The translations under genes and the position numbers were made by a program. 64,000 bases of DNA, taken from the sequence record MH560358; one strand, 5' to 3'. Under the pieces are notes generated by a model, which was given only the letters and a program-made list of their open reading frames with translations, was not told where the DNA came from and searched no databases. Numbering within the stretch: the stretch's first letter is position 1; the number at the start of each line of letters is the position of its first letter. Origin of the DNA: Escherichia virus KFS-EC. This document shows positions 1 through 64,000 of the stretch, piece after piece.

Positions 1-20
1 TGATTCATCATCTTTCATAA

Positions 21-353
21 TCAAAATTTACCGAAAATATTCTCTGTCATAATTCTTGCTTCGTCGACTATTTTCGTCATGTTCATGGTGTAGTTATGAT
101 CATTTAGTGCCTTAATGACAACGAGCAAGGAATCTAAAAACACTCGATATCGGGTATATTCTACGCTATTTGTGAATACCGATGTTTTCTCTACTTTATC
201 GATCAGATAGCCTAAAGCCGATAGCGCCTCGTTTACTTCCCTTGTTACTTTATCGGCGCTAAACAACACCGGATAAAGACGCGGTGTGATTAACCGCGCT
301 GCCTCTTTCAATTCGGTCGCTTTCCATGATTCATATTTGTCATAGTTAAACAT
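21..353 (-). CDS. hypothetical protein (110 aa)
   Basis: ATG start with AAGGAG SD; ATGA-type junction with a partial upstream ORF at 1-18. Confidence 0.55.
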   Translation of the reverse strand: MFNYDKYESWKATELKEAARLITPRLYPVLFSADKVTREVNEALSALGYLIDKVEKTSVFTNSVEYTRYRVFLDSLLVVIKALNDHNYTMNMTKIVDEARIMTENIFGKF

Positions 354-365
354 TGTATAGTCTCC

Positions 366-698
366 TTACAGATGAAAACCTGTTACGATCACCGCGTCGA
401 TCATACCGCTAGGAATAAACGGTTCGCCCTCTTTTATTTCAACTTTGAATTGATGCCATTTCGCTAATACTTCTTCCGGTACACCCAGCGATTCGGCGTC
501 TGCTTTAGTTTCATCCATAATCCAACTAGGCTGCATGAGAGCATAGTTTACATAGTCCATTTCTGGGGTCATGTCATCAATGTTAATATATTTGCAGTTG
601 ACGCGTTTCAGAATTTCAAATTCTTTATTATCAACCTGTACCATGTATAATTCAGTAGTTTCTGGAATCAGTTCCCACACAATCAGTACATTTTTCAT
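366..698 (-). CDS. hypothetical protein (110 aa)
   Basis: ATG start preceded by GAGGTGA SD; tightly packed with neighbours. Confidence 0.55.
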   Translation of the reverse strand: MKNVLIVWELIPETTELYMVQVDNKEFEILKRVNCKYINIDDMTPEMDYVNYALMQPSWIMDETKADAESLGVPEEVLAKWHQFKVEIKEGEPFIPSGMIDAVIVTGFHL

Positions 699-706
699 AG
701 TTCACC

Positions 707-1075
707 TCACTTAACAAAGATTTTCTTTAATGCTTTCAGGATCGTTGCTTCCGGCGCTTCTTCCGGTGGAGGAAGCAATTCTACCACTTCCTCTTCCAAC
801 TCGATATAGTCTACCAGATATTCTACATAGAATGCAAGTGCTTCCATGAAATTAGATGCTACATCCGATTCACCACACGCGCCTACATGCATTGTATAAA
901 CATCACTGCGATCAAGTTTGTGGATGCTTCCAAGATAGTTTCGGTTATACCAGACTTCCCACACTTTCAACTTTCCGGTTTTGGTTGCTGTTTTATAATC
1001 GGTTTCGTAATGATGCAATTGACGTTGCAAATCATTGATAATAACACATTTTTCGTAATTGTTTTGAATTTCCAT
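707..1075 (-). CDS. hypothetical protein (122 aa)
   Basis: ATG start with GAGGA SD. Confidence 0.55.
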   Translation of the reverse strand: MEIQNNYEKCVIINDLQRQLHHYETDYKTATKTGKLKVWEVWYNRNYLGSIHKLDRSDVYTMHVGACGESDVASNFMEALAFYVEYLVDYIELEEEVVELLPPPEEAPEATILKALKKIFVK

Positions 1076-1085
1076 GATGTAATCC

Positions 1086-1277
1086 TCACTTATCGTTAAG
1101 AAGTTCTAAAACTTTCTGTCGTACTTTGTCAATATTAGTTGATTCAAAAACTGTACGGTATCCCCAGCTTTGACCGTATGAGCGGTTGCAATCTCCATAT
1201 CCCCATTGTTCAACCTGATAGTATTCAAGGAATGGGTGCTGCCGAACTATGATACCATCGCGATTAAAAATTACCAT
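1086..1277 (-). CDS. hypothetical small protein (63 aa)
   Basis: ATG start with GAGGATTATATT-ATG RBS motif recurrent in this window. Confidence 0.45.
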   Translation of the reverse strand: MVIFNRDGIIVRQHPFLEYYQVEQWGYGDCNRSYGQSWGYRTVFESTNIDKVRQKVLELLNDK

Positions 1278-1300
1278 AATATAATCCTCACGTCAACAAC

Positions 1301-1582
1301 TTATTTTCGGTTGTACTTCTGCCACTTTCGGTAATACTGCTTGTAAAATTGTTTTGCGTTTTCACCATCTTTACTATACATGTTATCTACCATCAAGTCA
1401 ATAAGACCTCCCGGTGTCTGGTAGTTCCCCGCTCGGATAAGTTCTTTAATTAAATTGTCCTGATGATCTTTGTATACTACGTTAATGATGGTCTTTTCTG
1501 CTTTCTTCGTCCCGATCATCCGGTGATTAGCTTTCATCGCATCCCACCAATCTTTTGTGATCTTCATGTTATTGAATTGCAT
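1301..1582 (-). CDS. hypothetical protein (93 aa)
   Basis: ATG start with AAGAGG SD. Confidence 0.5.
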   Translation of the reverse strand: MQFNNMKITKDWWDAMKANHRMIGTKKAEKTIINVVYKDHQDNLIKELIRAGNYQTPGGLIDLMVDNMYSKDGENAKQFYKQYYRKWQKYNRK

Positions 1583-1593
1583 AATTTAACCTC

Positions 1594-2352
1594 TTACTTG
1601 CAAACGTATTGATCTACATCAATTGCGCCACCGAATGTAGGATGACGTTTTTCGAATCGAATAGTTCCGTCGTTTGGTTCGAAAACGGAGTATTCATATA
1701 GATCTTTCTTGCCAACATTCTTATAAAACCCGCCTTTAGTCATAACGGTTTCTTGTACGTTTGCTTTGTGTACGTTGTATTCATCAATGTATACAAAATC
1801 AACCATCTTCCCATTTTTAATTGTTACTTTAAGATCTCCTGGTTGGTTTCCATATTTTGCATACAGTGGGGCTTCTTTAATTTTGGTGGAAATTCCATCT
1901 TTCATACTCCACTCATAACGAACGGTGCATTGATAGGTAAAAGTTTCGACCTTCGGTTCTTCTACAACTTTTGCTTCCTGTTTCGGTTGTTCTTCGTCAA
2001 CCTTCGCAGAAGTCTCTGAATCGCTTTCCGACGCAGTTTCTTCTTTAGGTAATACATTCATCAAGTTTTGAATTTGAGCGTTATATACAGCCTCCAGTGG
2101 CTGAATCTGCCCGATATTGATCATTGTATCACGAACAGTTTTATTCCAGTTGCGTTGCTCTTGTTTAAGCGACAGATCAATCTTAACAGCCTTAACATAT
2201 ACTTCATGAAGTTTAGAATCCAGTGCGGAGATTGACTCATTGGCACAAATAAACTTCTCTGATTTGGTAGTGGCTTTAGCGCAATCAAAGGACGCAGCAT
2301 TAGCACCGAAAGCAGTAGCAGAAAGAACGATAGCAGCGATAATGTTTTTCAT
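1594..2352 (-). CDS. secreted protein with LprI/DUF1311-like N-terminal domain
   Basis: N-terminal signal peptide (MKNIIAAIVLSATAFGANA); motif FDCAKATTKSEKFICANESISALDSKL typical of lysozyme-inhibitor LprI-like domains; acidic linker; early promoter directly upstream. Confidence 0.7.
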   Translation of the reverse strand: MKNIIAAIVLSATAFGANAASFDCAKATTKSEKFICANESISALDSKLHEVYVKAVKIDLSLKQEQRNWNKTVRDTMINIGQIQPLEAVYNAQIQNLMNVLPKEETASESDSETSAKVDEEQPKQEAKVVEEPKVETFTYQCTVRYEWSMKDGISTKIKEAPLYAKYGNQPGDLKVTIKNGKMVDFVYIDEYNVHKANVQETVMTKGGFYKNVGKKDLYEYSVFEPNDGTIRFEKRHPTFGGAIDVDQYVCK

Positions 2353-2386
2353 AATATATTCCTCAATGTTTTGTCTTGATGGGAGT

Positions 2387-2415
2387 ATCTTACTACTCCC
2401 TTAATCCGGTGTCAA
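2387..2415 (-). promoter_or_regulatory. sigma70-type early promoter (TTGACA-17-TAAGAT) with inverted repeat GGGAGTA..TACTCCC over the -10
   Basis: minus-strand -35 TTGACA at 2410-2415, 17-nt spacer, -10 at 2387-2392; A/T-rich UP region; ATG of downstream gene at 2352. Confidence 0.6.
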
Positions 2416-2422
2416 CTACTTT

Positions 2423-2578
2423 TTAAATTTCTTCTACAGTAAAGTCTTCAATGTTGTTGTGCTCGGAGAACGTTGCCAGACCAGCATTCCATGCATCATC
2501 CTCAGAGAAGAATACACCGTAACGTTCATATCCTTTAGCGCCTTCAAATTTAATCATTAATTTGTGAGTATGTTTCAT
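2423..2578 (-). CDS. small early protein (51 aa)
   Basis: internal ATG chosen (AAGGAGAATCAAA-ATG); track ORF N-terminus is translated promoter sequence. Confidence 0.5.
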   Translation of the reverse strand: MKHTHKLMIKFEGAKGYERYGVFFSEDDAWNAGLATFSEHNNIEDFTVEEI

Positions 2579-2609
2579 TTTGATTCTCCTTCGTTGTCTT
2601 GATGGGTTT

Positions 2610-2638
2610 AGTATAGGGGATCGCCGATCCCCTGTCAA
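2610..2638 (-). promoter_or_regulatory. early promoter (TTGACA-17-TATACT); the 17-nt spacer is a perfect palindrome GGGGATCGGCGATCCCC
   Basis: -35 at 2633-2638, -10 at 2610-2615; near-identical copies at 41241-41270 and 50058-50086. Confidence 0.6.
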
Positions 2639-2648
2639 CATCTATTTT

Positions 2649-2861
2649 TTAATTTTTACCCGCTCGTGCATTAATACGCATTTTCTGCATAGCCATGATC
2701 TGGCTTACTGCTTCTTCTTTACGTTCTTGCGTGATAACGTGACCAGATTCCGCAAACTCTCCCGCAACTTCTTCTACGATCTCGCGAACTTGAGAACGTC
2801 CAAAGATGCGGTTTCCTTCGTAGCTCATAAATTCAGTCACTACTTGCTCAATAGATTTCAT
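2649..2861 (-). CDS. small early protein (70 aa)
   Basis: ATG with AAGGAG SD downstream of promoter. Confidence 0.5.
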   Translation of the reverse strand: MKSIEQVVTEFMSYEGNRIFGRSQVREIVEEVAGEFAESGHVITQERKEEAVSQIMAMQKMRINARAGKN

Positions 2862-2890
2862 GTGATTCTCCTTTCGTTTGGTATGGGAGT

Positions 2891-2919
2891 ATAATACTAC
2901 TCCCATTTCTTTACGTCAA
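2891..2919 (-). promoter_or_regulatory. early promoter (TTGACG-17-TATTAT) with inverted repeat GGGAGTA..TACTCCC
   Basis: -35 at 2914-2919, -10 at 2891-2896. Confidence 0.55.
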
Positions 2920-2922
2920 CAA

Positions 2923-3084
2923 CTATTTTAAATTATTTTCGACCTTCACCCATTCCGCGTATTCTTGCGCGGCTACTTTCGGATTTAGTCCGTCTTCGTA
3001 CATTGCATCAAGTAATTCTTTGTCGGTGGGCTTATACCCTAGATAAGCCTCCACCTGATTTTTCCAAATTTTATACCAGTTCAT
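2923..3084 (-). CDS. small protein (53 aa)
   Basis: ATG 5 nt after stop of upstream ORF, GGTGA SD. Confidence 0.4.
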   Translation of the reverse strand: MNWYKIWKNQVEAYLGYKPTDKELLDAMYEDGLNPKVAAQEYAEWVKVENNLK

Positions 3085-3088
3085 ATTA

Positions 3089-3361
3089 TCACCAATCAAG
3101 AGCGCGTGTCTCTGCGTCTTCCCATGCTTGATCCATAACAGCCTTGAAAACATATTCTAGAGTATCATCTTTAGAGAATCCGAAGACTTTAGACGGAATA
3201 TCTTCGATTGCTACTCCCGCAACTTCTGCATTACGCGCTTGGCAATAATGCAACTCTAAGTTATCGAGATAGCGACCGCCTAATTTCTCCATATCATCCC
3301 AGCATTTCCAGTAACCTACTTTATTTGCAATTGCTAACACTTTGCTGTTTTCGTTGCTCAT
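3089..3361 (-). CDS. small early protein (90 aa)
   Basis: ATG with AAGGAGAATCAAAG leader; promoter upstream. Confidence 0.5.
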   Translation of the reverse strand: MSNENSKVLAIANKVGYWKCWDDMEKLGGRYLDNLELHYCQARNAEVAGVAIEDIPSKVFGFSKDDTLEYVFKAVMDQAWEDAETRALDW

Positions 3362-3393
3362 CTTTGATTCTCCTTTTGTTTGGTATGTGTGTA

Positions 3394-3422
3394 TTATGCG
3401 AGGCTGGATTCGTGAAGTCAAC
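3394..3422 (-). promoter_or_regulatory. early promoter (TTGACT-17-CATAAT)
   Basis: -35 at 3417-3422; follows the terminator hairpin at 3441-3461. Confidence 0.55.
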
Positions 3423-3440
3423 AACTTTTTAAAATAAAAA

Positions 3441-3461
3441 AGCCGACCACAAGGATCGGCT
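3441..3461 (-). terminator. rho-independent terminator hairpin
   Basis: stem AGCCGA(T)CC with run of U on minus strand (A-run 3431-3440 on plus). Confidence 0.6.
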
Positions 3462-3471
3462 TAATAATCAG

Positions 3472-3867
3472 TTACTTACTAAATTTCTTTTTGGCTTCGT
3501 CTACCGCATGAGATGCCAGTACCGCAGCCGCATGTGCACTTTTATCTGTGTTGCAGAGAACGCCCAGATAAACATCACGCCAAAGTTTAATCATCTCGTA
3601 GATCATATCAATATCATTTTCTTGTTTGTTGGCGATGCTATTCGTCGTTATCTGGTAAGGTAACGGCTTGATCTGTACTGGTTCCGCCATCGGGCTAATC
3701 GGTTTCGGATCAGTCATAATAGGTGCTGTTGTGGGTGGTGTTTTCCATACATCATTATTCCACGGTTTAATCGTTGTGTCGTAAAGTTTATAAGGATTTT
3801 TGTCTGGGTCAACCATCCATGCATGATGAGTACCCAAACCATTTGAAGTGATGCGTCGTTCAGTCAT
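3472..3867 (-). CDS. hypothetical protein (131 aa), Pro-rich
   Basis: ATG with GGAGGG SD. Confidence 0.5.
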   Translation of the reverse strand: MTERRITSNGLGTHHAWMVDPDKNPYKLYDTTIKPWNNDVWKTPPTTAPIMTDPKPISPMAEPVQIKPLPYQITTNSIANKQENDIDMIYEMIKLWRDVYLGVLCNTDKSAHAAAVLASHAVDEAKKKFSK

Positions 3868-4063
3868 ACTTTCCCTCCAAAAATTCTTTCATCAAATAGT
3901 CTATCGTTGCTCTGTGTTCTGGTGTGTTTGTTATCTCTGCTAACTTATTCAGAGATTCAATAGTGATCCGGTTGGCTTCTTCCATAGTCTCAACGACCAT
4001 TGGCACAATCTTTTTATTGTTGTACACAAATGCAATATAACCGCCTTCTGGATATTCTTTCAT
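3860..4063 (-). CDS. hypothetical protein (67 aa)
   Basis: ATG 2 nt after gp52 stop, AAGAAGGG SD; track start is TTG. Confidence 0.45.
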   Translation of the reverse strand: MKEYPEGGYIAFVYNNKKIVPMVVETMEEANRITIESLNKLAEITNTPEHRATIDYLMKEFLEGKYD

Positions 4064-4065
4064 AA

Positions 4066-5412
4066 TCAACCCTTCTTAAGTTCTTTAAGATCTTTCTTAT
4101 ATTCCTTCATTGCGGTCGTCTTTGTCCAATACTCATATTCACTATGATGTTTATCGGCATCTTTGACCAGTCGATCATACTCTTCTTGAGTAACGCTATA
4201 TAATGGCATAGAAACTAGCTTATCGGCGTATGGACGCAGTTTTTCATGTCCATTTATGGATTGCATTACCTCGGCCTTTTTCTTGCCCTGTAGCTCGATT
4301 TCGCCCTTAATTACGCGATCGATAAATTCGGCTTTAGCCATTGCATAATTGTATGCTTCCAGCGTTTCCGCTTGCATCAATTCAATGCGTTTATCGACAT
4401 ACCCTAATCGGATTTCGACGAATCGACGGATCAGATCGCTCGCTTTCTCGAATACTTCTACTAAACCACGTTCGTTAACTACTACGATATTCTGGGCTAC
4501 TAACTGCGTTAGTTTAAAATCCTTCATGATTTGCTCATGTCGAGCGGATTCATCTTCGCTTTTGAAATAATCGCGTTTCAGTGTTACTTCAAATCTGAAT
4601 CCGTCCTTAGAGCAACGGTCATTATACGATACAATCAGATCTTTTTCTTCCAGTGCATCCAGTACCGCTACATATTCTTCACGGTCGAACTTATAAGGAA
4701 CTTCTGATATTGTCAGTTTAGTCTTGCCGTTTAGTTCATATGTACCCTCAAGAATCACACCATCGCGATCATCTCGCGGGATAACTTTACCTGTGAATTT
4801 CGGGAATTGAACACTAGGTTCTTTATCCAGTTTTCCGGCAAGTGCTAGCTCTGTGCATTCAATAAGGCTTTCCAGTGAATGCGGTAAAATGTCAGTTTTA
4901 TACCCTGTAGCAATACCACTAATACCATTAGCCAATACCATTGGCACAACTGGCAAGTAGAAAGCTGGCGGGATGTGTTCCAGATCTTCGTGCTTAGGTG
5001 CGCAATTCATATCTTTATAGATTTTAAAGAAGTTTTCATGCACACGAGCAAAGATATAACGTGCCGCACCTGCTTTCTGGACTAAACGCGATCCGAAGTT
5101 ACCTTGACCGTCAAGCAGTGGAGTATTATTGCTCCATGTATTCGCCATGAGTGATCCGGCTTCTACGGCATTAGTTTCCCCGTGGTGATAACCCAACTCA
5201 GCAACACCAGATCCAATATCTGCCATCTTACGGAATTTCTTACGGTCGCCTTTACTCTTTTGCAAAGCACATTCCATAACAAAGCGTTGCACTGGTTTAA
5301 GTCCGTCTACCAATTGAGGAATCCCGCGTTCCTCGGCAGAATAGATCGCATATTCCTTAGCTTCATTATGTACAATGCTTTCAAGGCTGCGGTAAGTAAC
5401 TGATTTATTCAT
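4066..5412 (-). CDS. 52: DNA topoisomerase II medium subunit (GyrA-like), gp52
   Basis: strong similarity to T4 gp52 as recalled (PVQRFV, GYHHGE, LLDGQGNFGS motifs); start set at internal ATG, track start is GTG. Confidence 0.9.
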   Translation of the reverse strand: MNKSVTYRSLESIVHNEAKEYAIYSAEERGIPQLVDGLKPVQRFVMECALQKSKGDRKKFRKMADIGSGVAELGYHHGETNAVEAGSLMANTWSNNTPLLDGQGNFGSRLVQKAGAARYIFARVHENFFKIYKDMNCAPKHEDLEHIPPAFYLPVVPMVLANGISGIATGYKTDILPHSLESLIECTELALAGKLDKEPSVQFPKFTGKVIPRDDRDGVILEGTYELNGKTKLTISEVPYKFDREEYVAVLDALEEKDLIVSYNDRCSKDGFRFEVTLKRDYFKSEDESARHEQIMKDFKLTQLVAQNIVVVNERGLVEVFEKASDLIRRFVEIRLGYVDKRIELMQAETLEAYNYAMAKAEFIDRVIKGEIELQGKKKAEVMQSINGHEKLRPYADKLVSMPLYSVTQEEYDRLVKDADKHHSEYEYWTKTTAMKEYKKDLKELKKG

Positions 5413-5419
5413 CTTCACC

Positions 5420-5782
5420 TCATACACGCTTACAAATCACATTCTTTACTTTATCAGATTTATCAGCCCAATCCAATAGCCATTTTAACGGAAGGATTGA
5501 AACAATAAACGGGGCAGCAATCAAAGCAAACATGATACACCGGATAATCAGGAAAGCGCAAGTAACAAAGCTAGCGATACTGATCCCGACAAAACAAAAT
5601 ACCATAGAAAACAGAGTAATGATATAGAAAGGCCAGAATACCCACTCCCGCATCTTAACGCCTTTGTATTCTCTGAATTGCTTAAAATCTACAAACAACT
5701 CTCGGATAGACGCATACAGGACCGAAAAATCATCTTTCATTGCTCTGAATGAGCAATCTTCTATTTTAGAATGACCTAGCAT
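5420..5782 (-). CDS. membrane protein (120 aa)
   Basis: two to three hydrophobic helices in C-terminal half. Confidence 0.5.
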   Translation of the reverse strand: MLGHSKIEDCSFRAMKDDFSVLYASIRELFVDFKQFREYKGVKMREWVFWPFYIITLFSMVFCFVGISIASFVTCAFLIIRCIMFALIAAPFIVSILPLKWLLDWADKSDKVKNVICKRV

Positions 5783-5784
5783 TA

Positions 5785-6078
5785 TTAACCGCCTTTCATC
5801 ATTGATACTGGAATTGTTTTCTGATTTGTGTATAATTGGCCTACTTCAATTTTTTCTTGAATCACCACGACGTTACAATATCCACTGTCTTTAAGTTTTC
5901 TGATAATGACTCGCTTTTGTTCGTCGGTAATAGGATTGACTGTTCTCACCAATTCACCGCAAATAATAGCACCATCTTTACAATTACCAGTAACTTTCAT
6001 GCTACGACCGTGAACAACAACCACGTCACCGTAAATCACATTTTCGTCGTCGTATTTGGTAATAACCGTTACCGTCAT
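5785..6078 (-). CDS. hypothetical protein (97 aa)
   Basis: ATG with AGAGGGAA SD just after terminator. Confidence 0.5.
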   Translation of the reverse strand: MTVTVITKYDDENVIYGDVVVVHGRSMKVTGNCKDGAIICGELVRTVNPITDEQKRVIIRKLKDSGYCNVVVIQEKIEVGQLYTNQKTIPVSMMKGG

Positions 6079-6097
6079 AATGTATTCCCTCTAAGAA

Positions 6098-6116
6098 AGG
6101 CCGCGCAAAGCGGCCT
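6098..6116 (-). terminator. rho-independent terminator hairpin
   Basis: GGCCGC-loop-GCGGCC stem followed by U-rich tract on minus strand. Confidence 0.55.
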
Positions 6117-6123
6117 ATGTTGA

Positions 6124-6450
6124 TTATTGTTCTACAGTATAGCCGTTGTTTTCAAGCCATGCAATAACAATCTTTTCACCAATTTCATCGAGCATTTCAT
6201 CAGCGCCATATTCTTTGATGAAAATCGATGGATCATTATTGCTTACTACGTGCTGGATCACAACATGTTCAGGAATTGCGTCTAGCAGTTCGCTATGATC
6301 ATACTCATTAACGATATCTTCAACACTAACACTATTAACCAAATCAACATCATCCATAGTCACAGTAACGCGACCGGACGGACGAAGTGAATATTGGCTA
6401 CTTTCAACTTCAACATGTGCACTTTCGCAAGTAACTTTCATATCAACCAT
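6124..6450 (-). CDS. acidic hypothetical protein (108 aa)
   Basis: ATG with AGAGGAA SD. Confidence 0.5.
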   Translation of the reverse strand: MVDMKVTCESAHVEVESSQYSLRPSGRVTVTMDDVDLVNSVSVEDIVNEYDHSELLDAIPEHVVIQHVVSNNDPSIFIKEYGADEMLDEIGEKIVIAWLENNGYTVEQ

Positions 6451-6464
6451 AATTAATTCCTCTG

Positions 6465-7457
6465 TTAGTAATGGCTAAAACCTTCGGTTACATCTTCAAC
6501 CACATAGTAACGATGACAGCGCATTTTGGCATTCGCATAATCTTTCGGAATACTTACAACATGACGCGGATCAACTTTACATTTAATGATTCGGCCTCTT
6601 CCACCGCCATAGTGCGGAATATAGTGTTTCGCTGCAACGTGGAGGCCATTAGAGCAAGTGCGATCATCATCTGGGTCCACGTCTTTACGCTTCATTTTAA
6701 CCGTGCGCCCTGGGCTATTATCAAACGTATGCGTAAAGAAATCTTTATAATCAACATCAACACGTTTCCATGCATAGAAACAACCATCTTCCCCGATCTC
6801 AATGTCGTTGTGCTCTAAGAAGTCAAACAGACGATCTACGGCCTTACGGCTAGGGTTTTTCTTGCACTTCTCAAAGAAGTTCAGATAGTGCGTATATGGC
6901 TTATTCTCTTTAATCGACTCCACAACTCGACGAGTCAGATTATTATCAAGAACAATATTATGATAATACACAATACCATTTTCGATACGGAAAGCGCCGT
7001 GATAATATACTTCAACCGCTTTCTTAATGTCAATCAGCGTAATTGCTTTAATAAAATCATTCTGCTTAACCGCTTCCAGTGCTTCATTAAAGTTAACATG
7101 TGATGGATCAGCAGTATAAACAATGTCACCACATGTAATAGTAATAAACTTAGTTGAGGCTATGGCTACGATTTTTGAGGAAGTAGTCACGGGCTTTTTT
7201 GCGCGTTCACCGCCTTTTCCTTTACTGGTTTTACGGCGTGCTTTACGTTTTTCTAGTGCCTTGCGACCTTCCGCTACTGCGTCTTTCTGAATCAGTAATA
7301 CGCGGGAAGCAGTACGACGAGATACACCAAATGCTGCCGCAAGTGCTTCGCGGGTAGTAAACTTACCTTCGCCCCACTGTTTAGCCAGTTTGATTTGTTT
7401 TTCAGAATCCAGGCATTGAACGTTACGGTCAGAGACGGTGATTTTTGCTTTAGTCAT
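6465..7457 (-). CDS. rIIB: RIIB (rapid-lysis / membrane integrity protector B)
   Basis: C-terminal two-thirds closely matches T4 rIIB as recalled (SRLFDFL, TFDNSPG, HPR.VVSIP.DY.DAKMR); N-terminal HTH. Confidence 0.85.
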   Translation of the reverse strand: MTKAKITVSDRNVQCLDSEKQIKLAKQWGEGKFTTREALAAAFGVSRRTASRVLLIQKDAVAEGRKALEKRKARRKTSKGKGGERAKKPVTTSSKIVAIASTKFITITCGDIVYTADPSHVNFNEALEAVKQNDFIKAITLIDIKKAVEVYYHGAFRIENGIVYYHNIVLDNNLTRRVVESIKENKPYTHYLNFFEKCKKNPSRKAVDRLFDFLEHNDIEIGEDGCFYAWKRVDVDYKDFFTHTFDNSPGRTVKMKRKDVDPDDDRTCSNGLHVAAKHYIPHYGGGRGRIIKCKVDPRHVVSIPKDYANAKMRCHRYYVVEDVTEGFSHY

Positions 7458-7519
7458 AGTATTCATTCCTCTATTAGTTGGGCGACTATCGCCGCCCGAT
7501 TCACATCATTATACCAGAA

Positions 7520-7651
7520 TTATTTTGCTTCGACAACCTTGCGGATTGTGCGGTCTGATACATTATAGATTCGTGCCAGTTCGCCTTTAGTCAAGCCGCG
7601 AGCGTATTGTTTACGGATGGTTTCTTTCTGGATAGCGGTCAGTTTAGTCAT
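7520..7651 (-). CDS. 43-aa helix-turn-helix mini-protein resembling the rIIB N-terminal domain
   Basis: hand-translated MTKLTAIQKETIRKQYARGLTKGELARIYNVSDRTIRKVVEAK; AGAGGTGA SD overlapping rIIA stop; not in ORF track (below 60 aa). Confidence 0.45.
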   Translation of the reverse strand: MTKLTAIQKETIRKQYARGLTKGELARIYNVSDRTIRKVVEAK

Positions 7652-7662
7652 AATATCACCTC

Positions 7663-9771
7663 TTAAAATTTAACATTCTTAACCAGTTTCATAAAGTCTT
7701 GTGCGCGTTTGTCATTATGCAGAATACGATACCAGTTATCTACAATATCATACAGTAACGGGCTATTCTCTTTAAACTTCGCACAAACTGCTTTAATTCG
7801 TTCGTTTGCTACCGTGAATTTTTCATCACAAATCTTTTTAGTTTCTTCGTCCATAATCCAACGAGTACGAAGGAGTAACTTGGAAACCTCTTTATTATAA
7901 TGACGACCGTACAGTCTGTCAATAAATTCTGGAACACAGCGTTCTAGTTCATCGTCATGAAACAACATAGTGATCACACCCAGATATTCGCCATACCCCA
8001 GATGATTGGTCTTAACCTTCTTAGCCAGACCAGCCAGCTTACCGCAAACAAATTCTAGCGCACATTCCAATTGTTCGTCAACGAGATATTTTTGTGTCTC
8101 GTTTCGAGTAATAATATACTTTGTTACCCCGAAGTAGTCAAGCGCCGTGTGTAATGTATTTTCACTATGGATCGATTTACGACTACGGCTTTCGAATGCA
8201 TCACCTACGCGGAACATGTGCAAGCCTGATAACTCGCGAATCTCTGCCGCTTTCATGTGATGGCTGGTTTTATGCCAATTGTCACCAATCTTTTCCATAA
8301 TATACACGTTAGGCAGCTTGGGAGTAGCTTCACGTTGTGTACGCTCGGTCTTTTCCGGTTTAACTGCTTTAGCACGCAGATCATCGGCCTCAGACACTTT
8401 AATCACGGTCATTTCAGAATCATCATAATACTGTTTGATGTACTCGAAAGTCTCCATATGTTTTTCGTTGTTCTGACGGAACACCAGTACCTTTTTATTG
8501 ATTCCGTATTCCTGGACCATGCCGTTAAGAGTCAGTGCACGCAGTTTCGGTTTATCTGTATCATCAATAAGACACGTAATATCTTCTTTATGCATCCATA
8601 CAAAATGCGTAATGTTGTATTGACTGCTAACGAAAGCAGGGCGCAATTTACTGATTGTGTGACGAGTACGATACAGAGTATACACCTGACCTTCTACGTC
8701 ATTTGGCGAATCTTTACCAGCATTCACAAACTTATTATAGATTGCTACCGGATCATCCCACTGACCGATCTTACCCATCTTGCTAATAATATTGCGTTGC
8801 GTCGATGAATACTCGCTCATAAATTGAGCAAGTTTACGCTCTGTTTTAATGTTGGCGATCTTTTCTTTAACCTTTTCCAACATCATTTCATTGATTTCTG
8901 CAATGCGTTTTTCGATGTTCGCTTTAGTCTCAATTGACAAGTGAACTTCTTCACGCGATGGCATAAGGTCCAGATCACCCAACTCAAAATTAATGTAAAT
9001 GGTCTGGTGCTGGCGGTTTACAGCTTCTAACCATGTTCCGCGAACATATTCATACGGGATCGGATACTGGATCTTACCCATGATTGCATATACTACATAG
9101 GAATCGTTATCACGCCCATTACAAACATAATAATTATCAAAGCTAGGGAAATAATTAATTTCGATTGCATTGATATTAGGTTTGTGTTCCCCAAAATGAC
9201 GCAGTACAAATTGCGCTTCTCGATGCCATGTCTGAATGTCTTTTTCTTTCACCGGAATAGTGATTTTCAGACCATTGTCTTCATAGGTCGGTTCGTCGAA
9301 AATCTGCACCATTTTCGGCATCGAGTTTTGCACAAATGCCGTAAAGCCATAAGCGCGACCATTGTAATAGTTTACGATTGTAAAGGTGTCGGTATAGCTA
9401 TAAGCAGATTTCGCACCTAAACCAAAAGATCCGATATAATCATTAGTCTGGTCTTTTGTTGATTCAAAGTAAACCGTAAACAGTTGTTCTAATTCTTTCT
9501 TAGACGGAATACCAGTACCATAATCACGCACAGAAAAATACGGTTCGATTGCAGTCGGTAAATGAATATCAAACGGACGATCTAAGGTTCCGGCTTCTTT
9601 GTGAGTGTCGGTAGCATTGCACGAATACTCACGGACGCAAGCACGCTCACAATATTGATAAGTGTTCTTAGAAAGCACCATAAAAGCCTTGCTACTTGCT
9701 TTCAGTGAAAAATCAACCGCACCGCTCAAGTCACTGCCAAATACTTCTTCATTATCAATATGCATTTTCAT
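7663..9771 (-). CDS. rIIA: RIIA (rapid-lysis protector A, GHKL-type ATPase fold)
   Basis: matches T4 rIIA as recalled (DNG.GI, GSFGLGAKS, FELGDLD motifs); 702 aa. Confidence 0.9.
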   Translation of the reverse strand: MKMHIDNEEVFGSDLSGAVDFSLKASSKAFMVLSKNTYQYCERACVREYSCNATDTHKEAGTLDRPFDIHLPTAIEPYFSVRDYGTGIPSKKELEQLFTVYFESTKDQTNDYIGSFGLGAKSAYSYTDTFTIVNYYNGRAYGFTAFVQNSMPKMVQIFDEPTYEDNGLKITIPVKEKDIQTWHREAQFVLRHFGEHKPNINAIEINYFPSFDNYYVCNGRDNDSYVVYAIMGKIQYPIPYEYVRGTWLEAVNRQHQTIYINFELGDLDLMPSREEVHLSIETKANIEKRIAEINEMMLEKVKEKIANIKTERKLAQFMSEYSSTQRNIISKMGKIGQWDDPVAIYNKFVNAGKDSPNDVEGQVYTLYRTRHTISKLRPAFVSSQYNITHFVWMHKEDITCLIDDTDKPKLRALTLNGMVQEYGINKKVLVFRQNNEKHMETFEYIKQYYDDSEMTVIKVSEADDLRAKAVKPEKTERTQREATPKLPNVYIMEKIGDNWHKTSHHMKAAEIRELSGLHMFRVGDAFESRSRKSIHSENTLHTALDYFGVTKYIITRNETQKYLVDEQLECALEFVCGKLAGLAKKVKTNHLGYGEYLGVITMLFHDDELERCVPEFIDRLYGRHYNKEVSKLLLRTRWIMDEETKKICDEKFTVANERIKAVCAKFKENSPLLYDIVDNWYRILHNDKRAQDFMKLVKNVKF

Positions 9772-9785
9772 AATATAATCCTCAC

Positions 9786-10043
9786 TTAATTAAAATCTTC
9801 TTTGTCCATCTCTGCGTAGATTACATCCCACGCCCATAAATCAATAAACGCATTATATGTCACGGTGCAATCGTTGTCAATCACTTCTTTCGCATATTTC
9901 TTGATGTTTTCGTAGGAAACTTGCGGATCAATTTTGTGTTTACGAAGGTGTGCATATTCATACCTCAAACATTTCATAAACAGGTCCATCGATTTCTTTT
10001 CTCGATGACACTTGGCGATCAGAAAATCAAAACTTCGACTCAT
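9786..10043 (-). CDS. hypothetical protein (85 aa), rIIA.1 position
   Basis: ATG with AAGGAG SD; position-based. Confidence 0.5.
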   Translation of the reverse strand: MSRSFDFLIAKCHREKKSMDLFMKCLRYEYAHLRKHKIDPQVSYENIKKYAKEVIDNDCTVTYNAFIDLWAWDVIYAEMDKEDFN

Positions 10044-10053
10044 TTTCTACTCC

Positions 10054-10248
10054 TTATACATTTTCAATCACCCATTGCAGATGGGCTTCTGCGTCAACCA
10101 GTTCAGCGCGGCTTTTCTCTAAACACTTGCTGTATTCTTTACGTTCCCAATCAGCAATTTCGTTTTTCAGGACTTCTTCATAGTAAGCAATTACGCCTTT
10201 CAGGTCTGAAACTTTACGGCTTGCCAGTTCGATGTAATGGTTACGCAT
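10054..10248 (-). CDS. hypothetical small protein (64 aa)
   Basis: ATG with AAGGAGAATCA leader. Confidence 0.45.
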   Translation of the reverse strand: MRNHYIELASRKVSDLKGVIAYYEEVLKNEIADWERKEYSKCLEKSRAELVDAEAHLQWVIENV

Positions 10249-10435
10249 TTTGATTCTCCTTTGTTACTAGATAACGAATTTGGTCTTGCATTGCGATCAG
10301 TTCCCAGCGTGCTACTTTCATCATGGAAACCGACTCTTTGAACATAATATTAGCTTTTTCCTTATTCCCTGTCAAGTAGATTTCTGCAATTTTTTCACAA
10401 AATTTTTGAGTTTCTTCATTCTTAAACGGTTTCAT
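10241..10435 (-). CDS. hypothetical small protein (64 aa)
   Basis: internal ATG downstream of early promoter (-35 near 10489); track start TTG. Confidence 0.45.
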   Translation of the reverse strand: MKPFKNEETQKFCEKIAEIYLTGNKEKANIMFKESVSMMKVARWELIAMQDQIRYLVTKENQNA

Positions 10436-10501
10436 ATAAGTCAACCTTTTGTTTTCGATGGGGACATTATGATATATCCCCGATCCAGTGTCAACAGATT
10501 T

Positions 10502-10801
10502 TTAATCTTTTTTCAGTACATCCATTACTCGCTCTGCGATCAGTTCTCGTAAGCACTGATAACCATGATATTTGATGGCAATGTCACGCAGATCATTAAC
10601 CAGTTCCCGTACTTCATGGTCTTTCAGATCGTCTCTGTATTTCGATTTAACCGTGTCTTTAGGTGGACTGTGGATAACCTGAAAACCTTGTTCTGCAATC
10701 ACTGCGGCTTCTCGCTGGCGTTCATGTTGTACTGTATTTTTGATCAGGTCTGCTTCCATGAACTTTGCCATACTCATCATCATGTTATTCTTTTTGCTCA
10801 T
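10502..10801 (-). CDS. hypothetical protein (100 aa)
   Basis: internal ATG with GAGGA SD downstream of promoter. Confidence 0.45.
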   Translation of the reverse strand: MSKKNNMMMSMAKFMEADLIKNTVQHERQREAAVIAEQGFQVIHSPPKDTVKSKYRDDLKDHEVRELVNDLRDIAIKYHGYQCLRELIAERVMDVLKKD

Positions 10802-10866
10802 TATTAAATCCTCATAAAAGAAAAGGGAGACTCCCATTATAGAGAATCTCCCTTGTATGTCAAGTG

Positions 10867-12690
10867 TTATGATTGCATCCAAATTTTGCGTTGATCTGCA
10901 TCTTCACTATAGAGCAAATCGAATAGCTCTTTATAGTTTTCCGGCAACGTGATGATCTCCATGACAGGATCGTTGATCACGCGATGATAGTCTGATTCTG
11001 TGAGCGATGCTAAACCTTTGATATATCGAATGTTGTAACCTTTGATATTATCTCGGTCGTTCTCGAAATCTTCTAGGTCATAATACCATCGAACATCATC
11101 ACCTTTCTTTGGTTCCGCAATGATAATAGGTGTTTTGATAAACCGGATTCGTCCATCTTCGAACAATTCAGGCCAACGTGCAAAGAAAGAGATCAGACTA
11201 GGTTTAATAGACCCGATGCCGTCAGTATCAGCGTCAGTCATAATCGCAATATTTTTGTATTGCATAACTTCCAATGCATCAACACCAAATTGCAAGCCAG
11301 TGATCGCCATGATGTTAAAAATTTCGGCGTTCTTAACGATCTTTGCCTCCGGTTGTTCCCACGTTGTAAGAGTTTTGCCTCGCAACGGGAAACCGCCATG
11401 TAAATCTTGGTCACGTACAGAGATCAGATAGTTGATCGCGGAATCACCTTCCGTCAAAAACAGGGTAGTTTCTGCGTCAGTTCCAATAAGGTTAGCTTTA
11501 ACGTGTTTTGACACCTTAGCCCGTTTTGCTGCCTTTGCTGCCTTAGTCGCTGCCGCTTTATCTGCTGCCTCTTTGCGTGCCAGGACTACAGCAATAATAG
11601 GCATGATAATGTTTTCTTTCTTCGCAATGACTTTAGCCAGCTTTTTAAAATCAAGATCAATATGACGCTTGATATCACCAGTCGGGTTAGTCAAGCGTTC
11701 TTTTGTCTGTGAATCAAAACGAAGGTTAGGCAATTCACGAACAATAAGAATACAGGTCAATCCAGATTTAACCGCAGCTTTAGTAACATCAACCTTATAT
11801 TCTTTCTTGATTCGTTTTACAATCTCTTCACAAAGATCATCTGTCACATAATCAACGTGTGTTCCCCCGTTTTTGGTAAACAGACCGTTAGCAAAGGATA
11901 CTGATTTAAAACCTTCTCCCTCGACCGCCGGAACTAGGGCAAGTGAAAAGTTTTTATCTTCAATGACAAACGGATCATCATTGTATAGTTTAGCATAATC
12001 CTTGAACTTACTAACAATACGTTTACCATTAAACTTAAACGTGATCTTAGGAAATATTACGCTCAATGATTGCAGACGATCATGAACAATATCTAAAACA
12101 GAGTTGTCCATCATATAACCTTCGAAGTGGTCGAAGTCTGGACAAAATGTAACCTTCGTTCCCTTCAATTTTGATGGTTTTGATGACCATGTGACATTTT
12201 CAGCACCGTTTGTGCATTGAACGGTCATTTCTGTTTCGCCGTCACAGGTCACACCAGTAAACCAATCGCTAAAGAAATTTGATAACGACGACCCAACACC
12301 GTTCATCCCTTGCGTTAATCGATTGGTATCATCAAAGTTAGACCCTGCTTTTGTTCGTGTCCATGCGGCTACAGGTTGCGGAATCTGCGTACCCTCTGGG
12401 GTAGTAACCATATGTTGAGGAATACCGCGACCATTGTCTGTTACCGTAACAATATTGTTTTGGATATCGACGCTAATCACATTGGCAAATTCAAAGTTAG
12501 TGCGGATCGCCTCGTCTACAGAGTTGTCGATGATCTCATCAATGATTTTAACCAGTCCTGGAACATATGAAATTTTTGTCCATTTACCGAACAGGAAACG
12601 TTGATGTTCTTCGTAAGTTGTTGATCCTATATACATTCCTGCACGCTTAAGGACATGTTCACGATCAGATAAAATGCGAAACTCACTCAT
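10867..12690 (-). CDS. 39: DNA topoisomerase II large subunit (GyrB-like), uninterrupted gp39 (39+60 fused)
   Basis: 607 aa; GHKL ATPase and TOPRIM motifs (DNGRGIP, GLTEGDSA, DAD.DG); collinear with T4 gp39+gp60. Confidence 0.9.
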   Translation of the reverse strand: MSEFRILSDREHVLKRAGMYIGSTTYEEHQRFLFGKWTKISYVPGLVKIIDEIIDNSVDEAIRTNFEFANVISVDIQNNIVTVTDNGRGIPQHMVTTPEGTQIPQPVAAWTRTKAGSNFDDTNRLTQGMNGVGSSLSNFFSDWFTGVTCDGETEMTVQCTNGAENVTWSSKPSKLKGTKVTFCPDFDHFEGYMMDNSVLDIVHDRLQSLSVIFPKITFKFNGKRIVSKFKDYAKLYNDDPFVIEDKNFSLALVPAVEGEGFKSVSFANGLFTKNGGTHVDYVTDDLCEEIVKRIKKEYKVDVTKAAVKSGLTCILIVRELPNLRFDSQTKERLTNPTGDIKRHIDLDFKKLAKVIAKKENIIMPIIAVVLARKEAADKAAATKAAKAAKRAKVSKHVKANLIGTDAETTLFLTEGDSAINYLISVRDQDLHGGFPLRGKTLTTWEQPEAKIVKNAEIFNIMAITGLQFGVDALEVMQYKNIAIMTDADTDGIGSIKPSLISFFARWPELFEDGRIRFIKTPIIIAEPKKGDDVRWYYDLEDFENDRDNIKGYNIRYIKGLASLTESDYHRVINDPVMEIITLPENYKELFDLLYSEDADQRKIWMQS

Positions 12691-12789
12691 TATTAAACCT
12701 CTTCATAACATAACCATAACTTACTGCAACCGCCACAAAGACGGCTGCAACAATCATATTAAAAATTGAGTGATTGTCAAGTATATGAC

Positions 12790-12963
12790 TCATGACACGC
12801 GCACATTTTTATCATAGTACCCGCCATTAATCCCGCGCGGGGCAGTTAATCCCTGTTTGCATTCTTTACCACATTCAGGGCATTCTGCCTTTTCACGCTC
12901 GGAAATTTTGCGGATTTTCTGAAATTGACCGTGTTCTTCACAAGAATAATCGTATAATGGCAT
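12790..12963 (-). CDS. FmdB-like zinc-ribbon protein (57 aa)
   Basis: YDYSCEEHG...CPECG pattern; AAGGGGA SD. Confidence 0.5.
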   Translation of the reverse strand: MPLYDYSCEEHGQFQKIRKISEREKAECPECGKECKQGLTAPRGINGGYYDKNVRVS

Positions 12964-12964
12964 A

Positions 12965-13633
12965 TTATCCCCTTTGTTTCTTAACTGAATTTGGATCTGG
13001 ATTTTCTGGTAGGTCTTCCAGACCCATAGCATAACGTTGTGCATAGATTAGCATAAGAATATCGCGAGCGCAATCATGAATTGCATCATGTGCGATAAAA
13101 CCATCTAGCGTACCCATTGGTAACGGACACTCACACATCCCGCGATGCATCAATGTACGCTCAATGGCGGTGCGAACATCTCGGATATTCCAGAATCGCA
13201 CAGGTTCAAGGCTGAACGTCTCTCGTGTATTGTGTGCACGGCGGATCATATCAACTAGTAACGGAATATCAAACGCATTACCGCGTGACCACAATACGGA
13301 TTTAACCGGATCTACTCCTACGGCTTCATAGAATGCGTTAAAACGCGCTAAACCTTCTTTAGTTGATACTTCCGTACCATTTGTGATTAATTGCTTTCTC
13401 ATGCCTTCTGAGGCGGTATTCTTCCACCATTCAACCACACCATGATCAAACACCCTTACACCTTTCTGGGAAGGAATATCAAATTTTACCAGAAAGGAAT
13501 TGTCAACCAGTTCTTTAAATGTAGGTGGATTGTGCGGATCTTCTTTAAATCCGATTGCCGCCATATTGATAACCGCCCCATCAGGCGGATAACCTAAACT
13601 TTCAAAGTCAATCATTAAATCCACTGGAAGCAT
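12965..13633 (-). CDS. dexA: exonuclease A (3'-5' DEDD-type), DexA
   Basis: matches T4 DexA as recalled (IDFE...G, GTLDGF.AHD.IHDCA.DI); start at internal ATG with GGAGGA SD. Confidence 0.85.
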   Translation of the reverse strand: MLPVDLMIDFESLGYPPDGAVINMAAIGFKEDPHNPPTFKELVDNSFLVKFDIPSQKGVRVFDHGVVEWWKNTASEGMRKQLITNGTEVSTKEGLARFNAFYEAVGVDPVKSVLWSRGNAFDIPLLVDMIRRAHNTRETFSLEPVRFWNIRDVRTAIERTLMHRGMCECPLPMGTLDGFIAHDAIHDCARDILMLIYAQRYAMGLEDLPENPDPNSVKKQRG

Positions 13634-13634
13634 T

Positions 13635-13874
13635 TTAAATATCCTCCGCGATGTGCCGGAATAACTCCAGATCATTTTTATCTAACACTAGATTGCATTT
13701 GGTTGACCGATAATTGCAAACATTAATCAGTAAACTTTCCATCGCCTGTACCGACTGTACTTTATGTCGAAAAGACATTACATGTTGTGCATAATCAGCG
13801 TGAATTTTATCACGATGGAATGTTACGATGGCATCTAAACATAACAGTTTATCAATTTCATCAATAATCATCAT
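13635..13874 (-). CDS. hypothetical protein (79 aa)
   Basis: ORF tightly packed between dexA and dda. Confidence 0.45.
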   Translation of the reverse strand: MMIIDEIDKLLCLDAIVTFHRDKIHADYAQHVMSFRHKVQSVQAMESLLINVCNYRSTKCNLVLDKNDLELFRHIAEDI

Positions 13875-13875
13875 A

Positions 13876-14043
13876 TCAGTAACCCCGCTTAGTGAAGTGA
13901 TCTATCATGGAATTAATACAATCGGCCTCGCTGATTCCAGATATACCCCATCCGTAGTTACCCCACCTGAAATGCATGTATACACATTCGCCATGATACG
14001 ATACTTTCACTTCGTCAAATTCTGGGATACTTCGCATAATCAT
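13876..14043 (-). CDS. hypothetical small protein (55 aa)
   Basis: internal ATG with GAGGAA SD; track start TTG. Confidence 0.4.
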   Translation of the reverse strand: MIMRSIPEFDEVKVSYHGECVYMHFRWGNYGWGISGISEADCINSMIDHFTKRGY

Positions 14044-14054
14044 AATAATATTCC

Positions 14055-15446
14055 TCAAATATAGTCTACACGATACCGAGCACGGGTAACACCAACATAT
14101 AATAACTGCATTGCCAATTCAAAGTCAACATTGTCTGTACACATGCAAGGGGTATACAGGAACACGCGGTCTACGCTGATCCCTTGTGACTTATGAATGG
14201 TGCAAGCTGGTAATGCTTTTACATTCAAGAACATACGCCTCATCGTCCAGAAGGAATCCCAATCTGGTTTAAATTTTGGATTCTCTTTCTTCATTTCGCG
14301 ATATTGTCCGGCGACCGTATTCAGATAGATAGAGAAAATGTTCTTCTGACGTTGTTCTGTCAGAATGTTGATTTCTACTAAATCCGGTTTATCTGTAGTG
14401 ATTCCGACTGCATCTAAACCGACTTTCTGATTTAGGATTTCTTTGTCTTCGTCATCATCGACGCTTTCCACTTTCAGAGTATAGCCTAAAACTGGTTGCG
14501 GATCTACCCCCGTGCAACGTAATGTAAATTCGCGCGGGATGACCTCTTTAACTCGGATCATCTCACCATTGTTAAAAATAACATTGGGAATCTTCTTCCC
14601 GCGTTCATCTCGCAGATATTCGATCAACGGTTCCTGAGTAACCAGAATTTCATCTACAATCACTGGTTCATCGGTGTTATAAACGCGCTTACGTACAATT
14701 TCATTGAGTTTTTCGACGCTCTTGTTAGTGTAGGCCAGAATACGGTTTTCTAGAAGGTCTTCCGGCGTTTTAACGGTTTCGAAATAATGCTTCATAAACT
14801 CCGGCAGAGTTGAGCTATGGAATACACCCTCGTTACCGCACTGCTTTTCGAATACCCATTTACCGTTACGGACAGCGGTCGCCACATCAATTATTGGCGC
14901 ATTAGATCGTTTAATCTCTGTAAGTTCTACATTCTGGAACCTTTCATCGGTGAAGAAAGGAGAGATCGACGTTGCACCGCTCGTATCAACTGGTCGTAAC
15001 TGGTACAGATCACCCACAGCAATAATAACAATTCGACCGTTAATACTCTTCATGAGGATATCAAATAGTTTCTTATCGACCATACTCGCTTCATCAACAA
15101 TGATGATCTGAACATCATCAAGTTTAGGAGTATCTTTTTGCTCAAATACTTGAGTGTCTTCATAGTTGGTCGGATTGAGTCGCAGAAGTGCATGTAAGGT
15201 AAACGCTTGACGGCCTACCGCCTTACTCAAAACTTTTTTAGCCTGGTGGGTAGGCGTTGCCAAAACCACACCAGTTACACCACGGCGGACCATTTCCTGA
15301 ACAATGAATTTCATCATTGCGGTTTTACCAGTACCCGCCGCACCACGGACAGTTGTATGCTTCTTTTGTTCAATACGTTTCATTAGAACATCAAAAGCAT
15401 GTTTTTGCCCGTCTGTTAACATATCGAAAGTTAATACTCTGCTCAT
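14055..15446 (-). CDS. dda: Dda SF1 DNA helicase
   Basis: matches T4 Dda as recalled (LT.GQK.AF, G.AGTGKT, IGD..Q..PV); 463 aa. Confidence 0.9.
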   Translation of the reverse strand: MSRVLTFDMLTDGQKHAFDVLMKRIEQKKHTTVRGAAGTGKTAMMKFIVQEMVRRGVTGVVLATPTHQAKKVLSKAVGRQAFTLHALLRLNPTNYEDTQVFEQKDTPKLDDVQIIIVDEASMVDKKLFDILMKSINGRIVIIAVGDLYQLRPVDTSGATSISPFFTDERFQNVELTEIKRSNAPIIDVATAVRNGKWVFEKQCGNEGVFHSSTLPEFMKHYFETVKTPEDLLENRILAYTNKSVEKLNEIVRKRVYNTDEPVIVDEILVTQEPLIEYLRDERGKKIPNVIFNNGEMIRVKEVIPREFTLRCTGVDPQPVLGYTLKVESVDDDEDKEILNQKVGLDAVGITTDKPDLVEINILTEQRQKNIFSIYLNTVAGQYREMKKENPKFKPDWDSFWTMRRMFLNVKALPACTIHKSQGISVDRVFLYTPCMCTDNVDFELAMQLLYVGVTRARYRVDYI

Positions 15447-15760
15447 TATCCTAAAATCCTCACCTTGCGAACACAGATAGTATTGAGTTCTCGCCGTACC
15501 CGTTCTTTTTCATATTCAGGAATTTTATATTCGATACCATCCCGAACAATTTCAGAAGACCGGATTATGCCAAATTTTCGTTTAGGTACAACCTTGTATT
15601 TCGGTTCACCCGCCAATAGACTCTCACAATAATCTATCTGATCACACATTGACGCTAACGCAGCATCATGTGTTTCGCAAGTTAGGACGCGACCCTTCGC
15701 GTCCACTGAGTATTGAAAGAATCCGTCTTTATCACGATAACATATAGCAAATACATGCAT
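15446..15760 (-). CDS. hypothetical protein (104 aa), dda.1 position
   Basis: ATGA coupling with dda. Confidence 0.5.
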   Translation of the reverse strand: MHVFAICYRDKDGFFQYSVDAKGRVLTCETHDAALASMCDQIDYCESLLAGEPKYKVVPKRKFGIIRSSEIVRDGIEYKIPEYEKERVRRELNTICVRKVRILG

Positions 15761-16515
15761 TATAAACCTACCTTCGCTTTCATCAATTCAATCCACGACG
15801 CATCAATCGGAAGCCCGTATTTCACGCGTTCTTTTTGTGCTGGCGTTAAGTTCTCATACTTAGAAAGAGATTCAATCAAAACGCTGGTATATTTTAGCAC
15901 GATTTCGGTATTGTTTGCAATAGCCTTAAGTTTTTCTTCTTTCTTGTTGATTTCGCTAAGGGCTTGCTTGAGATCTGCAATTTTCTGATAACGTTCTTCC
16001 ATACGGAAGAGAGTATTTTTAATCGCTCGCTCGGCTGCCTCTGCTTTCTCCGGTTCGTTGTGCTTTTTGTGGCGCTCGATTGCTAATTTCTTTTCTTCGA
16101 TTGCTATTTCCTGATTTTTGATGCGATTCTCGTTAAGTTCGATCCACTCGATGTACTTCGCACGTAGGGTAATTTCATCATCAGAAAGTTTACCGTTAGT
16201 TCCTAGTTCCTGGATCTCTTTAAGAGATTCGATAGTGTGATTGCCACGGAAAGAATTGTATTTCCGTTTAACCGGAATTACATTGCCATCAACATATCCT
16301 AGATTGCAATCAATGCGCTCTAAGGAGAGTCCATCATCACCTTCACCGAACGCTTCACCTGAATATGCGCAATGAGTCTGACGGTAAATGTTACGCACAG
16401 TGACTAAGCTCATAGAGAAGTCTTTGTTGCGACGTGAAGCGCCAGTCATGATAGAGTTCAGACGGAAAACAACCAGCGCCAATTCTTCGTTAGATTTAAA
16501 AGCAAACAGTTTCAT
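15760..16515 (-). CDS. hypothetical protein (251 aa); Srd-like by position and size only
   Basis: coiled-coil C-terminus; identity not verifiable from sequence alone. Confidence 0.5.
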   Translation of the reverse strand: MKLFAFKSNEELALVVFRLNSIMTGASRRNKDFSMSLVTVRNIYRQTHCAYSGEAFGEGDDGLSLERIDCNLGYVDGNVIPVKRKYNSFRGNHTIESLKEIQELGTNGKLSDDEITLRAKYIEWIELNENRIKNQEIAIEEKKLAIERHKKHNEPEKAEAAERAIKNTLFRMEERYQKIADLKQALSEINKKEEKLKAIANNTEIVLKYTSVLIESLSKYENLTPAQKERVKYGLPIDASWIELMKAKVGL

Positions 16516-16544
16516 AATTGATTCTCCTTAGTTGGTATGTGTGT

Positions 16545-16573
16545 ATTATTGTCTATCTGGTTTGTGCTGTCAA
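16545..16573 (-). promoter_or_regulatory. early promoter (TTGACA-17-AATAAT)
   Basis: -35 at 16568-16573; leader ...AAGGAGAATCAATT-ATG to gene at 16515. Confidence 0.5.
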
Positions 16574-16576
16574 CAC

Positions 16577-17080
16577 TTAAATTAAAGAAAATTTGTAAAT
16601 CTCTATCAGATCGCCATTACACGCGTAAACTTCCTCGATCTCATCAAGGATCATGGTCGTCCCTGTCTTGTATATGCACTCGCGCTCATCTGCCAACATA
16701 GCATACAAAGACAGTCGAGTAGTTGGATTGTCATACTCTTTAGACACCACTCGGTCAATAGCATGTTCGTAATAATTCATGCAAGGCTTGGTAGGTTTTA
16801 TTGCAATAATCTTTCCTGTTGCATAAACATCGGTTGCAAAGTCCTCTGCTGTTGATTGCAGTGGCGTAAAGCTCATAGGACGCTCTACAACGAAAGAATC
16901 ACCCACAATTAAGGTATCCAGCTTACGGCCTTCTCTTTTGCTCACACCGCGATACAAGGCTTCATGATGCACTAACCGCTCAGTCTTTTCGATCAATCCA
17001 TTAAGGATCGACATATCGATATTTTCTTTAGAGTTCATCACTTCATCAATGATGTTAAGTTCTTCTGGTGTAAATTGCAT
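16577..17080 (-). CDS. putative ADP-ribosyltransferase (ModA/ModB-like, R-S-E type)
   Basis: candidate catalytic signature YRG ... QST ... ERE in the order expected for cholera-toxin-like ARTs; lies at the T4 modA/modB position between dda and 56. Confidence 0.45.
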   Translation of the reverse strand: MQFTPEELNIIDEVMNSKENIDMSILNGLIEKTERLVHHEALYRGVSKREGRKLDTLIVGDSFVVERPMSFTPLQSTAEDFATDVYATGKIIAIKPTKPCMNYYEHAIDRVVSKEYDNPTTRLSLYAMLADERECIYKTGTTMILDEIEEVYACNGDLIEIYKFSLI

Positions 17081-17089
17081 AATAAAAAA

Positions 17090-17113
17090 GCCTCCAATCT
17101 TTCGACGGGAGGC
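17090..17113 (-). terminator. stem-loop (GCCUCCC..GGAGGC) followed by U-run; also sequesters SD of downstream gene
   Basis: hairpin immediately after gp56 and its downstream promoter; U6 tract on minus strand. Confidence 0.45.
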
Positions 17114-17142
17114 ATAATAAAACCATTATAGAGTAGTGTCAA
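17114..17142 (-). promoter_or_regulatory. early promoter (TTGACA-17-TATTAT)
   Basis: -35 at 17137-17142. Confidence 0.5.
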
Positions 17143-17149
17143 CTAATTT

Positions 17150-17668
17150 TTAGTAGCCGCGTTCTTGACGGGCGAAGTTTTCAGCATTTTTCAGATAGTA
17201 CAGCTTGAAGATATCCTTAGCGGTTAAACCTAAGCCCAGCATTTTAATCAGCACAAAATGCCAGATATCGATCAATTCCATCGAAATTTCGGTTTTATCG
17301 TCATCTGACAGGTCAGCAAATTTACGCGATCGTGCTTCGCCGTGGTTTTTCTTCCACACTTTAGTAATTGCGCTTGCATCTTTGCCATTTGACATGCCAC
17401 CCAGGGCAACATAAAGTTCTCGTGTCTCGTCGTCGATTGCGTCATCCCACAACTTCATCCAGTCAAGGATTTCTCCACAAGTTTCCAGCTTATCAGGATG
17501 CGGCACCCACTCAAATTTATCAGCTAGTGCGACCTGTAATCCTTTTTGCATATCTAACATTACTTGCAGCGGATCTTTGCCGCTAGTGATTGCCTCGGAA
17601 TACGCAATACCAGCTTTAGACATAGTTTCATCATTAACAAGACCAGCACAAGAATTAAATTCACTCAT
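17150..17668 (-). CDS. 56: dCTPase/dUTPase-like nucleotide pyrophosphatase (MazG-like), gp56
   Basis: MazG-type motif ELIDIWHFVL; T4 gp56 position between modA/B and 61; start at internal ATG with GAGAGG SD. Confidence 0.75.
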   Translation of the reverse strand: MSEFNSCAGLVNDETMSKAGIAYSEAITSGKDPLQVMLDMQKGLQVALADKFEWVPHPDKLETCGEILDWMKLWDDAIDDETRELYVALGGMSNGKDASAITKVWKKNHGEARSRKFADLSDDDKTEISMELIDIWHFVLIKMLGLGLTAKDIFKLYYLKNAENFARQERGY

Positions 17669-17678
17669 AATAAACCTC

Positions 17679-18242
17679 TCAAATAACATTAAACACTGCA
17701 AATTCACCGTGATACTTATACGCATAGTCATTATATACTATTGCGGCGTCTATTTCTAGGTCAAATTGTCCTATATAGACTTTATTTCCTTCATTGTCCC
17801 TTATCTGGGCGACCCATTTACCCGAACGACTATTATAATGCACTCCTTTAAAATTGCTAGTTTTAGTTTGGTTATTTCTTCTCATATTTTGGGTATTCTG
17901 TTTTTGTGTCGCCTCTCTTAAGTTTGGAGGGTCGTTGTTTTCTGGATTCCCGTCAATATGGTCAATGACAGGTGGGCAATACCCATGCTCTAAGAAGAAT
18001 ACTATTCTATGCACAAGCTCAAAATATTGTTTTCCTTCAAAAGAAAACGAGACTTTTAGGTGTCCGGCTGTGACTTTAGATACCTTTACTATATCACCAA
18101 CCTTATAAAACTGGCCTTCTTTCGTCGTTCGGCTTGCTTTGCTGTTTGTTTTATGAATCAATATACCACTTTCGTGTCTATATCTTCGACGTATTTCATC
18201 CTTTAGTTCATCGCTCCATTCTTTGGCTTTCCTTACCCTCAC
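17679..18242 (-). CDS. freestanding HNH homing endonuclease with C-terminal AP2-like DNA-binding domain
   Basis: HNH motif HRIVFFLEHGYCPPVIDHIDGNPENNDPPNLREATQKQN; AP2-like FKGVHYNSRSGKWVAQIRDNEGNKVYIGQF; GTG start with GAGGG SD; inserted between 61 and 56. Confidence 0.75.
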   Translation of the reverse strand: MRVRKAKEWSDELKDEIRRRYRHESGILIHKTNSKASRTTKEGQFYKVGDIVKVSKVTAGHLKVSFSFEGKQYFELVHRIVFFLEHGYCPPVIDHIDGNPENNDPPNLREATQKQNTQNMRRNNQTKTSNFKGVHYNSRSGKWVAQIRDNEGNKVYIGQFDLEIDAAIVYNDYAYKYHGEFAVFNVI

Positions 18243-18259
18243 AATACAACCCTCATTAA

Positions 18260-19288
18260 TTAAAATTTACAATATTTCATAAACCGCATTTTAGCCATCA
18301 GACCTTGTACGGTGTTCTCTTTGATATATTCCATGATCTGGTCGCGTGTAGCGCCCTCGTCCTGAATCATGGCGTTAACGTCTTTAGAATGCCACGGGCA
18401 ACGGTCCCACAATACAATCTTTTCCCCTGCATTGATAAACTTTTCCAGTCGGTGCATTGTATCGGCAGACCGTGGTTCCGCATCAAGTACAAACACTCGC
18501 TGGTCTGGGAAAGGGATTTCATCTAATCCCAAAGTACCGCCAGTAATTGCACACCCGTTATCAATAAACAATGAATCGATCGGACCTTCTAAGAAATACA
18601 CTGGTTTACTCGGATCGGCGCGTTCAAGACCATAGACCTTACTCGCTAACTCGTGAGTTTTAATCGTCATATATTTGGTCTTTCCGTAATCCTTTCTCAA
18701 TGCTCGCCCCTGAATGGATTCTATCTTGTTCTCGCGGTTAAAGATAGGAATCACTAAACGTGGTTCAGGTTGTGGATTCTTGAAAGTATCAGCCTTAATG
18801 TGATTTGCTACCTTTTGCCATTCTCTCGTGAAATACAGAAGATCCCATTTATCGTGAGGGATGCAACGATCACTGACATACTTTATTATAGGATGATTAG
18901 CCGGAAGAGTATCTAATCTCTCGCAGAAAGGCAATGTTTGCACTTTCTTAATCTCCGACTTTTCTACCTTTTTCAGTGGCTTGAACGTGGTGTTCTTGTG
19001 GTCGCCTTGTTCCTTCCGTCGTTCCATAAGCCATTCCCTGAATAGGTCCGGCTTATACTGTTTGAGAAATTCACCTAACGGCTGATTGTAGTTACAGTTG
19101 AAACAGCCGCAACGCAAACTATCCTTATAGGTATAGATACGGAATCGCGCTTGAGTATGATTTTTCTTTGAGTCACCGCAGATCGGACAACTACAGACCA
19201 GCGTAAATGAGCTAGTATGCAACCGTTTAAAATTTCGTTCGCCGTATATGGCTTTTTCCGCTATTTCATAATCTGCGTAGTAAATCAT
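18260..19288 (-). CDS. 61: DNA primase gp61
   Basis: N-terminal zinc ribbon (CSCPICGD...CGCFNC); size 342 aa identical to T4 gp61; synteny with 41. Confidence 0.85.
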   Translation of the reverse strand: MIYYADYEIAEKAIYGERNFKRLHTSSFTLVCSCPICGDSKKNHTQARFRIYTYKDSLRCGCFNCNYNQPLGEFLKQYKPDLFREWLMERRKEQGDHKNTTFKPLKKVEKSEIKKVQTLPFCERLDTLPANHPIIKYVSDRCIPHDKWDLLYFTREWQKVANHIKADTFKNPQPEPRLVIPIFNRENKIESIQGRALRKDYGKTKYMTIKTHELASKVYGLERADPSKPVYFLEGPIDSLFIDNGCAITGGTLGLDEIPFPDQRVFVLDAEPRSADTMHRLEKFINAGEKIVLWDRCPWHSKDVNAMIQDEGATRDQIMEYIKENTVQGLMAKMRFMKYCKF

Positions 19289-19297
19289 AATAACCTC

Positions 19298-19501
19298 TTA
19301 TAGCTCAAATTTCATGAAAGTTCCTACACTTTCATTTTCATTCTCTCCGTTTTCATCTAAGCCAAATTTGTAGACACTACCATCTGGCGATGTGTAAGAG
19401 AATACACGAAAACGGCCTACCGAATCAAGTTCTGTAAATTCATATTCTTTTCCGGCTTCAAAAAGTGCATATGTGCTTTTAAGACATTTCATCGTAATCA
19501 T
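19298..19501 (-). CDS. hypothetical small protein (67 aa), 61.1 position
   Basis: ATG start; coupled to next small ORF. Confidence 0.45.
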   Translation of the reverse strand: MITMKCLKSTYALFEAGKEYEFTELDSVGRFRVFSYTSPDGSVYKFGLDENGENENESVGTFMKFEL

Positions 19502-19641
19502 TTAAGCGCCACCGACAACAGAATGAGAACTACACCAACATACATTGTGATCTCGGATAACTTTTCTGTTTTTGTTTTGTGTCCAGATAATCCGAAAACA
19601 ACAACACCGATAATAGCGGACAGCAAGCCAACGATAAACAT
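19498..19641 (-). CDS. tiny membrane protein (47 aa, two hydrophobic segments)
   Basis: hand-translated MFIVGLLSAIIGVVVFGLSGHKTKTEKLSEITMYVGVVLILLSVALK; ATGA overlap with downstream ORF; weak SD. Confidence 0.3.
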   Translation of the reverse strand: MFIVGLLSAIIGVVVFGLSGHKTKTEKLSEITMYVGVVLILLSVALK

Positions 19642-19648
19642 GATGATA

Positions 19649-19825
19649 CTAAGCACCGTCTTTCTCCTTTTTGCGTTTTTCTTTACCCGCTACACTAGGT
19701 CCACGATTGGTAATAGATCCGCTCGTTTCACCTGCTGCGATCTTCTCAGGATTGCCGCCAGCATCGCCAGTGGTCATATCTTCTTTGAGTTTATTTTCTT
19801 CAACAAACTGTTTAAATCCAATCAT
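19649..19825 (-). CDS. small hydrophilic protein (58 aa)
   Basis: hand-translated; ATGA overlap with stop of ORF 19822-20199. Confidence 0.3.
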   Translation of the reverse strand: MIGFKQFVEENKLKEDMTTGDAGGNPEKIAAGETSGSITNRGPSVAGKEKRKKEKDGA

Positions 19826-20199
19826 AGAATAATCTCTTTCAGTAAGTCAACAATCTGGTCTTTCGTCAGTTTATCCTGATTCTCTACAATCTTGATAACA
19901 CAAGCATTAACATCTTTTCGAGTCACGCGGGAGATCGTTTTAATACGATGAAACGGTTCGTAGAAATATACTGCTTCATTATAGAGCGCAGCAATTTTTC
20001 GACGCATTTGATCTTTATCTGACAAGAAAACAAGTGCTGTTTTATGACCTTCTACACCCGCCACGTTATATAGTTCAGCAACACCCCAGCGACCTTCCGG
20101 TTCAATCATTCCGGCGTGTTTACCGTCGATAAAAATAAGAATATCTCCGTTGAATGCGGTTTTGAATGCTACATCTTCCGGCGTAATCATATTTTTCAT
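19822..20199 (-). CDS. hypothetical protein (125 aa)
   Basis: ATG with AAGGAGA SD. Confidence 0.55.
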   Translation of the reverse strand: MKNMITPEDVAFKTAFNGDILIFIDGKHAGMIEPEGRWGVAELYNVAGVEGHKTALVFLSDKDQMRRKIAALYNEAVYFYEPFHRIKTISRVTRKDVNACVIKIVENQDKLTKDQIVDLLKEIIL

Positions 20200-20229
20200 A
20201 ATATAGTCTCCTTAGAGTTTCATTATAGA

Positions 20230-20865
20230 TCAAGCGAATGTAGAAAGCAAATGTTTTGTTTCTTTCAGTTGTCGTTCAAGATCTTTGCGTTTCTCTTTAA
20301 GTTGCATTTTAGCATTATTTCGCTGTTTTTCAACATCTTTATCAATACTCTTATTCCAGTTATCAATATCAGAATAAGTTGGCATACCCAATTCTAGACC
20401 TAATGCGGTTGGATACAAGGTAACAGTCCATAAACCGCTAATCTTCTTAAATAGGTCGGGGTGTAGTGTACTATCTACATCTTCCGGTGTCAACTCTTTT
20501 TCTTCTTTCAGTGGTGGGATCTCGTCATATGGTTCCAGTGCATTTACTTTAATGTCAGATACCTCATCAAAGAATCCGCGTACATCCGCAGGAAATACAC
20601 AAGCAATTTCCCAACCGTGATCACGCAGAGAAGTAATATTTTTCACTCCCCCACCATGTGTGATGATTGATGTGACATTGCCATCAAGGTCCACCGAATT
20701 TACGAGAAATGGCTTATCGTCTGTCAGATCATTATAAAACTGTGCTTCGGCTGTAGTCATCTCCAGAAACAGATCTCGGATCGGACGACCATCAGGTGCG
20801 TTACCTTCCTTGAGAGTATAAAAGCGACTTACGATCCATTTTGGCGGTAAAGCATTAGCGATCAT
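20230..20865 (-). CDS. hypothetical protein (211 aa), T4 61.2 position
   Basis: ATG with AGGAGA SD; position-based only. Confidence 0.55.
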   Translation of the reverse strand: MIANALPPKWIVSRFYTLKEGNAPDGRPIRDLFLEMTTAEAQFYNDLTDDKPFLVNSVDLDGNVTSIITHGGGVKNITSLRDHGWEIACVFPADVRGFFDEVSDIKVNALEPYDEIPPLKEEKELTPEDVDSTLHPDLFKKISGLWTVTLYPTALGLELGMPTYSDIDNWNKSIDKDVEKQRNNAKMQLKEKRKDLERQLKETKHLLSTFA

Positions 20866-20915
20866 GTTATATCTCCTATCAAATCATTCACCAGCGCCCC
20901 GCAGGGCGCATTTTA

Positions 20916-22328
20916 TTAGAAAGTCATGTTATTTGCTAGCTCGTCGAGTTTTTCTCGTTTCTCGGCTTGCTGTGCGCTTTGTGGTTTAACCTGTGCATTC
21001 TCCTGATCTGCGATCTGGTTTGGGACTTCATACCAACGCTGATTGCCTTTTTTCACACCAACGTTAAACCGTGAATAATAGTTCTTATCACCGTAACGAG
21101 ACTTGATCTGCTTCATGAGTTGGACGCCCATTTTAGCCAGGTCTTCGGTTTCGATAACACCCAACATAAAGTCGGCAGTAGCCGGAAGACCTGCCGATTC
21201 AGCGGTATCACTCATGTTAAGGTCGGAAGCATCCCAACCCGCGCGGGTAGTCTGTGCCGCAGTCCAACCAACAACATCCCACTTAACAAAAAATCCTCGC
21301 AGTTCTTCCGCAATCGCCTTAACTAGTGTGTAACTATTTTCAGAGTATACACGCAAGCGAGACGATGCGCAAATCCCAAGATAGTCAACAATCACAACAT
21401 CAGGTTTAAACTGTTTCTTGAGTCGCAATTCATTCATTAACGCCTCAAAGTGATTGGAGTTCGCGCCACCAGTCGGATACTGCTTGATCATCAATTTTCC
21501 AACCGGACGATCTCCGTTCTTCTTATTCTTAACCCGCTTCATACGTGCGGAATATTCCGCAAAAGAAACATTACCATTATCCAATTCATCTAATGTAATG
21601 TCAAGCAAGTTTGCGTCAATACGTTTGGCTACGACATGCTCTGCCATCTCCATTGAGATATACAATACATCATAACCACATTCCATATAATCCGCAGCAA
21701 GAGAACACAGTCCAAGCGATTTGCCAACGTTTACACCAGCAAGCAACACATTTAGCGTTTTTCTTTCCGCCCCTCCTTTCGTGATTTTATTCAACATCGG
21801 CAGCTTAAATGGGATCTTATTCGCCTTAGTCTGATATAACAGGAATCGTTTTTCAAAGTCATTAAACCAGTCATGACCTACATCAGAATCAAACGTAATG
21901 GATAGTGCTTCCTGCATAATTTCAGGAATAGCGCCCTCACTAGGCAATTTCTTATTCTGTTTCTCTTTTGGTAGTTGTGCGTTCGCCTGAATCTCTAGCG
22001 CCCGTGACATTGCATTGTACATAGCACGGTCACGAATAAATTTTTCGGTTTCCTTCATTAACCAATCAAGGTCTTCCGGTGTATTCTCCAGCGAATCGAG
22101 AAGAGTTTTAGCCCCTTCATATGTTGTCTGATTGCCTCTCTCCTTGTCTAAAGCAATCTGTAATGCAGTTGGCGTAGGAATATTGGAATATTCGTCTACG
22201 TGCTTTTTAATCAGCTTATAAATCAGTTTTTCTTCGTCTTCGGTGAAGTAGTCCGCTTTAAGGTGAGGCCATACATTCGTAAAGAATGCGCCATTGTAAA
22301 TCAACTGTGAAAAGATAGTTTTAATCAT
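20916..22328 (-). CDS. 41: replicative DnaB-like helicase gp41
   Basis: near-collinear match to T4 gp41 as recalled (GAE.GTLNVLMAGVNVGKSLGLCSLAADY, IKQYPTGGA, TAAQ). Confidence 0.9.
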   Translation of the reverse strand: MIKTIFSQLIYNGAFFTNVWPHLKADYFTEDEEKLIYKLIKKHVDEYSNIPTPTALQIALDKERGNQTTYEGAKTLLDSLENTPEDLDWLMKETEKFIRDRAMYNAMSRALEIQANAQLPKEKQNKKLPSEGAIPEIMQEALSITFDSDVGHDWFNDFEKRFLLYQTKANKIPFKLPMLNKITKGGAERKTLNVLLAGVNVGKSLGLCSLAADYMECGYDVLYISMEMAEHVVAKRIDANLLDITLDELDNGNVSFAEYSARMKRVKNKKNGDRPVGKLMIKQYPTGGANSNHFEALMNELRLKKQFKPDVVIVDYLGICASSRLRVYSENSYTLVKAIAEELRGFFVKWDVVGWTAAQTTRAGWDASDLNMSDTAESAGLPATADFMLGVIETEDLAKMGVQLMKQIKSRYGDKNYYSRFNVGVKKGNQRWYEVPNQIADQENAQVKPQSAQQAEKREKLDELANNMTF

Positions 22329-22642
22329 ACGTAGCCCCCAACTACACGCATAACAAAGGTCTTGAGTTTATACCAGAAAGTTTCTTTTTTCAACTTTTCT
22401 TCTGCTTCTTTGATCTGCGCGGTTAACGCCTTAATGACGTGTGGATATACCACATCACGATCTGACGGCGTGGAGTAGTCGACCACAATACCTTTAGTGT
22501 CTGGATCGTATTCAACATTATGAATATAGACAATATGATGTTCTCCCTCTTCATCAACAATTATCAGTTCCTGAATAACTGTCTTCATTGCTTCTTGAAT
22601 CAAGCTGTGTGCTTCTTCTAAACTTGTTGGTTTCTTATCCAT
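22325..22642 (-). CDS. 40: gp40-like protein (head vertex assembly chaperone position)
   Basis: position between uvsX and 41, size 105 aa, ATGA coupling to 41. Confidence 0.5.
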   Translation of the reverse strand: MDKKPTSLEEAHSLIQEAMKTVIQELIIVDEEGEHHIVYIHNVEYDPDTKGIVVDYSTPSDRDVVYPHVIKALTAQIKEAEEKLKKETFWYKLKTFVMRVVGGYV

Positions 22643-22683
22643 AATATAATCCTCTCAGTCAAAATATCATTTTACTACTTTAA

Positions 22684-23433
22684 TTATTCTATGTCAACAA
22701 ATTTCCAATTTGGAAAGTCTGGACTCATACAACGACGCCGAACGGTTCCGCGCTCGTTTCCTAGTACCTTAGATACTTCCGATACAGATTTATAAATCAC
22801 ACCATCAACAAATACAGCCTTTCGGTCTTTCCTGTTTTGGTTTTTGCTCTTTTCTCTTCTGGCTTCTACGTTATCCGAATCATTCCATTGTCTCTTTGCT
22901 GTCTCTCTGGAAGATATTGCCTTTTGTTCTTTAACAATATCTTTAACGAGTTGTTCTTGTCCTGTTATCTTCGCCCACACATTAACAGACTGGATAGCAT
23001 TAGCCTCACTCATTCCCCAGCGTTTGCCGGATATATTCTTACGACGCACGCGTAGAAATTCGTTAAAGACTTCTTCGCATTGGTGCATATAATCACGAAA
23101 TCCATATTTCTTAGCCCATGCCTCTTTAATTGCATCAGACATATTTTCGGCAATACGTCTACGCATCCATGCATACTCCTTATTATTGCGACCGTGACTG
23201 GTCATGCACATCATACGCGAAGCCATAATAAGACCCACATGTTTAGGATACATTTTAGCTAAAAGTAGATGTGCTGTAAAGTGTTCCTCTGGAGTCAATG
23301 GAACGAGATTTTCGTGGTCATCGGTTCCACCCATACAACGTGGTTTAACGTGATGGATCTCTACATATCCGGTCGGCTTCTCGCGGGTTCTTGCTCGTTC
23401 AATCAATTTTTCGTAATGTGCTTTGTAGTTCAT
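22684..23433 (-). CDS. freestanding HNH homing endonuclease
   Basis: HNH motif EIHHVKPRCMGGTDDHENLVPLTPEEH; basic C-terminal DNA-binding region; start at internal ATG with GGAGGA SD right after uvsX terminator. Confidence 0.7.
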   Translation of the reverse strand: MNYKAHYEKLIERARTREKPTGYVEIHHVKPRCMGGTDDHENLVPLTPEEHFTAHLLLAKMYPKHVGLIMASRMMCMTSHGRNNKEYAWMRRRIAENMSDAIKEAWAKKYGFRDYMHQCEEVFNEFLRVRRKNISGKRWGMSEANAIQSVNVWAKITGQEQLVKDIVKEQKAISSRETAKRQWNDSDNVEARREKSKNQNRKDRKAVFVDGVIYKSVSEVSKVLGNERGTVRRRCMSPDFPNWKFVDIE

Positions 23434-23451
23434 GTGATCCTCCATATGAAA

Positions 23452-23470
23452 AAGGGGCATAACGCCCCTT
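23452..23470 (-). terminator. rho-independent terminator after uvsX
   Basis: AAGGGGC-loop-GCCCCTT stem followed by U4. Confidence 0.55.
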
Positions 23471-23484
23471 AACTGTCACTGATA

Positions 23485-24555
23485 TTATGCTAACATATCT
23501 TCGATTTCTTTGTCAACTGCTTCGTCGCTGATAATCTGGCCTAACTGATAATGATCGTTGATTGCTTTCTGGAAGTGCTCATTGGTCAGTAGAGGTTTCC
23601 AGAACTCCACACTGTCAGTGTCTTTTGCACGCACCTTGCGGTCTTCAACTTCCATTTCTCCGGTCTCCTCGTTAAGAATAGCGCGAGAATACCAGCCATT
23701 TGATGGTTTAACTACCCAACCCAACTCCACCGCAAGATCCAGCAATCCAGAATAAGGATCGATGCCACCACTAAACGTTACGCTAATCGGGAACTTTGAT
23801 CCCTCTCTAACCGTTCGTGATTTCTCGGCTTTCAGAATAAAGTCATAACCCGTAACCTCGGTTCCTTCTTTCTGCTGGCGACGCCCAATGATGAAAATTT
23901 CATTGGAAGAGTAAACGCCACCAGTACCGCCACCCATGATATCTTTCGGGTAAAGATCCATTGAGCTATAAACGTGGTTAATCGCAATGCACGGAATATC
24001 ATTCATGGTCAGATACGGCGTAATCATACGGAACAAGCCTTTAAGTGCTTTAGCTCTCGTCATATCCTGCGCCGATTTCTCATTAATCGCGTCTTCAACT
24101 TCTTTTTTACTTGCCAAGTTACCGATTGAGTCAATAAAGATGATCACTTTATCTTCACGGGTAATTTGCTCAAGCTGGTTCATGATCTCAAATTTAAGTT
24201 CTTCGATGTTCTTGATTGGAACGTGCACCACTCGATCAGGATCTACACCCATAGATGACAGATACGCGGAAGTAATGCCAAATTCTGAATCAAAGAACAA
24301 ACAAGCCGCATCTGGATTCTGTTTCATGTATGCACTAACACAAGTTAATCCCATGTTTGATTTAAAGTGCTTAGACGGACCAGCAAAGAAAATCAGACCA
24401 GATTGAAAGCCTTTTTTAAGATCACCAGAAAACGCAATATTCAGCATCGGGTTCTTAGTGCGAGTATTTGTTTTTTCGTTAAAGAAGCTGGATTTAGACA
24501 GTACCGCAGTAGTTTTCAGGGTAGAGTTCTTTTTCAGTTTTTCCAGTACAGACAT
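23485..24555 (-). CDS. uvsX: UvsX recombinase (RecA-like)
   Basis: RecA-fold P-loop (GPSKHFKS) and synteny with 40/41/43; 356 aa. Confidence 0.85.
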   Translation of the reverse strand: MSVLEKLKKNSTLKTTAVLSKSSFFNEKTNTRTKNPMLNIAFSGDLKKGFQSGLIFFAGPSKHFKSNMGLTCVSAYMKQNPDAACLFFDSEFGITSAYLSSMGVDPDRVVHVPIKNIEELKFEIMNQLEQITREDKVIIFIDSIGNLASKKEVEDAINEKSAQDMTRAKALKGLFRMITPYLTMNDIPCIAINHVYSSMDLYPKDIMGGGTGGVYSSNEIFIIGRRQQKEGTEVTGYDFILKAEKSRTVREGSKFPISVTFSGGIDPYSGLLDLAVELGWVVKPSNGWYSRAILNEETGEMEVEDRKVRAKDTDSVEFWKPLLTNEHFQKAINDHYQLGQIISDEAVDKEIEDMLA

Positions 24556-24566
24556 TATTAATACCT

Positions 24567-24755
24567 CTATTCAGTTAATCCGTAATACTTTAATTGCTTC
24601 ATTGTTATTCGATCTTTGTAGTGCTCTTGAATTAACTTTTTCATCACATCAACATCGATCGTCACAAATACTTCGTTGCTGTGATTTCCGTGAACTTTCT
24701 TGAAATGCTCTATGCCTTCCTCACGTTCACGTTTAATCTTTTCAATGTCTCTCAT
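24567..24755 (-). CDS. hypothetical small protein (62 aa)
   Basis: internal ATG; promoter and 5'-UTR hairpin upstream. Confidence 0.4.
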   Translation of the reverse strand: MRDIEKIKREREEGIEHFKKVHGNHSNEVFVTIDVDVMKKLIQEHYKDRITMKQLKYYGLTE

Positions 24756-24799
24756 AATATATTTCTCACATTGGCGGGTATCGTAACCCAACACCCGCC

Positions 24800-24827
24800 A
24801 TTATACACACTTTATCTTAAATGTCAA
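24800..24827 (-). promoter_or_regulatory. early promoter (TTGACA-16-TATAAT) followed by 5'-UTR stem-loop GGCGGGT..ACCCGCC (24773-24799)
   Basis: -35 at 24822-24827 overlapping the 3' end of gene 43. Confidence 0.5.
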
Positions 24828-27495
24828 ACAGGTCCGTAAGCGATGCCACCTTTTCATATTGCAGCTTTGCAGCCGTGGTAATGTTCTCCAGTGGTTTGAC
24901 GAAAGTCTTATTAAACAACAAAGGCCAGTCCAACCACTTCAACACCTCTGATTCAATTTCTGGAGGAATACGAGTACCAGACAACCAACCAAAACAGATT
25001 TCTCCAAACGGATTTCGATCTTTAAGCGGTACAATCATAACCTTCTCGCCTTCACGAATCGGATCTAGTCCGAATTTTCGAGCATTACGATTATAACACA
25101 ATACACTCTTAACCGCATACGGACAACCCTTAATCGGATACCCGTTTGAATCGCTGTATTTCTGTAGGTTGTTTGCAGATGATACCGCAGCAACATCAAG
25201 ATAGTCAAGTTTTCTAAATTCTTGCTCAAAAATACCGTAGTATTCCTGCAATGACTCTTCACCTTCCTGCAACATACGGCGAATACATTCTTTCAGTGAT
25301 TTCTGACATGCTTTAGGGGTGGAGCTACGTTGCGTTTCCAAGCCCATGATTTTTAGCTTAGGTTCAGCAAAGCGCGTTCCTTCCATATCCCAAACATTAA
25401 GAGCATAACGCTTTTTGCCAGTCCAGAATCCACCGATACCCGCAGATTTCAACGGAGGACCAGCAATTGCCTCACGGTCCATAAACATCAAGTGCTCATA
25501 GTTATTCATGTACTCGCATAACTCGCGATATCCCTTGTCGATAATAGGTTCCATCCGATGTTTACCGAAATTATCAAGGAAGTCAACAAGTTTTTCGGTA
25601 TCGTCGAAACGATCTTCCCCGCCAACCTTATCAACAACATTGTTAACCAGCACATAAACGGAGTCAGTATCACAATAACGAACATATGCAAAATCGGTTG
25701 TTCCGCAAAGCTCGTTTAAGTATTCGTTAATCTTACGCTCAATCCACTGAATTGCAAGCTGACCAAACAAGGTGATCGCACTAGCGTTACGGAGATCATA
25801 AAAACGGAATTTAGGATTCCCCAACGCACCATAAAGGGAGTTGATCAAAACTTTTCGAGAAAGCTGGTTTGTATTGCACAAGATCGACTCGTCTTTACAT
25901 TCTTCCAGCAATTTCTCTAAGGCATCTTTACTTAATTCAGAAAGCATCGATTTAAACGCTTCATCAAAGTCGTGACGCACTTCAACGCTATAGCTAATGG
26001 TTCCCCCATAAACATGATTTTCATCGTGTAGAATCGCTTTACAGAGTTCAGCATTGCGATCACATGCCAGCATCATATTTTTGTACTGCTTGCGCTGGTC
26101 GAATACCTTTTTAATCTCAATCGGTACGATACCATGAATATCTTTTCGATACATCCACCCGTTAGGCGAGCAAGAATACTCATCGCTCGGACGCGGGGCA
26201 GTTTTATTGATATACTCGTGCATCGGTGCAGCATCAAAAGATCCAGCGATTGTTTCCGGCGAAATGTTAACCTGACGGATGATTGATGGATACAGACTTG
26301 TTAAGTCAAAGCTCATCATCCAGCGATAAGCATTAGGTACAGGTTCTTTTACAAAAGCACCTGGATAAGTCTGCTTAGGCTGTATCTTGTTCTCCGGTAC
26401 TACTTTACCCTCAGCTTTCAGAGATCCGAAAATAATAGCATCCCATACTTTCATCGGGTTATAAACATGGTTAAATTTAATCTTTGCATAGAAACATAGG
26501 CTATACACCAGATCGATAAATCCGCGCTTTTTATCAATCGCCAGCACACGATCAACGTCGCCGATGTTATAATCGATGTAAAGTTGATGGTTGTCATCAC
26601 GCAATTTCTTTAACGGACCGTCATAATCAACCTTACCGATTCCTGTCTCATATTCAGCAACATAATCTAATGCATATGTTGGTTGAGTCGTAAAGCTAAA
26701 TTTCTTGTACAGGTCAATATAATCAAGGCTTTCGATCCCCATGATCGTAAATGCTTCACGCTCGTTGCCAAAATCATCCTGTGAGATTCGGGATTTAATC
26801 TTACCGCACGGGCTTAGACGGGTAGCGGTTCTACTTCCGAACTTATTACTGATACGCTTAATGATATATGGAATATCGAATGTTTCTGTGTTCCAGCCAG
26901 TGAAACCAACTGGTCGGTTTTCCTCAAAGAATCGGATGTATTCTAACAGCAATTCATCTTCTGTATCATAGACATTATAAACAACGCGCTCTACAATATC
27001 TGGACGAAGAATGGATTTGCTTGCTTCCCAAGATTCACCGTTTTTTCCTTTCAAGTCAAATACAAAGAAACGATCATGTACGGAATCATAATGCGTAATT
27101 GCATCGATAGGATATTTCGCTTCTTCTGGTTTAGGAAATTCCGGTGCAGTGACCTCAATATCAACCCAGGATACACGGATTTTATTTCGGTCATATCGAA
27201 TCTCACCTTTATATGTATCGGACAGATAGGAGATGATAAAATCATCCATCCCTAGTGCCTCCTGCCCCATTTCTCCCATCTTTTTACGCCATTTGTTGGC
27301 CTCGTTCATAGATGGGAATTTTTTAGCAATGCAAGGCTTGCCATAGATATCTTTATAATTCGTAACCATACCAGGCGCGGCATGATGAAATAAAGTTGGC
27401 GTATATTCAACGTAACGCTCTTGTTCTTGTCCAGCATCATCAATATAACGCTCGTAGATCTTATCACCTACTCGCTCACATGACAGAAAATACAT
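24817..27495 (-). CDS. 43: DNA polymerase gp43 (family B)
   Basis: collinear with T4 gp43 as recalled from N-terminus (ERYID, KFPSM, EALGMDDF, DIEVT) through polymerase motifs (YGDTDS); start at ATG with AAGGAG SD. Confidence 0.92.
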   Translation of the reverse strand: MYFLSCERVGDKIYERYIDDAGQEQERYVEYTPTLFHHAAPGMVTNYKDIYGKPCIAKKFPSMNEANKWRKKMGEMGQEALGMDDFIISYLSDTYKGEIRYDRNKIRVSWVDIEVTAPEFPKPEEAKYPIDAITHYDSVHDRFFVFDLKGKNGESWEASKSILRPDIVERVVYNVYDTEDELLLEYIRFFEENRPVGFTGWNTETFDIPYIIKRISNKFGSRTATRLSPCGKIKSRISQDDFGNEREAFTIMGIESLDYIDLYKKFSFTTQPTYALDYVAEYETGIGKVDYDGPLKKLRDDNHQLYIDYNIGDVDRVLAIDKKRGFIDLVYSLCFYAKIKFNHVYNPMKVWDAIIFGSLKAEGKVVPENKIQPKQTYPGAFVKEPVPNAYRWMMSFDLTSLYPSIIRQVNISPETIAGSFDAAPMHEYINKTAPRPSDEYSCSPNGWMYRKDIHGIVPIEIKKVFDQRKQYKNMMLACDRNAELCKAILHDENHVYGGTISYSVEVRHDFDEAFKSMLSELSKDALEKLLEECKDESILCNTNQLSRKVLINSLYGALGNPKFRFYDLRNASAITLFGQLAIQWIERKINEYLNELCGTTDFAYVRYCDTDSVYVLVNNVVDKVGGEDRFDDTEKLVDFLDNFGKHRMEPIIDKGYRELCEYMNNYEHLMFMDREAIAGPPLKSAGIGGFWTGKKRYALNVWDMEGTRFAEPKLKIMGLETQRSSTPKACQKSLKECIRRMLQEGEESLQEYYGIFEQEFRKLDYLDVAAVSSANNLQKYSDSNGYPIKGCPYAVKSVLCYNRNARKFGLDPIREGEKVMIVPLKDRNPFGEICFGWLSGTRIPPEIESEVLKWLDWPLLFNKTFVKPLENITTAAKLQYEKVASLTDLFDI

Positions 27496-27577
27496 AATAT
27501 AAACTCCTTCACTTACGAAAGACACTCATTATAGGGGAATCGACCTAGTTTGTCAATACCCCTATCCCATCAGTATC

Positions 27578-27940
27578 TTATCGCCCGATTTGATATTTCT
27601 CTATCAGTGTCCATTCTTCTTTCTGTTTGAAAGACAGTACACGGAAATTATTAACTTCGGTCGTTTCAAAATCACTATCAATCAGGGTACACAGATTCCA
27701 CTGCGCCAGAAGTTTTGCAATGTTATTGCGGCGTAATTCATCTTCCCACGTCATTTTAACACTACGACCATCTAATTTCAACAACTCCTTGAAATGAACG
27801 ATGTAATAGCGCCCCTTCTTCTGGAGAATATGACAAGACTGATACAGTGTCTTGTCTCGATTGTTGGCAATGCCGCAGCGGGTTAAAGTCTCCTTAATTT
27901 TAAGGAAGTTTTCAGGACTAATCAAATTAATTTCAATCAT
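27578..27940 (-). CDS. regA: RegA translational repressor
   Basis: very high identity to T4 RegA as recalled (MIEI.L..PE.FLK.KETLTR.GIANN.DK.LYQSCHILQKKG.YYIVHFKE). Confidence 0.92.
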   Translation of the reverse strand: MIEINLISPENFLKIKETLTRCGIANNRDKTLYQSCHILQKKGRYYIVHFKELLKLDGRSVKMTWEDELRRNNIAKLLAQWNLCTLIDSDFETTEVNNFRVLSFKQKEEWTLIEKYQIGR

Positions 27941-27941
27941 T

Positions 27942-28520
27942 TTACCACCTTTCTATAATCTTTTTAAGTCGTTTCCTTTCTGTCTGATTCTTAGTAACAC
28001 CCGCCAAAAGTTCATCGGTCGCATACGGTTTAATGTGCTTCAATAACTTGTCCATATATCCCTTTTCATTAGCCAAATCGAGATAAAACCGGGCGTCATC
28101 CATATTTACACAATATGCTTTCGCCACTGCCATTAAAACCAATTTTTGGTCCAATTCTTCTGTTAGTTTAGCCCATTTACCGTATCGTTTCCCCTTAGAA
28201 ATACTCTGTAAGAGATAATCAAAATGCATTTGATCTGGGAGGCCATGACCGATTAAATTCATCACATACGCGCTATATAGGCAATCTGCGTGCTGGGAAA
28301 GAGCGGTGTTAATCCATCTCTGGTTATATGCAGAATTGTTTCCCACATTAACGCGCTGTTTATCTAAGGTGATATGATCCATCAGAGCAAATAATGCATT
28401 GTCGGTTTTCTCGGTGAATGTGTCAGCTAATTCAGACACCTTTTCCCAATCACGAGAGCGCCATGCAATTTCATGCTCGTTTAATTGTGTATCATCTTCA
28501 CCGAAAAATTGACCTAACAT
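27942..28520 (-). CDS. 62: clamp-loader small subunit gp62
   Basis: position between regA and 44; TAATG coupling with 44 stop; 192 aa. Confidence 0.8.
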   Translation of the reverse strand: MLGQFFGEDDTQLNEHEIAWRSRDWEKVSELADTFTEKTDNALFALMDHITLDKQRVNVGNNSAYNQRWINTALSQHADCLYSAYVMNLIGHGLPDQMHFDYLLQSISKGKRYGKWAKLTEELDQKLVLMAVAKAYCVNMDDARFYLDLANEKGYMDKLLKHIKPYATDELLAGVTKNQTERKRLKKIIERW

Positions 28521-29494
28521 TATACGAACTCCAATTCAACCATTAATTGCATTAACAAAAAGACAATGTGAATCTCTTTATCAGCCGCGTGCGCAAACAT
28601 CTGATTATTTTCACCGATAATCTCAGTGAGACGAATAATAGAAGCTGGCTTAACTTGAGTATACAACTCAGTATAAAGTTTCTTGACAAATTGAGCGTAT
28701 GTATTGGTATATCGCGGTGCAAGTTTACGCACATTAGCAAACTGTTTAGTTTTAAGTGCTTCCACCACATCGGTTACTTCGGTATTGCTACTTTCGATAA
28801 CCATGCTCAATACGCCAGCATCAATTTTACCGTGTTTAGCGTAGCGGTCCAAAAGTTTCATTACGCGTCGGAAGTCTGGGAAGTTCTGCTTAACCAGTTC
28901 CGCTAATACGCGCATTTCTTCGACTGGCACACCTTCTTTATCAAGAATTGCTTTACACCGGACGATCATTTCTTTCATCATGCGAAGCTGATCATCTTTA
29001 GTCGGAGATCCAAACGTGATGGGGTCAAATCGAGATCGTAACGCTGGGATAATACCTTCTAGATCGTTTGCTGTGATAATGAATGTCACGTTGTTTGAGT
29101 ATGCCTCAGAGAAACTACGCAAGTGTCTTTGAGCGTCAGCCAACCCAGCTCGGTCATACTCATCGATAATAACAACTTTGCCTTTTTCTCTTTTTTCTTC
29201 ATCGAGTGATACACTCTGCGCAAAGCGTGTAATCTCATCGCGGATAAAATCAATCTTACAATCTGCGCCGTTAACAAACAGATAATCAACACCCACATCT
29301 TCGCAAAGCGCCTTAGCAACGGTTGTTTTACCAGTACCTGGCGATGGGCTATGCAGGATCATAGAAGGGATTCGGCCTTGCTTAACAATCTGCGCGAAGA
29401 TCTTTTTATCTGCTTCCGGCAGAATACATTCAGAAATTGATTTCGGACGGTATTTCTGTTCCCACTGAAACTCATTTTCATTAACACTCAGCAT
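28520..29494 (-). CDS. 44: clamp-loader ATPase gp44 (AAA+)
   Basis: matches T4 gp44 as recalled (EQKYRP, HSPSPGTGKTTVAKALC, IIDE.DR); start at internal ATG with GAGGTG SD. Confidence 0.9.
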   Translation of the reverse strand: MLSVNENEFQWEQKYRPKSISECILPEADKKIFAQIVKQGRIPSMILHSPSPGTGKTTVAKALCEDVGVDYLFVNGADCKIDFIRDEITRFAQSVSLDEEKREKGKVVIIDEYDRAGLADAQRHLRSFSEAYSNNVTFIITANDLEGIIPALRSRFDPITFGSPTKDDQLRMMKEMIVRCKAILDKEGVPVEEMRVLAELVKQNFPDFRRVMKLLDRYAKHGKIDAGVLSMVIESSNTEVTDVVEALKTKQFANVRKLAPRYTNTYAQFVKKLYTELYTQVKPASIIRLTEIIGENNQMFAHAADKEIHIVFLLMQLMVELEFV

Positions 29495-29559
29495 ATAATC
29501 ACCTCTCACAAATTACATCATTAAAACGGGGAGTATTTACACTCCCCACAAACATTATA

Positions 29560-30246
29560 TTAGTCGGTGTAGCTGGAGTCAAGGTCACACGCGATCATAT
29601 AAGATACGGTTTCACTTGCCAGCCATACAGCCTTACGGCGAGTGAAGCTCAGTTTGTAATCGCCGAAGTCAGTAGCAACCAGTTTCATGTTATCTTTACG
29701 AATAAAGAAATGGAAGTCGGCGGTTCCGGCATATTCGCCCATGTCAAGACAAAACATCTCATTAGGATTATTTTTGTCAATCTCTTCCCAACCTTTGATC
29801 ATCAGACGACCATCAATCGGTAGAAATTCAAGGCGATCCACTTTAAGCTGATTGCTCATTTTCATAAGCTGTTTCAGATCGTCGTTGCTCAGTTCGTAAT
29901 CTACATCGCTTGCAGGTGGAGTAACTCGGCCTTTCGGTGATACGATAGCAGCAGAACTAGCACCAGGATAATTAATTTTCAGACGATCATTAGACACACG
30001 AATGTTTCCGGTGCGGTTATCAACCGTAATATCTGCTTCATCGCCCACCAGATTCAGAATGCCCAGGAAAGAGTTAAGATCATAGATCCCGATTTCGTGT
30101 TCCAGTTCTTGATTCAGAGTCGCTTCACCATATACAACGTTTGTCATGTTTTTGGTGATTAGGACGTTTCCTTTTTTCAGGATGATACCTGGGTTAATAG
30201 CGGAAAAGTTTTTCAGGGTAGCAATGGTTTCTTTAGTCAGTTTCAT
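29560..30246 (-). CDS. 45: sliding clamp gp45
   Basis: 228 aa; matches T4 gp45 as recalled (MKL.K.T.A.LKNF..IN.GI.LK.G); track start TTG, ATG one codon in. Confidence 0.88.
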   Translation of the reverse strand: MKLTKETIATLKNFSAINPGIILKKGNVLITKNMTNVVYGEATLNQELEHEIGIYDLNSFLGILNLVGDEADITVDNRTGNIRVSNDRLKINYPGASSAAIVSPKGRVTPPASDVDYELSNDDLKQLMKMSNQLKVDRLEFLPIDGRLMIKGWEEIDKNNPNEMFCLDMGEYAGTADFHFFIRKDNMKLVATDFGDYKLSFTRRKAVWLASETVSYMIACDLDSSYTD

Positions 30247-30276
30247 CAAATCACCTTTATCATGTTAATCAATTAA

Positions 30277-30654
30277 TTACGGGTTTACTTCGTGCTCATT
30301 TTGAATCTTTAGCATTCTTTCGATAAATTTTTTCTCGGCTTCCTTATCGGATGAGTGAGTATACTTCAATCCAATGTAAGCTGTCAAGTATTGTTGCAGA
30401 GCATAGACAGTAACAGGATTCTTTGCGGTCTTTTTTCCGTCGAGATATACCAGATCACCACGAACATCAAACGCAAGTTTACGACGAATCACATTATCAA
30501 CAAATTTATCTAGGACAAAATACCACTCAATACACTCTATCCCGTGACGGTAGTTCATTACATCATTATCTTTGATATAGTCAAACGGAATATGACATAA
30601 TTTACTATTTTGTAGGATGAATAGCATTTGTTCTTTTAAGCTCATACGTTTCAT
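30277..30654 (-). CDS. hypothetical protein (125 aa), rpbA position
   Basis: position-based; internal ATG with GGGAAGTGA SD. Confidence 0.45.
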   Translation of the reverse strand: MKRMSLKEQMLFILQNSKLCHIPFDYIKDNDVMNYRHGIECIEWYFVLDKFVDNVIRRKLAFDVRGDLVYLDGKKTAKNPVTVYALQQYLTAYIGLKYTHSSDKEAEKKFIERMLKIQNEHEVNP

Positions 30655-30658
30655 TCTA

Positions 30659-31036
30659 TCACTTCCCATCAGCAATTGCGATCAGACGAGTTACTACTAC
30701 GCTAGCGGCTTCAATCAGCAGTTCATCAGTGTCAATCTGATAACCCTTTTCGAGAATATCTTTACCTCGAATAGTTTTAGCGCCTTTAGCAATTGAATCA
30801 TCGTAATACTTGCGCATTGCCGCGATCCATTCTTTTTGCACCATATCATCAATATGCGCGTACAGTTCAAAGCGTGCTTGCTGTGGGATAACCTTCATTT
30901 TAGCTTTCTCGCTTTCCGGCATTTGTAGTACCCACGCTTTACGGATCTTGTTCATTGCTCGGTCAAATTCGAGACTGGTTTTCTTGTTCTGAATGTCTGC
31001 TACAGTAATTTTAGCCAGGTTTGCGGAAGTAGTCAT
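30659..31036 (-). CDS. hypothetical protein (125 aa)
   Basis: internal ATG with GGAGA SD. Confidence 0.45.
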   Translation of the reverse strand: MTTSANLAKITVADIQNKKTSLEFDRAMNKIRKAWVLQMPESEKAKMKVIPQQARFELYAHIDDMVQKEWIAAMRKYYDDSIAKGAKTIRGKDILEKGYQIDTDELLIEAASVVVTRLIAIADGK

Positions 31037-31066
31037 AATATTAATCTCCAAAATAAAATCAGTATA

Positions 31067-31297
31067 TCACGTTCTAAAGTTTGTTGCAACCCCAGCATCA
31101 GGGTAATCAAGTTTATCAAAGTTGGGGACCAGCATAAACTCATGATGACGACAAGACAACATTTTTGTTATGTCTTCATCGCTGTATATGCTGTTTTTCA
31201 TATCCCCCATACTAACTACATATTCTTCACCGGAATATAGATTGATTAATGTATACAATTCTAACTCCGGCTGCGTTACTCTGTCAAATGTTAACAT
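31067..31297 (-). CDS. hypothetical small protein (76 aa)
   Basis: ATG overlapping last 14 nt of gene 46; no clear SD. Confidence 0.3.
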   Translation of the reverse strand: MLTFDRVTQPELELYTLINLYSGEEYVVSMGDMKNSIYSDEDITKMLSCRHHEFMLVPNFDKLDYPDAGVATNFRT

Positions 31298-32966
31298 TCA
31301 TTTCAGTGAATCGCCCACGTTTAACCATCTTGAGATGACGGCTAAAATCATCAGGGTTATGGTCACGATGGCTGATAATATACACGTTATCATCTAACTT
31401 GTCAATGATGGAATCAAGTGCTTTTACGCCCTGAACGTCCGTAGCCCCATCATAAATTTCGTCGAGTACCAACAAAGAAATATTAGTACCAGATACTTTA
31501 CCAGCAACATCACGCCATGTAAAGAGCATCGCAAGGTCAATACGTGCCTTTTCGCCTTGACTGAACGATGTATACGAAAACGATTCACGCCCCCGTGATT
31601 TGATTGTTTCGTTAAACTCTTCATCTAGCGTAAAGATATAATCCGCTTCCATGATATCAAGATAATACGCAATCCGATCATTGAAATATGGAATATATTT
31701 CTTGACGATAGACGCCTTAACACCGGAATCCTTCAACATTTCTGTTACAAATCCACGGTGATATTTTTCAAGAACTAGCTTTGATTTTTCATTAGTGATC
31801 TCTACCAGTTCGTGTTCCAGTTTAGCAAGTTCTTCGGAATTGTCAACCCTTTCTTTTTGTAATTCCTGAATTGCTTTCTGGATCTGTTTAGCCCGACCGA
31901 CAGATGCCGTTAAATTCGCTCTCTGTGACTCTATAGCGCGTTTAATTTCCAAGACCTTAGTTTGTGCTGTCTGGAAAGAATTTGCTTTCTCTGCGTATTC
32001 TACGCGTTTCTCGTCAATAAGAGACAGTTTATGTTCCGCTTGTGCTTTTTGTTCGCGTACAGCCTGATCATTACCCTGAATGATCGGTTGTGTGCACGTA
32101 GGACAGATCCCGCCTTTCTCGTGCATATGGATAACACGGTCAAAGTTCTGGATCTGCGCACCAATCTGTGCGATAGCAGTATTAATTTTAGCCAATGCCG
32201 CGCTAGGATCTTCCGGCATAACAACAGCCAATAGCTCATCTGTCAAGCGTGTTTCTTCGGCTTTAAATGCTTTAGCCGATTCTACCTCTTTATCATACAT
32301 ATTCTGTAAACGCTGTAGATTCTCGGCACTCGCCTTGCTAGCGTCTTCGATGTACTTTTTATGAGTATTGATTTGTTGCTGAACGTGATTAGCTTTCATT
32401 TCCTGCATTTGGATATTCTGGGTAATCTCGCGCACATACGCTTTATTCAGTTTATCCATTTCGCCTAGAGTAGCAATATCAAGCAAATCCTCGACCAGTT
32501 TACGGCGACCCGCTGCCGGAAGACTCATAAACGGAACATAACCAGCAGTGCCTAAAACAACGATCTGTTTAAAGCTGGCTAGGTTCATTCCTATGATACC
32601 TTCAAAATATTCCTGAAAGTCTTTGGTGCTTGCGCTCTCGTCGATCTTTTGACCGTCGCGATGCACTTCGAATACTTCCGGTTTTTGACCACGTTTGATA
32701 TAAAACTCTTTCCCGTCCAGATCAAACCAGACTTCGACTAACAGTTTCTTTTTGTTGACGCTGTTAATCAATTGGCCTTTCTTGATACTACGAAACGGTT
32801 TACCGAACAACACAAAGCAAAGCGCCTCGATCATTGTTGATTTACCAGCACCGTTAACACCAGTGATTAGTGTCTTTTTGAATCCGTCTAGCTGAATCTC
32901 AACAGGTTCAGCACCCACGCTCATTATATTTTGATAGCGCAAGGTTTTAAAATTTAACTTTGCCAT
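31284..32966 (-). CDS. 46: recombination endonuclease subunit gp46 (Rad50/SbcC-like)
   Basis: collinear with T4 gp46 as recalled (LITG.NG.GKST, IVVLGTAGY.PFM, YVFTLDEEFNETIKSRGRE.FSY.SFS.GEKARID, LDE); start at ATG with GGAG SD. Confidence 0.92.
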   Translation of the reverse strand: MAKLNFKTLRYQNIMSVGAEPVEIQLDGFKKTLITGVNGAGKSTMIEALCFVLFGKPFRSIKKGQLINSVNKKKLLVEVWFDLDGKEFYIKRGQKPEVFEVHRDGQKIDESASTKDFQEYFEGIIGMNLASFKQIVVLGTAGYVPFMSLPAAGRRKLVEDLLDIATLGEMDKLNKAYVREITQNIQMQEMKANHVQQQINTHKKYIEDASKASAENLQRLQNMYDKEVESAKAFKAEETRLTDELLAVVMPEDPSAALAKINTAIAQIGAQIQNFDRVIHMHEKGGICPTCTQPIIQGNDQAVREQKAQAEHKLSLIDEKRVEYAEKANSFQTAQTKVLEIKRAIESQRANLTASVGRAKQIQKAIQELQKERVDNSEELAKLEHELVEITNEKSKLVLEKYHRGFVTEMLKDSGVKASIVKKYIPYFNDRIAYYLDIMEADYIFTLDEEFNETIKSRGRESFSYTSFSQGEKARIDLAMLFTWRDVAGKVSGTNISLLVLDEIYDGATDVQGVKALDSIIDKLDDNVYIISHRDHNPDDFSRHLKMVKRGRFTEMNVNI

Positions 32967-33210
32967 TAATCCACTCCGCAATCACACATTCCATAATATT
33001 AAATGCTAACACATCTTCATCAATGTTGTAAACACTTGCTGCCTTCACTTTAACTAATGTGTCTCTGCGATCTGGCAGCATGATCACATAATCCAGTGTC
33101 GCAGGATCATATGTCATAAAGGGATCAACATAAATCCCTTTATTCAATGCCAGATATTCGCGAAGACCTTCTATAACCCTGTGTCTAAGGTAGGTCATCG
33201 ATAGAATCAT
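32947..33210 (-). CDS. hypothetical protein (87 aa), 46.1 position
   Basis: ATGA coupling to upstream ORF. Confidence 0.45.
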   Translation of the reverse strand: MILSMTYLRHRVIEGLREYLALNKGIYVDPFMTYDPATLDYVIMLPDRRDTLVKVKAASVYNIDEDVLAFNIMECVIAEWINGKVKF

Positions 33211-33779
33211 TTTAGTTTATGTTCCTCTAAAAATTCTTCAATTTCACCTTGCAGGTCTTCCGCTTGTTGTTCCAGAATATCGCGAAATTCACCTACAGTC
33301 AAGCGATAATCACACTTCACCAGTCGATGTGGGAGAATATACCCTTTATACATTGTCTCTGACGCTTCCAGGAATACCCCACTATGCATGACAGAGATCC
33401 AACCTGTTAACGTCAATGGAGTATTCGGAAAATAATACTTGCTGGATTGTTTCCACTGTACGAAAGCACCATATACAATCGGATTATATTCACCAACCAC
33501 ACTCTTAATAATGGATTCTACTTTGTCTTTTACAAAGTCGCCAATGCCCATAGTCACCATCAATTCTTGTGGGTGAATCACTTTAAGGTAACGACGGTAG
33601 CCGTCATCATACCACAGCTTAACCACTGGCTGACCCCACATTTTAGCAATACGCGCTTTCAGATAACCATAGATCGGATTCTTGTAATATGATTGTTTTA
33701 GTGTGTACGCGTGCACCAATTCAATAAAATATTCCATTGCTATCGAATCAGGATCAGCCGCGACCATAGTCGTATTCAT
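33207..33779 (-). CDS. hypothetical protein (190 aa)
   Basis: internal ATG with GAGGAA SD. Confidence 0.5.
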   Translation of the reverse strand: MNTTMVAADPDSIAMEYFIELVHAYTLKQSYYKNPIYGYLKARIAKMWGQPVVKLWYDDGYRRYLKVIHPQELMVTMGIGDFVKDKVESIIKSVVGEYNPIVYGAFVQWKQSSKYYFPNTPLTLTGWISVMHSGVFLEASETMYKGYILPHRLVKCDYRLTVGEFRDILEQQAEDLQGEIEEFLEEHKLK

Positions 33780-34071
33780 AATATGTTCCTCGTTCAATTT
33801 CATATTGTTTCAGGTCTTCTAAAAGTTCATCCACTGCTTGTTTCAGCACATGACGCAGCGTAAAGTAATAGCTTTCATCAAATTCTATTTCCTCGCGAGG
33901 AATAGAGCGAAACTTGCACTTAACGGTAGTATCAGTGAGTCGCTTTTCGACCATCATCCGAACTTCTTCATGCTCTTTGGAATACCATACATCAACGGAG
34001 ATCCCCTTGCGTCGAGCAAACATAGGCAATGCCGCATTAAATTCCATTACCTTTTGTGCAAGTGTTTTCAT
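33754..34071 (-). CDS. hypothetical protein (105 aa)
   Basis: ATGA coupling with upstream ORF. Confidence 0.5.
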   Translation of the reverse strand: MKTLAQKVMEFNAALPMFARRKGISVDVWYSKEHEEVRMMVEKRLTDTTVKCKFRSIPREEIEFDESYYFTLRHVLKQAVDELLEDLKQYEIERGTYYEYDYGRG

Positions 34072-34319
34072 CGTACAGACTCCATAGACCCACGAGCAAT
34101 AACATTCTGGGTAATATCAGCAACCTTACGGGATACGATGTTTGTTAGCCCCTCTTTGGTGATATTTTCACGATCAAATGGGATTTCGTCATGAGTCCAC
34201 AAACCATAGTTAGACCGAAATGATAGCATATACTGACCATCTCGCACAACCTCAAATACATGAATCTTAGTGAATTTCGATAAACCTTCGTTGATTTCTT
34301 TCAGTGCATTAGTAATCAT
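34068..34319 (-). CDS. hypothetical protein (83 aa)
   Basis: internal ATG with GGAGG SD; early promoter with palindromic spacer upstream (-35 near 34369-34374). Confidence 0.5.
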   Translation of the reverse strand: MITNALKEINEGLSKFTKIHVFEVVRDGQYMLSFRSNYGLWTHDEIPFDRENITKEGLTNIVSRKVADITQNVIARGSMESVR

Positions 34320-34373
34320 AACAACCTCCAATCAATTTTTAGAGAGTATAACGGGGATTTCTCCCCGCGTCAA

Positions 34374-35399
34374 CTAACTTTTTGCGTTATTTACTTCGGC
34401 TAAAAGTTCATCAGAAATACGCTTGACCGCCGCAAGTTCTTCCGGTTCTAGGTTTTGTTCTTCCAGATATTCATAGACCATCTGAATAGTGCTTTTAACT
34501 TCAATAACACCTGTTTCCTGTGATGCGCTACTCTCCAGTTTATGGACCACTTTTAGCTTGTGTACAACGGCCTCTAACGCGCTTTCTAACTTAGTTAATC
34601 CATTATCAGCGACCGTTGCGATAAGACGCACACTAAGCCCTTTAAATCGTTCTACATCGATTTTATCGTCTGACGGGTAAGTGATACGCACATGATAAGT
34701 TTTGTCATTCTGGATAAACTCTTTTTTGTGTGTATCGGTATCGAATACCCAAAAACCACGCGGATCGTTTTCGTCACCCGCCGTTAGTGTGTATGGTGTA
34801 CCAATATACGTTACGTTACCGCCATCACTAATAGTATGAAAATGACCAGAAAACACTTCACGGTATTTCTTGAGGAAGTCCGCGCTATAACCTTCGGATT
34901 TTAGCCCTTTATAGAAATAGTAACCGGACAATTCCCAATGGCCTACACAATATTCGCTGAATGAGTTTTGAATAAACTCTAAAATCTCTGATTTATTGTC
35001 ATCACAAAACCACGGGAACAGATCAAATGATACACCATCAAAGGTAACTGTTTCAGGTTTATCAATGACCTTAATGCAATCATACTGGCTTAACACTTCA
35101 CGCGGTGCGTTAGGCTGGATCTTGTTTCGTTTAAACATATCATGATTCCCGACCGTGGTATAACAAGTAATACCAGCCTCTTCCAGTAACGGGATGACCT
35201 TAGTACGGTTAAATTTCATGGTTTCATGGGTAATTGCTTTTCGGCAATCAAACCAATCCCCTGTTTGAATCCATGTCTTAATATTATGCTCTTTGGAGTA
35301 TTCAACCGCTTTCTTGATGGTATCAAGAATATACTCATGCACCCACGGATCATCGCCACCGATACCAGTATGCAGATCACCTAAAAGCAAAATTTTCAT
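34374..35399 (-). CDS. 47: recombination nuclease subunit gp47 (Mre11-like)
   Basis: collinear with T4 gp47 as recalled (GD.H.G, TWIQ.GD.FD.RKAITH.TM.F, GNHD, GHWEL.G.YFYKG.KS.G, GHFHT). Confidence 0.92.
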   Translation of the reverse strand: MKILLLGDLHTGIGGDDPWVHEYILDTIKKAVEYSKEHNIKTWIQTGDWFDCRKAITHETMKFNRTKVIPLLEEAGITCYTTVGNHDMFKRNKIQPNAPREVLSQYDCIKVIDKPETVTFDGVSFDLFPWFCDDNKSEILEFIQNSFSEYCVGHWELSGYYFYKGLKSEGYSADFLKKYREVFSGHFHTISDGGNVTYIGTPYTLTAGDENDPRGFWVFDTDTHKKEFIQNDKTYHVRITYPSDDKIDVERFKGLSVRLIATVADNGLTKLESALEAVVHKLKVVHKLESSASQETGVIEVKSTIQMVYEYLEEQNLEPEELAAVKRISDELLAEVNNAKS

Positions 35400-35489
35400 A
35401 GTCTCTTCCTCTCTTCGTTTTCGATGCTCTCACTATATCACAGAAAAATAAAAAGGGAAACCCTTTTCAGAGTCTCCCTTATAAAGCCA

Positions 35490-35777
35490 TTACAGCATAC
35501 TTAATACCGTTTGCCGTGTACTAATCCACATAGCAGAAAGCAGTTCTGGCGTGTGTGGCTGTTTGTAGATATCACGTAATTTTCCGATAGCGTAGATATA
35601 CGCATCACGGTTATCATCGATGATAGCTTGTTCAGCCCACCGCTTAAGGCGTGCAATCTCTCGCGAGTTCTTACGCAAGATCTTTTCCGCTTTCTTAGCG
35701 GCTTTAGCCTCTAGTTCTGCTTGTACTTTGTCTACTTCATTCACCGCAATCTGGTCATGCTGTTCATCGTAAGTCAT
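35490..35777 (-). CDS. hypothetical protein (95 aa)
   Basis: ATG with AAGGA SD. Confidence 0.5.
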   Translation of the reverse strand: MTYDEQHDQIAVNEVDKVQAELEAKAAKKAEKILRKNSREIARLKRWAEQAIIDDNRDAYIYAIGKLRDIYKQPHTPELLSAMWISTRQTVLSML

Positions 35778-36013
35778 GTTATTTTTCCTTCTGGGATATA
35801 GTCGATGATTAAAGAAAATTCATCTTCTGATACATTATAGCTATGTGAGATTGTACCCGTCAAGACCTCAAGATCCGGTGATTTGATATTGCACGGATCG
35901 ATAATCACCGGAACGCCGCAATCTCTCAAAAATAATTTGGCGAAATACGGCACGAGGTCAGTTTCAAACTCTGCTTCTTCCAGCAAACGGGAAATGTTAA
36001 TTTTCAATCTCAT
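35774..36013 (-). CDS. hypothetical protein (79 aa)
   Basis: overlaps 3' end of gene 55; weak SD. Confidence 0.4.
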
Positions 36014-36530
36014 AAAATTGGTCCAGGCTAGGCAATTCCTCGGTCAATACATCTTCAACCTTTGGCGCTTTCGGTTTATTGACCGATTCCTCGTAGTTGT
36101 TGATTTTATCGTAAATGTCCTGTATGAATGCCTCATCAGCAATCTGGCACATATCAGCGTCGCGTTCGTCATATACATGATGCACAAAATATTTGTATTT
36201 TGCGGCTGTCGCTGTTCTCTCTTTTTTAATGCGCTGTACAAAAGCATTAAAGCACGCTTGCGTGATGTAAGCATGAGGATTTTTATACTTTGTCTCGTCA
36301 AAATTAATCAAACCCTTGACCGCCGCTTCGATTCCGTCGTCGATCATTTCTTCGCGCCATGTTTGACTATAACCAGAAAAGTTAAAACGACGTGATAGAT
36401 TTTTAGAGATTTGCATAATTGCTAGGCCGATTTGATCGCTCATTGGAACTTGCCGACCTTCTGCTGCAATTTGTTGTTTCCAACGGCAAATTTCTTCGTA
36501 AAGCTCTTTATTGTTTACATAATCAGACAC
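35997..36530 (-). CDS. 55: late-transcription sigma factor gp55
   Basis: matches T4 gp55 as recalled (YVNNKEL, GLAIM.I...[52 protein letters not shown]); GTG start with GAGGG SD. Confidence 0.9.
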
Positions 36531-36570
36531 TTCGCACCCTCGCTATTATTTAGGAAATAACCCTTTCGGG

Positions 36571-38040
36571 CTATTCCCCATTGCCATTATACTTTCTTTG
36601 CTTAGTTATCCACACTCTAACCATCTCTACTGATTCACCGTCAGACGGATCAAGAGTTTTTCCCTTTTTCTTCATGCGGTACTTAAATCCGTTAAATCTT
36701 GCATTCTCTTGCTCGTTAAAATCGAACATCTTTTTAAATGATTTTCGCCCTTTACGCTCACCACATTCTAGCGGAATCATTCGGTCTGTTATTACATTGG
36801 CATTAGGTAGAAACGTTTTTAGATAATCTACCAACGCCCAATCAGGAACATATAGATTAACATTCTCCTTGCTCTCGTTGTCTCTCAGGTTACAACGCAA
36901 ACATAATTGAAATGCTGGTTCCAGATAATCAGACACATGACGCGCTTTCAAAAACTCATTTGTCGGGAGATCACAACTATTAGCAAGACCTTTTAAAATA
37001 TCAATCTCCCATCGTTGAGGGTTAAAGCTGAACATCACAGCAACATTTTTATGATGAATGTAAGAGTTAAGACCATAAGACCCGTAAGGTATCCGCTCGC
37101 CAATACCATTTGTGCACGCTTCACGGTCCCGATTCACGGTATAAATGAAGTCATCACCACATTCATTTTTAACCATATCAACAAGACGTTCAAAGGTATT
37201 GTTTGTTTCTGACTGGTGACGCGACCATCGTTCGGAGTCCGTCATAAGGATGATGTTAACTCTATCTGTATTTTTATACTCTTTGAAATATAGTCTGGAT
37301 TCTAGCGCACTCGGAACAAAATCGCAATTTGCATAGTATCGTAGATACTTCCCGCTATATGTATCAAAGAGATTTGCACATGCTATCGTAACCTTTTTAA
37401 AGTCTCCCCACGTACCGTGTTTGTTATCGTTCAAGAAAACAATTTTCGACCCATTCTTCCGGTGTCCTTCGTTATGTTTTACCATAACGTTGATTTTCTT
37501 CTCTAATAACGCCTCATAAAGCCCTCTAAGAGAAGAATCGATCATATCAGTACCATCCTTTGCACTTTCTATCTTTTCTTTGATAGCGGCCTTCTCAGAG
37601 TCTTTTAGAACTAAGTTCTGTAGGCATTCCGATTCGTCGGCGATTGGTTCGCAATGCTTCGTGATAAGTTCAAGATTAGACTTAAACGGATACTCATTAA
37701 ATTCAACCAGTTGAGGAACTTCATCAATGTAAAGAGCATATTCACCAAACATTTTTGAACGTTCCATATTAGATAACGCTGTATGTGTAATGAATATCAC
37801 ATCAGCACCGTCTTTAACTGATTGCATTATCGACGCTTGCACTGTCTTAAGGCTTCTTAGTCTGGTGCTATCAATCAAGACAGCACGACCGCCCATTCTT
37901 TTAAACTTATTGTAAGATTGTTCACTTAAAACACGAGATGGCGAAGCAATAACCGCTTTTTCTTTTGTCTCTAGGACGTGGGAAAGTATAGCATCAGTTT
38001 TCCCCGCCGCTGGCAATGCGATTAATGTTTCAATCTTCAT
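36571..38040 (-). CDS. uncharacterised P-loop NTPase (489 aa), helicase-like Walker A/B
   Basis: Walker A ALPAAGKTD near N-terminus and Walker B LYIDEV about 95 aa later; no match to a T4 protein I can recall; occupies the alpha-gt locus between 55 and nrdH. Confidence 0.6.
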   Translation of the reverse strand: MKIETLIALPAAGKTDAILSHVLETKEKAVIASPSRVLSEQSYNKFKRMGGRAVLIDSTRLRSLKTVQASIMQSVKDGADVIFITHTALSNMERSKMFGEYALYIDEVPQLVEFNEYPFKSNLELITKHCEPIADESECLQNLVLKDSEKAAIKEKIESAKDGTDMIDSSLRGLYEALLEKKINVMVKHNEGHRKNGSKIVFLNDNKHGTWGDFKKVTIACANLFDTYSGKYLRYYANCDFVPSALESRLYFKEYKNTDRVNIILMTDSERWSRHQSETNNTFERLVDMVKNECGDDFIYTVNRDREACTNGIGERIPYGSYGLNSYIHHKNVAVMFSFNPQRWEIDILKGLANSCDLPTNEFLKARHVSDYLEPAFQLCLRCNLRDNESKENVNLYVPDWALVDYLKTFLPNANVITDRMIPLECGERKGRKSFKKMFDFNEQENARFNGFKYRMKKKGKTLDPSDGESVEMVRVWITKQRKYNGNGE

Positions 38041-38327
38041 TAGAAACCCTTACGTCGTGCTTTCTGGCATTTCTTGATCATTTTATCAGAAATTTCGCGC
38101 TTAGGTGCAATCTCTTTCACACCGAAAGCACTAATGCCAAATTCAGAGAGAATATATTCAACCAACAATTCACGCACACGCGATTTACCGATATTCACGC
38201 CGTTATTTTTCAGATATGTCTGGCCTTCGACTTGCATCAGATCTAAATCTGCGTCGGTAATATTGATTTCTTCCATGCGCCCAAATCGAGAATAAACCAT
38301 GTGTGCGATTGCATTGTGTACTAACAT
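38040..38327 (-). CDS. hypothetical protein (95 aa) translationally coupled to the P-loop NTPase
   Basis: stop overlaps ATG of 36571-38040 (TAATG); internal ATG with GAGGAA SD; track start TTG. Confidence 0.5.
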   Translation of the reverse strand: MLVHNAIAHMVYSRFGRMEEINITDADLDLMQVEGQTYLKNNGVNIGKSRVRELLVEYILSEFGISAFGVKEIAPKREISDKMIKKCQKARRKGF

Positions 38328-38348
38328 AATATATTCCTCACTCAAGAA

Positions 38349-38507
38349 TTACTTAATGATACTTACTTTACCAGATCCATGACAATGAGCGCAACACCCA
38401 TCACCACGCAATCCTGTTCCGTTACAGTGTTTACACTTCTTCAACGGTAAAGTCATTATAGCAAATAAAGCAATAATGAACACCGAAACTAAATTCTCAA
38501 TAATCAT
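38349..38507 (-). CDS. 52-aa membrane-anchored zinc-ribbon mini-protein
   Basis: hand-translated MIIENLVSVFIIALFAIMTLPLKKCKHCNGTGLRGDGCCAHCHGSGKVSIIK; GAGGG SD; overlaps nrdH stop by 11 nt. Confidence 0.45.
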   Translation of the reverse strand: MIIENLVSVFIIALFAIMTLPLKKCKHCNGTGLRGDGCCAHCHGSGKVSIIK

Positions 38508-38766
38508 AAATCGCCCTCAGTTCTTTATAGCCTCCAATGTGCTCGTTGTCAATGAATATCTGGGGGTATACAAACCGGAGGCTCTTTGAGTTTAGCCTCC
38601 CCGCCAGTTCTTCAATCATATCACGGTCGGGAATAATGTCAACCCCGACCTGCTTGAATACTGGTTTAAGTGTATACGGAATACCCAGATCATCCAGTAG
38701 CTTCATTGCACTAATACAACCATAACAATGATAAGCCTCTTTCGGTATACCGTATATCTCGATCAT
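38497..38766 (-). CDS. nrdH: glutaredoxin-like protein (NrdH position)
   Basis: redox motif CYGC in thioredoxin-fold context (IEIYG...CYGC...P.IFID...IGGY..L). Confidence 0.7.
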   Translation of the reverse strand: MIEIYGIPKEAYHCYGCISAMKLLDDLGIPYTLKPVFKQVGVDIIPDRDMIEELAGRLNSKSLRFVYPQIFIDNEHIGGYKELRAIYDY

Positions 38767-39239
38767 TTCTCAGCCTTTAATCTTTCTAGTTCTTCTTCCA
38801 GTTCCTTGATCCGTTGGTCACGTTCAAAGTCACGCTGCAACTTAATGGCGAATACTCGTTTAAACTGATTGTAATCATCGATTTTAAACACTTCTTCTTC
38901 GCCATAGCGACGCACAGAAACTTCGTAGTTATTGAAGAATTGTTGCATCATTGCTTCGGATGATAGCTCTGCTGATACCACTTTAAAATATTGATCTTCT
39001 GTAGGCGAAAACCAATTACAAGCATAAAGATAAACCTTTTCATTGTCTGGACACTGGTAAGCCTTACCATCGATTTCAATCACAGAAACATATTCAGGTA
39101 TACTAGATGAATCAATAGCTAAGACTTTAAACGCACGGTCCCCGATAAACTCGGAGATCACACGATTCGCATCACTGGTTGCAAATGCTTTACGCGCTTG
39201 TTCGTTTTTCCACTGATAGGTCATACCAACAACAAACAT
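38763..39239 (-). CDS. repeat-domain family protein (1 copy of W..GKTY.WKD-type domain + coiled coil)
   Basis: shares domain with 39241-40065, 40078-40542 and 44948-46126; internal ATG with GAGG SD. Confidence 0.55.
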   Translation of the reverse strand: MFVVGMTYQWKNEQARKAFATSDANRVISEFIGDRAFKVLAIDSSSIPEYVSVIEIDGKAYQCPDNEKVYLYACNWFSPTEDQYFKVVSAELSSEAMMQQFFNNYEVSVRRYGEEEVFKIDDYNQFKRVFAIKLQRDFERDQRIKELEEELERLKAEK

Positions 39240-39240
39240 A

Positions 39241-40065
39241 TTACCAACCTCGCTCTTTACCAATCAAAAATTCAACTTCACGACGTTTAATGTCTTCTTG
39301 AAGGTCTTTAATCTTCTGGCGATCTTGCATTATTTCGTCCATCTTGTCAAGTGCTGCGATGAAATCATCGAAACGTTCAAAGGTTTTACCTTCATTTGCT
39401 TCGCCAAATTTAACCATTGTCAGGCCGTAACGACTACTAAACAGACGTTTCAACTGTCCAACGATTTTAGAATCAGTGGTTATAACTTCCAATTCTTCTA
39501 CTTCACGAAAGAATTTTCTATCAGAATCAATAAACCAGCTAGTTCCTTTATGGTCTCTATCTTCGGTTGCGCTCATTAGAGTATGGTCTTTACCATCAAT
39601 TTCAATTACATCAATTTGCCCACATGGACTAACATTTTTAACAGTAAAAGGTCTATAATTTATTGCTCGTGCAATAACATAATTAAGGTTAGATACGTTT
39701 TCAGCATAATGGCAGAAGTCGGTCATAGCATTCGCATCTTTCCAAGTATAAGTTTTACCAACTTCCCATTTCTGGGGAACTTCTTCAACTTCACGAAAGA
39801 ATTTTCTATCGAATGGACTAAAGAAATATGTTGCAGTCCAAATGTCTTTTCCTGTAGCAGTTTTCGCCGTATGATAAACACCGTCTAGCTCTATTGCATT
39901 AATCCAACCGTTGCCATCAATCTCGATGATGGTAAATGGCTTGTCACCAATAGCTGCACTAATATCGCTGTTAAGTGGAGAAAGAACACCTTCTCCGTTA
40001 GTAATAAACTCAGTTTTAGCGTTTTCGTCTTTCCAGGTGTAAGTTTTACCAATTTCCCATTTCAT
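39241..40065 (-). CDS. repeat-domain family protein (2 tandem copies of W.GKTYTWKD domain)
   Basis: internal duplication MKWEIGKTYTWKDENA / QKWEVGKTYTWKDANA, each followed by VIEIDG and DRKFFREVEE. Confidence 0.6.
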   Translation of the reverse strand: MKWEIGKTYTWKDENAKTEFITNGEGVLSPLNSDISAAIGDKPFTIIEIDGNGWINAIELDGVYHTAKTATGKDIWTATYFFSPFDRKFFREVEEVPQKWEVGKTYTWKDANAMTDFCHYAENVSNLNYVIARAINYRPFTVKNVSPCGQIDVIEIDGKDHTLMSATEDRDHKGTSWFIDSDRKFFREVEELEVITTDSKIVGQLKRLFSSRYGLTMVKFGEANEGKTFERFDDFIAALDKMDEIMQDRQKIKDLQEDIKRREVEFLIGKERGW

Positions 40066-40077
40066 AATATATTCCCC

Positions 40078-40542
40078 TTAACCGATTTTATCAAGTTCGT
40101 TTAATGCTTTCTCTGCTTCCTGTATAGCTTGCACCCTTTCCGGCATTTTGTCAAGAAAATCTTTCAACTCTTCAAAACTGGAGATATGACGCAAGGCGTT
40201 AGCACCGATAGCCGCATGTGATTTGCATTCAAAGCGGATTTTATAATTATCCATCGCCAACTTGAGAAGATCAATTAATTTAGATTCTTCTGGAATAATA
40301 ATTTCTTCAAATCTGCTACGGTCATGATCCAGAAACCAACAAGATAGACCTACATCGGTTGAACTCATATAAGTTCCATCATGAAGATAAACAGACCGCA
40401 CGTATCCTTTTTTCGCATCAACCGACGCAACTTTAAACGGTAATCTCAGATATTTCAAATAATCAACATCATACCATTTAAAAAATTGGTTTGCATCTTT
40501 TACATCTTTCCACGCATAGGTCTTACCAGCTTCCCATTCCAT
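40078..40542 (-). CDS. repeat-domain family protein (1 copy)
   Basis: MEWEAGKTYAWKD motif; coiled-coil C-terminus; track start GTG. Confidence 0.55.
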   Translation of the reverse strand: MEWEAGKTYAWKDVKDANQFFKWYDVDYLKYLRLPFKVASVDAKKGYVRSVYLHDGTYMSSTDVGLSCWFLDHDRSRFEEIIIPEESKLIDLLKLAMDNYKIRFECKSHAAIGANALRHISSFEELKDFLDKMPERVQAIQEAEKALNELDKIG

Positions 40543-40552
40543 AATAATCACC

Positions 40553-41056
40553 TCAAATAATTTTCACTGGAATACTATTAACAATCTTGTATTGTACTTG
40601 ATTGTCAGACCCCCGCCACGGCTTCTTCGTTGGCATATCTTTAATATAACGCCCATCGATGAACACGTCAACTGATTCTACAATTTTTCTTTGCTCATCA
40701 TTCAATTGGTCAAGGGTATAACCAGACCATAGCCAAATATCTTTATTTGGCATCCATGATTTTACTTCATCGATGATCCGCTGTACACCCTTTAAATTGC
40801 GTTTATACAGTGGATCGCCACCTAAGAATGTTAGCCCCTGAATAAAATCAGGTCTAAGCAGATCCAGAATCAATCCCATTGTATCATCGGTGAATGGTTC
40901 CCCGTTCTTAGGATTGAGTAGGCTAGCATTAAAGCAACCATCACATGCGTGTGAACATCCGGTAACGTAAAGGGAGACTCTCACTCCCTCACCGTTAACC
41001 ATATCACAATCTTTAATATCGGCATAGCGTAGTTTGCCGTATGTATCAGAACTCAT
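40553..41056 (-). CDS. nrdG: anaerobic ribonucleotide reductase activating enzyme NrdG (radical SAM)
   Basis: CxxxCxxC radical-SAM cluster motif (GCSHACDGC), GGDPL, WRGSDNQ; adjacent to nrdD. Confidence 0.88.
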   Translation of the reverse strand: MSSDTYGKLRYADIKDCDMVNGEGVRVSLYVTGCSHACDGCFNASLLNPKNGEPFTDDTMGLILDLLRPDFIQGLTFLGGDPLYKRNLKGVQRIIDEVKSWMPNKDIWLWSGYTLDQLNDEQRKIVESVDVFIDGRYIKDMPTKKPWRGSDNQVQYKIVNSIPVKII

Positions 41057-41198
41057 ATTCAATTACCCCGAACTCGTTTACAATCTGCGCTTTATAGTAA
41101 CCACCGCGAGATGCCAATAGATAAGCTGGGCTTAGGTATTCGTATTCACGGATTTCTACTTGTGCGTTTTCAGTTTCCCAAATCAGTAAAGTCCACAT
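41046..41198 (-). CDS. small early protein (50 aa)
   Basis: ATG after AGGAGAATCAAAT leader downstream of promoter; track N-terminus is translated promoter. Confidence 0.45.
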   Translation of the reverse strand: MWTLLIWETENAQVEIREYEYLSPAYLLASRGGYYKAQIVNEFGVIEYEF

Positions 41199-41240
41199 AT
41201 TTGATTCTCCTGTAAAGTTGTATCTCGTCTTGATGTGTGT

Positions 41241-41270
41241 AGTATAGGGGATCTCGCGATCCCCGTCAAG
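41241..41270 (-). promoter_or_regulatory. early promoter with palindromic spacer GGGGATCTCGCGATCCCC
   Basis: -35 TTGACG at 41265-41270, -10 TATACT at 41241-41246; near-identical to copies at 2610-2638 and 50058-50086. Confidence 0.55.
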
Positions 41271-41273
41271 CAT

Positions 41274-41834
41274 TTATTTAAATTTTTCGAGAGATTTCAA
41301 CCACAGGCGGCCTGGTAGGTACTCTCCGGCAAACATGAAATTGTCATCTGGATAAGAACGCAGCATATTCAAAATAAACTTCCGGCACTCTTCGTAATCT
41401 TTACGTTTAAGATAAATCACATTCTCGCCAGTACCGATCACACCTTTGCTGTATCCATGCTCTTTACGCACAGACCATTGTACAGTATCCTTTTTAACCC
41501 GAATCACAACAGGTTCCCAATACCCAGCGCATCCGGCTACACCACACGAACAGGTGAGGAAGTATTGACCTTTTGCTTTGTTTTCCTCCCACCCGATATT
41601 AACCGGATGCCATTCGTGAAACAAGGCTAAAGCATCGTGTGTCTCTTCGATCTGTTTATTGTCAATTCTTACCGTAACCATCCATACAGGGATCTTATTT
41701 GTTGGTTCATCATCATAACATGAATCATCATAACATGAATCATCATCAATATGTTCTAATGTCATATCAACATTAATTGATTTTGCGTGTTCCAGGTGTC
41801 GTTGTGCTTTACGTTTACGGTTTAATGATTTCAT
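41274..41834 (-). CDS. hypothetical protein (186 aa), Cys-rich
   Basis: internal ATG with GAGGTGA SD; contains the 15-bp tandem repeat. Confidence 0.55.
   Translation of the reverse strand: MKSLNRKRKAQRHLEHAKSINVDMTLEHIDDDSCYDDSCYDDEPTNKIPVWMVTVRIDNKQIEETHDALALFHEWHPVNIGWEENKAKGQYFLTCSCGVAGCAGYWEPVVIRVKKDTVQWSVRKEHGYSKGVIGTGENVIYLKRKDYEECRKFILNMLRSYPDDNFMFAGEYLPGRLWLKSLEKFK
41711..41750 (-). repeat. 15-bp direct tandem repeat (catcataacatgaat x2 plus partial) inside a coding region
   Basis: encodes DDSCY-DDSCY-DD in ORF 41274-41834. Confidence 0.6.
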
Positions 41835-41851
41835 AGTCACCTCACATTATT

Positions 41852-42391
41852 TCAAAGATCGCGATATTGTACATTATGAAAATGAGAACTTGCATTACCA
41901 ATATTGTAGATAACAAATTCTTCATCCGGCGCTTGCGCTACAAATTGAGTATGAGCAACCGCTACGACTTTAAAAATACGATCCGTGATCTTGTGCTTAA
42001 TTTCTGCCCCTACTTCCATAGGAACATATTCATTTGTTTCTGTTTCAGTCGCAAAACAGCCATCTTCTTCATAAGCACGAACAAATCGGTCGCAATCAGT
42101 ACGCTTAACAAATTCAAGAGTATATAATTCTCGTGAATTGTCGGTATAGACCAATACAGAATTATTATGATAGCGAATCACATACAGGTTATTATCATCG
42201 TCAATTACGCAAAAGCTACGGATTCCTTCGCCTTGACTCCAGCAGATATTAACCACCGTTCCTCTAATAAAAAAACTTTCCTTTAAATTAAAACTAGTCA
42301 ATGTGCTAGCGTGCATTTTAACAACAACACCATCACCAATTTCCAGTTTACGAAGTTTAACTTCTTTGCTCAGTACACAAAACATCATCAT
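41852..42391 (-). CDS. hypothetical protein (179 aa)
   Basis: ATG triplet with AGAGAGGA SD downstream of promoter at 42420-42448. Confidence 0.55.
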   Translation of the reverse strand: MMMFCVLSKEVKLRKLEIGDGVVVKMHASTLTSFNLKESFFIRGTVVNICWSQGEGIRSFCVIDDDNNLYVIRYHNNSVLVYTDNSRELYTLEFVKRTDCDRFVRAYEEDGCFATETETNEYVPMEVGAEIKHKITDRIFKVVAVAHTQFVAQAPDEEFVIYNIGNASSHFHNVQYRDL

Positions 42392-42419
42392 ATTGTCCTC
42401 TCTTTGTTTCGATGTGAGC

Positions 42420-42448
42420 ATTATACATGAGCTAATCATGTTGTCAAC
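42420..42448 (-). promoter_or_regulatory. early promoter (TTGACA-17-TATAAT)
   Basis: -35 at 42443-42448, -10 at 42420-42425; directly follows the nrdD terminator. Confidence 0.6.
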
Positions 42449-42463
42449 ACCCCAAAACGAAAA

Positions 42464-42485
42464 AGCCGACCCTTTCGGATCGGCT
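42464..42485 (-). terminator. rho-independent terminator after nrdD
   Basis: AGCCGAUCC-GAAA-GGGUCGGCU hairpin followed by U-run. Confidence 0.6.
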
Positions 42486-42490
42486 AAAAA

Positions 42491-44353
42491 TTACATGTGC
42501 TTAACGCGGTTTACCATCTCGGAGTGTTTCCCGTGGTTAAATGGACGCAGATCAACAGATCCAAGATATCCACTAACGCGACGGATAACATTCATCTTTT
42601 CCAGATTGTCATTTCCGCAATCAGGGCAAACAAAACCAGACTCGGTCGCTCTCATTTCCTTATTAGATCCGCATACATGACATACATCAGAAGGAGTATT
42701 AACACCGAAGTAGTGCAATTTATCCATTGCATAGTCTACTACAGTTTCAAGACCTTTCAGGTTGTTTTTCATGTCTGGGAACTCAACATAAGAGATCATG
42801 CCACCGGACGCCAGCCAGTGATAATCTTTCTCAAAGTCGATTTTCTCAAATGGAGTGACTTTCCGGTCTACGTCAAGGTGGAATGAGTTGGTGTACCAGT
42901 CTTTATCGGTAGCACCCTTAACAATACCAAATTGCTCTCTGTCCAGTCGATTAAATCGATAGCAAAGGCTCTCGGCTGGCGTACCGTAAAGACTAAACCC
43001 AAGTCCGGTTTCATCCTTCCATTTTTCAGTATAATGACGCAAGATCTTAAGAATATGTTTACCGTATCGCTGCGCATCTTCCGAATCAAACGGATGAACA
43101 CCAAACAGGACGCTCAATACCTCATGTAAACCAATATATCCAATAGAGATACTAGCGCGACCATCTTTCAACACTTCCAAAATTTCATCGTTTTGATGAA
43201 TACGGAAAAATGCACCTTCGGTATACAGTACAGGAGCAACATTGGCTTTAGCGCCTTTTAAAGCGTCTACGCGACTCATGAGCGCATCAAAACAAATAGG
43301 CATACGATTAGCTAGCTCTTGTTCGAATAGCTCAATTCTGCGCATTACAGACGCTTTACCAGCACGACGCGCGGCAATAAGAGCAATACGCGGAAGATTC
43401 AGAGTCACAACACCCAAGTTATTACGTCCGTCTAATACTTCTTCGCCTTTCTCATTATGCCACACACCCAGGAAGCTACGACAACCCATCGGGCTAACCG
43501 GAACACTAGATCCGGTGATACTACGGTTATTCTTCGCAGAGATATAATCAGGGTAAAGACGCTTACTAGAACATTCCAATGCAAGTTGCTTAATGTCGTA
43601 GTTCGGATCTTCCGGTTTAAGGTTTAATCCTTCTTCTAAGAACATCACCAGCTTAGGAAACACCGGAGTGATACCATCTTTACCTAAACCTTTAGTTCGA
43701 ACTTTCAGGATCGCTTTCTGAATCAGTTTTTCTTCCCAGCTAGTCCCCATACCAAATGTTAAAGTCACAAAAGGTGTTTGACCGTTGGTGGAGAACAAAG
43801 TGTTGATTTCATATTCCAACGCTTGATACCCGTCTAGCGTTTCTTTTTCTGTCTTCTCTTGTGCATAGAGAGTATCCGCTTTGATTCCGTAGGTTTCGGC
43901 ATCAGCAAGGTGTTTATGATATGTTTTCTCAACGTATGGCGCTAAAACCTGATCGATGTTTGCAATTGTGGTCCCGCCATATTGATGACTTGCCACCTGT
44001 GCGATAATTTGAGCGGTTACAGCACAAGCAACGCCGATTGATTTCGGACTTTCGATTTGTGCGCTACCCAATTTAAAACCATTCTCTAACATGTCTTTGA
44101 GATTAACAAGACAGCAGTTAGTAAACGGCATAGCGGGTGCATAATCCATATCATGATAATGAATGTCACCGTCTACATGCGCTTTATAGATGTGCTCAGG
44201 TAACACGGTTTTAGCAATCTGTTTAGACACAGCACCAGCAATCAGATCTCGACGTGTCGGGAATGTTCGCGCGTCTTTGTTCGCGTTCTCTTTGCTTACT
44301 TCGTTTTCTTTACCCGTTGCGATCTCTGTAATGTCTTTGATTAGTTTTTCCAT
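42491..44353 (-). CDS. nrdD: anaerobic ribonucleoside-triphosphate reductase NrdD (glycyl radical enzyme)
   Basis: collinear with T4 NrdD as recalled; C-terminal Zn ribbon and glycyl radical motif (CHVCG...CPDCG...IRRVSGYLG). Confidence 0.93.
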   Translation of the reverse strand: MEKLIKDITEIATGKENEVSKENANKDARTFPTRRDLIAGAVSKQIAKTVLPEHIYKAHVDGDIHYHDMDYAPAMPFTNCCLVNLKDMLENGFKLGSAQIESPKSIGVACAVTAQIIAQVASHQYGGTTIANIDQVLAPYVEKTYHKHLADAETYGIKADTLYAQEKTEKETLDGYQALEYEINTLFSTNGQTPFVTLTFGMGTSWEEKLIQKAILKVRTKGLGKDGITPVFPKLVMFLEEGLNLKPEDPNYDIKQLALECSSKRLYPDYISAKNNRSITGSSVPVSPMGCRSFLGVWHNEKGEEVLDGRNNLGVVTLNLPRIALIAARRAGKASVMRRIELFEQELANRMPICFDALMSRVDALKGAKANVAPVLYTEGAFFRIHQNDEILEVLKDGRASISIGYIGLHEVLSVLFGVHPFDSEDAQRYGKHILKILRHYTEKWKDETGLGFSLYGTPAESLCYRFNRLDREQFGIVKGATDKDWYTNSFHLDVDRKVTPFEKIDFEKDYHWLASGGMISYVEFPDMKNNLKGLETVVDYAMDKLHYFGVNTPSDVCHVCGSNKEMRATESGFVCPDCGNDNLEKMNVIRRVSGYLGSVDLRPFNHGKHSEMVNRVKHM

Positions 44354-44370
44354 TGTATCACCTATGAAAA

Positions 44371-44388
44371 AGCGGGATTTCTCCCGCT
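44371..44388 (-). terminator. rho-independent terminator
   Basis: AGCGGGA-loop-UCCCGCU stem followed by U5. Confidence 0.55.
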
Positions 44389-44397
44389 CGTTGATAG

Positions 44398-44892
44398 TTA
44401 TTTTACCAGTTCTGCTAATTCTTTTTCCGCCGCTTCCAGTTCAGCTTTCAGTTGTTTGATCTCTTGTCGCTTCTTATTAGCGGCTTCCTGCTTACTATTT
44501 CGGATAATCTGATCTAGATATGAATCCCACTCCTGAATATTTTTGATAATGTAACCGTCAACATTAATTGGTCGTAGATTCAGTACAGCTTCCAGTTTAG
44601 TCGCAAAAACTTTAATTGCTGGGGTGAAGTATTCATATTCGTTATCTTCAAACCAATAACCTAGACTTGCATTCTCAATACGAAGACGAAGTTTAAGATC
44701 AAGGTCTTTATCTTCGGTGTAAAGATCTTTCACCTGCCCCATCGAGCTAACAACAACTTTAAAACGAATTTTATCTACACCGCCAAAAACATCTTCAAGA
44801 ATATCAGCAATTGAGCTATTAGCGCAAGATTGGTCGCTGAATGCGTCAAGATTTTCTTTAGTTACAGTATACCAAATATCTTGTTTCCACAT
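44398..44892 (-). CDS. hypothetical protein (164 aa) with coiled-coil C-terminus
   Basis: ATG with GAGGA SD; C-terminal heptad-like KQLKAELEAAEKELAELVK. Confidence 0.55.
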   Translation of the reverse strand: MWKQDIWYTVTKENLDAFSDQSCANSSIADILEDVFGGVDKIRFKVVVSSMGQVKDLYTEDKDLDLKLRLRIENASLGYWFEDNEYEYFTPAIKVFATKLEAVLNLRPINVDGYIIKNIQEWDSYLDQIIRNSKQEAANKKRQEIKQLKAELEAAEKELAELVK

Positions 44893-44947
44893 AATATAAT
44901 CCTCTCGTTGTTAAGTTGGGAGTATTATAGCATACTCCCTTCGCATG

Positions 44948-46126
44948 TCAAGCACTAACTTTTTTCTTTACTGCTTTCACCTTCTGGCGAATTGCTCGAA
45001 TCTCTTCGATCTCTTTTTCAGTCTCTTTAACAATTTCTTTGCGATTCTGAATATCTGTATCTAGATTCTCATCGAGTTTAGGAAGCATGTCGATCAAGAA
45101 CTTTTTAAAGTCTTTCAGGTTTCGGATAACAGCACCTTCACCCATTACCGCAACACCCACACCATCCGGCAGATCACCAAACAGCTTAACCAGTTCAGAC
45201 AGATGATCATAGTCTTCTAATGCTTCCTCCGGTTCAGATGGCAGTTCAACAAAGTTATAACGTTCATCATTGCTGATCAAGTGATACCAGCAAAGCCCGA
45301 AAGATTTCGGTGTATATTCTACACCATCAATTTCAACCGCGTCAACACTTCCATAATCATCTACTTTAGTTACCTTAAATCCTTGTCCCAGCTTTTGAAC
45401 AATTTCAACAACATGACTTGATACAGTTTCAGCGGTAAACCAATATGGCAAATTATGCTGATTTGGCTTGTAGCGTTCACCTACTTTAAATCTCTGACCA
45501 TCCGCTTGCATAGCATGAAATTGTTGTTTCGTGATTTCCGCGAAGTATTCAAATTCGCTACCGTCAAACAAGCAATTCCATTGACCACAAAAACGGTCCG
45601 CCTTGACGGTTTCACCTTTCGCGGTGATCATGGTAGCTGATCCGTGCAATTCTTCTTCAACTAAAAAGCCATATTCGACAAAATCAACAAGTTTCATAGC
45701 TTCTTTGTGATCTGGATCATGCTCTCCCCAGAATCTCTTAAATTCTTGCAAACCTTCTGGTGTAAACGAATAACATTTACCTTTTTCAAAGTAAGTCGGC
45801 ATTGCATCCTCTTTCTTGTTCATCGCTTCGTATGCCTCTTTTGATATACGTTTAAAGTATTTGCGCTCATTGTGCATAATCATAGTAGACCAATAATAAA
45901 CGATATCCTCAGCGGAATAAACTACATCTCCAGCTTCAATAGTAATAACATGACCGTGGTCATCTTTTTCTAATACTTTAAAGCCCTTTTCGACGATTTC
46001 AGCAACCCGAATATGACCACGGCGCGAAGCATCGGTCAGAATAATTGAATAGCGAGAAAAGTCTAGAAACTCATCTTTACCGCCTTCACGGAATGCATAG
46101 TAATGACCTTCAAAGAATTTAGCCAT
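44948..46126 (-). CDS. repeat-domain family protein (392 aa, three degenerate domain copies)
   Basis: contains GKCYSF, VGERYKP and EIDGVEYTP variants of the domain seen in 38763-40542; coiled-coil C-terminus. Confidence 0.6.
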   Translation of the reverse strand: MAKFFEGHYYAFREGGKDEFLDFSRYSIILTDASRRGHIRVAEIVEKGFKVLEKDDHGHVITIEAGDVVYSAEDIVYYWSTMIMHNERKYFKRISKEAYEAMNKKEDAMPTYFEKGKCYSFTPEGLQEFKRFWGEHDPDHKEAMKLVDFVEYGFLVEEELHGSATMITAKGETVKADRFCGQWNCLFDGSEFEYFAEITKQQFHAMQADGQRFKVGERYKPNQHNLPYWFTAETVSSHVVEIVQKLGQGFKVTKVDDYGSVDAVEIDGVEYTPKSFGLCWYHLISNDERYNFVELPSEPEEALEDYDHLSELVKLFGDLPDGVGVAVMGEGAVIRNLKDFKKFLIDMLPKLDENLDTDIQNRKEIVKETEKEIEEIRAIRQKVKAVKKKVSA

Positions 46127-46189
46127 AATAGAATCCTCTCGTTGTTTATATGGGAGTATCTTACTACTCCCATTTCATGCTGTCAACTA

Positions 46190-46663
46190 CTATCTTAATC
46201 TTTGTATAAATTGTTTCTTATACTTCTTCGTGATCTCTTCTCTTGTATCAGCGTCACAATAATCGAAACCTTCTGCGTCCATAATAGCAAGCATCTCCGC
46301 GCGTGTCAAGCGTGAAAATCGTTTTACTTTATCAACAGCATATTGAGGATGTAAATGATTGTCGGTGTAGTCTCCTTTGATGTAATTAACATAGTTTGTA
46401 GCCCAAACAACGAAATCAGCACCTAAAGCACCAACACCAAACCGTTTAAAGTCTCCGGTCAACGATCCTTCTAGGCGGTTGCAACACGAATGAAGCAATC
46501 CCCTTACGCGGCCTTGCCCTTTACCATCGAGATCGTGGTCGTGGTCAAGATGGTTTTTGCTCATATCCTCAAAAAGTGGCAATTGACAAAGGGGGCAAAT
46601 GCCCCCCTGTTTTTCGAATAGTTCTTGTTTGTACTCTTTAGCACTCTTAGCAGTCAGTAACAT
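46190..46663 (-). CDS. 49: endonuclease VII (Holliday junction resolvase) gp49
   Basis: matches T4 gp49 as recalled (C.LCQ, NHLDHDH.L.G...G.VRGLL...CN); start at ATG with GGAGGGTGA SD. Confidence 0.88.
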   Translation of the reverse strand: MLLTAKSAKEYKQELFEKQGGICPLCQLPLFEDMSKNHLDHDHDLDGKGQGRVRGLLHSCCNRLEGSLTGDFKRFGVGALGADFVVWATNYVNYIKGDYTDNHLHPQYAVDKVKRFSRLTRAEMLAIMDAEGFDYCDADTREEITKKYKKQFIQRLR

Positions 46664-46687
46664 AAATTCACCCTCCAAAGAAGGTAT

Positions 46688-46969
46688 TTAACCATTAATC
46701 TTGTTTTTGACTACAAAGGATCGGAACTCATCAAAACCACCGATATAATCACCATTATAGAAAATCTGCGGCATGGTGGCAATAACTTCTACCCCTGCGC
46801 GATCCTGAATATCGGCAATGATATAATCAATCTTTACCGGACGACCGTTTTCGTCCACACCATCATTAACCGGAATGTAGATGTAAGGGATCTTACGCGC
46901 TTCACAAAGGCGCTTTGCATTCTGGCAATACTTACAGTTGTAACCTTCAAAACCAAAAATTTCTACCAT
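46688..46969 (-). CDS. nrdC: thioredoxin-like NrdC
   Basis: CKYC redox motif, resembles T4 NrdC as recalled (YG...CKYC.NAKRL...MPQIF...IGGFD); internal ATG with GAGGT SD. Confidence 0.8.
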   Translation of the reverse strand: MVEIFGFEGYNCKYCQNAKRLCEARKIPYIYIPVNDGVDENGRPVKIDYIIADIQDRAGVEVIATMPQIFYNGDYIGGFDEFRSFVVKNKING

Positions 46970-46977
46970 GTTATACC

Positions 46978-47790
46978 TCAATCTACGTTAGTTACATAAA
47001 CTTCTTGCGTATCAGAAGACTTACCACCTGAACGATCTAGGCAATAGGTCTTATTCAACAGGACGCAGTTTAAATCATTCCGCTTGATAAAGTCAAGGAG
47101 ATGATCATTTACCTTTCCCTTATGATGTGTGACATTACTGATACCAAACCGAAAACCACGCTCCATAATAGATTCTACCCACTGATAGAATTTAATCTCT
47201 TCCTCGTCACTCCAGAACTTATTATATTCCGCAGAAGTGATAAGGTACGGCGGGTCCAAATAAACGAAATCACCTGGCAAGATCTCGATCTCGTCATAGC
47301 GACCAGACGTAAAACTGATTCGACCGTCTTTGTTTTCTTCCTTAAAATTCAGGACACGCTCTACCGCGTTTTCGTTAAAAGTCCGGCGACCAAAATTAGC
47401 ATTAAATTCTCCCTTCCTGTTATGGCGGTTAATGTTGCTAAAACTGTGCTGAATCAGAACAAACAGAGATAGCGGATCTGGATTCTCGTTATACTTCTTG
47501 CGGAATGCCATATAAGAATCTTTATCATCACGAGACAAACCATTTTCGGCAATGATACGCTTGATCGTAGAAACCGGATCAGGACACTCGTCAATCTCTT
47601 TGTACGCGTCAATTAAGCGGTGATCATAGTCATTAGCCAGAACATCCCCTTCGACGTACAGAGACACGCTCAAGCCGCCACAAAAGGCATCAACAAAGCG
47701 GTTATAGTGCTTAGGGAAATACTTACTAACACTAGGCAATAACTTTTCCTTATTGCCAGTATAGGGAATTAAACCTAATGCTTTCTTCAT
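46978..47790 (-). CDS. dam: DNA adenine methyltransferase Dam
   Basis: motifs FVD.FCGGLSVSL and DFVYLDPPYLIT..(E/A)YNKFWS(D/E)EEE as in T4 Dam. Confidence 0.88.
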   Translation of the reverse strand: MKKALGLIPYTGNKEKLLPSVSKYFPKHYNRFVDAFCGGLSVSLYVEGDVLANDYDHRLIDAYKEIDECPDPVSTIKRIIAENGLSRDDKDSYMAFRKKYNENPDPLSLFVLIQHSFSNINRHNRKGEFNANFGRRTFNENAVERVLNFKEENKDGRISFTSGRYDEIEILPGDFVYLDPPYLITSAEYNKFWSDEEEIKFYQWVESIMERGFRFGISNVTHHKGKVNDHLLDFIKRNDLNCVLLNKTYCLDRSGGKSSDTQEVYVTNVD

Positions 47791-48221
47791 TATCCCTTCC
47801 TCAAATAAGTTCTCTCGATCTCTACCAGTTCGAAAAATTCTTGCCAATCACACGGAAAATTGCAGTTTCCGAAATGATCCTCTTTGTAAAGTTCTTTACC
47901 GGATGGCAGCTTAATATCTGTTACGCTGTAGTATCCGCAACAATCGCAATCACCATCTGTATATTCTGTTTTAGTCGGAATATCCATCATTGCCAGATAC
48001 AAAGGTACATCGTCTTGCTCAAAGTTCATGTAACCTTCATGGTCGAATGAAACAAAGTTATCATCGCCACCGAAAGGGATATAATGGTCATAATCGGTTA
48101 CAGGTTGACCGTGCAATTCCCATTCTACAATTTTAACATTACCACTAAACTTTATACCCATAATTTCAACAAGAAAATGAGTATCGTCAATGTAAATCTT
48201 ACTAGGGGTTGGATAAACCAT
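47790..48221 (-). CDS. hypothetical Cys-rich protein (143 aa)
   Basis: ATGA coupling to dam. Confidence 0.55.
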   Translation of the reverse strand: MVYPTPSKIYIDDTHFLVEIMGIKFSGNVKIVEWELHGQPVTDYDHYIPFGGDDNFVSFDHEGYMNFEQDDVPLYLAMMDIPTKTEYTDGDCDCCGYYSVTDIKLPSGKELYKEDHFGNCNFPCDWQEFFELVEIERTYLRKG

Positions 48222-48231
48222 TATATAATCC

Positions 48232-48525
48232 TCATATCTCAGAGAATAGAATCTCTGTTAGCTTCACTGACTGCTCTCTGAATGTTAGCGTATACTCGAA
48301 AGGAAAGTCAACACCCAACTTCAAAAGAGAATAGCCTACATCCTCTTTATGCTTATCGGTTAGGGCAATCCTAACCAATTCCCGTTGAATCTCTTTAGGC
48401 GGTGAATGGATAGTAACACGGGTATCATGCAATGTCCAGTCACCATTACGAATCAAGATTAACGGTTTATCGTCATTGAAGATCACCGACCCCTTTCCGG
48501 TCGGTGAGTGTTTTATACTAATCAT
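48232..48525 (-). CDS. hypothetical protein (97 aa)
   Basis: overlap-coupled to upstream ORF. Confidence 0.45.
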   Translation of the reverse strand: MISIKHSPTGKGSVIFNDDKPLILIRNGDWTLHDTRVTIHSPPKEIQRELVRIALTDKHKEDVGYSLLKLGVDFPFEYTLTFREQSVKLTEILFSEI

Positions 48526-48739
48526 CAAATTCTAAGAAATATTCTGGAACGATATACCCGTTAAAGTCATTGCACTTATAAAAACGTGGTGCATTCAATG
48601 CTGAATGAGCATTAGTAAAGAGTTTACCCTCTAGAAACAGAATGTAATTAATAGGTCTAATACCGACAGAATCAGGGTCTAAACCTTTTTCTTTCAGTTC
48701 AGCCAGCGTTAAAACTCGGCCAGATCGTAACTTAGCCAT
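48518..48739 (-). CDS. hypothetical protein (73 aa)
   Basis: ATG with AGGGG SD. Confidence 0.45.
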   Translation of the reverse strand: MAKLRSGRVLTLAELKEKGLDPDSVGIRPINYILFLEGKLFTNAHSALNAPRFYKCNDFNGYIVPEYFLEFDD

Positions 48740-49025
48740 GATTTACCCCTAATTCATCAAGATTATGTCGCAGCATTTCAGAGTATTTTTCTACTTCCTT
48801 GATCTTAGTGTGGATCTCCACGATCTCATCTTCACTATCAGAAAGTTTAATGGCAATTGCTAGCATGCTTTTACCAGCTTTCATAGTCTCTTTCCGTTCA
48901 ACCAATAGATCCGCGTGTTTCAGTAGCAGTTCTTCACGTCGAACATAAGCAACAGTTAGAGCTTCATCAGCGATTTCTAAAGCATTTTCAGCGACACCAA
49001 CAACCATTTTACGAGTAGACAGCAT
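48732..49025 (-). CDS. hypothetical protein (97 aa)
   Basis: ATG with GAGGTGA SD. Confidence 0.5.
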   Translation of the reverse strand: MLSTRKMVVGVAENALEIADEALTVAYVRREELLLKHADLLVERKETMKAGKSMLAIAIKLSDSEDEIVEIHTKIKEVEKYSEMLRHNLDELGVNHG

Positions 49026-49039
49026 AAATTCACCTCACA

Positions 49040-49348
49040 TTATTTCACGTTAACGCCGTCATCAATCCAGCCGACGCTATTTGGTTTAACAGTTTTACCA
49101 TAGGATGCATACTTAATCAAGCATGGTTTAACATCATTATCAAATCTTCCTAAACGTACTCCCAAATCAGGAATATCCATGTATGCGGCTTTATATCCCC
49201 ATGTGCCATATTCAGAATCAATCTCAACCGGACGGCCTTTAAAAGCATACACTACACCGTGACGGTCAACGATAACATAACAATAACCAGCCGGAAGATA
49301 CACAGTTTCGCCGTAAACTTTAACTGGAGTAGCAGAAGAGATAAACAT
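49040..49348 (-). CDS. hypothetical protein (102 aa)
   Basis: ATG with GAGGATTATATT RBS; promoter at about 49381-49420. Confidence 0.5.
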   Translation of the reverse strand: MFISSATPVKVYGETVYLPAGYCYVIVDRHGVVYAFKGRPVEIDSEYGTWGYKAAYMDIPDLGVRLGRFDNDVKPCLIKYASYGKTVKPNSVGWIDDGVNVK

Positions 49349-49417
49349 AATATAATCCTCACATCGTTCATTTGATGCGGTTATTATATGATAACCGCAT
49401 TTTCATGTCAACAGTTT

Positions 49418-49726
49418 TTAAAAATCTTCTTCCGGTTTATATCGACCGTCATCGACTGGTTTTGGACTGAATCCTTTATGCGTGCGCGGCTTCGCTTCCG
49501 GTTTACCAGCAATCATCAAACCAAAACATTTCAGCCCCTTATAACACATAACAATATCAACCACGGTCCACGTTATAGGCCATACGATTGCAGCAATACA
49601 AAATGCTCCTGTATCGACCTCTTTGGTGTCCTTGTCGAATCTGGCGTACAAGCAGAATACTAGATACGAGATCATTGCACCAGTAGTCCAGATATAAAGC
49701 ACATTAACAATATCTTGTGTTGTCAC
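49418..49726 (-). CDS. small membrane protein (102 aa, two TM segments), GTG start
   Basis: AAGGAGGA SD 4 nt before GTG immediately after upstream stop; track ORF N-terminal 38 aa overlap neighbour and are rejected. Confidence 0.45.
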   Translation of the reverse strand: MTTQDIVNVLYIWTTGAMISYLVFCLYARFDKDTKEVDTGAFCIAAIVWPITWTVVDIVMCYKGLKCFGLMIAGKPEAKPRTHKGFSPKPVDDGRYKPEEDF

Positions 49727-49736
49727 ATTATCCTCC

Positions 49737-50015
49737 TTACATGTCTTGCAGTGCATAAAAGCATTTTTCTTCATAGTCATAGAAAATGTCAAAGTATGCT
49801 TTTTCCACATACTCGCCATTAATCCAAGCGGCAGTAACAATCAGAGTGGTCCAGTTAGATCCGCTCTCAACGGTAAAGGTTTTAATACCCAGCTTCGCTG
49901 CCAAGTCGAACGCAAACCGGACGCAACCACGGCAGGAAGTGATATTGGAAGTTTTGATTTTAAAGCCACCGCGAGTTTTAGAAATTTCTACTTTAGCGAA
50001 AGACAGGTTGATCAT
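49737..50015 (-). CDS. small early protein (92 aa)
   Basis: ATG after AAGGAGAATCAAA leader downstream of promoter. Confidence 0.5.
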   Translation of the reverse strand: MINLSFAKVEISKTRGGFKIKTSNITSCRGCVRFAFDLAAKLGIKTFTVESGSNWTTLIVTAAWINGEYVEKAYFDIFYDYEEKCFYALQDM

Positions 50016-50057
50016 TTTGATTCTCCTTAAGAAAGTGTGTTTCGTTTTGATGTGTGT

Positions 50058-50086
50058 AGTATAGGGGATCACCGATCCCCTGTCAA
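50058..50086 (-). promoter_or_regulatory. early promoter with palindromic spacer GGGGATCGGTGATCCCC
   Basis: -35 TTGACA at 50081-50086, -10 TATACT at 50058-50063. Confidence 0.55.
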
Positions 50087-50095
50087 CAACTTTTT

Positions 50096-50359
50096 TTATG
50101 ATTTTAGTGAATTAACCACTACATCAAAATGATGTACAGAGCACACCTTACGAAACACATATTCATCATGTTTCGGAATCGCCCCCAACCGCTTTATTTC
50201 GCTCGCCGACACGATAAACCGTTTATCAGGTGCATTTACCTTATATGCTTCAACAACGCACGGAAAACGCGTTTTAGAGAGTTCGGGATAGTTTTCTGAC
50301 TCCATCAGGACAATGAATACCCTATTACATTGATTGTAGAATCCGGTTTTTGATTTCAT
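50096..50359 (-). CDS. hypothetical protein (87 aa; start uncertain)
   Basis: shortest-overlap ATG chosen; alternative starts at 50401 or GTG 50425. Confidence 0.35.
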   Translation of the reverse strand: MKSKTGFYNQCNRVFIVLMESENYPELSKTRFPCVVEAYKVNAPDKRFIVSASEIKRLGAIPKHDEYVFRKVCSVHHFDVVVNSLKS

Positions 50360-50663
50360 CAAGTTTTCTTCTCTGTGAAATTCGTGCAATCTTCCTTTCA
50401 TGATTTCGTTGGTTCTCGTCTTCACAGTTTACCCACTCAACAAGGTCTTTACCTAACTCGAAAGCCCATTCTCGGTCCTGCTTTACGTTTTGTAGGTATG
50501 GACTTTCCGACACTCGACGAAGTGATCTTGTCGTAACAAGAATGATCCCAGGAATGTTCGGATGTTCCTTTCCATATACAATAGGACGCGAGTCACTATC
50601 AATACCCTGTAAGAAGGTGTATCCCGAATCACTTAGGATCATATACATTTTCATTTCATCCAT
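50325..50663 (-). CDS. hypothetical protein (112 aa)
   Basis: ATGA coupling with upstream paralog gene. Confidence 0.5.
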   Translation of the reverse strand: MDEMKMYMILSDSGYTFLQGIDSDSRPIVYGKEHPNIPGIILVTTRSLRRVSESPYLQNVKQDREWAFELGKDLVEWVNCEDENQRNHERKIARISQRRKLDEIKNRILQSM

Positions 50664-50923
50664 CACAGTTTCCTCAACCAGTTATTAAAGCGAGTAAACC
50701 ATGATGCTTTTCGTGCTTCTTCTTCGGCTTTGCACGCACGCAAACCACTGAAACACCATTCATAATCATCACTGAAACATGATTCAACAGGAACACCCGC
50801 ATTTCGTAGTTCTCTGGTCGTTATCATGAATCCTTGACATAATGGGCGACCTTCAACAATGATAGGAAGTTTAACTTTTTCCATGAAAGTATACCCAGCA
50901 CGGTCAATAATTTCAATCTTCAT
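50663..50923 (-). CDS. small paralogous early protein (86 aa)
   Basis: MKIEIID...KLPIIVEG; tandem paralog of 50942-51139. Confidence 0.55.
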   Translation of the reverse strand: MKIEIIDRAGYTFMEKVKLPIIVEGRPLCQGFMITTRELRNAGVPVESCFSDDYEWCFSGLRACKAEEEARKASWFTRFNNWLRKL

Positions 50924-50941
50924 AATATAATCCTCAATTAG

Positions 50942-51139
50942 TTATACCGCCCAGGCTTCATTTGCACGAAAACACCATTCATACTCAGGAAAATAACCTT
51001 TAATTGGTACGCCAGCTTTTTGTAGTTCCTGCGTTTCTACAAGATAATCAAGCCCATATCGACGACCTTCCACGATGATAGGAAGTTTAACGCCATTCAT
51101 GAAAGAAAATCCACCATCATCAATAATTTCAATTTTCAT
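50942..51139 (-). CDS. small paralogous early protein (65 aa)
   Basis: MKIEIIDDGGFSFMNGVKLPIIVEG...YEWCF; paralog of 50663-50923. Confidence 0.55.
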   Translation of the reverse strand: MKIEIIDDGGFSFMNGVKLPIIVEGRRYGLDYLVETQELQKAGVPIKGYFPEYEWCFRANEAWAV

Positions 51140-51384
51140 TTGACATTATCTCCATAGATCTTTCCATCAATATCAATTTCACCAGCGCGAACATCTAGGA
51201 TAAGATGTGGTAGGTGTATGCAGTTTTCCCACCCTACGCGCTTCATTTCTTCTACGGTAACGTAAGCCCATCCGTTCGCTGTAATAAAGTCTACTTCAAC
51301 CTTGAGAGGAAAGCAAGACTTTTCTATGTCTTCGAATCCGATAATGTGTTTTGTCGTTGAATATGGAATATATCCGGTGATCAT
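51136..51384 (-). CDS. hypothetical protein (82 aa)
   Basis: ATGA coupling; AAGGAGA SD. Confidence 0.5.
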   Translation of the reverse strand: MITGYIPYSTTKHIIGFEDIEKSCFPLKVEVDFITANGWAYVTVEEMKRVGWENCIHLPHLILDVRAGEIDIDGKIYGDNVK

Positions 51385-51815
51385 TTTGTGATCTCCTTAT
51401 ACTCAACACACCATAAGCGGGTAGCCCATGATAAACGCTCATAACGCTGGCAGAAATCGGACCATAGATATTGTGCACCGTTCGGCATAGTTGAAATATG
51501 CGTTTTCTCACCTACTTTCACGAAAGAAGTATTCGATTTTGTGATCTCGACCGGAGTATATCCGAAAGCTGGTTCCAAGTCAACATCTGAACTAAATGCT
51601 AATTTAACAGAATTTGTTTTTCTGACCGCTGTCCTGTTTCCTTCCGGGTATAACACAGCAGGTTTAGCGCCTAAGCGGATAAACTCAGTATTTTTAATGA
51701 ACAGAATATCATGATAACCGTCATATTCCGACACTTCCATAGTAACAGGAAAATCGATATGTGCTAAACCTGGTAGATCTCGCATATCATGAAATGTAGC
51801 CATAAGCTTTTTCAT
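51381..51815 (-). CDS. hypothetical protein (144 aa)
   Basis: internal ATG with GAGGAA SD. Confidence 0.5.
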   Translation of the reverse strand: MKKLMATFHDMRDLPGLAHIDFPVTMEVSEYDGYHDILFIKNTEFIRLGAKPAVLYPEGNRTAVRKTNSVKLAFSSDVDLEPAFGYTPVEITKSNTSFVKVGEKTHISTMPNGAQYLWSDFCQRYERLSWATRLWCVEYKEITK

Positions 51816-51825
51816 TCTATATTCC

Positions 51826-52023
51826 TCACTCTTCTGTTTCATTTCTTTTATATGGTACTATAACAGGATTAATACAGCAAGCACCAATTACGTTATGAGC
51901 ACCACAATTTAAACATTTATAGTCATGGAACTTATTAAGGAATCGACCAAACTCATAGCCGACTAACGCCGCATGTACTTGAGTCTCGATCTCATCCATA
52001 TCAGCCAATGTTTTAACCTTCAT
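51826..52023 (-). CDS. zinc-ribbon small protein (65 aa)
   Basis: CLNCG...CC motif; ATG with GAGGATTATATT RBS. Confidence 0.45.
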   Translation of the reverse strand: MKVKTLADMDEIETQVHAALVGYEFGRFLNKFHDYKCLNCGAHNVIGACCINPVIVPYKRNETEE

Positions 52024-52033
52024 AATATAATCC

Positions 52034-52324
52034 TCAAATTGTAGTTTTGCGAAGATGGTCATTACATGCTTTTAATGCATCGGTCGCGGTGTCATAGCGA
52101 GTATTATCATAGCACCAATAACCATCTGTCAACTGATAAATTAATCCATCCTTTTTAGCTTCGATGAAAGACAATTCTTTGAAAGTTTCTACTTTCTTTG
52201 CTGATACTCCACGGTCACGGCGCTTATAGAGTTTAGCCAAAATGCGTTCAGCTTGTTCCTCTTTATCACCAGACAGATCCCAGATGATGTTTCGGATATG
52301 CTTGATTAATTGTTCAGTGGTCAT
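52034..52324 (-). CDS. hypothetical protein (96 aa)
   Basis: ATG after AAGGAGAATCAAAG leader; promoter at 52351-52378. Confidence 0.5.
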   Translation of the reverse strand: MTTEQLIKHIRNIIWDLSGDKEEQAERILAKLYKRRDRGVSAKKVETFKELSFIEAKKDGLIYQLTDGYWCYDNTRYDTATDALKACNDHLRKTTI

Positions 52325-52350
52325 CTTTGATTCTCCTTAGTTGGTATGCG

Positions 52351-52378
52351 TGCATTATAGCATTGTGATTATCTTTGT
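52351..52378 (-). promoter_or_regulatory. early promoter (TTGACA-16-TATAAT)
   Basis: -35 at 52373-52378; immediately follows the terminator at 52396-52415. Confidence 0.55.
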
Positions 52379-52395
52379 CAACACCCAAAAACAAA

Positions 52396-52415
52396 AAAGG
52401 CTACCCCGAAGGATA
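52396..52415 (-). terminator. rho-independent terminator (UUCG tetraloop hairpin) after gp38-like gene
   Basis: GGCUAUCC-UUCG-GGGUAGCC followed by U-rich tract. Confidence 0.6.
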
Positions 52416-52425
52416 GCCCATAAAA

Positions 52426-53202
52426 TTACACGCGAGCACCGTAGATCGTGCCTACTTTATCCCAGCGTGGAGCATTACCAGTAACGGCTTTACCAGCAGC
52501 ACCACCGTTATATTCTGTACCGTTACCCTGAGTATTACATCTTCCTCCAGCAGCACCAACGTTACCGCCCGCACCGCCTGTATATGCACTAAGAGACCCC
52601 TTACCAACAGATCCTTTACCCGGAGCGGAAATGGAGCCAGCGGTTGCACCAGAACCCATATTAGAGGAAGACCCGGCAGCACCGAATGGGCAACCACCGC
52701 CGCCACCAAATACTAGTCGACCCCTGTTACCGCCGCCACCGCCGCCACCGCCGCCAGCGATAGCACCGTTATTTGTAATTCGTAGACGTGTACCGATAGC
52801 GTTATTGATTGCGTTTCCACCAGCAGCGCCAGCAGCGTTACTACCACCATTACCCCCACGTCCGTAGACAGTCACACCGGAGTTAATGATCAATGTTACA
52901 TATTCGTTTGTTAACGAGCTAGGGAAGTCAAGACAAGGAACGCCAGTAGATTGGGAAACAATATTACCTGTGATAGTAATTACTACCGGAGTAGATCCTT
53001 GTGCTTTCATCCAGTTAATAAGAGTGTCTTTATTGTAAGAGTTACTAGCACCAATGCTATAATGAATCTCTTTAGAGCGTCCGACCATTGCCGACATATA
53101 CGCCGGACGACCTAAGCGTACAGCTTGCATTGCGGCGCTCATCCACCGTTGACCAGTCTCGGACACAGCAGATGATCCTACCCATCCAGAAGATATTGCC
53201 AT
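52426..53202 (-). CDS. glycine-rich gp38-like tail-fibre adhesin homolog located in early region
   Basis: 258 aa; N-terminus MAISSGWVGSSAVSETGQRWMS...GRSKEIHYSIGA and motifs NEYVTLIINSGVTVYGRGGNGGSN, RLRITNNGAIAGGGGGGGGG resemble T2-type gp38 adhesins as recalled; GAGGAA SD; strongly GC-skewed Gly codons. Confidence 0.55.
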   Translation of the reverse strand: MAISSGWVGSSAVSETGQRWMSAAMQAVRLGRPAYMSAMVGRSKEIHYSIGASNSYNKDTLINWMKAQGSTPVVITITGNIVSQSTGVPCLDFPSSLTNEYVTLIINSGVTVYGRGGNGGSNAAGAAGGNAINNAIGTRLRITNNGAIAGGGGGGGGGNRGRLVFGGGGGCPFGAAGSSSNMGSGATAGSISAPGKGSVGKGSLSAYTGGAGGNVGAAGGRCNTQGNGTEYNGGAAGKAVTGNAPRWDKVGTIYGARV

Positions 53203-53222
53203 AAAATTTCCTCATAAGAAAA

Positions 53223-53239
53223 GCCCCAATTAAGGGGGC
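53223..53239 (-). terminator. terminator-like hairpin upstream of gp38-like gene
   Basis: GCCCC-loop-GGGGC followed by UUUUCUU on minus strand. Confidence 0.45.
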
Positions 53240-53257
53240 ATTGATTGATAATATTAC

Positions 53258-53479
53258 TTAGATGACCTCTGCTTCACCATCCAGGAAGAAAGACCATGTT
53301 TTGTTAGGATAGCGAAGCGCCCATGATTCAGCAGTTTTAACACCCGCTTCGAACAATTGACGGCTGGTTACTTTAGCCATACCATCTTCGATGGCAACGT
53401 TTTCAATAATCATCGGGTACTTAGCGCCACGCATGAAACCGAAACCAGCGGAAGATTTGATAATTTTAACAGTTGCCAT
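53258..53479 (-). CDS. small paralogous early protein (73 aa)
   Basis: resembles 50663-50923 family (GFGFMRGAKYPMIIEN...AGV). Confidence 0.5.
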   Translation of the reverse strand: MATVKIIKSSAGFGFMRGAKYPMIIENVAIEDGMAKVTSRQLFEAGVKTAESWALRYPNKTWSFFLDGEAEVI

Positions 53480-53566
53480 TTTTGATTCTCCTAGAAAGTG
53501 TATCTCGTTTCGATGGGTGTATTATGCAATAACACCGGATCGCTGTCAACACTTTCTAAGAAATTT

Positions 53567-53851
53567 TTAAACTAATCGAATATAGCCCAGAATTTCAGCA
53601 CTTTTAGCCAGATCTAAAACTTCCCATTCAAGGTCTCCATAGTCATAATTTGCAACCATCAACTGACCATTTTTCATGCAGCAATCATGAGAGAAAATTT
53701 GCCCCGCATAAACTACGATAGTGATAAACTTTCCTGATTCTGGCGGTGTGGAAGACAAAGCGACCATATGACCATTCAGCTTAGTCACCAGTGATGGAAC
53801 AATAAAATTCGGGCTTACCTTAATACCGTTAAATTCGTTTGTGTCTTTCAT
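53567..53851 (-). CDS. hypothetical protein (94 aa)
   Basis: ATGA coupling. Confidence 0.5.
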   Translation of the reverse strand: MKDTNEFNGIKVSPNFIVPSLVTKLNGHMVALSSTPPESGKFITIVVYAGQIFSHDCCMKNGQLMVANYDYGDLEWEVLDLAKSAEILGYIRLV

Positions 53852-54198
53852 GCCAGACCTCGCAAAATACTAATAGCATAATCATGCTGGTTATTCATAA
53901 TATCAATTGCATTGTGATAACGAGCTAAACCATCAAGGATAAATTCTTGTTTATCCTGTTTCAGTTTGGTATCACGCGCAGCCATAAGAGCATCAAGAAC
54001 AGGTCCAAAGTGATTATCTAATTCATCTTCGGTTGCAATGTTTCCTATTGCCTCGTCGATCCGTGATTCTAATGCTTGCTTTTCGTTGATCACTTGCTGG
54101 GTATATTCCAACACATCAAGAATATCGCGGGTAACGTCGCCATGATAAGGTATTCCCGCATGAAGATGATCAATTAGTCGTTGAATGTCAATGTTCAT
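53848..54198 (-). CDS. hypothetical protein (116 aa)
   Basis: ATG with GGAGGG SD. Confidence 0.5.
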   Translation of the reverse strand: MNIDIQRLIDHLHAGIPYHGDVTRDILDVLEYTQQVINEKQALESRIDEAIGNIATEDELDNHFGPVLDALMAARDTKLKQDKQEFILDGLARYHNAIDIMNNQHDYAISILRGLA

Positions 54199-54533
54199 TT
54201 GTAACCCTCCTCTGAAAGCACATCCCAGATCGTTGAGTCAAGGTGCATTAAATTCCACATAATAGAGTCATAACTACCGAAGCCAGAAGTAAAAATTACA
54301 TCACACTGGCGATATGTCTTATGAAAATCGGTGGCTGTCTCTGCATCAATAGGCATATCGTCACCTGAAAGCACCAGACATTTAAGAATCATAACTCTGT
54401 TAGCCGTTGGCGCTTGCTTAGTCTTTTCAGCATATTTTTCGATGATCCGTTTTGCCTTTTCTTCTTTGATACGTCCAGACCAAATCCGGTTTCTATATTG
54501 ATTCATAATAATTTCAATCACATCATTTTGCAT
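54195..54533 (-). CDS. hypothetical protein (112 aa)
   Basis: overlap-coupled. Confidence 0.45.
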   Translation of the reverse strand: MQNDVIEIIMNQYRNRIWSGRIKEEKAKRIIEKYAEKTKQAPTANRVMILKCLVLSGDDMPIDAETATDFHKTYRQCDVIFTSGFGSYDSIMWNLMHLDSTIWDVLSEEGYK

Positions 54534-54732
54534 TCTTCACGGTCTCCATAATTGTTTTGTAAGCCAGTTTAAGATGGTCACCGAAAAACTTTGCGGTGTT
54601 ACCCTTCGGATCGCGGAGCATGGTTTCTACGATCTCATCGGCAGTAACAATTTCTCCTTTCTTTGCTGCATGTTCTACCATATACTTCAAAGTTTCTTCG
54701 GAAGCAAGTGCTGCGGCTACTGGATTAATCAT
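54523..54732 (-). CDS. hypothetical protein (69 aa)
   Basis: ATG after AAGGAGAATCAAA leader. Confidence 0.5.
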   Translation of the reverse strand: MINPVAAALASEETLKYMVEHAAKKGEIVTADEIVETMLRDPKGNTAKFFGDHLKLAYKTIMETVKNAK

Positions 54733-54762
54733 TTTGATTCTCCTTTGTTGTCGATGTGTGCA

Positions 54763-54790
54763 TTATGCTATACCCTATTCCGGTTGTCAA
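54763..54790 (-). promoter_or_regulatory. early promoter (TTGACA-16-CATAAT)
   Basis: -35 at 54785-54790; follows terminator 54807-54826. Confidence 0.5.
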
Positions 54791-54806
54791 CACCTAAAAA
54801 CGAAAA

Positions 54807-54826
54807 AGCCACCCTTTCGGATGGCT
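54807..54826 (-). terminator. rho-independent terminator (GAAA tetraloop hairpin)
   Basis: GCCAUCC-GAAA-GGGUGGC then U5. Confidence 0.6.
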
Positions 54827-55060
54827 TTTTGATTATATTTTATTCACGTCCATTTGTATAGTAGTGTTTGAATCGACCTTTGCTAAACTAGTTAAACATA
54901 GTAACCAATTCACCATCCCTTTCCAATGATAACACTTCCTCGTCTTAGACGGGTCTTCTGATTCGGCAGTAATTGAACACGCGAAAGTATGAGGAAGCCA
55001 AATAGTTGTGTTGATGCTAGTATTCTTTTACTTCTGGTATGTATCCCAATGTGACTAACA

Positions 55061-55459
55061 TTAAGCCAATCGAGTGAGTTTATAAATTGTTTTAAAGCAT
55101 AGAGCTTTGATATCGTCTAAAACGCTCTGTAACGAGCTATCAACATCATTATAAATCTCACTAGCCATTTGCGTTAACTCTTGCAAATAGGCAATTTCGC
55201 TCATCTCCTTGCGGACGACCAACGTTGGCTGATAACGACCAGTGATCCCAATATTGGTTTCAGTGAAATCATCAACCAATTCTTGCATTTCAAGATAGAA
55301 CTCTTCTAGAGCCTTATGTTTTGCATAAGATCCAGGACCAGTTACTCCAAAATGCGCAGAATGCATATAAGTAACACTCATCAGACATTCACCGATAAAG
55401 CGGTCAACTTTATTAGCTTTCCCCTCTTCGGACGTCTTTAGAAAATCAATGAATTTCAT
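55061..55459 (-). CDS. hypothetical protein (132 aa)
   Basis: internal ATG; overlaps 3' end of the secreted-protein gene. Confidence 0.45.
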   Translation of the reverse strand: MKFIDFLKTSEEGKANKVDRFIGECLMSVTYMHSAHFGVTGPGSYAKHKALEEFYLEMQELVDDFTETNIGITGRYQPTLVVRKEMSEIAYLQELTQMASEIYNDVDSSLQSVLDDIKALCFKTIYKLTRLA

Positions 55460-55748
55460 GTTCTCTATTCTCCATATTATGCAACATAACAAACTGTTGT
55501 GCGGCATATTCCCCCATAATAAAACACTGCTTAGAATCCATACATTTACTACGAGCATACATCTTCATAATATGGGCATGAAATTTCTGGCTGGTTTCAA
55601 TGGAAGGAGATATTTTGTTTACATATACTATCATTGCACCGTCGAAATAATCAGTAAAGTCACCAGTTGGATCATATTGATCAGCACTGACACTTCCGAC
55701 CGCAGTCAAGCATATTGCCGCTGTTAGAGTTTTACGAATAAATGACAT
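55446..55748 (-). CDS. secreted protein (100 aa) with signal peptide
   Basis: MSFIRKTLTAAICLTAVGSVSA signal peptide; GGGGGAA SD; TATAAATA element about 35 nt upstream. Confidence 0.6.
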   Translation of the reverse strand: MSFIRKTLTAAICLTAVGSVSADQYDPTGDFTDYFDGAMIVYVNKISPSIETSQKFHAHIMKMYARSKCMDSKQCFIMGEYAAQQFVMLHNMENREHEIH

Positions 55749-55781
55749 AAGTCATTCCCCCAGATTTAAAATATTCAGTTA

Positions 55782-55789
55782 TATTTATA
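55782..55789 (-). promoter_or_regulatory. T4 late-promoter-like TATAAATA box inside a 9-bp-stem hairpin
   Basis: exact TATAAATA on minus strand, in loop of CCCCAGATT..AATCTGGGG inverted repeat (about 55757-55798). Confidence 0.35.
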
Positions 55790-55816
55790 ATCTGGGGCTT
55801 TATTTATGATTAACTC

Positions 55817-56413
55817 TTAGTTGGTAGTGCCATCAATAAAATGTTTACGGCACACAGAAACATATTTATCCTCTGCACCAACTTCGATTTGAGCACCATC
55901 GCGAATAACATTACCCTCTTTATCTACACGAAGGACCATTGTTGCTTTCTTGCCACAATGACAAATACCCTTCATTTCGACCAGTTTATCAGCAAATGCC
56001 ATCAATGCCGCAGATCCTTCAAATAGATTGCCCTGAAAGTCAGTGCGAAGGCCATAGCACAGTACAGGGATATTTGCATCATCAACAAGCGCACACAAGC
56101 CTAAAACATGCTCTTTAGTCATAAATTGGGCTTCATCTACAAATACAGCATCAGGACGCCAGCGATCTGGTCTACGCTTACCTAACGATTCACGATAAAC
56201 CAAGTCGAAAAGATCATCCGATTCAGTGAAGGTGATCGCTGGAGCACTTAGACCAATTCGGGAAACAACTTCACTTTCTGAATCTCGATTATCAATCGCT
56301 GGCTTAAGAATTAATACTCGCATATCACGTTCGGTATAGTTATAAGCACTTTGTAACAGAGAAGTTGATTTGCCAGCGTTCATAGATGCATAGTAGAAAT
56401 ATAATTGCGCCAT
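55817..56413 (-). CDS. tk: thymidine kinase
   Basis: matches T4 Tk as recalled (Y.AMNAGKS.SLL, VL.LKPAID.RDS, VDEAQF, YGLRTDF.G.LFEGS, CHCGKKA). Confidence 0.92.
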   Translation of the reverse strand: MAQLYFYYASMNAGKSTSLLQSAYNYTERDMRVLILKPAIDNRDSESEVVSRIGLSAPAITFTESDDLFDLVYRESLGKRRPDRWRPDAVFVDEAQFMTKEHVLGLCALVDDANIPVLCYGLRTDFQGNLFEGSAALMAFADKLVEMKGICHCGKKATMVLRVDKEGNVIRDGAQIEVGAEDKYVSVCRKHFIDGTTN

Positions 56414-56706
56414 TAATTAATCTCCAAAAATCCAGCAAGACCTAAACCGATATAAGTCCAGATACCAATAAAAAAGATGTTAATGCTCATGGCAAGGATA
56501 AACCCTTTTAGCGTTTTAGGATATCCAACCCAATATTCCAGACCATCTTCTAACCGGATCAGTTTATTGCCCTGAGAGTCCATATCGACTACAACATGTT
56601 TATTTCGAGATTGCAATAGATATTGTTTTACAATCTCTACACCCGCCATAATAACAATAACGAAAATAAAAGTCCACACAACAAGATTAATGATAGTCTC
56701 AAGCAT
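56413..56706 (-). CDS. membrane protein (97 aa)
   Basis: two hydrophobic helices; ATGA coupling to tk; GGAGGTGA SD. Confidence 0.55.
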   Translation of the reverse strand: MLETIINLVVWTFIFVIVIMAGVEIVKQYLLQSRNKHVVVDMDSQGNKLIRLEDGLEYWVGYPKTLKGFILAMSINIFFIGIWTYIGLGLAGFLEIN

Positions 56707-56917
56707 TTTCTATCACCTCCACCCAATCAGGTGTTTCCTGAAAGACTCCTTCACCTTCATGATGGTCGCAACCTTTATTGCTGCAATACATCCACCAATC
56801 CCACATTCCCCACGGTAAACGCTGCATATCGTCGTTACAGCAAGTGAAGATGATAGGCCAACCACATCTACCACAACGGCAGTTTTCCTTCATGTGAGCG
56901 GTATTAGGCTTCTTCAT
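56699..56917 (-). CDS. Cys-rich zinc-binding small protein (72 aa)
   Basis: CRCGRCG...CC...CSNKGCDHH; internal ATG with GGAG SD. Confidence 0.45.
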   Translation of the reverse strand: MKKPNTAHMKENCRCGRCGWPIIFTCCNDDMQRLPWGMWDWWMYCSNKGCDHHEGEGVFQETPDWVEVIENA

Positions 56918-57108
56918 AGATGACTCCAATATAATCGACATTTACATTTAGGGCAATGCGGTTCTTTAATATAATACCCGTCTGTCTTTGGAACACTAAC
57001 AGGAGCGGTTTTTATATTGTATTCAATGAAACAACGAAAACAAGTTACGTTTTCTACAGACTGACGTTTCACCCAATCACCGGAATATAGATCATTTTTA
57101 TTTGTCAT
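56914..57108 (-). CDS. zinc-ribbon small protein (64 aa)
   Basis: CFRC...CPKCKC; internal ATG. Confidence 0.45.
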   Translation of the reverse strand: MTNKNDLYSGDWVKRQSVENVTCFRCFIEYNIKTAPVSVPKTDGYYIKEPHCPKCKCRLYWSHL

Positions 57109-57553
57109 ATTCAACCACCACAATGTTAATGTCTGGAGTAGCAATATTAATGATCTCTTCTACACATTCCCACTCAAGGCCACCGATACCGCAACCGATT
57201 TTAGGAATATAGAAAGGCTGTATAGCACCCTCAAAAACATCATTGAGAGACTCAAATCCTTTCAGGATAGCACCATATTCAGCATTTGGACCCGGTCGGA
57301 ATTGGGTATAGAGATTCACCCCGCACCAGTTATAACCATTAACTTGATGCGTCCAGACACTAAACCCACCCAGCTTTTCGACCTTACCGCGAGAAGTTTG
57401 CTTGTCAATCTCTAACGCTTGCGGGAACTCTTTCGCGATCTTCGCAGCAATACCAGCGCCCATAGTATGAAAACAATTACAACCATGAATTAAATGACCG
57501 TTTCCTTGTTTAAACAGGGCGATGAGATCGCCCTTTACAGTATCAATAATCAT
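57098..57553 (-). CDS. macro-domain protein (ADP-ribose binding/processing)
   Basis: GDLIALFKQGNGHLIHGCNCFHTMGAGIAAKI and IPKIGCGIGGL align with the macro-domain pattern GDIT...VNAAN...GGGV..AI and ...STGVYG; GAGGT SD. Confidence 0.6.
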   Translation of the reverse strand: MIIDTVKGDLIALFKQGNGHLIHGCNCFHTMGAGIAAKIAKEFPQALEIDKQTSRGKVEKLGGFSVWTHQVNGYNWCGVNLYTQFRPGPNAEYGAILKGFESLNDVFEGAIQPFYIPKIGCGIGGLEWECVEEIINIATPDINIVVVEYDK

Positions 57554-57568
57554 AATATAAACCTCACA

Positions 57569-57928
57569 TTAGTCACGGGAAGACAACCCAGCCATAAAAC
57601 GGCTTAACAGTGTGTCGCGATAAGCAAAGCATAATTGCTTATCAGGGGCAGTATCACACAGGTTACGTTTTGTTTTAGCAAAGCTGGCAATACTCAGATC
57701 CCACGCTCGATTTTTTCGTTTTTCGTCTCGACCTTGTTTGTATGCTTCATCAAGTTCGAGCGCGATAAAATCACTACACATGTTATCATCATCACAGAAA
57801 GTTTTAATGATCTTTTTGTTGATCTCAAATCCTTTGTATTCGAACTTTGGATAAGGGCGCTCATTACTAGCAAGCGCACCAGCAGAGAACATCATAGCAA
57901 TCATAGCAATTATTGTCAACTTTTTCAT
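57569..57928 (-). CDS. secreted protein (119 aa) with signal peptide
   Basis: MKKLTIIAMIAMMFSAGALA signal peptide; four Cys. Confidence 0.55.
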   Translation of the reverse strand: MKKLTIIAMIAMMFSAGALASNERPYPKFEYKGFEINKKIIKTFCDDDNMCSDFIALELDEAYKQGRDEKRKNRAWDLSIASFAKTKRNLCDTAPDKQLCFAYRDTLLSRFMAGLSSRD

Positions 57929-57935
57929 ATATTCC

Positions 57936-58526
57936 TCAATAGCGTTTAGTCTTAAGAATGCCTTTACTCTTTAGATGGTTAGCCTTTTTTAGTACGTCAT
58001 CAGCATAACCTAATCCGGCTTTATAGTTCCATCCAGCATTGTAAGAAGCTAGCGCGAGTCTGATATTACCGTTTCGAATATCCAGCCAGTATGCTAACTC
58101 ATCCATCGCGTAGAATGCAGAAACCTCGCGATTCATGATAAAGTTGATAGTCTGGCGATCACTCATTTTAACACCGCGCTTTGCATTTTTCGCTTTCACC
58201 GTTTTAAGGTAATTTTGAAATAATCCATAAGCATGATGATTTTTCTTTGGTGCTAAGTTTGCACCCGCGCTTGATTCTTGCCATGCGATACCCGCCAGGA
58301 TGTGACCTAAACCCTTTCCGTTATAGCGAATATTCGGATGGTACTTTTTCAACTTACCGCTTTTCTCGAATTGCTCGCCGTATTGATAGGCGAAATGTAA
58401 ATTATCTAGTTGGTGTGCTGTAAAGTTGTCTATCGGCGCTTTTTTGATCGGTGCGCTAGTCGATGCGTGTGTAGCACCAACGGCTAGTGACAGACTCAAT
58501 ACTATCGCTTTTAGAACTTTTAACAT
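57936..58526 (-). CDS. secreted lytic transglycosylase-like protein (SLT domain)
   Basis: signal peptide MLKVLKAIVLSLSLAVGATHA; SLT-like motifs GIAWQESS, AYGLFQ, ASYNAG; AGGAGA SD. Confidence 0.6.
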   Translation of the reverse strand: MLKVLKAIVLSLSLAVGATHASTSAPIKKAPIDNFTAHQLDNLHFAYQYGEQFEKSGKLKKYHPNIRYNGKGLGHILAGIAWQESSAGANLAPKKNHHAYGLFQNYLKTVKAKNAKRGVKMSDRQTINFIMNREVSAFYAMDELAYWLDIRNGNIRLALASYNAGWNYKAGLGYADDVLKKANHLKSKGILKTKRY

Positions 58527-58611
58527 TAATTTCTCCTGTTTGGCTTAACTTTCTGATTCCATAATATAGCCCTATCACCAGAAAGTCAAGCATTAATTTA
58601 ACCAATTTCCA

Positions 58612-59034
58612 TTATTGGTCTACCTTCAAAACAACAGCCGACATTTTACCCGCCAGTCGTTTTGGATTCTCTATAATCATTCGGCAGCATAGACCGTGAT
58701 ATGGCTTACCATCTTCGATTAGATCTACTGTCATCCCGATCCACATGTTACCGTCAGTAATTTCTAATCGATTAGGTCGGTCTTCCATTTTCAGGAAGTC
58801 GAAGATCTCCGGCAAACGAGTTTCTATCTTATTGAATAGTTCCATTGTCTTATGTTCATCGATATGACGATCGGTTAGACGGTCGATCATATGCGGACTA
58901 AAGCGAATGAAAATATACTCACCATAACCATCATTCAAGCACTTTTCTTTGATCTGCGCATTGGTTTTGCGCATTTCGGTTTCGAAGAATCTACGCAGCT
59001 TACTACGGCGAACATGTACGTTAATTGTTTCCAT
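58612..59034 (-). CDS. regB: RegB site-specific endoribonuclease
   Basis: matches T4 RegB as recalled (IRR.KLRR.FE.E, RLEITDGN.W.G.TV, CRM.I.N..RL.GK); start at internal ATG with AAAGGA SD. Confidence 0.85.
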   Translation of the reverse strand: METINVHVRRSKLRRFFETEMRKTNAQIKEKCLNDGYGEYIFIRFSPHMIDRLTDRHIDEHKTMELFNKIETRLPEIFDFLKMEDRPNRLEITDGNMWIGMTVDLIEDGKPYHGLCCRMIIENPKRLAGKMSAVVLKVDQ

Positions 59035-59038
59035 TTTA

Positions 59039-59374
59039 TTATCCTTTCTTAAACAAATTGCGAAGCCAGTATACAAACGGGATTTCTTTAAACTTGAATT
59101 TCTCTATAGTTAATTCTTTAGTAGCAAGATGAATACCATAAGCATCATGTGTCACGATATGCCATTTTCTATAGTCCAAATGTGAACAACCGTCTGGATC
59201 TAGGTTAATAAGAGTTTCTCGCTCACTAGGATTATTTTTCCACAATTTTGTAATAGGATCGCACATAATTCGACCTAGCGTACCATGAATAATCTCACAA
59301 CGGTAAAGTTTTCCAGCAGTGAGATAGGCGCACCCGTCATAGTCGGTATAAACAAACACTTCTTTAACACTCAT
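59039..59374 (-). CDS. DGCSHL-repeat small protein (111 aa)
   Basis: two copies of DG-C-(A/S)-(Y/H)-L motif; paralog of 59677-59871; promoter upstream. Confidence 0.5.
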   Translation of the reverse strand: MSVKEVFVYTDYDGCAYLTAGKLYRCEIIHGTLGRIMCDPITKLWKNNPSERETLINLDPDGCSHLDYRKWHIVTHDAYGIHLATKELTIEKFKFKEIPFVYWLRNLFKKG

Positions 59375-59434
59375 TTTAATAATCCTTTGTTGTTTCGATG
59401 GGGGTATATTACTACCCCCGATCATGTATGTCAA

Positions 59435-59680
59435 CTACTTTTTCAAGATTTTTTTGATTGCATTCCAAAGACCTTTATTTCCAGGTTGTTTTGGTTCTTC
59501 GATCAGTGTCCATGTTCGACCGTCTAAGTGTGCACAATTTTTAAGGCAAATAAAAATCTAGTGTCCCTTATCATCACGGATATAACCACTATTCGCAAAT
59601 CTTTCATGTGGTGTATATTCATACAGTGTATTAGGTGTAATATACTTGCGGTTACTATAAGGTGTCATCACATACATCAT
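59435..59680 (-). pseudogene. paralog of DGCSHL family interrupted by in-frame amber (TAG) codon at 59558-59560
   Basis: hand translation: 40 codons, TAG, then 40 codons (…GYIRDDKGH*IFICLKNCAHLDGRTWTLI…) still aligning with neighbouring paralogs; ATGA-coupled start. Confidence 0.45.
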
Positions 59681-59871
59681 GGTACTAACTCCCAACGATC
59701 ACCGCGAAGATGAGAACATCCACCATCAAGAAGTATTGTAATACGATAACCTATATCATCTTTGATGTAACCGATTGTCGGTGGATTTTCGTCGTCTCGT
59801 GCCGGGGTAAAATCATACATCTTTCCGGGCGTAATATCTTGTCCTTTATTGCTATTTGTATAAACTTGCAT
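59677..59871 (-). CDS. DGCSHL-repeat small protein (64 aa)
   Basis: ATG with AGGAGA SD; LDGGCSHLRGDRW motif. Confidence 0.5.
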   Translation of the reverse strand: MQVYTNSNKGQDITPGKMYDFTPARDDENPPTIGYIKDDIGYRITILLDGGCSHLRGDRWELVP

Positions 59872-59892
59872 TTTCTTAATCTCCTATATTAA

Positions 59893-60591
59893 CTAACCAC
59901 GGGTATAGTGTTCCAGAACAACTGTCAGATGAATATATTCTAATAGATCTTTCCAAAAGTCAACATCTGGTTCTTCCGGCATACCGTTTTTCTTTGCCTC
60001 TTCACGCGCGAGTTTAACACGCTCGTAGAGATCTTTCAATTCTTCCCGCACATTATCAAAGGTTCTTTCTCCTAACTTACACGCTAAAATAGAAGAACGT
60101 CGCTCGAGCGGGAATTGTAGATCACCTGTCTGATAGATTTCAAGTAGCTGATAACCAACACGCAGAGCATGAGAAAGATCTTTCCAGTTACTGAAATACT
60201 TTTCAGATTTAGCTACCTGTTTCTTGAGATAACCAGACAAACCCCACATCCCAACATGATAGAATTTATCGCGATGTGTTCGGATGTATTCCCATTCTCT
60301 GGAGGATTCAATCAACATGTTACTAGGAGCGTGCACCATATCAATAGCGCCGATATCACCTTTACATGCCAGATTGATAAACCGTTTTAGACTGAACATA
60401 TTAACGTCAATGTCGTCTTTGGTGTTCTTGATACCTTGACCGCTAGTGCTTTGGTCATAGTGTTCTTTCATCGATCCTAAGATAATTTCTTTCGCAGTCG
60501 GAACAAAGATACCACGATAATCTTTATCGGAATTTTCAGTATCAAGGCCGTATAAGTGAGATCCGAAAACCATTTTAACCATTGTATGCAT
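59893..60591 (-). CDS. Pol-beta-superfamily nucleotidyltransferase-like protein
   Basis: N-terminal GS...D.D signature (FGSHLYGLDTENSDKDYRG) typical of minimal nucleotidyltransferase fold, followed by helical domain; GAGGG SD. Confidence 0.5.
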   Translation of the reverse strand: MHTMVKMVFGSHLYGLDTENSDKDYRGIFVPTAKEIILGSMKEHYDQSTSGQGIKNTKDDIDVNMFSLKRFINLACKGDIGAIDMVHAPSNMLIESSREWEYIRTHRDKFYHVGMWGLSGYLKKQVAKSEKYFSNWKDLSHALRVGYQLLEIYQTGDLQFPLERRSSILACKLGERTFDNVREELKDLYERVKLAREEAKKNGMPEEPDVDFWKDLLEYIHLTVVLEHYTRG

Positions 60592-60643
60592 AATTAAACC
60601 CTCAGTTGATTAAGAGATTGCATCATATCATCATAAAACGAAA

Positions 60644-60668
60644 AAGCCAACCCTTTTCGGATTGGCTT
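60644..60668 (-). terminator. rho-independent terminator after grcA-like gene
   Basis: AAGCCAA-loop-UUGGCUU hairpin followed by U-rich tract. Confidence 0.55.
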
Positions 60669-60674
60669 AAAAAT

Positions 60675-61091
60675 TTACATTGCTTCCGTAAAGGTGCGCG
60701 AAATAACATCACGTTGTTGGTCTGGAGTCAGACTATTGAATCTTACGGCATATCCGCTAACGCGAATGGTTAGTTGCGGATACTTATCAGGATTAGCAAC
60801 CGCATCAAGAAGAAGATCGCGACTCATCACATTGATATTCGCGTGCTGGCCTCCTTCGACAACCGGAGCACCATTATCTACAATCACCGGACGGAAGCTA
60901 GTTGTGTGCAGTGCCAGCGAATCGACGTCTTCTGCGGTGATCACATGGTCTTCTGCGAAAGTTTTACTAACAATTACTTTAGCGCCGATCAGTGCTTTCG
61001 GTTCGGATACCAGAATCATAGGCGCGAAGTGTCCACCAATAATAGTACCTTTATGCTCACCTTTCATGATTTGAATTGCTTTAAATTCCAT
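60675..61091 (-). CDS. autonomous glycyl radical cofactor (GrcA/YfiD homolog)
   Basis: C-terminus [33 protein letters not shown] nearly identical to the PFL/GrcA glycyl radical motif. Confidence 0.85.
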
Positions 61092-61226
61092 AATTCACCT
61101 CTTATAGATCAGGACGTTCGTCATTAATTTTACCAACCAAAACACCATAGAGTTTATCAGGTTGGATTTTACGATTCTTTTTAATTGTAGCACGAAATCG
61201 ACGAGCTACGCTATCTTTATTTTTCA

Positions 61227-61718
61227 TTAGTTGATACCTAAGCCAATGAAAATAGGTTGGTCTTCTACATTACCCATCCCAACACTAAGTCGATTCAATT
61301 CTAAAAACTGCAATACGCTGTCAGTAAATCCGCGCATGGTAGTATCTAGGATAAAAATTGTTTTGTCAAGACTACGACCTCGCCATGTGATCGGATTCAG
61401 GAAAGTTCGGATAGACGTACAATCTACATTTGAAATATTTACATTTTCACCACGACCGCGATCTCGGATCGTTTTGGCATGTTCCCGCGTTGTTGAAACG
61501 ATAAAGACACTATAGCCTTTTCGCGTATAATGGTCATATAACTTGATTGTAGCGTCTGTATGCCCTGTCTGACGGCCTAAATTGATTGAGACGATGGAAT
61601 CTAGGTCATCAGCAAAATTTCTTCGCTTACGGCGTTCTATGATGCCATTTACGGCAGAAATACACGCAGCATAAATCAAATCTTTACTTTCTAATTCTAA
61701 ATCAATGTCAATATTCAT
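61227..61718 (-). CDS. hypothetical protein (163 aa)
   Basis: ATG with GGAGA SD. Confidence 0.55.
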   Translation of the reverse strand: MNIDIDLELESKDLIYAACISAVNGIIERRKRRNFADDLDSIVSINLGRQTGHTDATIKLYDHYTRKGYSVFIVSTTREHAKTIRDRGRGENVNISNVDCTSIRTFLNPITWRGRSLDKTIFILDTTMRGFTDSVLQFLELNRLSVGMGNVEDQPIFIGLGIN

Positions 61719-61734
61719 GGTAAAGTCTCCAGTG

Positions 61735-61766
61735 AACGGGGAGAGATCCTAGATTGTCTCCCCGTT
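61735..61766 (-). terminator. stem-loop (10-bp stem AACGGGGAGA..TCTCCCCGTT) after peptidase gene
   Basis: strong hairpin; weak U-tract. Confidence 0.4.
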
Positions 61767-61779
61767 GATGGTTAATATT

Positions 61780-62169
61780 TTATTTTGGATCTGGGTATTT
61801 GCTGTGTGGTAGCTGAAAATGAACACCGTCTTTAAACGATACCCAATCCCCACCCCATTCAACAGGAACACCCAATTCTCGACCAGCTTGTTTAAATGCA
61901 TCAGCGATCATGCGGTAGTATTTCATGTTCCATGTATCCTTATCTTTCGGATACGCTACAACGTCAACCGCGAAACCGTGAAGATGACGAGATTTCATAG
62001 TCTTAGATTTACCTTCCGCAACATATTTCTTTTGCGTTTCTAGACTACGCACACCTTCCGTAATGCCAAAATCGACCGGAGTCAGTTCTAATGCACGATG
62101 AACGACTTTTACCAGATCAGGATGCACACCAACAAGCCGATCTTTGCTTCTTTGAGATAATTTAAACAT
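61780..62169 (-). CDS. M15-family peptidoglycan peptidase (L-alanyl-D-glutamate peptidase-like), candidate endolysin
   Basis: zinc-ligand pattern SRHLHGFAVDV ... DGVHFQL typical of VanY/T5-endolysin-type M15 peptidases; AAAGGGGG SD. Confidence 0.65.
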   Translation of the reverse strand: MFKLSQRSKDRLVGVHPDLVKVVHRALELTPVDFGITEGVRSLETQKKYVAEGKSKTMKSRHLHGFAVDVVAYPKDKDTWNMKYYRMIADAFKQAGRELGVPVEWGGDWVSFKDGVHFQLPHSKYPDPK

Positions 62170-62197
62170 TATTCACCCCCTTTGTGAGTGATAATAT

Positions 62198-62389
62198 TTA
62201 GATTCCGGCGATCCTGCATAGAGTTCTTGTATTAGCACCAATCAGGATCGCATTAACGACAACCATTCCCCAATCAACCCACTGATTATTATAAATGCTA
62301 AACCCGTTTGCAAGACCAAATACAAGCATTCCGGTACACATACTCAGAGCAATAATCAACATCACGGTAAAACCAAATGCAAATTTCAT
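62198..62389 (-). CDS. small membrane protein (63 aa)
   Basis: two hydrophobic helices; AAGGA SD. Confidence 0.5.
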   Translation of the reverse strand: MKFAFGFTVMLIIALSMCTGMLVFGLANGFSIYNNQWVDWGMVVVNAILIGANTRTLCRIAGI

Positions 62390-62390
62390 A

Positions 62391-62606
62391 TTATTTTCCT
62401 TTTCTCTGTTTACGTTTATAAAAGTAATACATTACCTCATCACGTCCGGTGATCCAACATGCTATGGCAGTAAACAGGTTTACAATTCCCAACACACCTA
62501 CTGACGCGGCGCTGTCAACAGACATAGGAACAGTAAAGGCCATAGCTAACATAGCAACGCCACAAATGACATTAAGCACCATTATAATAAGACCGAAGAA
62601 AACCAT
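62391..62606 (-). CDS. small membrane protein (71 aa)
   Basis: internal ATG with GGAGGA SD; two hydrophobic helices. Confidence 0.45.
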   Translation of the reverse strand: MVFFGLIIMVLNVICGVAMLAMAFTVPMSVDSAASVGVLGIVNLFTAIACWITGRDEVMYYFYKRKQRKGK

Positions 62607-62608
62607 TG

Positions 62609-62788
62609 TCAATCCTCCGACACAAGAAAACCAACAATCACGCCAGTGATAAGACATGATGCGCCGCTAATCAGACAACCCGCACCAAGTGATTCCCACC
62701 AGATCAGAGAAGCGACAATAACACAGAATCCCCATACTACCGCAATCACAACATAGGCAAGGGTCGCCAAAAACATATATTTGTTCAT
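62609..62788 (-). CDS. small membrane protein (59 aa)
   Basis: ATGA coupling; hydrophobic throughout. Confidence 0.45.
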   Translation of the reverse strand: MNKYMFLATLAYVVIAVVWGFCVIVASLIWWESLGAGCLISGASCLITGVIVGFLVSED

Positions 62789-62973
62789 AATAAATCCCAT
62801 TCACCAATCAAATATGAAAATAGCCAAATAAACAGAAACGAGGCGATTGATCCGGCAAGCAAAATAATATTAGAGAATCCGCTGTTTATCCAGTCAATCA
62901 AACAGAATACACCAGTATAGAAGCATAATCCCATTACAAAGCATACTATAAGCAACCATAGATAAAACGCCAT
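62785..62973 (-). CDS. small membrane protein (62 aa)
   Basis: GGAGGG SD; two hydrophobic helices. Confidence 0.5.
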   Translation of the reverse strand: MAFYLWLLIVCFVMGLCFYTGVFCLIDWINSGFSNIILLAGSIASFLFIWLFSYLIGEWDLL

Positions 62974-63034
62974 AGAAAGCCCTCCAGTGAGCTAATTTAG
63001 TGCGGGTAGTACATTACCCTACCCGCATTGTTAA

Positions 63035-63193
63035 TCATCGCAGAGCGTGTTCTAGCGCGATCCCAAACCATCCACAAACAACGCCCATACAGACAGCTAC
63101 AAGAAGATTCATTCTCTCTTTAGGGATCATTGCAATCATAACAACAACCATACAGAAAGCCATTACCATTGAAGTTAACATTTGTTCAACCAT
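63035..63193 (-). CDS. small membrane protein (52 aa)
   Basis: hand-translated MVEQMLTSMVMAFCMVVVMIAMIPKERMNLLVAVCMGVVCGWFGIALEHALR; AAGGTG SD. Confidence 0.4.
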   Translation of the reverse strand: MVEQMLTSMVMAFCMVVVMIAMIPKERMNLLVAVCMGVVCGWFGIALEHALR

Positions 63194-63195
63194 TA

Positions 63196-63534
63196 TCACA
63201 CCTTTAAAGTCATAGACGCATAAACATTAATGCCAGGCCAGTTAGGATCGCAATTATACTCAACATCCCACAAATAAAGCGGTTTAGATGTATCAGCCAA
63301 GTTTTTAAAATCTTCTACCCACATTTCAAGGCTATATGATGGATAAACTAGGCTATCATATCCGCCGTAACGTTGGCCTACTGGTCGGTCAGTAAAAACT
63401 ACATCAAGATCCGGTAATTCTTTTTCAAGGATAACCGCCAGCGCATAAATCAGACGGTCTTCCTTGTTACGCTGCCGTAGGACCGTTGTCAGTTGGTTTT
63501 TCTGGTTCACTAGCAAGCACCTCCACATTTTCAC
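63196..63534 (-). CDS. hypothetical protein (112 aa; start uncertain, overlaps upstream ORF)
   Basis: GTG/ATG start inside 3' end of 63467-63787; possible frameshift relationship. Confidence 0.35.
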   Translation of the reverse strand: MKMWRCLLVNQKNQLTTVLRQRNKEDRLIYALAVILEKELPDLDVVFTDRPVGQRYGGYDSLVYPSYSLEMWVEDFKNLADTSKPLYLWDVEYNCDPNWPGINVYASMTLKV

Positions 63535-63787
63535 AGAATGAAATTTTCACAGACACAATTTTACCATAAGTGAAGAATGAATATACATTATCGAGATATT
63601 CAACGTCACCTACAATCACATCAAACTGCGGATCAGCCACTGCCGCAACATATTCTACCAGTTCATCAAGAGAATGCAACTTAATTTCATCAATTCGGCT
63701 GTATTTGGTTGCATCTTTGATTTTAAAACCACGTTCTTTCAGCTTATCAATTAGAATTTCACGCGGAGTTTCAAACAGTTTGCTCAT
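63467..63787 (-). CDS. hypothetical protein (106 aa)
   Basis: ATG with GAGGATTATATT RBS. Confidence 0.5.
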   Translation of the reverse strand: MSKLFETPREILIDKLKERGFKIKDATKYSRIDEIKLHSLDELVEYVAAVADPQFDVIVGDVEYLDNVYSFFTYGKIVSVKISFCENVEVLASEPEKPTDNGPTAA

Positions 63788-63808
63788 AATATAATCCTCA
63801 CATTAAAT

Positions 63809-64000
63809 CTAAAATTTGTTAACGACGAATTGCATAATTAGACTAATCACAAACATTGCAAACCAAGTATAAATGCAACAGATAAAAGCTACATACAATT
63901 CAATCTGGTCAGAGAATACACCTGGTAAAAGCATTAGCAAAATAACAACAGTAAAAACGCTAGCGATACCCGCAACAAAACCAATATCATTTTTACTAAT
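63809..64000 (-). CDS. membrane protein, 5'-truncated by window end
   Basis: open frame of hydrophobic residues running from window edge to TAG at 63809-63811. Confidence 0.4.
   Translation of the reverse strand: MSKNDIGFVAGIASVFTVVILLMLLPGVFSDQIELYVAFICCIYTWFAMFVISLIMQFVVNKF

Follow-up and report, generated by a model that had tools for sequence, protein, structure and literature searches.

Short uvsX-43 and 47-55 intervals in an RB49-type Krischvirus and the probable state of its cytosines

T4 carries its modification genes, together with homing endonucleases, at two sites, one between uvsX and gene 43 and one between genes 47 and 55. In the 64,000-nucleotide stretch of Escherichia virus KFS-EC analysed here (sequence record MH560358; hereafter the window), both intervals are short. 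This raises the question of whether the phage lacks the T-even hydroxymethylcytosine system, and in what state its cytosines would then be packaged.

Relatives of the window and content of the two intervals

The window covers a portion of the early and replication genes in a Krischvirus genome. A megablast search with positions 22600-28000 matched 64 phage records. The top match is Escherichia phage vB_ESM-pEJ01 (98.6% identity over the full length of 5.4 kb), followed by many RB49-like phages at ~95%, and the database classification of the matching phages is Straboviridae, genus Krischvirus. Collinearity with pEJ01 and RB49 extends over its whole length, at 87-99% identity and with a few cassette-sized indels. 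By identity (95-98.8% across the window) and collinearity, it thus comes from an RB49-type Krischvirus, a 'pseudo-T-even' coliphage. Its nucleotide identity to this group (RB49, phi1, JSE, pEJ01, TB34, SAP) is 95-99%, and it shares with Krischvirus the gene order 56-61-...-41-40-uvsX-ORF25-43-regA-62-44-45...46-47-a-gt.4-a-gt.5-55. The differences are cassette-level polymorphisms only. Between 56 and 61, the window has an HNH-AP2 homing endonuclease, which is present in 6 of 57 Krischvirus genomes. An HNH endonuclease between 40 and uvsX is present in the window and pEJ01 but not in RB49, whereas the one found between 47 and a-gt.4 in RB49 is missing from the window, as are a few ORFans.

The uvsX-43 interval (24556-24816) measures 261 bp and contains one 62-aa ORF, a sigma-70 promoter and a stem-loop, and all genes around it in the window are on the minus strand (Table 1). 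Its T4 counterpart, in contrast, is 3,635 bp long, with segA, b-gt, 42, imm and imm.1 inside it. The initial annotation had described this interval as free of beta-gt, 42 and imm, with just the 62-aa ORF and a promoter; the coordinates hold, and tblastn gives no significant match to these T4 genes. The stem-loop is an additional element that the annotation did not list. In the RB49 annotation, RB49p025 (a 62-aa hypothetical protein plus a 'hypothetical early promoter') likewise stands alone between uvsX and 43.

The 47-55 interval measures 597 bp in the window and 3,152 bp in T4, where it additionally carries 47.1, a-gt, mobB, a-gt.2 and a-gt.3. It had been described as lacking alpha-gt and holding two small ORFs, which is borne out, and the two ORFs are homologues of T4 a-gt.4 and a-gt.5. 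Their presence means that the window keeps what lies downstream of the alpha-gt block in T4. The a-gt.5 homologue overlaps the end of gene 55 by 17 nt, and a-gt.4 and a-gt.5 are the sole conserved genes between 47 and 55 in the RB49 annotation. In all 57 Krischvirus records of the phage collection, both intervals are either unbroken or interrupted by a homing-endonuclease insert only.

Table 1. Features of the window discussed in the text, with coordinates and strand
Feature	Coordinates	Strand	Basis or remark
gp56 homologue (dCTPase-dUTPase family, all-alpha NTP pyrophosphohydrolase)	17153..17668	-	51% identity to T4 gp56, full length, E 2e-61
uvsX (RecA-like recombinase), 356 aa	23485..24555	-	59% identity to T4 UvsX, E 5e-148; same position as RB49p024
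62-aa ORF, RB49p025 equivalent	24567..24755 (including stop)	-	conserved small protein with IEHFKK-HGNHS-EV motif
Stem-loop GGCGGGUGUUGG...CGAUACCCGCC	24772..24799	-	directly 3' of the -10 box; 12-bp, G/C-rich
Early sigma-70 promoter TTGACA-N16-TATAAT	24827-24800	-	12/12 consensus; -35 box overlaps the final codons of gene 43
Gene 43, DNA polymerase	24817..27525	-	55% identity to T4 gp43, E 0
Gene 47 (SbcD-like recombination nuclease subunit)	34374..35399	-	57% identity to T4 gp47, E 2e-117
Terminator-like hairpin followed by a T run (intrinsic-type)	35453..35480	-	between a-gt.4 and gene 47
a-gt.4 homologue, 95 aa, DUF2654	35490..35777	-	tblastn with T4 a-gt.4, E 1e-12; PF10849, 80.2 bits; RB49 annotation a-gt.4
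a-gt.5 homologue, 79 aa	35774..36013	-	tblastn with T4 a-gt.5, E 6e-8; DUF5491 weak; RB49 annotation a-gt.5
Gene 55 (late sigma factor)	35997..36530	-	61% identity to T4 gp55, E 9e-69
Dam-family N6-adenine DNA methyltransferase	46978..47790	-	46% identity to T4 Dam, E 6e-65

Promoter, stem-loop and small ORF between uvsX and 43

The promoter and stem-loop between uvsX and 43 are, judged by their sequence, a known RB49-type PeSL (promoter-early stem-loop) cassette. In RB49 and phi1, PeSLs combine a near-perfect TTGACA-N16/17-TATAAT promoter, a stem-loop of a G-run and a C-run, a Shine-Dalgarno sequence and the ATG of a small ORFan, and the stem-loop can take up five positions, that downstream of the -10 box being one (Arbiol et al., 2010; Comeau et al., 2014; PMC2839356, PMC4122927). 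Each of these elements is found here, with promoter, stem-loop, Shine-Dalgarno sequence and small-ORF ATG in an intergenic setting. The window copy thus shares with the PeSLs of RB49 and phi1 the promoter type, the adjacent stem-loop, the small ORFan and the intergenic position, and it belongs to the published subclass in which the stem-loop follows the -10 box. However, it lies inside the conserved replication module (43/uvsX), whereas the published PeSLs lie in a hyperplastic region. Also unlike the published PeSLs, it has a -35 box that overlaps the 3' end of gene 43.

The promoter (24800-24827) is identical in RB49 and pEJ01, and the early promoter that the RB49 annotation lists as hypothetical is this one. 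The window contains nine perfect TTGACA-N16-TATAAT sites where chance would give 0.09, and all nine are on the minus (gene) strand. The minimum free energy of the 86-nt stem-loop region is -26.7 kcal/mol (z = -4.1 relative to shuffled sequences), and the stem-loop is kept in RB49 and pEJ01 with one change, which falls in the loop.

Reporter assays on other PeSL copies revealed strong promoter activity and terminator-like attenuation (PMC2839356, PMC4122927). Both the reporter assays and the inverse PCR for mini-circle recombination in PMC2839356 concern copies other than the one between uvsX and 43, and we therefore infer the role of this copy from theirs. The predicted PeSL most likely restarts early transcription into the 62-aa ORF and uvsX, and its stem-loop, as a predicted attenuator, most likely damps read-through from gene 43.

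The product of the 62-aa ORF is a conserved small protein. It matches phrog_12120 over its full length (E 3e-41), has no match in Pfam or NCBIfam, and is present in 57 Krischvirus genomes at 95-100% identity. Homologues at 43-51% identity occur in unrelated Salmonella and Klebsiella phages of ~45-49 kb, and the invariant residues include R11, I15, F18, H22, G23, V29, R49 and Y58. A word search of 5.8 billion proteins returned near-identical copies only, and an exhaustive HMMER search of 1.84 billion clustered proteins returned eight stand-alone representatives of the family, all of 56-77 aa. An AF2 model built on a nine-sequence alignment predicts three helices with moderate confidence (pLDDT 78.7, pTM 0.35), and a Foldseek comparison of this model with the PDB gave no fold match (best E 7.9). 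In Klebsiella phage KpTDp1, the 62-aa domain forms the in-frame N-terminus of a DUF2800/PD-(D/E)XK nuclease; this fusion may be real or may reflect the choice of start codon in the annotation. Together with the proximity of uvsX, it gives a weak hint that the small protein may act in recombination or DNA processing.

Search for hydroxymethylcytosine genes

Thirty-one T4 proteins were compared by tblastn (E <= 10) with the window and with the complete genomes of pEJ01 (166,422 bp) and RB49. The controls uvsX, 43, 47, 55, 49 and nrdC gave clear matches (E 1e-11 to 0), and so did 56, dam, 1, cd, denA and frd in the window and pEJ01/RB49 taken together. In the 64-kb window, gp42, a-gt, b-gt and imm have no significant match (best E 0.2-3; gp42 0.96). 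Across the window, pEJ01 and RB49, the best E value for a-gt, b-gt, imm, imm.1, alc, denB, arn, ipI, ndd, motA and asiA is no better than 0.03. With T4 a-gt and b-gt, the glucosyltransferase queries used, it is 0.2-3 in these three sequences. The lack of a significant match to alc, denB, arn and ipI in the same three sequences agrees with Table 4 of PMC2993671. The initial annotation had concluded that the hydroxymethylcytosine glucosylation genes are missing from their canonical loci in the window, and the interval contents and tblastn agree with it. The wider search for 42, a-gt and b-gt that it proposed found none in complete pEJ01 or RB49, the closest relatives.

With T4 gp42 as the query, td alone was matched in pEJ01 and RB49, at paralogue level (E 0.006, 23% identity). 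Within the ThyA superfamily, the residue at the specificity position is Asn in thymidylate synthase and Asp in dCMP hydroxymethylase. The Td of pEJ01 and RB49 keeps the catalytic Cys and has the thymidylate synthase-type Asn of the LPFN(V/I)ASY motif, here LPFNVASY, where T4 gp42 has Asp. Against TIGR03284, the thymidylate synthase equivalog (cut-off 108), the Td of the relatives reaches 284 bits. The idea that this td, which has an insertion of ~125 aa, is a cryptic hydroxymethylase is rejected on account of its residue type and its equivalog score.

Protein domain searches were also negative. A Pfam scan of 20 window proteins and 10 non-T4 pEJ01 proteins gave no glycosyltransferase, second ThyA-like or TET/JBP domain. 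The scans of these 30 proteins did return homing endonucleases, a DEAD-like helicase, a gp38 adhesin, methyltransferase-like proteins, a CYTH protein and a small GmrSD_N-domain protein. PHROG profiles place the window proteins of 392, 274, 164, 158 and 154 aa in one paralogous GoF-like repeat family, and the 392-aa and 274-aa proteins have no sequence match in the PDB. Orphan glycosyltransferases among the unassigned window proteins are disfavoured, the largest of these being the GoF-like paralogues.

The initial annotation had also named a MazG-like gp56 and a Dam methylase, and both are present. The gp56 homologue aligns with T4 gp56 over 172 of 171 residues and matches Pfam dUTPase_2 and, weakly, PRA-PH; a sequence search against solved structures returned noise only. 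The Dam-family enzyme scores 150.2 bits against TIGR00571 (cut-off 114.85) and 105 bits against MethyltransfD12 (PF02086; cut-off 22). It adjoins nrdC and gene 49 in the window, whereas T4 dam adjoins gene 56.

Set beside the glucosyl-hydroxymethylcytosine system of T4 and other Tequatrovirus phages, the window keeps the surroundings and lacks the core. The flanking uvsX, 43, 47 and 55 products are 55-61% identical in protein sequence, the window encodes homologues of gp56, Dam, a-gt.4 and a-gt.5, and the genomes of the relatives encode those of gp1, cd and denA. In contrast, the defining gp42, a-gt and b-gt, along with alc and denB, which act against cytosine DNA, are absent from the window and the relatives.

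State of the cytosines in virion DNA

The absence of cytosine-modification genes is a documented, genus-wide property of Krischvirus and was already known. In Table 4 of Petrov et al. (2010), RB49 is not among the types of T4 relatives with gene 42 (PMC2993671). According to the same source, denB and alc have the 'same distribution as gene 42' across T4 relatives, a-gt is restricted to T-even phages and b-gt to T4 and CC31, and 56 and denA occur in nearly all T4 relatives, with gene 42 or not. The 2026 Durham Collection paper (PMC13390438) agrees with Petrov et al. on this absence and on the same syntenic loci. Yaung et al. (2014) used RB49, which lacks the hydroxymethylase and beta-glucosyltransferase, as the unmodified control; RB49 DNA was cleaved by HpaII and NheI, whereas the DNA of T4 and of T4 gt was not (PMC4041780). 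RB49 is a generalized transducer of plasmids that lacks the hydroxymethylcytosine genes and endonuclease IV (denB) and keeps homologues of DenA and the dCTPase-dUTPase (PMC8056088, PMC12115623). In the Durham paper, DNA of the Krischvirus TB34 consists of canonical nucleosides by HPLC-MS (PMC13390438).

The phage is thus very likely an RB49-type phage that lacks the T-even hydroxymethylcytosine system and packages ordinary cytosine DNA. The window and its Krischvirus relatives alike are without 42, a-gt, b-gt, alc and denB. The direct data on canonical cytosine concern RB49 (digests, PMC4041780) and TB34 (HPLC-MS, PMC13390438), and, by analogy with these relatives, the same very probably holds for this isolate. 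The lineage lacks 42, a-gt and b-gt together with companions that are useful only with modified DNA (alc, denB, arn, ipI), and the phage would replicate with ordinary dCTP and package canonical cytosine DNA. Its sole DNA modification would probably be N6-methyladenine at GATC, made by the phage Dam. The two intervals would represent minimal versions of two plastic insertion sites, with a single PeSL cassette and the 62-aa ORFan between uvsX and 43, and a-gt.4 and a-gt.5 followed by the terminator-like hairpin between 47 and 55. The products of 56, cd, td, frd and 1 (cd, td, frd and gene 1 being shown in the full genomes of the relatives only) would serve to keep uracil out of DNA and to supply dTMP, not to replace dCTP. 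They most plausibly exclude dUTP and feed dUMP into dTMP synthesis, and the ~60% A+T composition of the genome is the setting for this proposed role.

Four points count against this reading, and two of them, a report of modified DNA in the Krischvirus SAP and the window proteins of 140-200 aa without family assignment, are taken up below. If the retained full-length gp56 homologue were an active dCTPase, it would fit poorly with dC in the phage DNA. The window also covers 64 kb of a ~165-kb genome, and we infer the content of the remainder from relatives that are 95-99% identical; since these differ by cassette-sized indels, a strain-specific insertion could lie outside the window.

The initial annotation had left room both for unmodified cytosine and for a different hypermodification encoded elsewhere. 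The former is in line with relatives that lack the genes and with the canonical virion DNA found experimentally in RB49 and TB34, and the latter finds no support in sequence. Hypermodification of the cytosines (T6-like hydroxymethylcytosine, gentiobiosyl-hydroxymethylcytosine or another form) by genes outside the window or beyond recognition is very improbable. T4 a-gt and b-gt are themselves sequence orphans, which makes orphan glycosyltransferases conceivable, and several window proteins of 140-200 aa are without family assignment. However, the window, pEJ01 and RB49 contain no gp42-like or glycosyltransferase gene, the larger orphans (392, 274, 164, 158 and 154 aa) are GoF-like paralogues and not glycosyltransferase-like singletons, and the DNA of RB49 and TB34 is unmodified by experiment. 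The main observation in favour of hypermodification is the report on the Krischvirus SAP, whose DNA reportedly contained 5-hmdC, alpha-glucosyl-methyl-dC and alpha-gentiobiosyl-methyl-dC, 'pathway unknown', and which was sensitive to the type IV enzyme BrxU while being 99.96% identical to TB34 (PMC13390438). Against it, the modification profile of SAP equals that of seven T6-like Tequatrovirus phages in the same collection, and BrxU cleaved SAP DNA most weakly (PMC13390438). That some Krischviruses, possibly including this one, substitute 5-hydroxymethylcytosine and gentiobiosyl-hydroxymethylcytosine for cytosine through a pathway that shares no detectable homology with gp42 or known DNA glycosyltransferases, as reported for SAP, is extremely unlikely. 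If it were true, the empty 42 and glucosyltransferase loci would hide an entirely new route to a classical hypermodification, with the gp56 homologue as its dCTP-clearing step.

The sequence differences between SAP and TB34 look like assembly artefacts, technical and not biological, and offer no genetic basis for hypermodification. Table S5 of the Durham paper lists mostly 1-nt indels, 14 substitutions, all C>T or G>A, and a few complex variants (PMC13390438). The substitutions fall at Pro or Gly codons, and the 1-nt indels would frameshift pol, uvsX, 45 (clamp), 47, topoisomerase and nrdB of TB34, in which the uvsX annotation is split into two CDSs. Within the first 50 kb of the SAP genome, each of the eight substitutions affects the central base of CCSGG, which is CCWGG in TB34, and eight of 11 indels fall within A/T homopolymers five or six bases long. 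RB49 carries the SAP allele at seven of these eight substitution sites, and pEJ01 likewise at seven. An explanation of the substitutions as Dcm CCWGG sites in SAP is rejected, given that it is SAP that has CCSGG and TB34 that has CCWGG. The sequence of SAP comes from Illumina reads, which would place any artefact on the TB34 side. SAP and TB34 are probably of essentially the same genotype, in which case a phage-encoded pathway in SAP would lack a genetic basis. A mixed lysate or DNA preparation is the simpler explanation of the SAP result; this interpretation is ours and not that of the authors of the Durham paper.

Two further proposals leave ordinary cytosine in place. One concerns history only and predicts the same present phenotype: an ancestor possessed the modification genes and lost them by deletion, so that the small intervals are deletion scars. 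This is rather unlikely. The retention beside gene 55 of a-gt.4 and a-gt.5, which lie just downstream of the alpha-gt block in T4, speaks for such a loss, as do the retained T4 partners of gp42 (gp56, denA, cd and gp1), the patchy distribution of gene 42 across distant T4 relatives (PMC2993671, Table 4) and the PeSL-mediated excision of cassettes documented in RB49 and phi1 (PMC2839356). However, tblastn reveals no trace of 42, b-gt, imm or a-gt (best E 0.2-3), the interval content is identical across 57 genomes, and 56, denA, cd and 1 are 'quasi-core' genes of auxiliary metabolism that nearly all T4 relatives possess, with or without gene 42 (PMC2993671).

The other proposal, compatible with ordinary cytosine DNA and with about an even chance of being right, is that the phage modifies its DNA by methylation only, through Dam-made m6A at GATC and possibly through homologues of RB49p143 and RB49p189 outside the window. 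It draws on the score of the Dam-family enzyme above the TIGR00571 cut-off, on a protein with an MTS/Eco57I-like methyltransferase domain at positions 12598-13437 of pEJ01, and on the RB49 annotation, which names RB49p143 and RB49p189 as DNA methyltransferases. Yet the MTS-domain protein resembles rRNA or protein methyltransferases as much as DNA methylases, and the RB49p189 homologue has no methyltransferase match in Pfam or NCBIfam. According to its authors, HPLC-MS of TB34 gave no detectable modified nucleosides, a statement whose scope possibly excludes m6dA (PMC13390438).

Scientifically, very likely possession of ordinary cytosine DNA adds nothing beyond published work on RB49-type phages, and its use is practical, for annotators and phage-therapy users. 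The DNA of this phage is expected to be cut by ordinary restriction enzymes, to be targetable by CRISPR and restriction-modification, and not to be a substrate for type IV (modification-dependent) systems. Because denB, alc and ndd, which destroy or silence cytosine DNA, are missing, the phage is likely to be capable of generalized transduction, like RB49.

Homing endonucleases and the domain of the 62-aa ORF

The table lists two HNH endonuclease genes of the window. The HNH-AP2 gene is a 588 bp insertion in the interval between gene 56 and the primase gene 61, a position that is occupied by dam in T4. Six of 57 Krischvirus genomes, TB34 and SAP among them, carry it at >99% identity; RB49 and pEJ01 lack it. 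The HNH-AP2 genes that RB49 and pEJ01 carry elsewhere, at different sites, share 39-49% identity with it. RB49 lacks the HNH endonuclease between gene 40 and uvsX, which the window shares with pEJ01. Over the 111 residues at its N-terminus, this protein shows 52% identity to T4 MobB.

The domain of the 62-aa ORF between uvsX and gene 43 also occurs within a larger protein, a nuclease of Klebsiella phage KpTDp1, whose in-frame N-terminal ~50 residues match it (46% identity, E 5e-14). Outside KpTDp1, the domain invariably stands alone, as a protein of 56-77 aa.

Coordinates of the features described in this part (L004, a stretch of the pEJ01 genome; L014, a stretch of Klebsiella phage KpTDp1)
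Feature	Length (aa)	Coordinates	Strand	Remarks
LprI-domain protein	252	1594-2352	-	weak domain match
HNH_3 + AP2 free-standing homing endonuclease	187	17679-18242	-	domain matches
HNH endonuclease, I-TevI-type DNA-binding domain	258	22684-23460	-	gene 40 / uvsX interval
RB49p044 ("hypothetical protein") counterpart	489	36571-38040	-	directly downstream of gene 55
goF-like paralogue	158	38763-39239	-	PHROG profiles
goF-like paralogue	274	39241-40065	-	PHROG profiles
goF-like paralogue	154	40078-40542	-	PHROG profiles
goF-like paralogue	164	44398-44892	-	PHROG profiles
goF-like paralogue	392	44948-46126	-	PHROG profiles
Nine perfect promoters		7894, 9852, 10836, 24800, 27528, 42420, 44924, 49383, 52354	-	TTGACA-N16-18-TATAAT
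DUF2800/PD-(D/E)XK nuclease with 62-aa ORF domain	432	L014:2468-3766		Klebsiella phage KpTDp1
GmrSD_N (DUF262) protein, RB49p187 homologue	180	pEJ01 52908-53450 (L004:2908-3450)		outside window
Krischvirus thymidylate synthase	406-410	pEJ01 73986-75206 (L004:23986-25206); RB49 136870-138102		outside window

Early promoters, goF-like paralogues, and proteins without T4 homologues

All nine perfect promoters in the whole window lie on the gene (minus) strand, against 0.09 expected from shuffles. They are the dense early-promoter (PeSL, promoter-early stem-loop) system of RB49-type phages.

Five neighbouring genes (38763-46126, minus strand) share a repeated domain (phrog_5347/622/3710) and are paralogues. 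Some of these profiles are labelled "goF mRNA metabolism modulator," and neither Pfam nor PDB sequence matches were found for any of the five proteins. They form an expanded family around nrdG/nrdD.

For two further proteins, T4 homologues were not found. The 489-aa protein has a weak N-terminal match to a DEAD/DEAH helicase domain (27.4 bits; cut-off 26) and no NCBIfam match was found. The 252-aa protein weakly matches the lysozyme inhibitor domain LprI (23.8 bits; cut-off 22).

Sequence differences between SAP and TB34

The differences in Table S5 of PMC13390438 were checked within positions 1-50000 of phage SAP (OZ034687.1). All eight substitutions checked change the central base of CCSGG in SAP to give CCWGG in TB34. 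The SAP allele matches that of RB49 at 7/8 of these sites, and likewise that of pEJ01 at 7/8. A/T homopolymer runs hold eight of the 11 indels checked, and the indels of Table S5 result in frameshifts of essential genes in TB34. From these sequence patterns, the published "differences" between the modified (SAP) and unmodified (TB34) Krischvirus look like assembly artefacts.

Genes of Krischvirus relatives outside the window

Krischvirus thymidylate synthase contains an in-frame insertion of ~125 aa between its N-terminal and catalytic parts, which accounts for its length and explains why thymidylate synthase models align to it in two stretches. Its catalytic motifs are intact.

The GmrSD_N (DUF262) domain makes up the 180-aa pEJ01 protein (73 bits). 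One small gene (pEJ01 53428-53757) separates its gene from one annotated as "DNA methyltransferase," for which Pfam and NCBIfam matches were not found. In type IV enzymes directed against glucosyl-hmC DNA, GmrSD_N forms the N-terminal domain. The pEJ01 protein is a candidate weapon that might act against co-infecting T-even phages.

Follow-up and report, generated by a model that had tools for sequence, protein, structure and literature searches.

Between nrdH and gene 55 of a Krischvirus (RB49-like) phage, an open reading frame (ORF) of 489 codons encodes an ATPase with the predicted fold and the conserved motifs of a superfamily 2 (SF2) helicase. We favor, with moderate confidence, the interpretation that this protein is an early-expressed accessory DNA helicase or translocase that takes part in phage replication, recombination, or repair. 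The helicase is among the larger conserved proteins of uncharacterized role in T4-related phages. Many genera of the Straboviridae have it at this same position, and more than a thousand sequence clusters contain its relatives. Our analysis covers a window of 64,000 nucleotides of phage DNA (sequence record MH560358). An earlier reading of this window, made from the sequence alone, had proposed an unrecognized ATPase module with two coupled small partners at the alpha-gt locus. We find no new kind of system: the locus contains an uncharacterized helicase, a homologue of a topoisomerase I inhibitor, and a lineage-specific small peptide.

Gene order and transcription between nrdH and gene 55

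All genes discussed here lie on the minus strand, and transcription runs from nrdH through a 52-residue ORF and a 95-residue ORF to the 489-residue ORF and gene 55. The upstream landmark nrdH (38497..38766) is assigned as a glutaredoxin gene by Pfam and by the RB49 annotation. The conserved downstream neighbor, gene 55 (35997..36530), codes for the late sigma factor and was identified by a match to phrog_234 (E = 4.2e-63) and by the RB49 annotation. Between these two genes we find the ORF for a predicted membrane-anchored peptide of 52 residues (38349..38507; RB49ORF046c in RB49), which shares 11 nt with the end of nrdH, the 95-residue orthologue of gp55.2 (38040..38327), and the helicase (36571..38040). 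With this orientation, the 52-residue ORF precedes the ATPase, although it had been stated to follow it. The name "alpha-gt locus" was also misplaced because T4 has alpha-gt in the interval from gene 55 to gene 47, beyond gene 55 as seen from nrdH. In T4, gene 55.2 also lies between nrdH and gene 55, but the next gene is 55.1 instead of a helicase gene. The statement that T4 lacks a protein of this type here was correct.

A candidate sigma-70-type (early-type) promoter is located inside nrdH, 5' of all three genes (38615..38642). This element (TTGACA-16 nt-TATGAT) agrees with the consensus at 11 of 12 positions and contains an upstream TG. No T4 late promoter was detected upstream of the helicase; the single occurrence of the late-promoter consensus TATAAATA in the window is far away, at 55782. 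The helicase is encoded on the same strand as the early genes, and novel ORFs in such blocks have been argued to be co-expressed with early genes (PMC1524935). From these consensus matches to promoters we infer early timing, and the helicase is probably transcribed together with the early genes in the block from nrdH to gene 55.

Fold and motifs of the 489-residue protein

The 489-residue protein is identical to RB49ORF044c. Since the two coding sequences differ by 10 synonymous and 0 non-synonymous codon changes, and since full-length homologues with 31–74% identity retain the motifs, sequence comparison identifies this ORF as a real gene and not a chance ORF. The protein is assigned to PHROG 2467, for which the function entry reads "unknown". 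Nevertheless, it was not unrecognized: RB49ORF044c appears in a 2006 list as a weak DEAD/DEAH Pfam match, the sole result of our literature search for a characterization of this protein or its homologues (PMC1524935). In the GenBank record of phage W115 the homologue is annotated as "putative helicase"; otherwise the annotation is "hypothetical".

The AlphaFold (AF2) model of the protein is confident (pLDDT 88.1, pTM 0.77) and contains an SF2 helicase core made of two RecA-like domains, between which the ATP site is located. In fold searches, hundreds of SF2 helicase structures match both RecA-like domains. XPD, CasDinG, and DinG lead the Foldseek comparison with the PDB (E down to 2.6e-10), and a search of BFVD returned only uncharacterized phage relatives. 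Modeling and Foldseek had been proposed as checks on the suggestion that the protein is a helicase- or translocase-like NTPase, and both support it, with an SF2 core and XPD/DinG-like proteins as the best matches. The large C-terminal domain that had been left unassigned also exists; it consists of the second RecA-like helicase domain and a short basic helical tail.

We examined conservation in an alignment of 31 homologues (A1) and in a second one of 40 distant relatives with 17–42% identity. The protein has the features by which SF2 is recognized, namely a GKT motif I, a DExx motif II, and a motif VI with glutamine and arginine finger(s). In motif I (Walker A, LPAAGKT, residues 9–15; 37996..38016), G13, K14, and T15 are invariant among the 31 homologues, and K14 is also invariant among the 40 distant relatives. 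Motif II (Walker B, LYIDEVP, residues 103–109; 37714..37734) contains D106 and E107, which are invariant in both alignments. The N-terminal Walker A and the subsequent Walker B had both been read correctly from the sequence; K14 and D106 are 92 residues apart. The motif Ia region between them, IASPSRVLSEQS (residues 31–42; 37915..37950), has S33, L38, and S42 invariant in the 31-homologue alignment and is aligned by hhalign with motif Ia of RhlE and UvrB.

Motif II is followed by an insertion of ~105 residues (110–215; 37396..37713) and by a motif III-like stretch, TIACAN (residues 218–223; 37372..37389), which we assign by its position; T218 and N223 are nearly invariant in the 31 homologues and A222 in the distant set. 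The second RecA-like domain starts at a putative motif IV-like sequence, FIYTVNRDR (residues 298–306; 37123..37149), with Y300, N303, and R306 invariant in the 31 homologues. It continues with the motif V-like YGSYGLNSY (residues 319–327; 37060..37086), in which G323 and N325 are invariant in 40/40 distant relatives, and with motif VI, PAFQLCLRCNLRD (residues 375–387; 36880..36918), which provides arginine-finger candidates and has Q378, R382, and R386 invariant in both alignments. The basic C-terminal tail (residues 434–489; 36574..36741) is helical at 443–458 and 468–486 in the model; it gave no family match, and its W477 is invariant among the 31 homologues. Cysteines occur at positions 130, 139, 221, 239, 294, 309, 356, 380, 383, and 426, and the only ones invariant among these homologues are C130 and C380. 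Altogether, K14, D106, E107, G323, N325, Q378, R382, and R386 are unchanged across all 40 distant relatives. Most likely, the protein is catalytically competent as an SF2 motor.

Searches against PDB chains, by single sequence and by profile, gave no meaningful match to the protein, and NCBIfam contained nothing useful for it. A further profile-based protein search added no named relatives to the family. DEAD is the only Pfam family above threshold, although just so (27.4 bits vs a cutoff of 26) and for the N-terminal domain only. This domain also fits the DEAD-box protein RhlE better than DinG in hhalign comparisons, RhlE being the best match (85%). These two results would be consistent with an RNA helicase or RNA chaperone that targets transcripts of phage or host and takes part, for example, in early mRNA turnover or translation control. 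Distant matches of the upstream paralogues to goF-type "mRNA metabolism modulator" PHROGs point in the same direction. However, the protein has DEVP in place of DEAD, CAN in place of SAT, and QLCLRCNLR in place of HRxGRxGR, and neither a Q-motif nor a Helicase_C match could be detected. On balance, we consider an RNA helicase improbable and a DNA-directed SF2 enzyme the better description.

Distribution of the helicase and its small neighbors

Relatives of the helicase comprise 1312 cluster representatives at E <= 1e-3. A comparison of the 55–nrdH interval across genomes, which had also been proposed, places the helicase directly upstream of gene 55 in Krischvirus, Gualtarvirus, Tulanevirus, Ceceduovirus, vB_VmeM-32, S13, Roskildevirus, and Muldoonvirus. 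The exception is RB43, which is rearranged such that gene 34 comes after the helicase. The helicase block is bordered by the nrd genes on one side and by genes 55, 47, and 46 on the other, and the order 55.2 ... 55 is kept with or without a helicase gene in between. The helicase is most likely ancestral and vertically inherited in Straboviridae, and was lost in T4-type phages. We rejected the idea that gp55.1 of T4 could be what is left of the helicase: hhalign assigns the comparison a probability of 0.4%, and the two proteins are unrelated. Relatives of ~800 residues, found in a search for fusions, carry extensions without a Pfam match. Aeromonas phage 25 has a homologue of DprA-like recombination mediators (phrog_768, E = 6e-66), encoded by an ORF that overlaps the start of the helicase gene.

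This distribution bears on the possibility of an anti-defense or host-takeover motor, that is, a translocase that would strip host proteins or defense complexes off phage DNA or would remodel host DNA. CRISPR or other R-loop-forming effectors and nucleoid proteins are the proposed targets. In favor of such a function, the helicase is an accessory gene that some related phages have and others lack, and many small variable ORFs surround it. Defense systems, too, contain XPD-like helicases, and CasDinG, Hna, and DdmD are among the structural matches of the model. One relative is encoded on a Sinorhizobium megaplasmid, in a region that resembles a mobile element, beside integrase, resolvase, and terminase-like genes. 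On the other hand, PADLOC returned one weak, implausible match and no credible one, and the protein matched no known anti-defense family. Deep syntenic conservation over distant Straboviridae genera with different hosts gives the gene the look of a housekeeping accessory rather than of fast turnover, and changes between close relatives are near-exclusively synonymous. We regard an anti-defense function as unlikely, if less so than an RNA helicase. Of the roles that had been suggested from the sequence (DNA modification, anti-defense, host takeover), none is specifically indicated by our results.

A part in a DNA-modification pathway, replacing the hydroxymethylase and glucosyltransferase genes that are missing in Krischvirus, is by far the least probable of the explanations we considered. 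It was suggested by Krischvirus SAP, which reportedly contains modified cytosines in a genus without known pathway genes (PMC13390438). The unmodified near-twin TB34 is frameshifted at codon 460 of the helicase by a one-base deletion in an A6 run at codons 456–459, and the SAP gene is intact. TB34 differs from SAP by about 50 single-base homopolymer indels, which include frameshifts in DNA polymerase, sliding clamp, topoisomerase, and ribonucleotide reductase (PMC13390438, Table S5, Snippy). Since homopolymer indels also hit essential TB34 genes, the helicase frameshift is most likely an assembly error, and we dismissed it as a biological lead. Furthermore, the protein has a helicase fold, which provides neither transferase nor synthase chemistry; in Erwinia phage Cronus the helicase coexists with an alpha-glucosyltransferase, and unmodified phages (TB34, RB49-type) also retain the helicase gene. 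In RB49, commonly considered to have unmodified DNA, CRISPR-based editing and with it genetics of the helicase would be practical.

The 95-residue ORF begins with ATG at 38327; a start at TTG (38345) would extend it to 101 residues. Because this protein matches Pfam DUF7570 (98.3 bits vs a cutoff of 27; also phrog_1475), shares 42% identity with T4 gp55.2 (E = 3e-20), and is encoded between nrdH and gene 55, these comparisons identify it as an orthologue of gp55.2; its RB49 counterpart is annotated as 55.2. T4 gp55.2 is an inhibitor of relaxation by E. coli topoisomerase I (PMC4396842). This activity is known for the T4 protein only, and the RB49-type protein is its homologue.

The stop codon of the 55.2 gene overlaps the ATG of the helicase (TAATG, 38040–38044), as the sequence-only reading had pointed out. 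Annotated 55.2 and helicase coding sequences also overlap in RB43, Rgz1, S13, and CC2, and in vB_VmeM-32 they are separated by a gap of 8 nt. This arrangement could reflect a functional pair, in which topoisomerase I inhibition by gp55.2, as reported for the T4 protein, would increase negative supercoiling and R-loop formation, and the helicase would process R-loops or D-loops, for example in order to initiate or to restrict replication primed by R-loops. Both kinds of loop are unwound by DinG-type helicases. However, phage records with gp55.2 number about 1090, as opposed to 242 with the helicase, and T4 uses gp55.2 without the helicase. In three of nine sampled lineages (phage 25, Cronus, Muldoon) 1–5 ORFs intervene between the two genes, and no 55.2 is found within 4–8 kb of the helicase relatives from outside Straboviridae. 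The helicase also has its own Shine–Dalgarno-like AAGGG 5' of its ATG. Because the order 55.2 ... 55 does not depend on the helicase, synteny alone explains the adjacency. In likelihood, we place this pair between an RNA helicase and an anti-defense motor. Less probable than any of these three is an elaborate version, a two-part control of topology and R-loops in which gp55.2 promotes R-loops on phage DNA and an Fe-S-less XPD-like helicase remodels them, thereby priming or terminating origin-type replication. If true, such a system would represent an accessory pathway of replication initiation that was lost or replaced in T4.

The 52-residue peptide had been described as a membrane-anchored zinc peptide. 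A hydrophobic N-terminal segment and paired cysteine motifs are indeed present, the latter as two exact CxxCxGxG sequences (CKHCNGTG and CAHCHGSG); its place relative to the ATPase was the part that had to be revised. The peptide belongs to phrog_3931 (E = 4.4e-10) and resembles DnaJ, GRXCR, and anti-TRAP models weakly, with all scores below curated thresholds. With a single motif pair, the low score against Pfam DnaJ_CXXCXGXG (14.6 vs a cutoff of 32.7) is expected. CxxCxGxG zinc fingers are characteristic of the DnaJ central domain and of anti-TRAP, and the two motifs of this peptide would suffice for one zinc site. Unlike DnaJ-type zinc-finger peptides, it carries an N-terminal hydrophobic anchor. 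Members of phrog_3931 occur only in Krischvirus and FelixO1-like phages and, within Straboviridae, in Krischvirus only; the annotated loci of RB43, Rgz1, phage 25, CC2, S13, and VmeM-32 lack the ORF. Given the unequal distribution of 55.2 and the helicase, their separation in three of nine lineages, and the restricted lineage of this peptide, the notion of a module with two coupled small partners does not hold. Both gp55.2 and the 52-residue peptide are syntenic neighbors of the helicase and not obligatory subunits of a new system.

Comparison with known helicases

As an accessory DNA helicase, the 489-residue enzyme would most likely bind single-stranded DNA, branched DNA, or an R-loop structure. 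ATP hydrolysis in the cleft between the RecA domains would drive translocation and unwinding, and the enzyme may thus assist replication, recombination, or repair beside gp41, Dda, and UvsW.

In the model, the architecture is closest to that of XPD/DinG (Rad3) helicases, which are SF2 enzymes that unwind DNA in the 5'–3' direction. These proteins contain an Arch domain between motifs II and III, and the ~105-residue insertion of the phage protein, a candidate counterpart, is found at the same position. They also contain a four-cysteine 4Fe-4S domain between motifs Ia and II, whereas the phage protein has no cysteine in residues 43–102. At 489 residues it is much shorter than all but one of the matched chains (551–738 residues), and it differs from XPD/DinG in its motif VI spacing (QxxxRxxxR) and its extra basic C-terminal tail. 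By sequence criteria the protein does not belong to the XPD/DinG family: none of the 31 family members matches Pfam DEAD_2 or Helicase_C_2 at E <= 1, and hhalign of the family profile with E. coli DinG yields a probability of 18% over 45 columns, in the Walker A region only. Because the Fe-S domain, part of the single-stranded DNA pore of XPD, is absent, polarity and substrate are not confidently transferable to the phage protein. Yet, a compact Fe-S-less XPD/DinG-like helicase provides a concrete hypothesis, namely, a DNA-stimulated ATPase with 5'–3' unwinding of forks or R-loops.

CasDinG, the DinG protein of type IV CRISPR systems, resembles the phage protein in that it also lacks the Fe-S domain. 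However, CasDinG has ~600 residues and is the partner of a CRISPR effector complex, whereas the phage protein has no cas neighbors and is encoded in an early-gene block; structural alignments of the two show 9–11% identity.

The non-replicative helicases of T4-like phages, Dda (SF1B) and UvsW (SF2), are products of early or middle genes that function in replication, recombination, and R-loop metabolism. Both belong to other families than the phage protein, and UvsW (2oca) is a weak Foldseek match to the model (TM 0.21). RB49 retains uvsW (PMC1524935). Since dda and gene 41 are likewise present in RB49, ORF044c is a further helicase and neither an orthologue nor a replacement of Dda, gp41, or UvsW. 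The functional niche occupied by Dda and UvsW is the most plausible one for this helicase.

Gene layout between nrdH and gene 55

The segment 36571-38507 matches 57 Krischvirus (RB49-like) genomes with 90-99.5% nucleotide identity. All genes are encoded on the minus strand, and transcription proceeds from nrdH (38497-38766) through a 52-aa ORF (RB49ORF046c, 38349-38507), a 95-aa ORF annotated as 55.2 (38040-38327) and a 489-aa ORF (36571-38040) to gene 55 (35997-36530). The end of nrdH overlaps the 52-aa ORF by 11 nt. The stop codon of the 95-aa ORF and the start codon of the 489-aa ORF overlap (TAATG), as the sequence-only reading had noted in calling the two genes coupled, and AAGGG is found 7 nt upstream of the ATG. 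The same reading had placed the 52-aa ORF after the ATPase gene, but in the direction of transcription it precedes both other genes. The assignment to the alpha-gt locus also had to be revised: T4 carries alpha-glucosyltransferase between genes 55 and 47, and its nrdH-to-55 interval contains only 55.6 to 55.1. The large ORF therefore occupies the position of 55.1.

Two features were observed nearby. At 35399-35490 a gap of just 90 nt separates a-gt.4 from gene 47 in the window, as in phages W115, TB34 and SAP, whereas RB49 carries a 555-nt HNH/AP2 homing-endonuclease-like gene (RB49ORF040c) at this junction. Because of this gap, the source of the window is a relative of RB49 without the mobile endonuclease. 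Between nrdG and nrdH (38763-40551, minus strand), three consecutive ORFs of 166, 274 and 157 aa, the second with an internal duplication, all match phrog_5347 strongly and are distantly similar to goF-type "mRNA metabolism modulator" PHROGs. The three represent a local paralogue expansion.

The 489-aa protein as a probable ATPase motor

The RB49 counterpart of the 489-aa protein (RB49ORF044c) is 100% identical and annotated as "hypothetical protein"; in phage W115 the gene is called "putative helicase". Since the codons that differ from RB49 comprise 10 synonymous and 0 non-synonymous changes, and since full-length homologues with 31-74% identity keep the motifs, sequence comparison identifies this ORF as a real gene. 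The predicted Walker A and Walker B motifs are present as LPAAGKT (residues 9-15) and LYIDEVP (103-109). The protein matches PHROG 2467 (E = 8.8e-175; function label "unknown"), and Pfam DEAD covers the N-terminal 130 residues barely above threshold (27.4 vs 26 bits). Nolan et al. had already reported a DEAD/DEAH Pfam match for RB49ORF044c with E = 0.069 (2006, PMC1524935). Searches against NCBIfam and PDB sequences gave no match, and a literature search found no functional study of any member of the family.

Scanning a full set of 1.84 billion cluster representatives with HMMER retrieved 1312 relatives with E <= 1e-3, of which 751 reach E <= 1e-10. These proteins fall into two size classes of ~480-550 and ~750-890 aa, the larger with C-terminal extensions that have no match in Pfam. 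In an alignment of 40 distant members (17-42% identity to the query), K14, D106, E107, G323, N325, Q378, R382 and R386 are invariant. Conservation of these residues of motifs I, II, V and VI among such divergent sequences is strong evidence for an active ATPase motor. A function of this motor in anti-defence is a less likely rival reading; PADLOC returned one weak and implausible match for the protein. A role as an RNA helicase is a further, unlikely rival. In hhalign comparisons of the family profile with N-terminal domains, RhlE scored 85% probability, and UvrB 78%.

Gene order, neighbours and DNA modification

The 95-aa protein (Pfam DUF7570, 98 bits) shares 42% identity with T4 gp55.2 (E = 3e-20) and is by sequence its orthologue. 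In T4, gp55.2 inhibits E. coli topoisomerase I; it is non-essential and raises fitness (PMC4396842). The 52-aa peptide, for which Nolan et al. found a weak motif match (PMC1524935), combines a hydrophobic N-terminus with two CxxCxGxG motifs, and is predicted to be a membrane-anchored single DnaJ-type zinc finger.

The helicase gene is immediately followed by gene 55 in Krischvirus, Morganella phage Rgz1, Aeromonas phages 25 and CC2, Vibrio phage VmeM-32, Cronobacter phage S13, Erwinia phage Cronus and Serratia phage Muldoon. In the rearranged genome of RB43, nrdH and 55.2 still precede the helicase, but gene 34 comes next. The helicase is widespread in Straboviridae and was lost in T4-type phages.

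Gene distribution bears on the unlikely rival idea that helicase and gp55.2 form a functional pair. Of nine lineages examined with a 55.2 profile, six have 55.2 as the gene just before the helicase; in the other three (phage 25, Cronus and Muldoon), 55.2 lies 0.8-1.2 kb upstream with 1-5 ORFs in between. Homologues of gp55.2 are present in ~1090 phage records and the helicase in 242, T4 has 55.2 without the helicase, and no 55.2 occurs near the non-Straboviridae relatives in Agrobacterium phage Atu_ph07, in Pseudoalteromonas phage PH357 and in a mobile-element-like region of a Sinorhizobium megaplasmid. The 52-aa peptide is restricted to Krischvirus and FelixO1-like phages. Because distribution and adjacency differ among the three genes, they are not a conserved module, against the three-part module of the sequence-only reading; conserved Straboviridae gene order accounts for their adjacency.

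In Aeromonas phage 25 (L005, 2929-3504), a 191-aa DprA-like protein (phrog_768), homologous to recombination mediators, is encoded after 55.2, and the end of its ORF runs into the start of the helicase gene. This order is found in Tulanevirus-type Aeromonas phages, and the DprA-like protein is a possible functional partner of the helicase. An unannotated stretch of Sinorhizobium meliloti BL225C pSINMEB02 (L016, 7989-9446) encodes a 485-aa relative. The flanking resolvase, integrase and terminase-like ORFs suggest a prophage- or satellite-like element.

As another, very unlikely rival, the protein could be an accessory to DNA modification. Krischvirus SAP is reported to contain modified cytosines and the 99.96% identical TB34 to have none, with no pathway genes known (2026 paper, PMC13390438); in TB34 the loss of one base from an A6 run frameshifts the helicase at codon 460. 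However, the published variant table lists ~50 such single-base indels in TB34, which also frameshift DNA polymerase, sliding clamp, topoisomerase, ribonucleotide reductase and a recombination protein (PMC13390438). These indels, including that in the helicase, are therefore most likely assembly errors. We rejected the frameshift as the cause of the modification difference, which is thus uninformative about the helicase. Cronus encodes both helicase and alpha-glucosyltransferase, so the helicase does not stand in for glucosylation.

Apart from the homopolymer indels, the single-base substitutions that distinguish SAP from TB34 (Table S5, PMC13390438) are mostly C>T in proline codons (9 synonymous, 5 Pro>Leu); the remaining two are Gly283Arg and a complex Ser4Leu. 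The pattern resembles an artefact of base calling at a CC motif that is modified or methylated rather than real divergence, and may bear on the puzzle of SAP's modified DNA.

Expression, proposed role and relation to XPD/DinG

The 489-aa gene shares its strand with early genes. Within the nrdH coding sequence (38615-38642, minus strand) there is a strong sigma-70-like candidate promoter close to consensus (TTGACA, 16 nt, TATGAT, preceded by TG), from which the 52-aa ORF, 55.2 and the helicase could be transcribed early. In the 64-kb window, the T4 late-promoter consensus TATAAATA has a single match (shuffles expect 5.8), at 55782 on the minus strand, far from the 489-aa gene. This count is consistent with a window made up almost wholly of early and middle region. 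Since RB49 has gp41 and Dda, as well as UvsW (PMC1524935), the 489-aa protein is additional to these helicases and does not replace them.

We propose an accessory DNA helicase or translocase that would be made together with early genes. By analogy with XPD/DinG, single-stranded DNA would be its loading site, and forks, D-loops or R-loops the structures that it would unwind. That the protein is an SF2 helicase-type ATPase appears nearly certain; the fuller reading, with a role in DNA metabolism, we favour by a small degree.

Structural comparison of an AlphaFold model ranked Finegoldia DinG first (score 18.2, 348 residues), followed by XPD (17.9, 330), CasDinG (17.5, 341) and Rad3 (17.3, 332); the best other SF2 protein was Ino80 (14.5, 256). 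Together with the SF2 motifs, these matches bear out the original description as a helicase-like NTPase. Motif II and the motif III-like TIACAN are separated by an insertion of about 105 residues (110-215), at the position of the Arch domain in XPD/DinG helicases. The extra residues aligned with DinG, XPD, CasDinG and Rad3 fit this insertion, which may be equivalent to the Arch domain. Unlike XPD/DinG, the protein lacks the Fe-S domain: no cysteine occurs between motifs Ia and II, and C130 and C380 are the only invariant cysteines in the family. Pfam DEAD_2 and Helicase_C_2 match no family member, and hhalign of the family profile with E. coli DinG gave 18% probability, in the Walker A region only. 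Since the Fe-S domain is absent and profiles give no family support, the protein is best described as an SF2 helicase-type ATPase that forms a family of its own and resembles XPD/DinG in architecture, not as a demonstrable XPD/DinG member. The same two points weaken the analogy for the substrate. For this gene family, already on record but uncharacterised, a description is now available: a compact helicase that lacks Fe-S and has an architecture like that of XPD/DinG.

What the first reader, a model, noticed from the sequence alone, without database searches (positions are those of the whole stretch)
38763..46126. Repeat-domain protein family (W..GKTY.WKD ... IEIDG ... DRKFFREVEE) in four genes flanking nrdG and nrdD
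ORFs 38763-39239, 39241-40065 (two tandem domain copies), 40078-40542 and 44948-46126 (about three degenerate copies) share a roughly 90-aa domain, usually followed by a coiled-coil C-terminus. The genes sit on both sides of the anaerobic RNR genes nrdG/nrdD. ORF 44398-44892 has a similar coiled-coil tail but no clear copy of the domain. Intragenic and intergenic duplication of a single domain at this scale is unusual in a compact phage genome and suggests a diversifying family.
Basis: seen in the sequence. Interest (0 to 1): 0.55.

Follow-up and report, generated by a model that had tools for sequence, protein, structure and literature searches.

The report
Expanded GoF/Frd.2-like phage protein family
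The repeated ~90-residue domain is real: this RB49-like coliphage carries six genes (nine domain copies) of the recently described T4 GoF/Frd.2 small beta-barrel family, whose domains and copy number are reshuffled by recombination but whose function is still unknown.

The parts
38763..39239 (-). Gene A, 158 aa. One barrel domain (residues 1-92, 38964-39239) followed by a C-terminal part ending in a charged helix (38766-38963).
   Evidence: Domain E=1.7e-19 with the independent profile; phrog_5347 1e-59. Among orthologues the N-domain is 57-67% identical and the C-terminal part 85-89%.
39241..40065 (-). Gene B, 274 aa. Two tandem barrels, B1 (39778-40065) and B2 (39496-39777), followed by a C-terminal part (39244-39495).
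   Evidence: Domains at 4e-19 and 7.5e-18. In the AF2 model both barrels have pLDDT ~90 and the C-terminal part 54-66, with a long helix at residues 232-271. One-domain alleles (178-185 aa) and alleles with a different B2 (42-47% identical) exist, with C-terminal parts 88-100% identical, mostly 95% or more.
40078..40542 (-). Gene C, 154 aa. One barrel (40291-40542) followed by a C-terminal part (40081-40290). Its first codons are chimeric, taken from the lost paralogue p051.
   Evidence: Domain 1.4e-11. AF2: barrel pLDDT ~90; C-terminal part alpha-beta-beta-alpha-alpha at pLDDT 52-74. Junction alignment.
40529..40535 (-). Crossover zone of the deletion that removed paralogue p051, which lies between nrdG and C in RB49.
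   Evidence: The window sequence equals the RB49 nrdG-p051 junction through ATGGAATGGGAAG, then equals RB49 gene C. 28 of the 57 Krischvirus records show the ~530-bp p051 insertion at this junction. The other 29 match only the nrdG side plus the first ~26-30 nt of the gene start, which p051 and C share, so p051 is inferred there rather than seen.
44398..44892 (-). Gene D, 164 aa. One divergent barrel (44605-44892) followed by a helical, charged C-terminal part.
   Evidence: Domain 1.6e-9 and 36 bits against at most 7 bits for shuffles; phrog_15067, with weaker hits to phrog_3710 and phrog_622. A perfect sigma-70 consensus promoter with a stem-loop lies at 44951..44924.
44948..46126 (-). Gene E, 392 aa (RB49 'frd.2'). 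Three barrels, E1 (45827-46126), E2 (45518-45805) and E3 (45233-45502), followed by a C-terminal part (44951-45232).
   Evidence: Domains at 7e-11, 3.9e-9 and 6.3e-11; phrog_8944 'goF mRNA metabolism modulator' 7e-213. Orthologues are all 391-392 aa.
46151..46186 (-). PeSL-type early promoter cassette upstream of E: TTGACA, 17-nt spacer, TAAGAT, with the stem-loop GGGAGTA..TACTCCC over the -10 box. It is chimeric and marks the deletion of paralogues p059 and p060; the crossover zone is 46161-46171.
   Evidence: The 5' half is identical to the RB49 gene49-p060 cassette and the 3' half to the RB49 p059-E cassette. None of 57 records has this contiguous junction. The cassette type fits the description in PMC2839356. 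Further copies were found.
20230..20865 (-). Gene F, 211 aa (homologue of RB49 Dc2, just downstream of gene 41). One barrel (20548-20865), then an acidic linker and a charged C-terminal helix. This sixth family member lies outside the reported range.
   Evidence: Domain 1e-6 and 27 bits against at most 3.5 bits for shuffles; phrog_16187; BFVD hit 'Dc2 [phage ECD7]' from the B model.
40553..44353 (-). Intervening genes that are not family members: nrdG (40553-41056), a DUF7170 ORF, two ORFs of unknown function, and nrdD (42491-44353).
   Evidence: None of them matches the domain profile.

Best explanation
These are six early genes of the GoF/Frd.2 family of T4-type phages, expanded in Krischvirus.

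Shown here: each protein is modular. It has one to three copies of a ~90-aa SH3/LSm-like beta-barrel (order beta1, two helices, beta2-beta3-beta4, short helix, beta5). The core is made of invariant aromatic residues (Y, F, F, F), and the surface segments vary. An acidic linker follows, then a conserved C-terminal part that ends in a long charged amphipathic helix.

Inferred: the barrels are recognition modules and the C-terminal part is a constant self-association module. Tandem barrels plus oligomerisation would then make a multivalent, non-enzymatic binder produced early in infection. The most likely target class is a host or phage component that decides the fate of phage mRNA, either the RNA itself or a decay or termination factor. 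This rests on T4 GoF: the suppressor changes D25Y and G84R lie in exactly the segments that vary naturally here, and D25Y stabilises gene 41 mRNA post-transcriptionally.

Shown here: the family evolves by recombination. Barrel-coding cassettes are exchanged between phages while the C-terminal parts and flanking genes stay nearly identical. Genes are lost or gained by crossover between PeSL promoter cassettes and by unequal crossover between the conserved 5' ends of neighbouring paralogues. This phage lost three members in that way.
For: Family identity: PHROG cross-hits put the window proteins, T4 GoF and T4 Frd.2 in phrog_622 and related goF families. hhalign of the window-only profile against a GoF+Frd.2 profile gives 96.2%, E 2.6e-9, over 83 columns. 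A GoF orthologue (P0173) was recovered by the window-only profile from 1.84 billion representatives.

Not an enzyme: the invariant columns are Y and F.

Variable surface, constant tail: the variable positions of A and B cluster in helix 1 and the loop after it, the beta2-beta3 hairpin tip, and the beta4-beta5 connector; the C-terminal part is almost invariant. GoF D25 aligns to the hypervariable loop. GoF G84 aligns to the x of the conserved E/D-R-x-F-F motif, where 5 of the 12 Krischvirus domains carry K or R, as the G84R suppressor does.

Cassette exchange: window versus L007 nucleotide identity is nrdG 99, C 98, B1 98, B2 56, B C-terminal part 93, A N-domain 69, A C-terminal part 85, nrdH 99. 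N-domain dS is 0.9-1.6, against 0.03-0.43 in nrdD/nrdG.

Gene loss and chimeras; chimera P0129; PeSL mechanism in RB49/phi1.

Early expression: consensus sigma-70 promoters lie upstream of E, D and B. GoF is an abundant early protein and runs as monomer plus dimer.
Confidence: 0.55

Rival explanations
1. They are true Hfq/LSm-type RNA chaperones. The barrels would assemble into rings and bind RNA directly, stabilising or pairing phage transcripts. This is the working hypothesis of Kim et al. 2025.
For: [quoted passage not shown] The plasmid RNA-binding protein Rop also rescues T4 on rho(nusD) hosts.
Confidence: 0.2
2. They are counter-defence or host-takeover decoys. The variable barrels would bind polymorphic host proteins such as defence-system sensors, nucleases or RNA polymerase/Rho partners. 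The expansion, cassette swapping and presence/absence polymorphism would reflect an arms race.
For: Variability is concentrated in the surface loops over a conserved core, and ancient divergent N-domain alleles are maintained and exchanged. Genes are gained and lost between near-identical phages. The genes have early promoters in a hyperplastic region, and the T4 homologues are dispensable in the laboratory. SH3, Tudor and KOW barrels are typically protein-binding; CarD, PcrA and NusG use them on RNA polymerase or Rho.
Against: There is no hit to any PADLOC model and no known anti-defence family. Gene-wide dN/dS is below 1. The GoF pull-down from uninfected E. coli K-12 found no partner, and no host-range data exist. 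The only genetics in the family points to mRNA and Rho rather than defence.
Confidence: 0.2
3. They are accessory factors of the anaerobic ribonucleotide reductase, as their position on both sides of nrdG/nrdD might suggest.
For: Only the gene order in this window and in RB49-like phages.
Against: The homologues T4 GoF (next to gene 39) and Frd.2 (next to frd/32), and the sixth member here (next to gene 41), lie at unrelated loci. The genes have their own promoter cassettes, and a terminator follows nrdD. Members are lost without any change to nrdD/nrdG. There are no conserved Cys, His or other catalytic residues.
Confidence: 0.02
4. The shared motifs are chance or low-complexity similarity with no common ancestry.
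For: Pairwise BLAST between some members is weak (A-C 0.21, D-E 0.11-0.54), and Pfam finds nothing.
Against: The independent profile gives E-values of 1e-6 to 4e-19 over the full domain length. Shuffles reach at most 10 bits against 27-67 bits for the real sequences. The two AF2 models give the same fold for B1, B2 and C.
Confidence: 0.01

Closest known systems
T4 GoF (ComC-alpha) and T4 Frd.2, the 'LSm-like fold' family of Kim et al. 2025 (PMC12152347); PHROG phrog_622; Pfam PF03197 FRD2 for the Frd.2 branch
   Same: Homologous N-terminal ~90-aa barrel (hhalign 96%, E 2.6e-9; PHROG cross-hits). The same conserved Y/F/F/F core and E-x-x-F-F-x-E-V ending. An acidic linker followed by a small C-terminal part. 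Acidic proteins of T4-type phages, encoded in dispensable or hyperplastic regions and driven by early promoters.
   Different: T4 has single-barrel proteins at three scattered loci. Here there are 6 genes (9 in RB49), mostly clustered, with 1-3 barrels per protein and a longer C-terminal part ending in a charged helix. The host phage is a Krischvirus, outside the Tevenvirinae. Pfam FRD2 does not detect the window proteins. The paper does not mention RB49, tandem domains or cassette exchange.
T4 MotB.1
   Same: Kim et al. predict the same barrel, and the hydrophobic pattern can be aligned. There is a weak hit to phrog_622 (E 0.0013).
   Different: Profile-profile similarity to the window family is not significant here (hhalign 7%). 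The C-terminal part is different.
FeoA and the SH3-like domain of DtxR/IdeR; other small barrels (CarD/CdnL RID, PcrA/UvrD Tudor, NusG/Spt5 KOW, SPbeta YorP)
Hfq / Sm-LSm proteins
   Same: A five-stranded bent antiparallel sheet of similar size. One mutant family member, GoF D25Y, affects RNA stability.
PeSL (promoter-early stem-loop) cassettes of RB49/phi1 (Arbiol et al. 2010, PMC2839356; PMC4122927)
   Same: The cassettes flanking E, D and the lost p059/p060 consist of a consensus sigma-70 promoter with a stem-loop over the -10 box. The deletion junction is a chimeric cassette, as in the published PeSL excision model.
   Different: The PeSL papers treat the flanked ORFs as unrelated 'ORFans'. 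Here the cargo genes are paralogues of one family, and a second route, unequal crossover within the coding 5' ends of paralogues, also removes genes.

Membership tests
GoF/Frd.2(/MotB.1) phage 'LSm-like fold' family (Kim et al. 2025) | Sequence-profile homology of the N-terminal domain to T4 GoF/Frd.2 | tested here: met
   hhalign A2 vs A7 gives 96.2%, E 2.6e-9, 83 columns. phrog_622, which holds both T4 proteins full-length, is hit by B (6e-19), E (8e-20), A (6e-7), C (5e-3) and D (8e-3). GoF hits phrog_5347 (the family of A/B/C) at 6.5e-7.
GoF/Frd.2(/MotB.1) phage 'LSm-like fold' family (Kim et al. 2025) | N-terminal bent five-stranded antiparallel beta-sheet/barrel of ~85-90 aa | tested here: met
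GoF/Frd.2(/MotB.1) phage 'LSm-like fold' family (Kim et al. 2025) | Flexible linker to a C-terminal domain of variable structure | tested here: met
   Acidic linkers of low pLDDT (B residues 191-200) precede a helical/beta C-terminal part.
GoF/Frd.2(/MotB.1) phage 'LSm-like fold' family (Kim et al. 2025) | Early-expressed, dispensable gene of a T4-type phage | tested here: inconclusive
   Consensus sigma-70/PeSL promoters lie upstream of E, D and B. Natural loss of three members shows those three are dispensable. No expression data exist for this phage, and no promoter was found directly upstream of F.
GoF/Frd.2(/MotB.1) phage 'LSm-like fold' family (Kim et al. 2025) | Effect on mRNA level or stability (known only for the GoF D25Y mutant) | not testable with these tools
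   This needs reporter or half-life assays. The wild-type T4 proteins themselves show little effect.
GoF/Frd.2(/MotB.1) phage 'LSm-like fold' family (Kim et al. 2025) | Relationship to the MotB.1 branch | tested here: not met
   hhalign A2 vs A8 gives 7% probability. The window proteins belong with the GoF/Frd.2 branch only.
Sm/LSm/Hfq superfamily proper | Sm1/Sm2 sequence motifs or a match to the Pfam LSM/Hfq models | tested here: not met
   No such Pfam hit at E<=1 for any member or for T4 GoF, Frd.2 or MotB.1.
Sm/LSm/Hfq superfamily proper | N-terminal helix followed by five strands; closest structural neighbours are Sm/Hfq | tested here: not met
Sm/LSm/Hfq superfamily proper | Ring oligomer that binds RNA | not testable with these tools
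   Only monomer models could be made. Kim et al. obtained no confident multimers.
FeoA / DtxR-type SH3-like domain (Pfam FeoA) | Sequence membership in the Pfam FeoA model | tested here: not met
PeSL promoter-early stem-loop cassette (Arbiol et al. 2010) | Intergenic sigma-70 consensus promoter combined with a stem-loop placed between or over the -35/-10 boxes, followed by the Shine-Dalgarno sequence and start codon of an ORF in a hyperplastic region | tested here: met
   TTGACA-17-TAAGAT with GGGAGTA/TACTCCC over the -10 box at 46151-46186. An analogous 12/12 promoter with a stem lies at 44924-44951. There are four copies of the stem-loop motif in the window against 0.01 expected. Definition.
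PeSL promoter-early stem-loop cassette (Arbiol et al. 2010) | Mediates deletion or insertion of flanked ORFs, leaving a chimeric cassette | tested here: met
   The window cassette is the left half of the RB49 gene49-p060 cassette joined to the right half of the RB49 p059-E cassette, with p059 and p060 missing.

The most novel reading that the evidence does not exclude
The Krischvirus GoF-like genes would form a recombination-driven specificity system. A constant, self-associating C-terminal stalk would carry interchangeable SH3-like 'warhead' barrels, one to three per chain, whose variable loops are tuned to polymorphic host targets. Those loops are the same face that is hit by the T4 goF suppressor mutations. 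Promoter cassettes and the conserved 5' and 3' ends of the barrel would serve as built-in crossover sites that let phages swap, stack, delete and hybridise warheads. If so, the family would be a modular phage toolkit for neutralising variable host factors such as RNA-decay, termination or defence proteins, and the natural allele series would reveal the long-sought function of GoF.
Probability: 0.2. Interest if true: 0.65.

Novelty: new member of a known kind. Interest (0 to 1): 0.38.

Why it matters
GoF (ComC-alpha) has been a genetic puzzle since the late 1970s, and its family was recognised only in 2025, with no wild-type function assigned. RB49-like phages offer a much richer natural data set than T4. 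They carry 6-9 paralogues, single, double and triple barrels, and many divergent barrel alleles on near-identical C-terminal parts and genomic backgrounds. The naturally variable segments coincide with the positions of the T4 goF suppressor mutations. That points to a candidate functional face and supplies ready-made allele swaps for experiments. The locus also gives base-level examples of how T4-type hyperplastic regions lose genes, by a PeSL crossover and by an unequal crossover between paralogues. This links the published PeSL model to a gene family rather than to unrelated ORFans. Practically, five 'hypothetical protein' genes in each Krischvirus genome can now be annotated as GoF/Frd.2-like.

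Tried and rejected
- Pfam, NCBIfam and PADLOC scans of all six proteins gave nothing meaningful. The PADLOC hits to CARF_PIN and HerA at E~1e-3 are weak, partial and judged chance.
- Pfam FRD2 matches only T4-type Frd.2.
- A profile search of PDB sequences found nothing. Foldseek against PDB had no hit below E 0.09. The afdb50 library was unavailable.
- The link to MotB.1 is not significant.
- The word-index protein search reaches only close relatives.
- The exhaustive search found only 57 clusters. About a dozen of them are long proteins (466-5094 aa) with repeated partial matches. The three I scanned are SpaA, CarboxypepD_reg and cadherin-like repeat proteins that match one beta-hairpin of the profile repeatedly, so I treat the group as spurious.
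- The coiled-coil claim is only weakly supported by the heptad test. A common origin for all C-terminal parts is not shown for D, F, p059 or the T4 proteins.
- Gene-wide dN/dS gave no evidence of positive selection. Site-level tests were not possible with the few recombining sequences in hand.
- No sigma-70 promoter was found directly upstream of F.
- ORFs 63470-63802 and 19301-19501 scored marginally (E 0.05-0.13) and were rejected as members.
- A functional tie to nrdD/nrdG was considered and rejected, as set out under the rival explanations.

Full report
**Source and gene map.** The window is 95-98% identical over the reported region to 57 Krischvirus genomes (RB49, Phi1, JSE and relatives, which are T4-type coliphages). 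Protein B is 100% identical to the KFS-EC protein. All genes in the region are on the minus strand. In transcription order they are: gene 49 (endonuclease VII), E (44948-46126), D (44398-44892), nrdD, two ORFs of unknown function, a DUF7170 ORF, nrdG, C (40078-40542), B (39241-40065), A (38763-39239) and nrdH.

**Checking the observation.** Pairwise BLAST links A, B and C clearly and E more weakly. To avoid circularity I built a profile from the N-terminal domains of 23 distant relatives and ran it against all 652 six-frame ORFs of the window. The relatives were cluster representatives at 50% identity or less, recovered from 1.84 billion proteins, and none came from this window. The profile found nine full-length copies:
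- A 1.7e-19
- B1 4e-19 and B2 7.5e-18
- C 1.4e-11
- E1 7e-11, E2 3.9e-9 and E3 6.3e-11
- D 1.6e-9
- a further gene, F, at 20230-20865, 1e-6

The next ORF scored E=0.08. Real copies score 27-67 bits, and 300 shuffles of each never exceed 10 bits. All fifteen Krischvirus and T4 domains align end to end. They share an invariant Tyr (GKTY) and Phe (pFkV), two nearly invariant Phe, and a common E/D-R-x-F-F-x-E-V ending.

D does contain the domain, and there is a sixth member 18 kb away, the homologue of RB49 'Dc2' just downstream of gene 41.

The 'coiled-coil tail' is less secure. AlphaFold predicts long terminal helices. A simple heptad test is significant only for E and C. Leave-one-out profiles support homology of the C-terminal parts only for C and E, give marginal scores for A, B and p051, and give no support for D and F. 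Full-length pairwise alignments do run through the C-terminal parts of B, C, E, p051 and p059.

**What the domain is.** PHROGs place A, B and C in phrog_5347, D in phrog_15067, F in phrog_16187 and E in phrog_8944, which is named 'goF mRNA metabolism modulator'. All of them cross-hit phrog_622, the family that contains both T4 GoF and T4 Frd.2 full-length. RefSeq already names E (RB49 'frd.2') and RB49p059 'goF mRNA metabolism modulator'. A profile of the nine window copies aligns to a GoF+Frd.2 profile with 96.2% probability, E 2.6e-9, over 83 columns. It does not align significantly to MotB.1.

The exhaustive profile search found only 57 clusters. About a dozen of these are long proteins with repeated partial matches. 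The three I scanned are Ig-like repeat proteins, so I treat that group as spurious. The remaining 45 or so clusters are small proteins of 58-392 aa, which points to a small, probably phage-restricted family. It includes double- and triple-barrel proteins elsewhere. All members are acidic (pI 4.8-5.6), and every barrel has a net negative charge.

**What is added here: expansion and architecture.** RB49 has nine family genes with twelve barrels. Eight of them lie in the nrdH-gene 49 interval, and the ninth is Dc2. No others were found in the 138 of 164 kb scanned. T4 has three single-barrel genes. Barrels are stacked once (A, C, D, F), twice (B) or three times (E) ahead of one C-terminal part.

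**What is added here: variable barrels on constant tails.** Among orthologues the N-domain is far more divergent than the C-terminal part:
- A: N-domain 57-67% identical, C-terminal part 85-89%.
- C: 47% against 93%.
- B: the B2 barrel is 42-47% identical while the C-terminal part is 90-100% identical.

At the DNA level the divergence is sharply mosaic. Window versus metagenomic relative L007 gives nrdG 99%, C 98%, B1 98%, B2 56%, B C-terminal part 93%, A N-domain 69%, A C-terminal part 85%, nrdH 99%. In 29 of the 57 database phages the 5' part of C has no megablast match at all, although the adjoining nrdG is 94-99% identical.

Synonymous divergence in the replaced barrels (dS 0.9-1.6) far exceeds that of the flanking genes (0.03-0.43). 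These are therefore old alleles moved in by recombination, not sequences that diverged rapidly in place. Gene-wide dN/dS is 0.27-0.36 for barrels, 0.08-0.13 for C-terminal parts and 0.02-0.09 for nrdD/nrdG. That shows relaxed constraint, not demonstrated positive selection.

Variable positions cluster in helix 1 and the following loop, the beta2-beta3 hairpin tip and the beta4-beta5 connector. The strands and the C-terminal part are nearly invariant. GoF D25 aligns to the hypervariable loop. GoF G84 aligns to the x of the E/D-R-x-F-F motif, where five of the twelve Krischvirus barrels naturally carry Lys or Arg, as the G84R suppressor does.

**What is added here: copy-number change with traceable junctions.** None of the 57 database genomes has the window's contiguous E-gene 49 junction, so all of them carry p059 and p060 or other sequence there. 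The ~530-bp p051 insertion between nrdG and C is seen directly in 28 of them. In the other 29 it is inferred from the conserved start of the gene that follows nrdG. The window lacks all three genes.

The p059+p060 deletion junction is a chimeric promoter cassette: TTGACA, 17 nt, TAAGAT, with the stem-loop GGGAGTA/TACTCCC over the -10 box. Its left half equals the RB49 gene49-p060 cassette and its right half equals the RB49 p059-E cassette. This is exactly the PeSL-mediated excision described for RB49/phi1 (PMC2839356).

The p051 deletion is an unequal crossover within the first 8-14 nucleotides of the coding sequences of the adjacent paralogues p051 and C. Both begin ATG-(G/A)AA-T(G/T)G-GAA-G. 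As a result the window's C starts MEWE (from p051), where RB49's C starts MKLE.

Other products of the same processes occur in metagenomes. There are one-barrel alleles of B (178-185 aa). There are B alleles with a different second barrel. There is a chimera (P0129) that fuses the first half of the p051 barrel to the end of an alternative B2 and the B C-terminal part. There is a 5'-truncated C.

**How it most likely works.** Shown: the proteins are modular, non-enzymatic and acidic. They carry a conserved hydrophobic barrel core with variable surface segments and a conserved tail. They are preceded by consensus early promoters (E, D and B). Inferred: the barrels are binding modules, the tail mediates self-association, and tandem barrels plus oligomerisation give multivalency. 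By analogy with the goF genetics, the target would be a component that controls the fate of phage mRNA.

I rate the family assignment and the evolutionary mechanism as well supported, at about 0.85-0.9. I rate the functional mechanism as weak, at about 0.35. The overall confidence is 0.55.

The rivals are as follows:
- A true Hfq-like RNA chaperone. Against it stand the acidity, the topology, the lack of Sm motifs and the inactivity of the wild-type proteins.
- A counter-defence or host-protein decoy family. It is favoured by the variability and the presence/absence pattern, but no direct evidence supports it.
- An nrd accessory role, which I reject.

**Verdict.** The feature is real and was correctly spotted, but it belongs to a family already described and partly annotated. 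The expansion, the multi-barrel architecture, the cassette-like replacement of barrels on constant tails, and the two resolved deletion junctions are, as far as the searched literature shows, not described. I classify it as a new member of a known kind, of moderate interest.

Noticed in passing
window 20230-20865 (-): A sixth member of the family (211 aa, homologue of RB49 'Dc2') lies just downstream of the gene 41 helicase, 18 kb from the reported cluster. Gene 41 mRNA is the transcript affected by the T4 GoF(D25Y) mutant, which is probably coincidence. A GC-rich hairpin, GCGCCC-CGCA-GGGCGC, sits between gene 41 and this gene at 20894-20909.
   Followed up: partly
window 2380-2400, 2884-2904, 46151-46171, 59399-59419 (-): There are four copies of the PeSL stem-loop/-10 motif GGGAGTAGTAAGATACTCCCA with at most 3 mismatches, against 0.01 expected by chance. 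They mark other potential recombination cassettes in the window.
   Followed up: partly
window 41274-41840 (-): A 188-aa ORF (phrog_8242) between nrdD and nrdG contains a direct peptide duplication, DDSCY-DDSCY. Its N-terminus is diverged relative to RB49p054 (175 aa). It has a conserved Cys-rich motif, CSCGVAGCAGYWEP. Function unknown.
   Followed up: no
window 41046-41273 (-): The DUF7170 ORF reads as 75 aa here, but its homologue is annotated as 50 aa in RB49 and JSE. The Pfam match covers only residues 26-75, so the true start is probably internal.
   Followed up: no
window 36571-38040 (-): A conserved 489-aa protein with a P-loop (ALPAAGKT), and a weak DEAD-helicase Pfam hit in relatives, lies between gene 55 and the 55.2 homologue. 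It is annotated as hypothetical in all Krischvirus records.
   Followed up: no
L002 (JSE) 5744-8366 versus window 42491-44353: JSE nrdD is split by an inserted homing-endonuclease gene. The window's nrdD is intact (620 aa).
   Followed up: no
L007 9569-9988; protein P0129: Signs of decay and hybridisation in the family appear in metagenomic relatives. One is a 5'-truncated C orthologue (139 aa, lacking beta1). The other is a 154-aa chimera that joins the first half of the p051 barrel to the end of an alternative B2 barrel and the B tail, which implies deletion of C and B1.
   Followed up: partly
window 40343-40517 (5' part of gene C): In 29 of 57 database Krischvirus genomes this segment has no megablast match, although the adjacent nrdG is 94-99% identical. 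The C barrel therefore exists in at least two deeply divergent allele classes at roughly equal frequency.
   Followed up: partly
proteins P0134, P0135, P0145, P0148, P0165, P0181: The domain profile gives multi-stretch partial hits (profile positions ~29-62) to very large proteins. The three scanned (P0135, P0165, P0181) are bacterial SpaA, CarboxypepD_reg and cadherin-like repeat proteins. These are spurious matches to a single beta-hairpin summed over repeats, and are a caution for anyone counting family members.
   Followed up: yes
literature: T4 frd.2: A CRISPRi-ART screen reports frd.2 as the only T4 fitness gene of unknown function (PMC11879866). Kim et al. 2025 find an frd.2 amber mutant plates normally. 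The discrepancy is unresolved; polar effects of dCas13d are one possibility.
   Followed up: no
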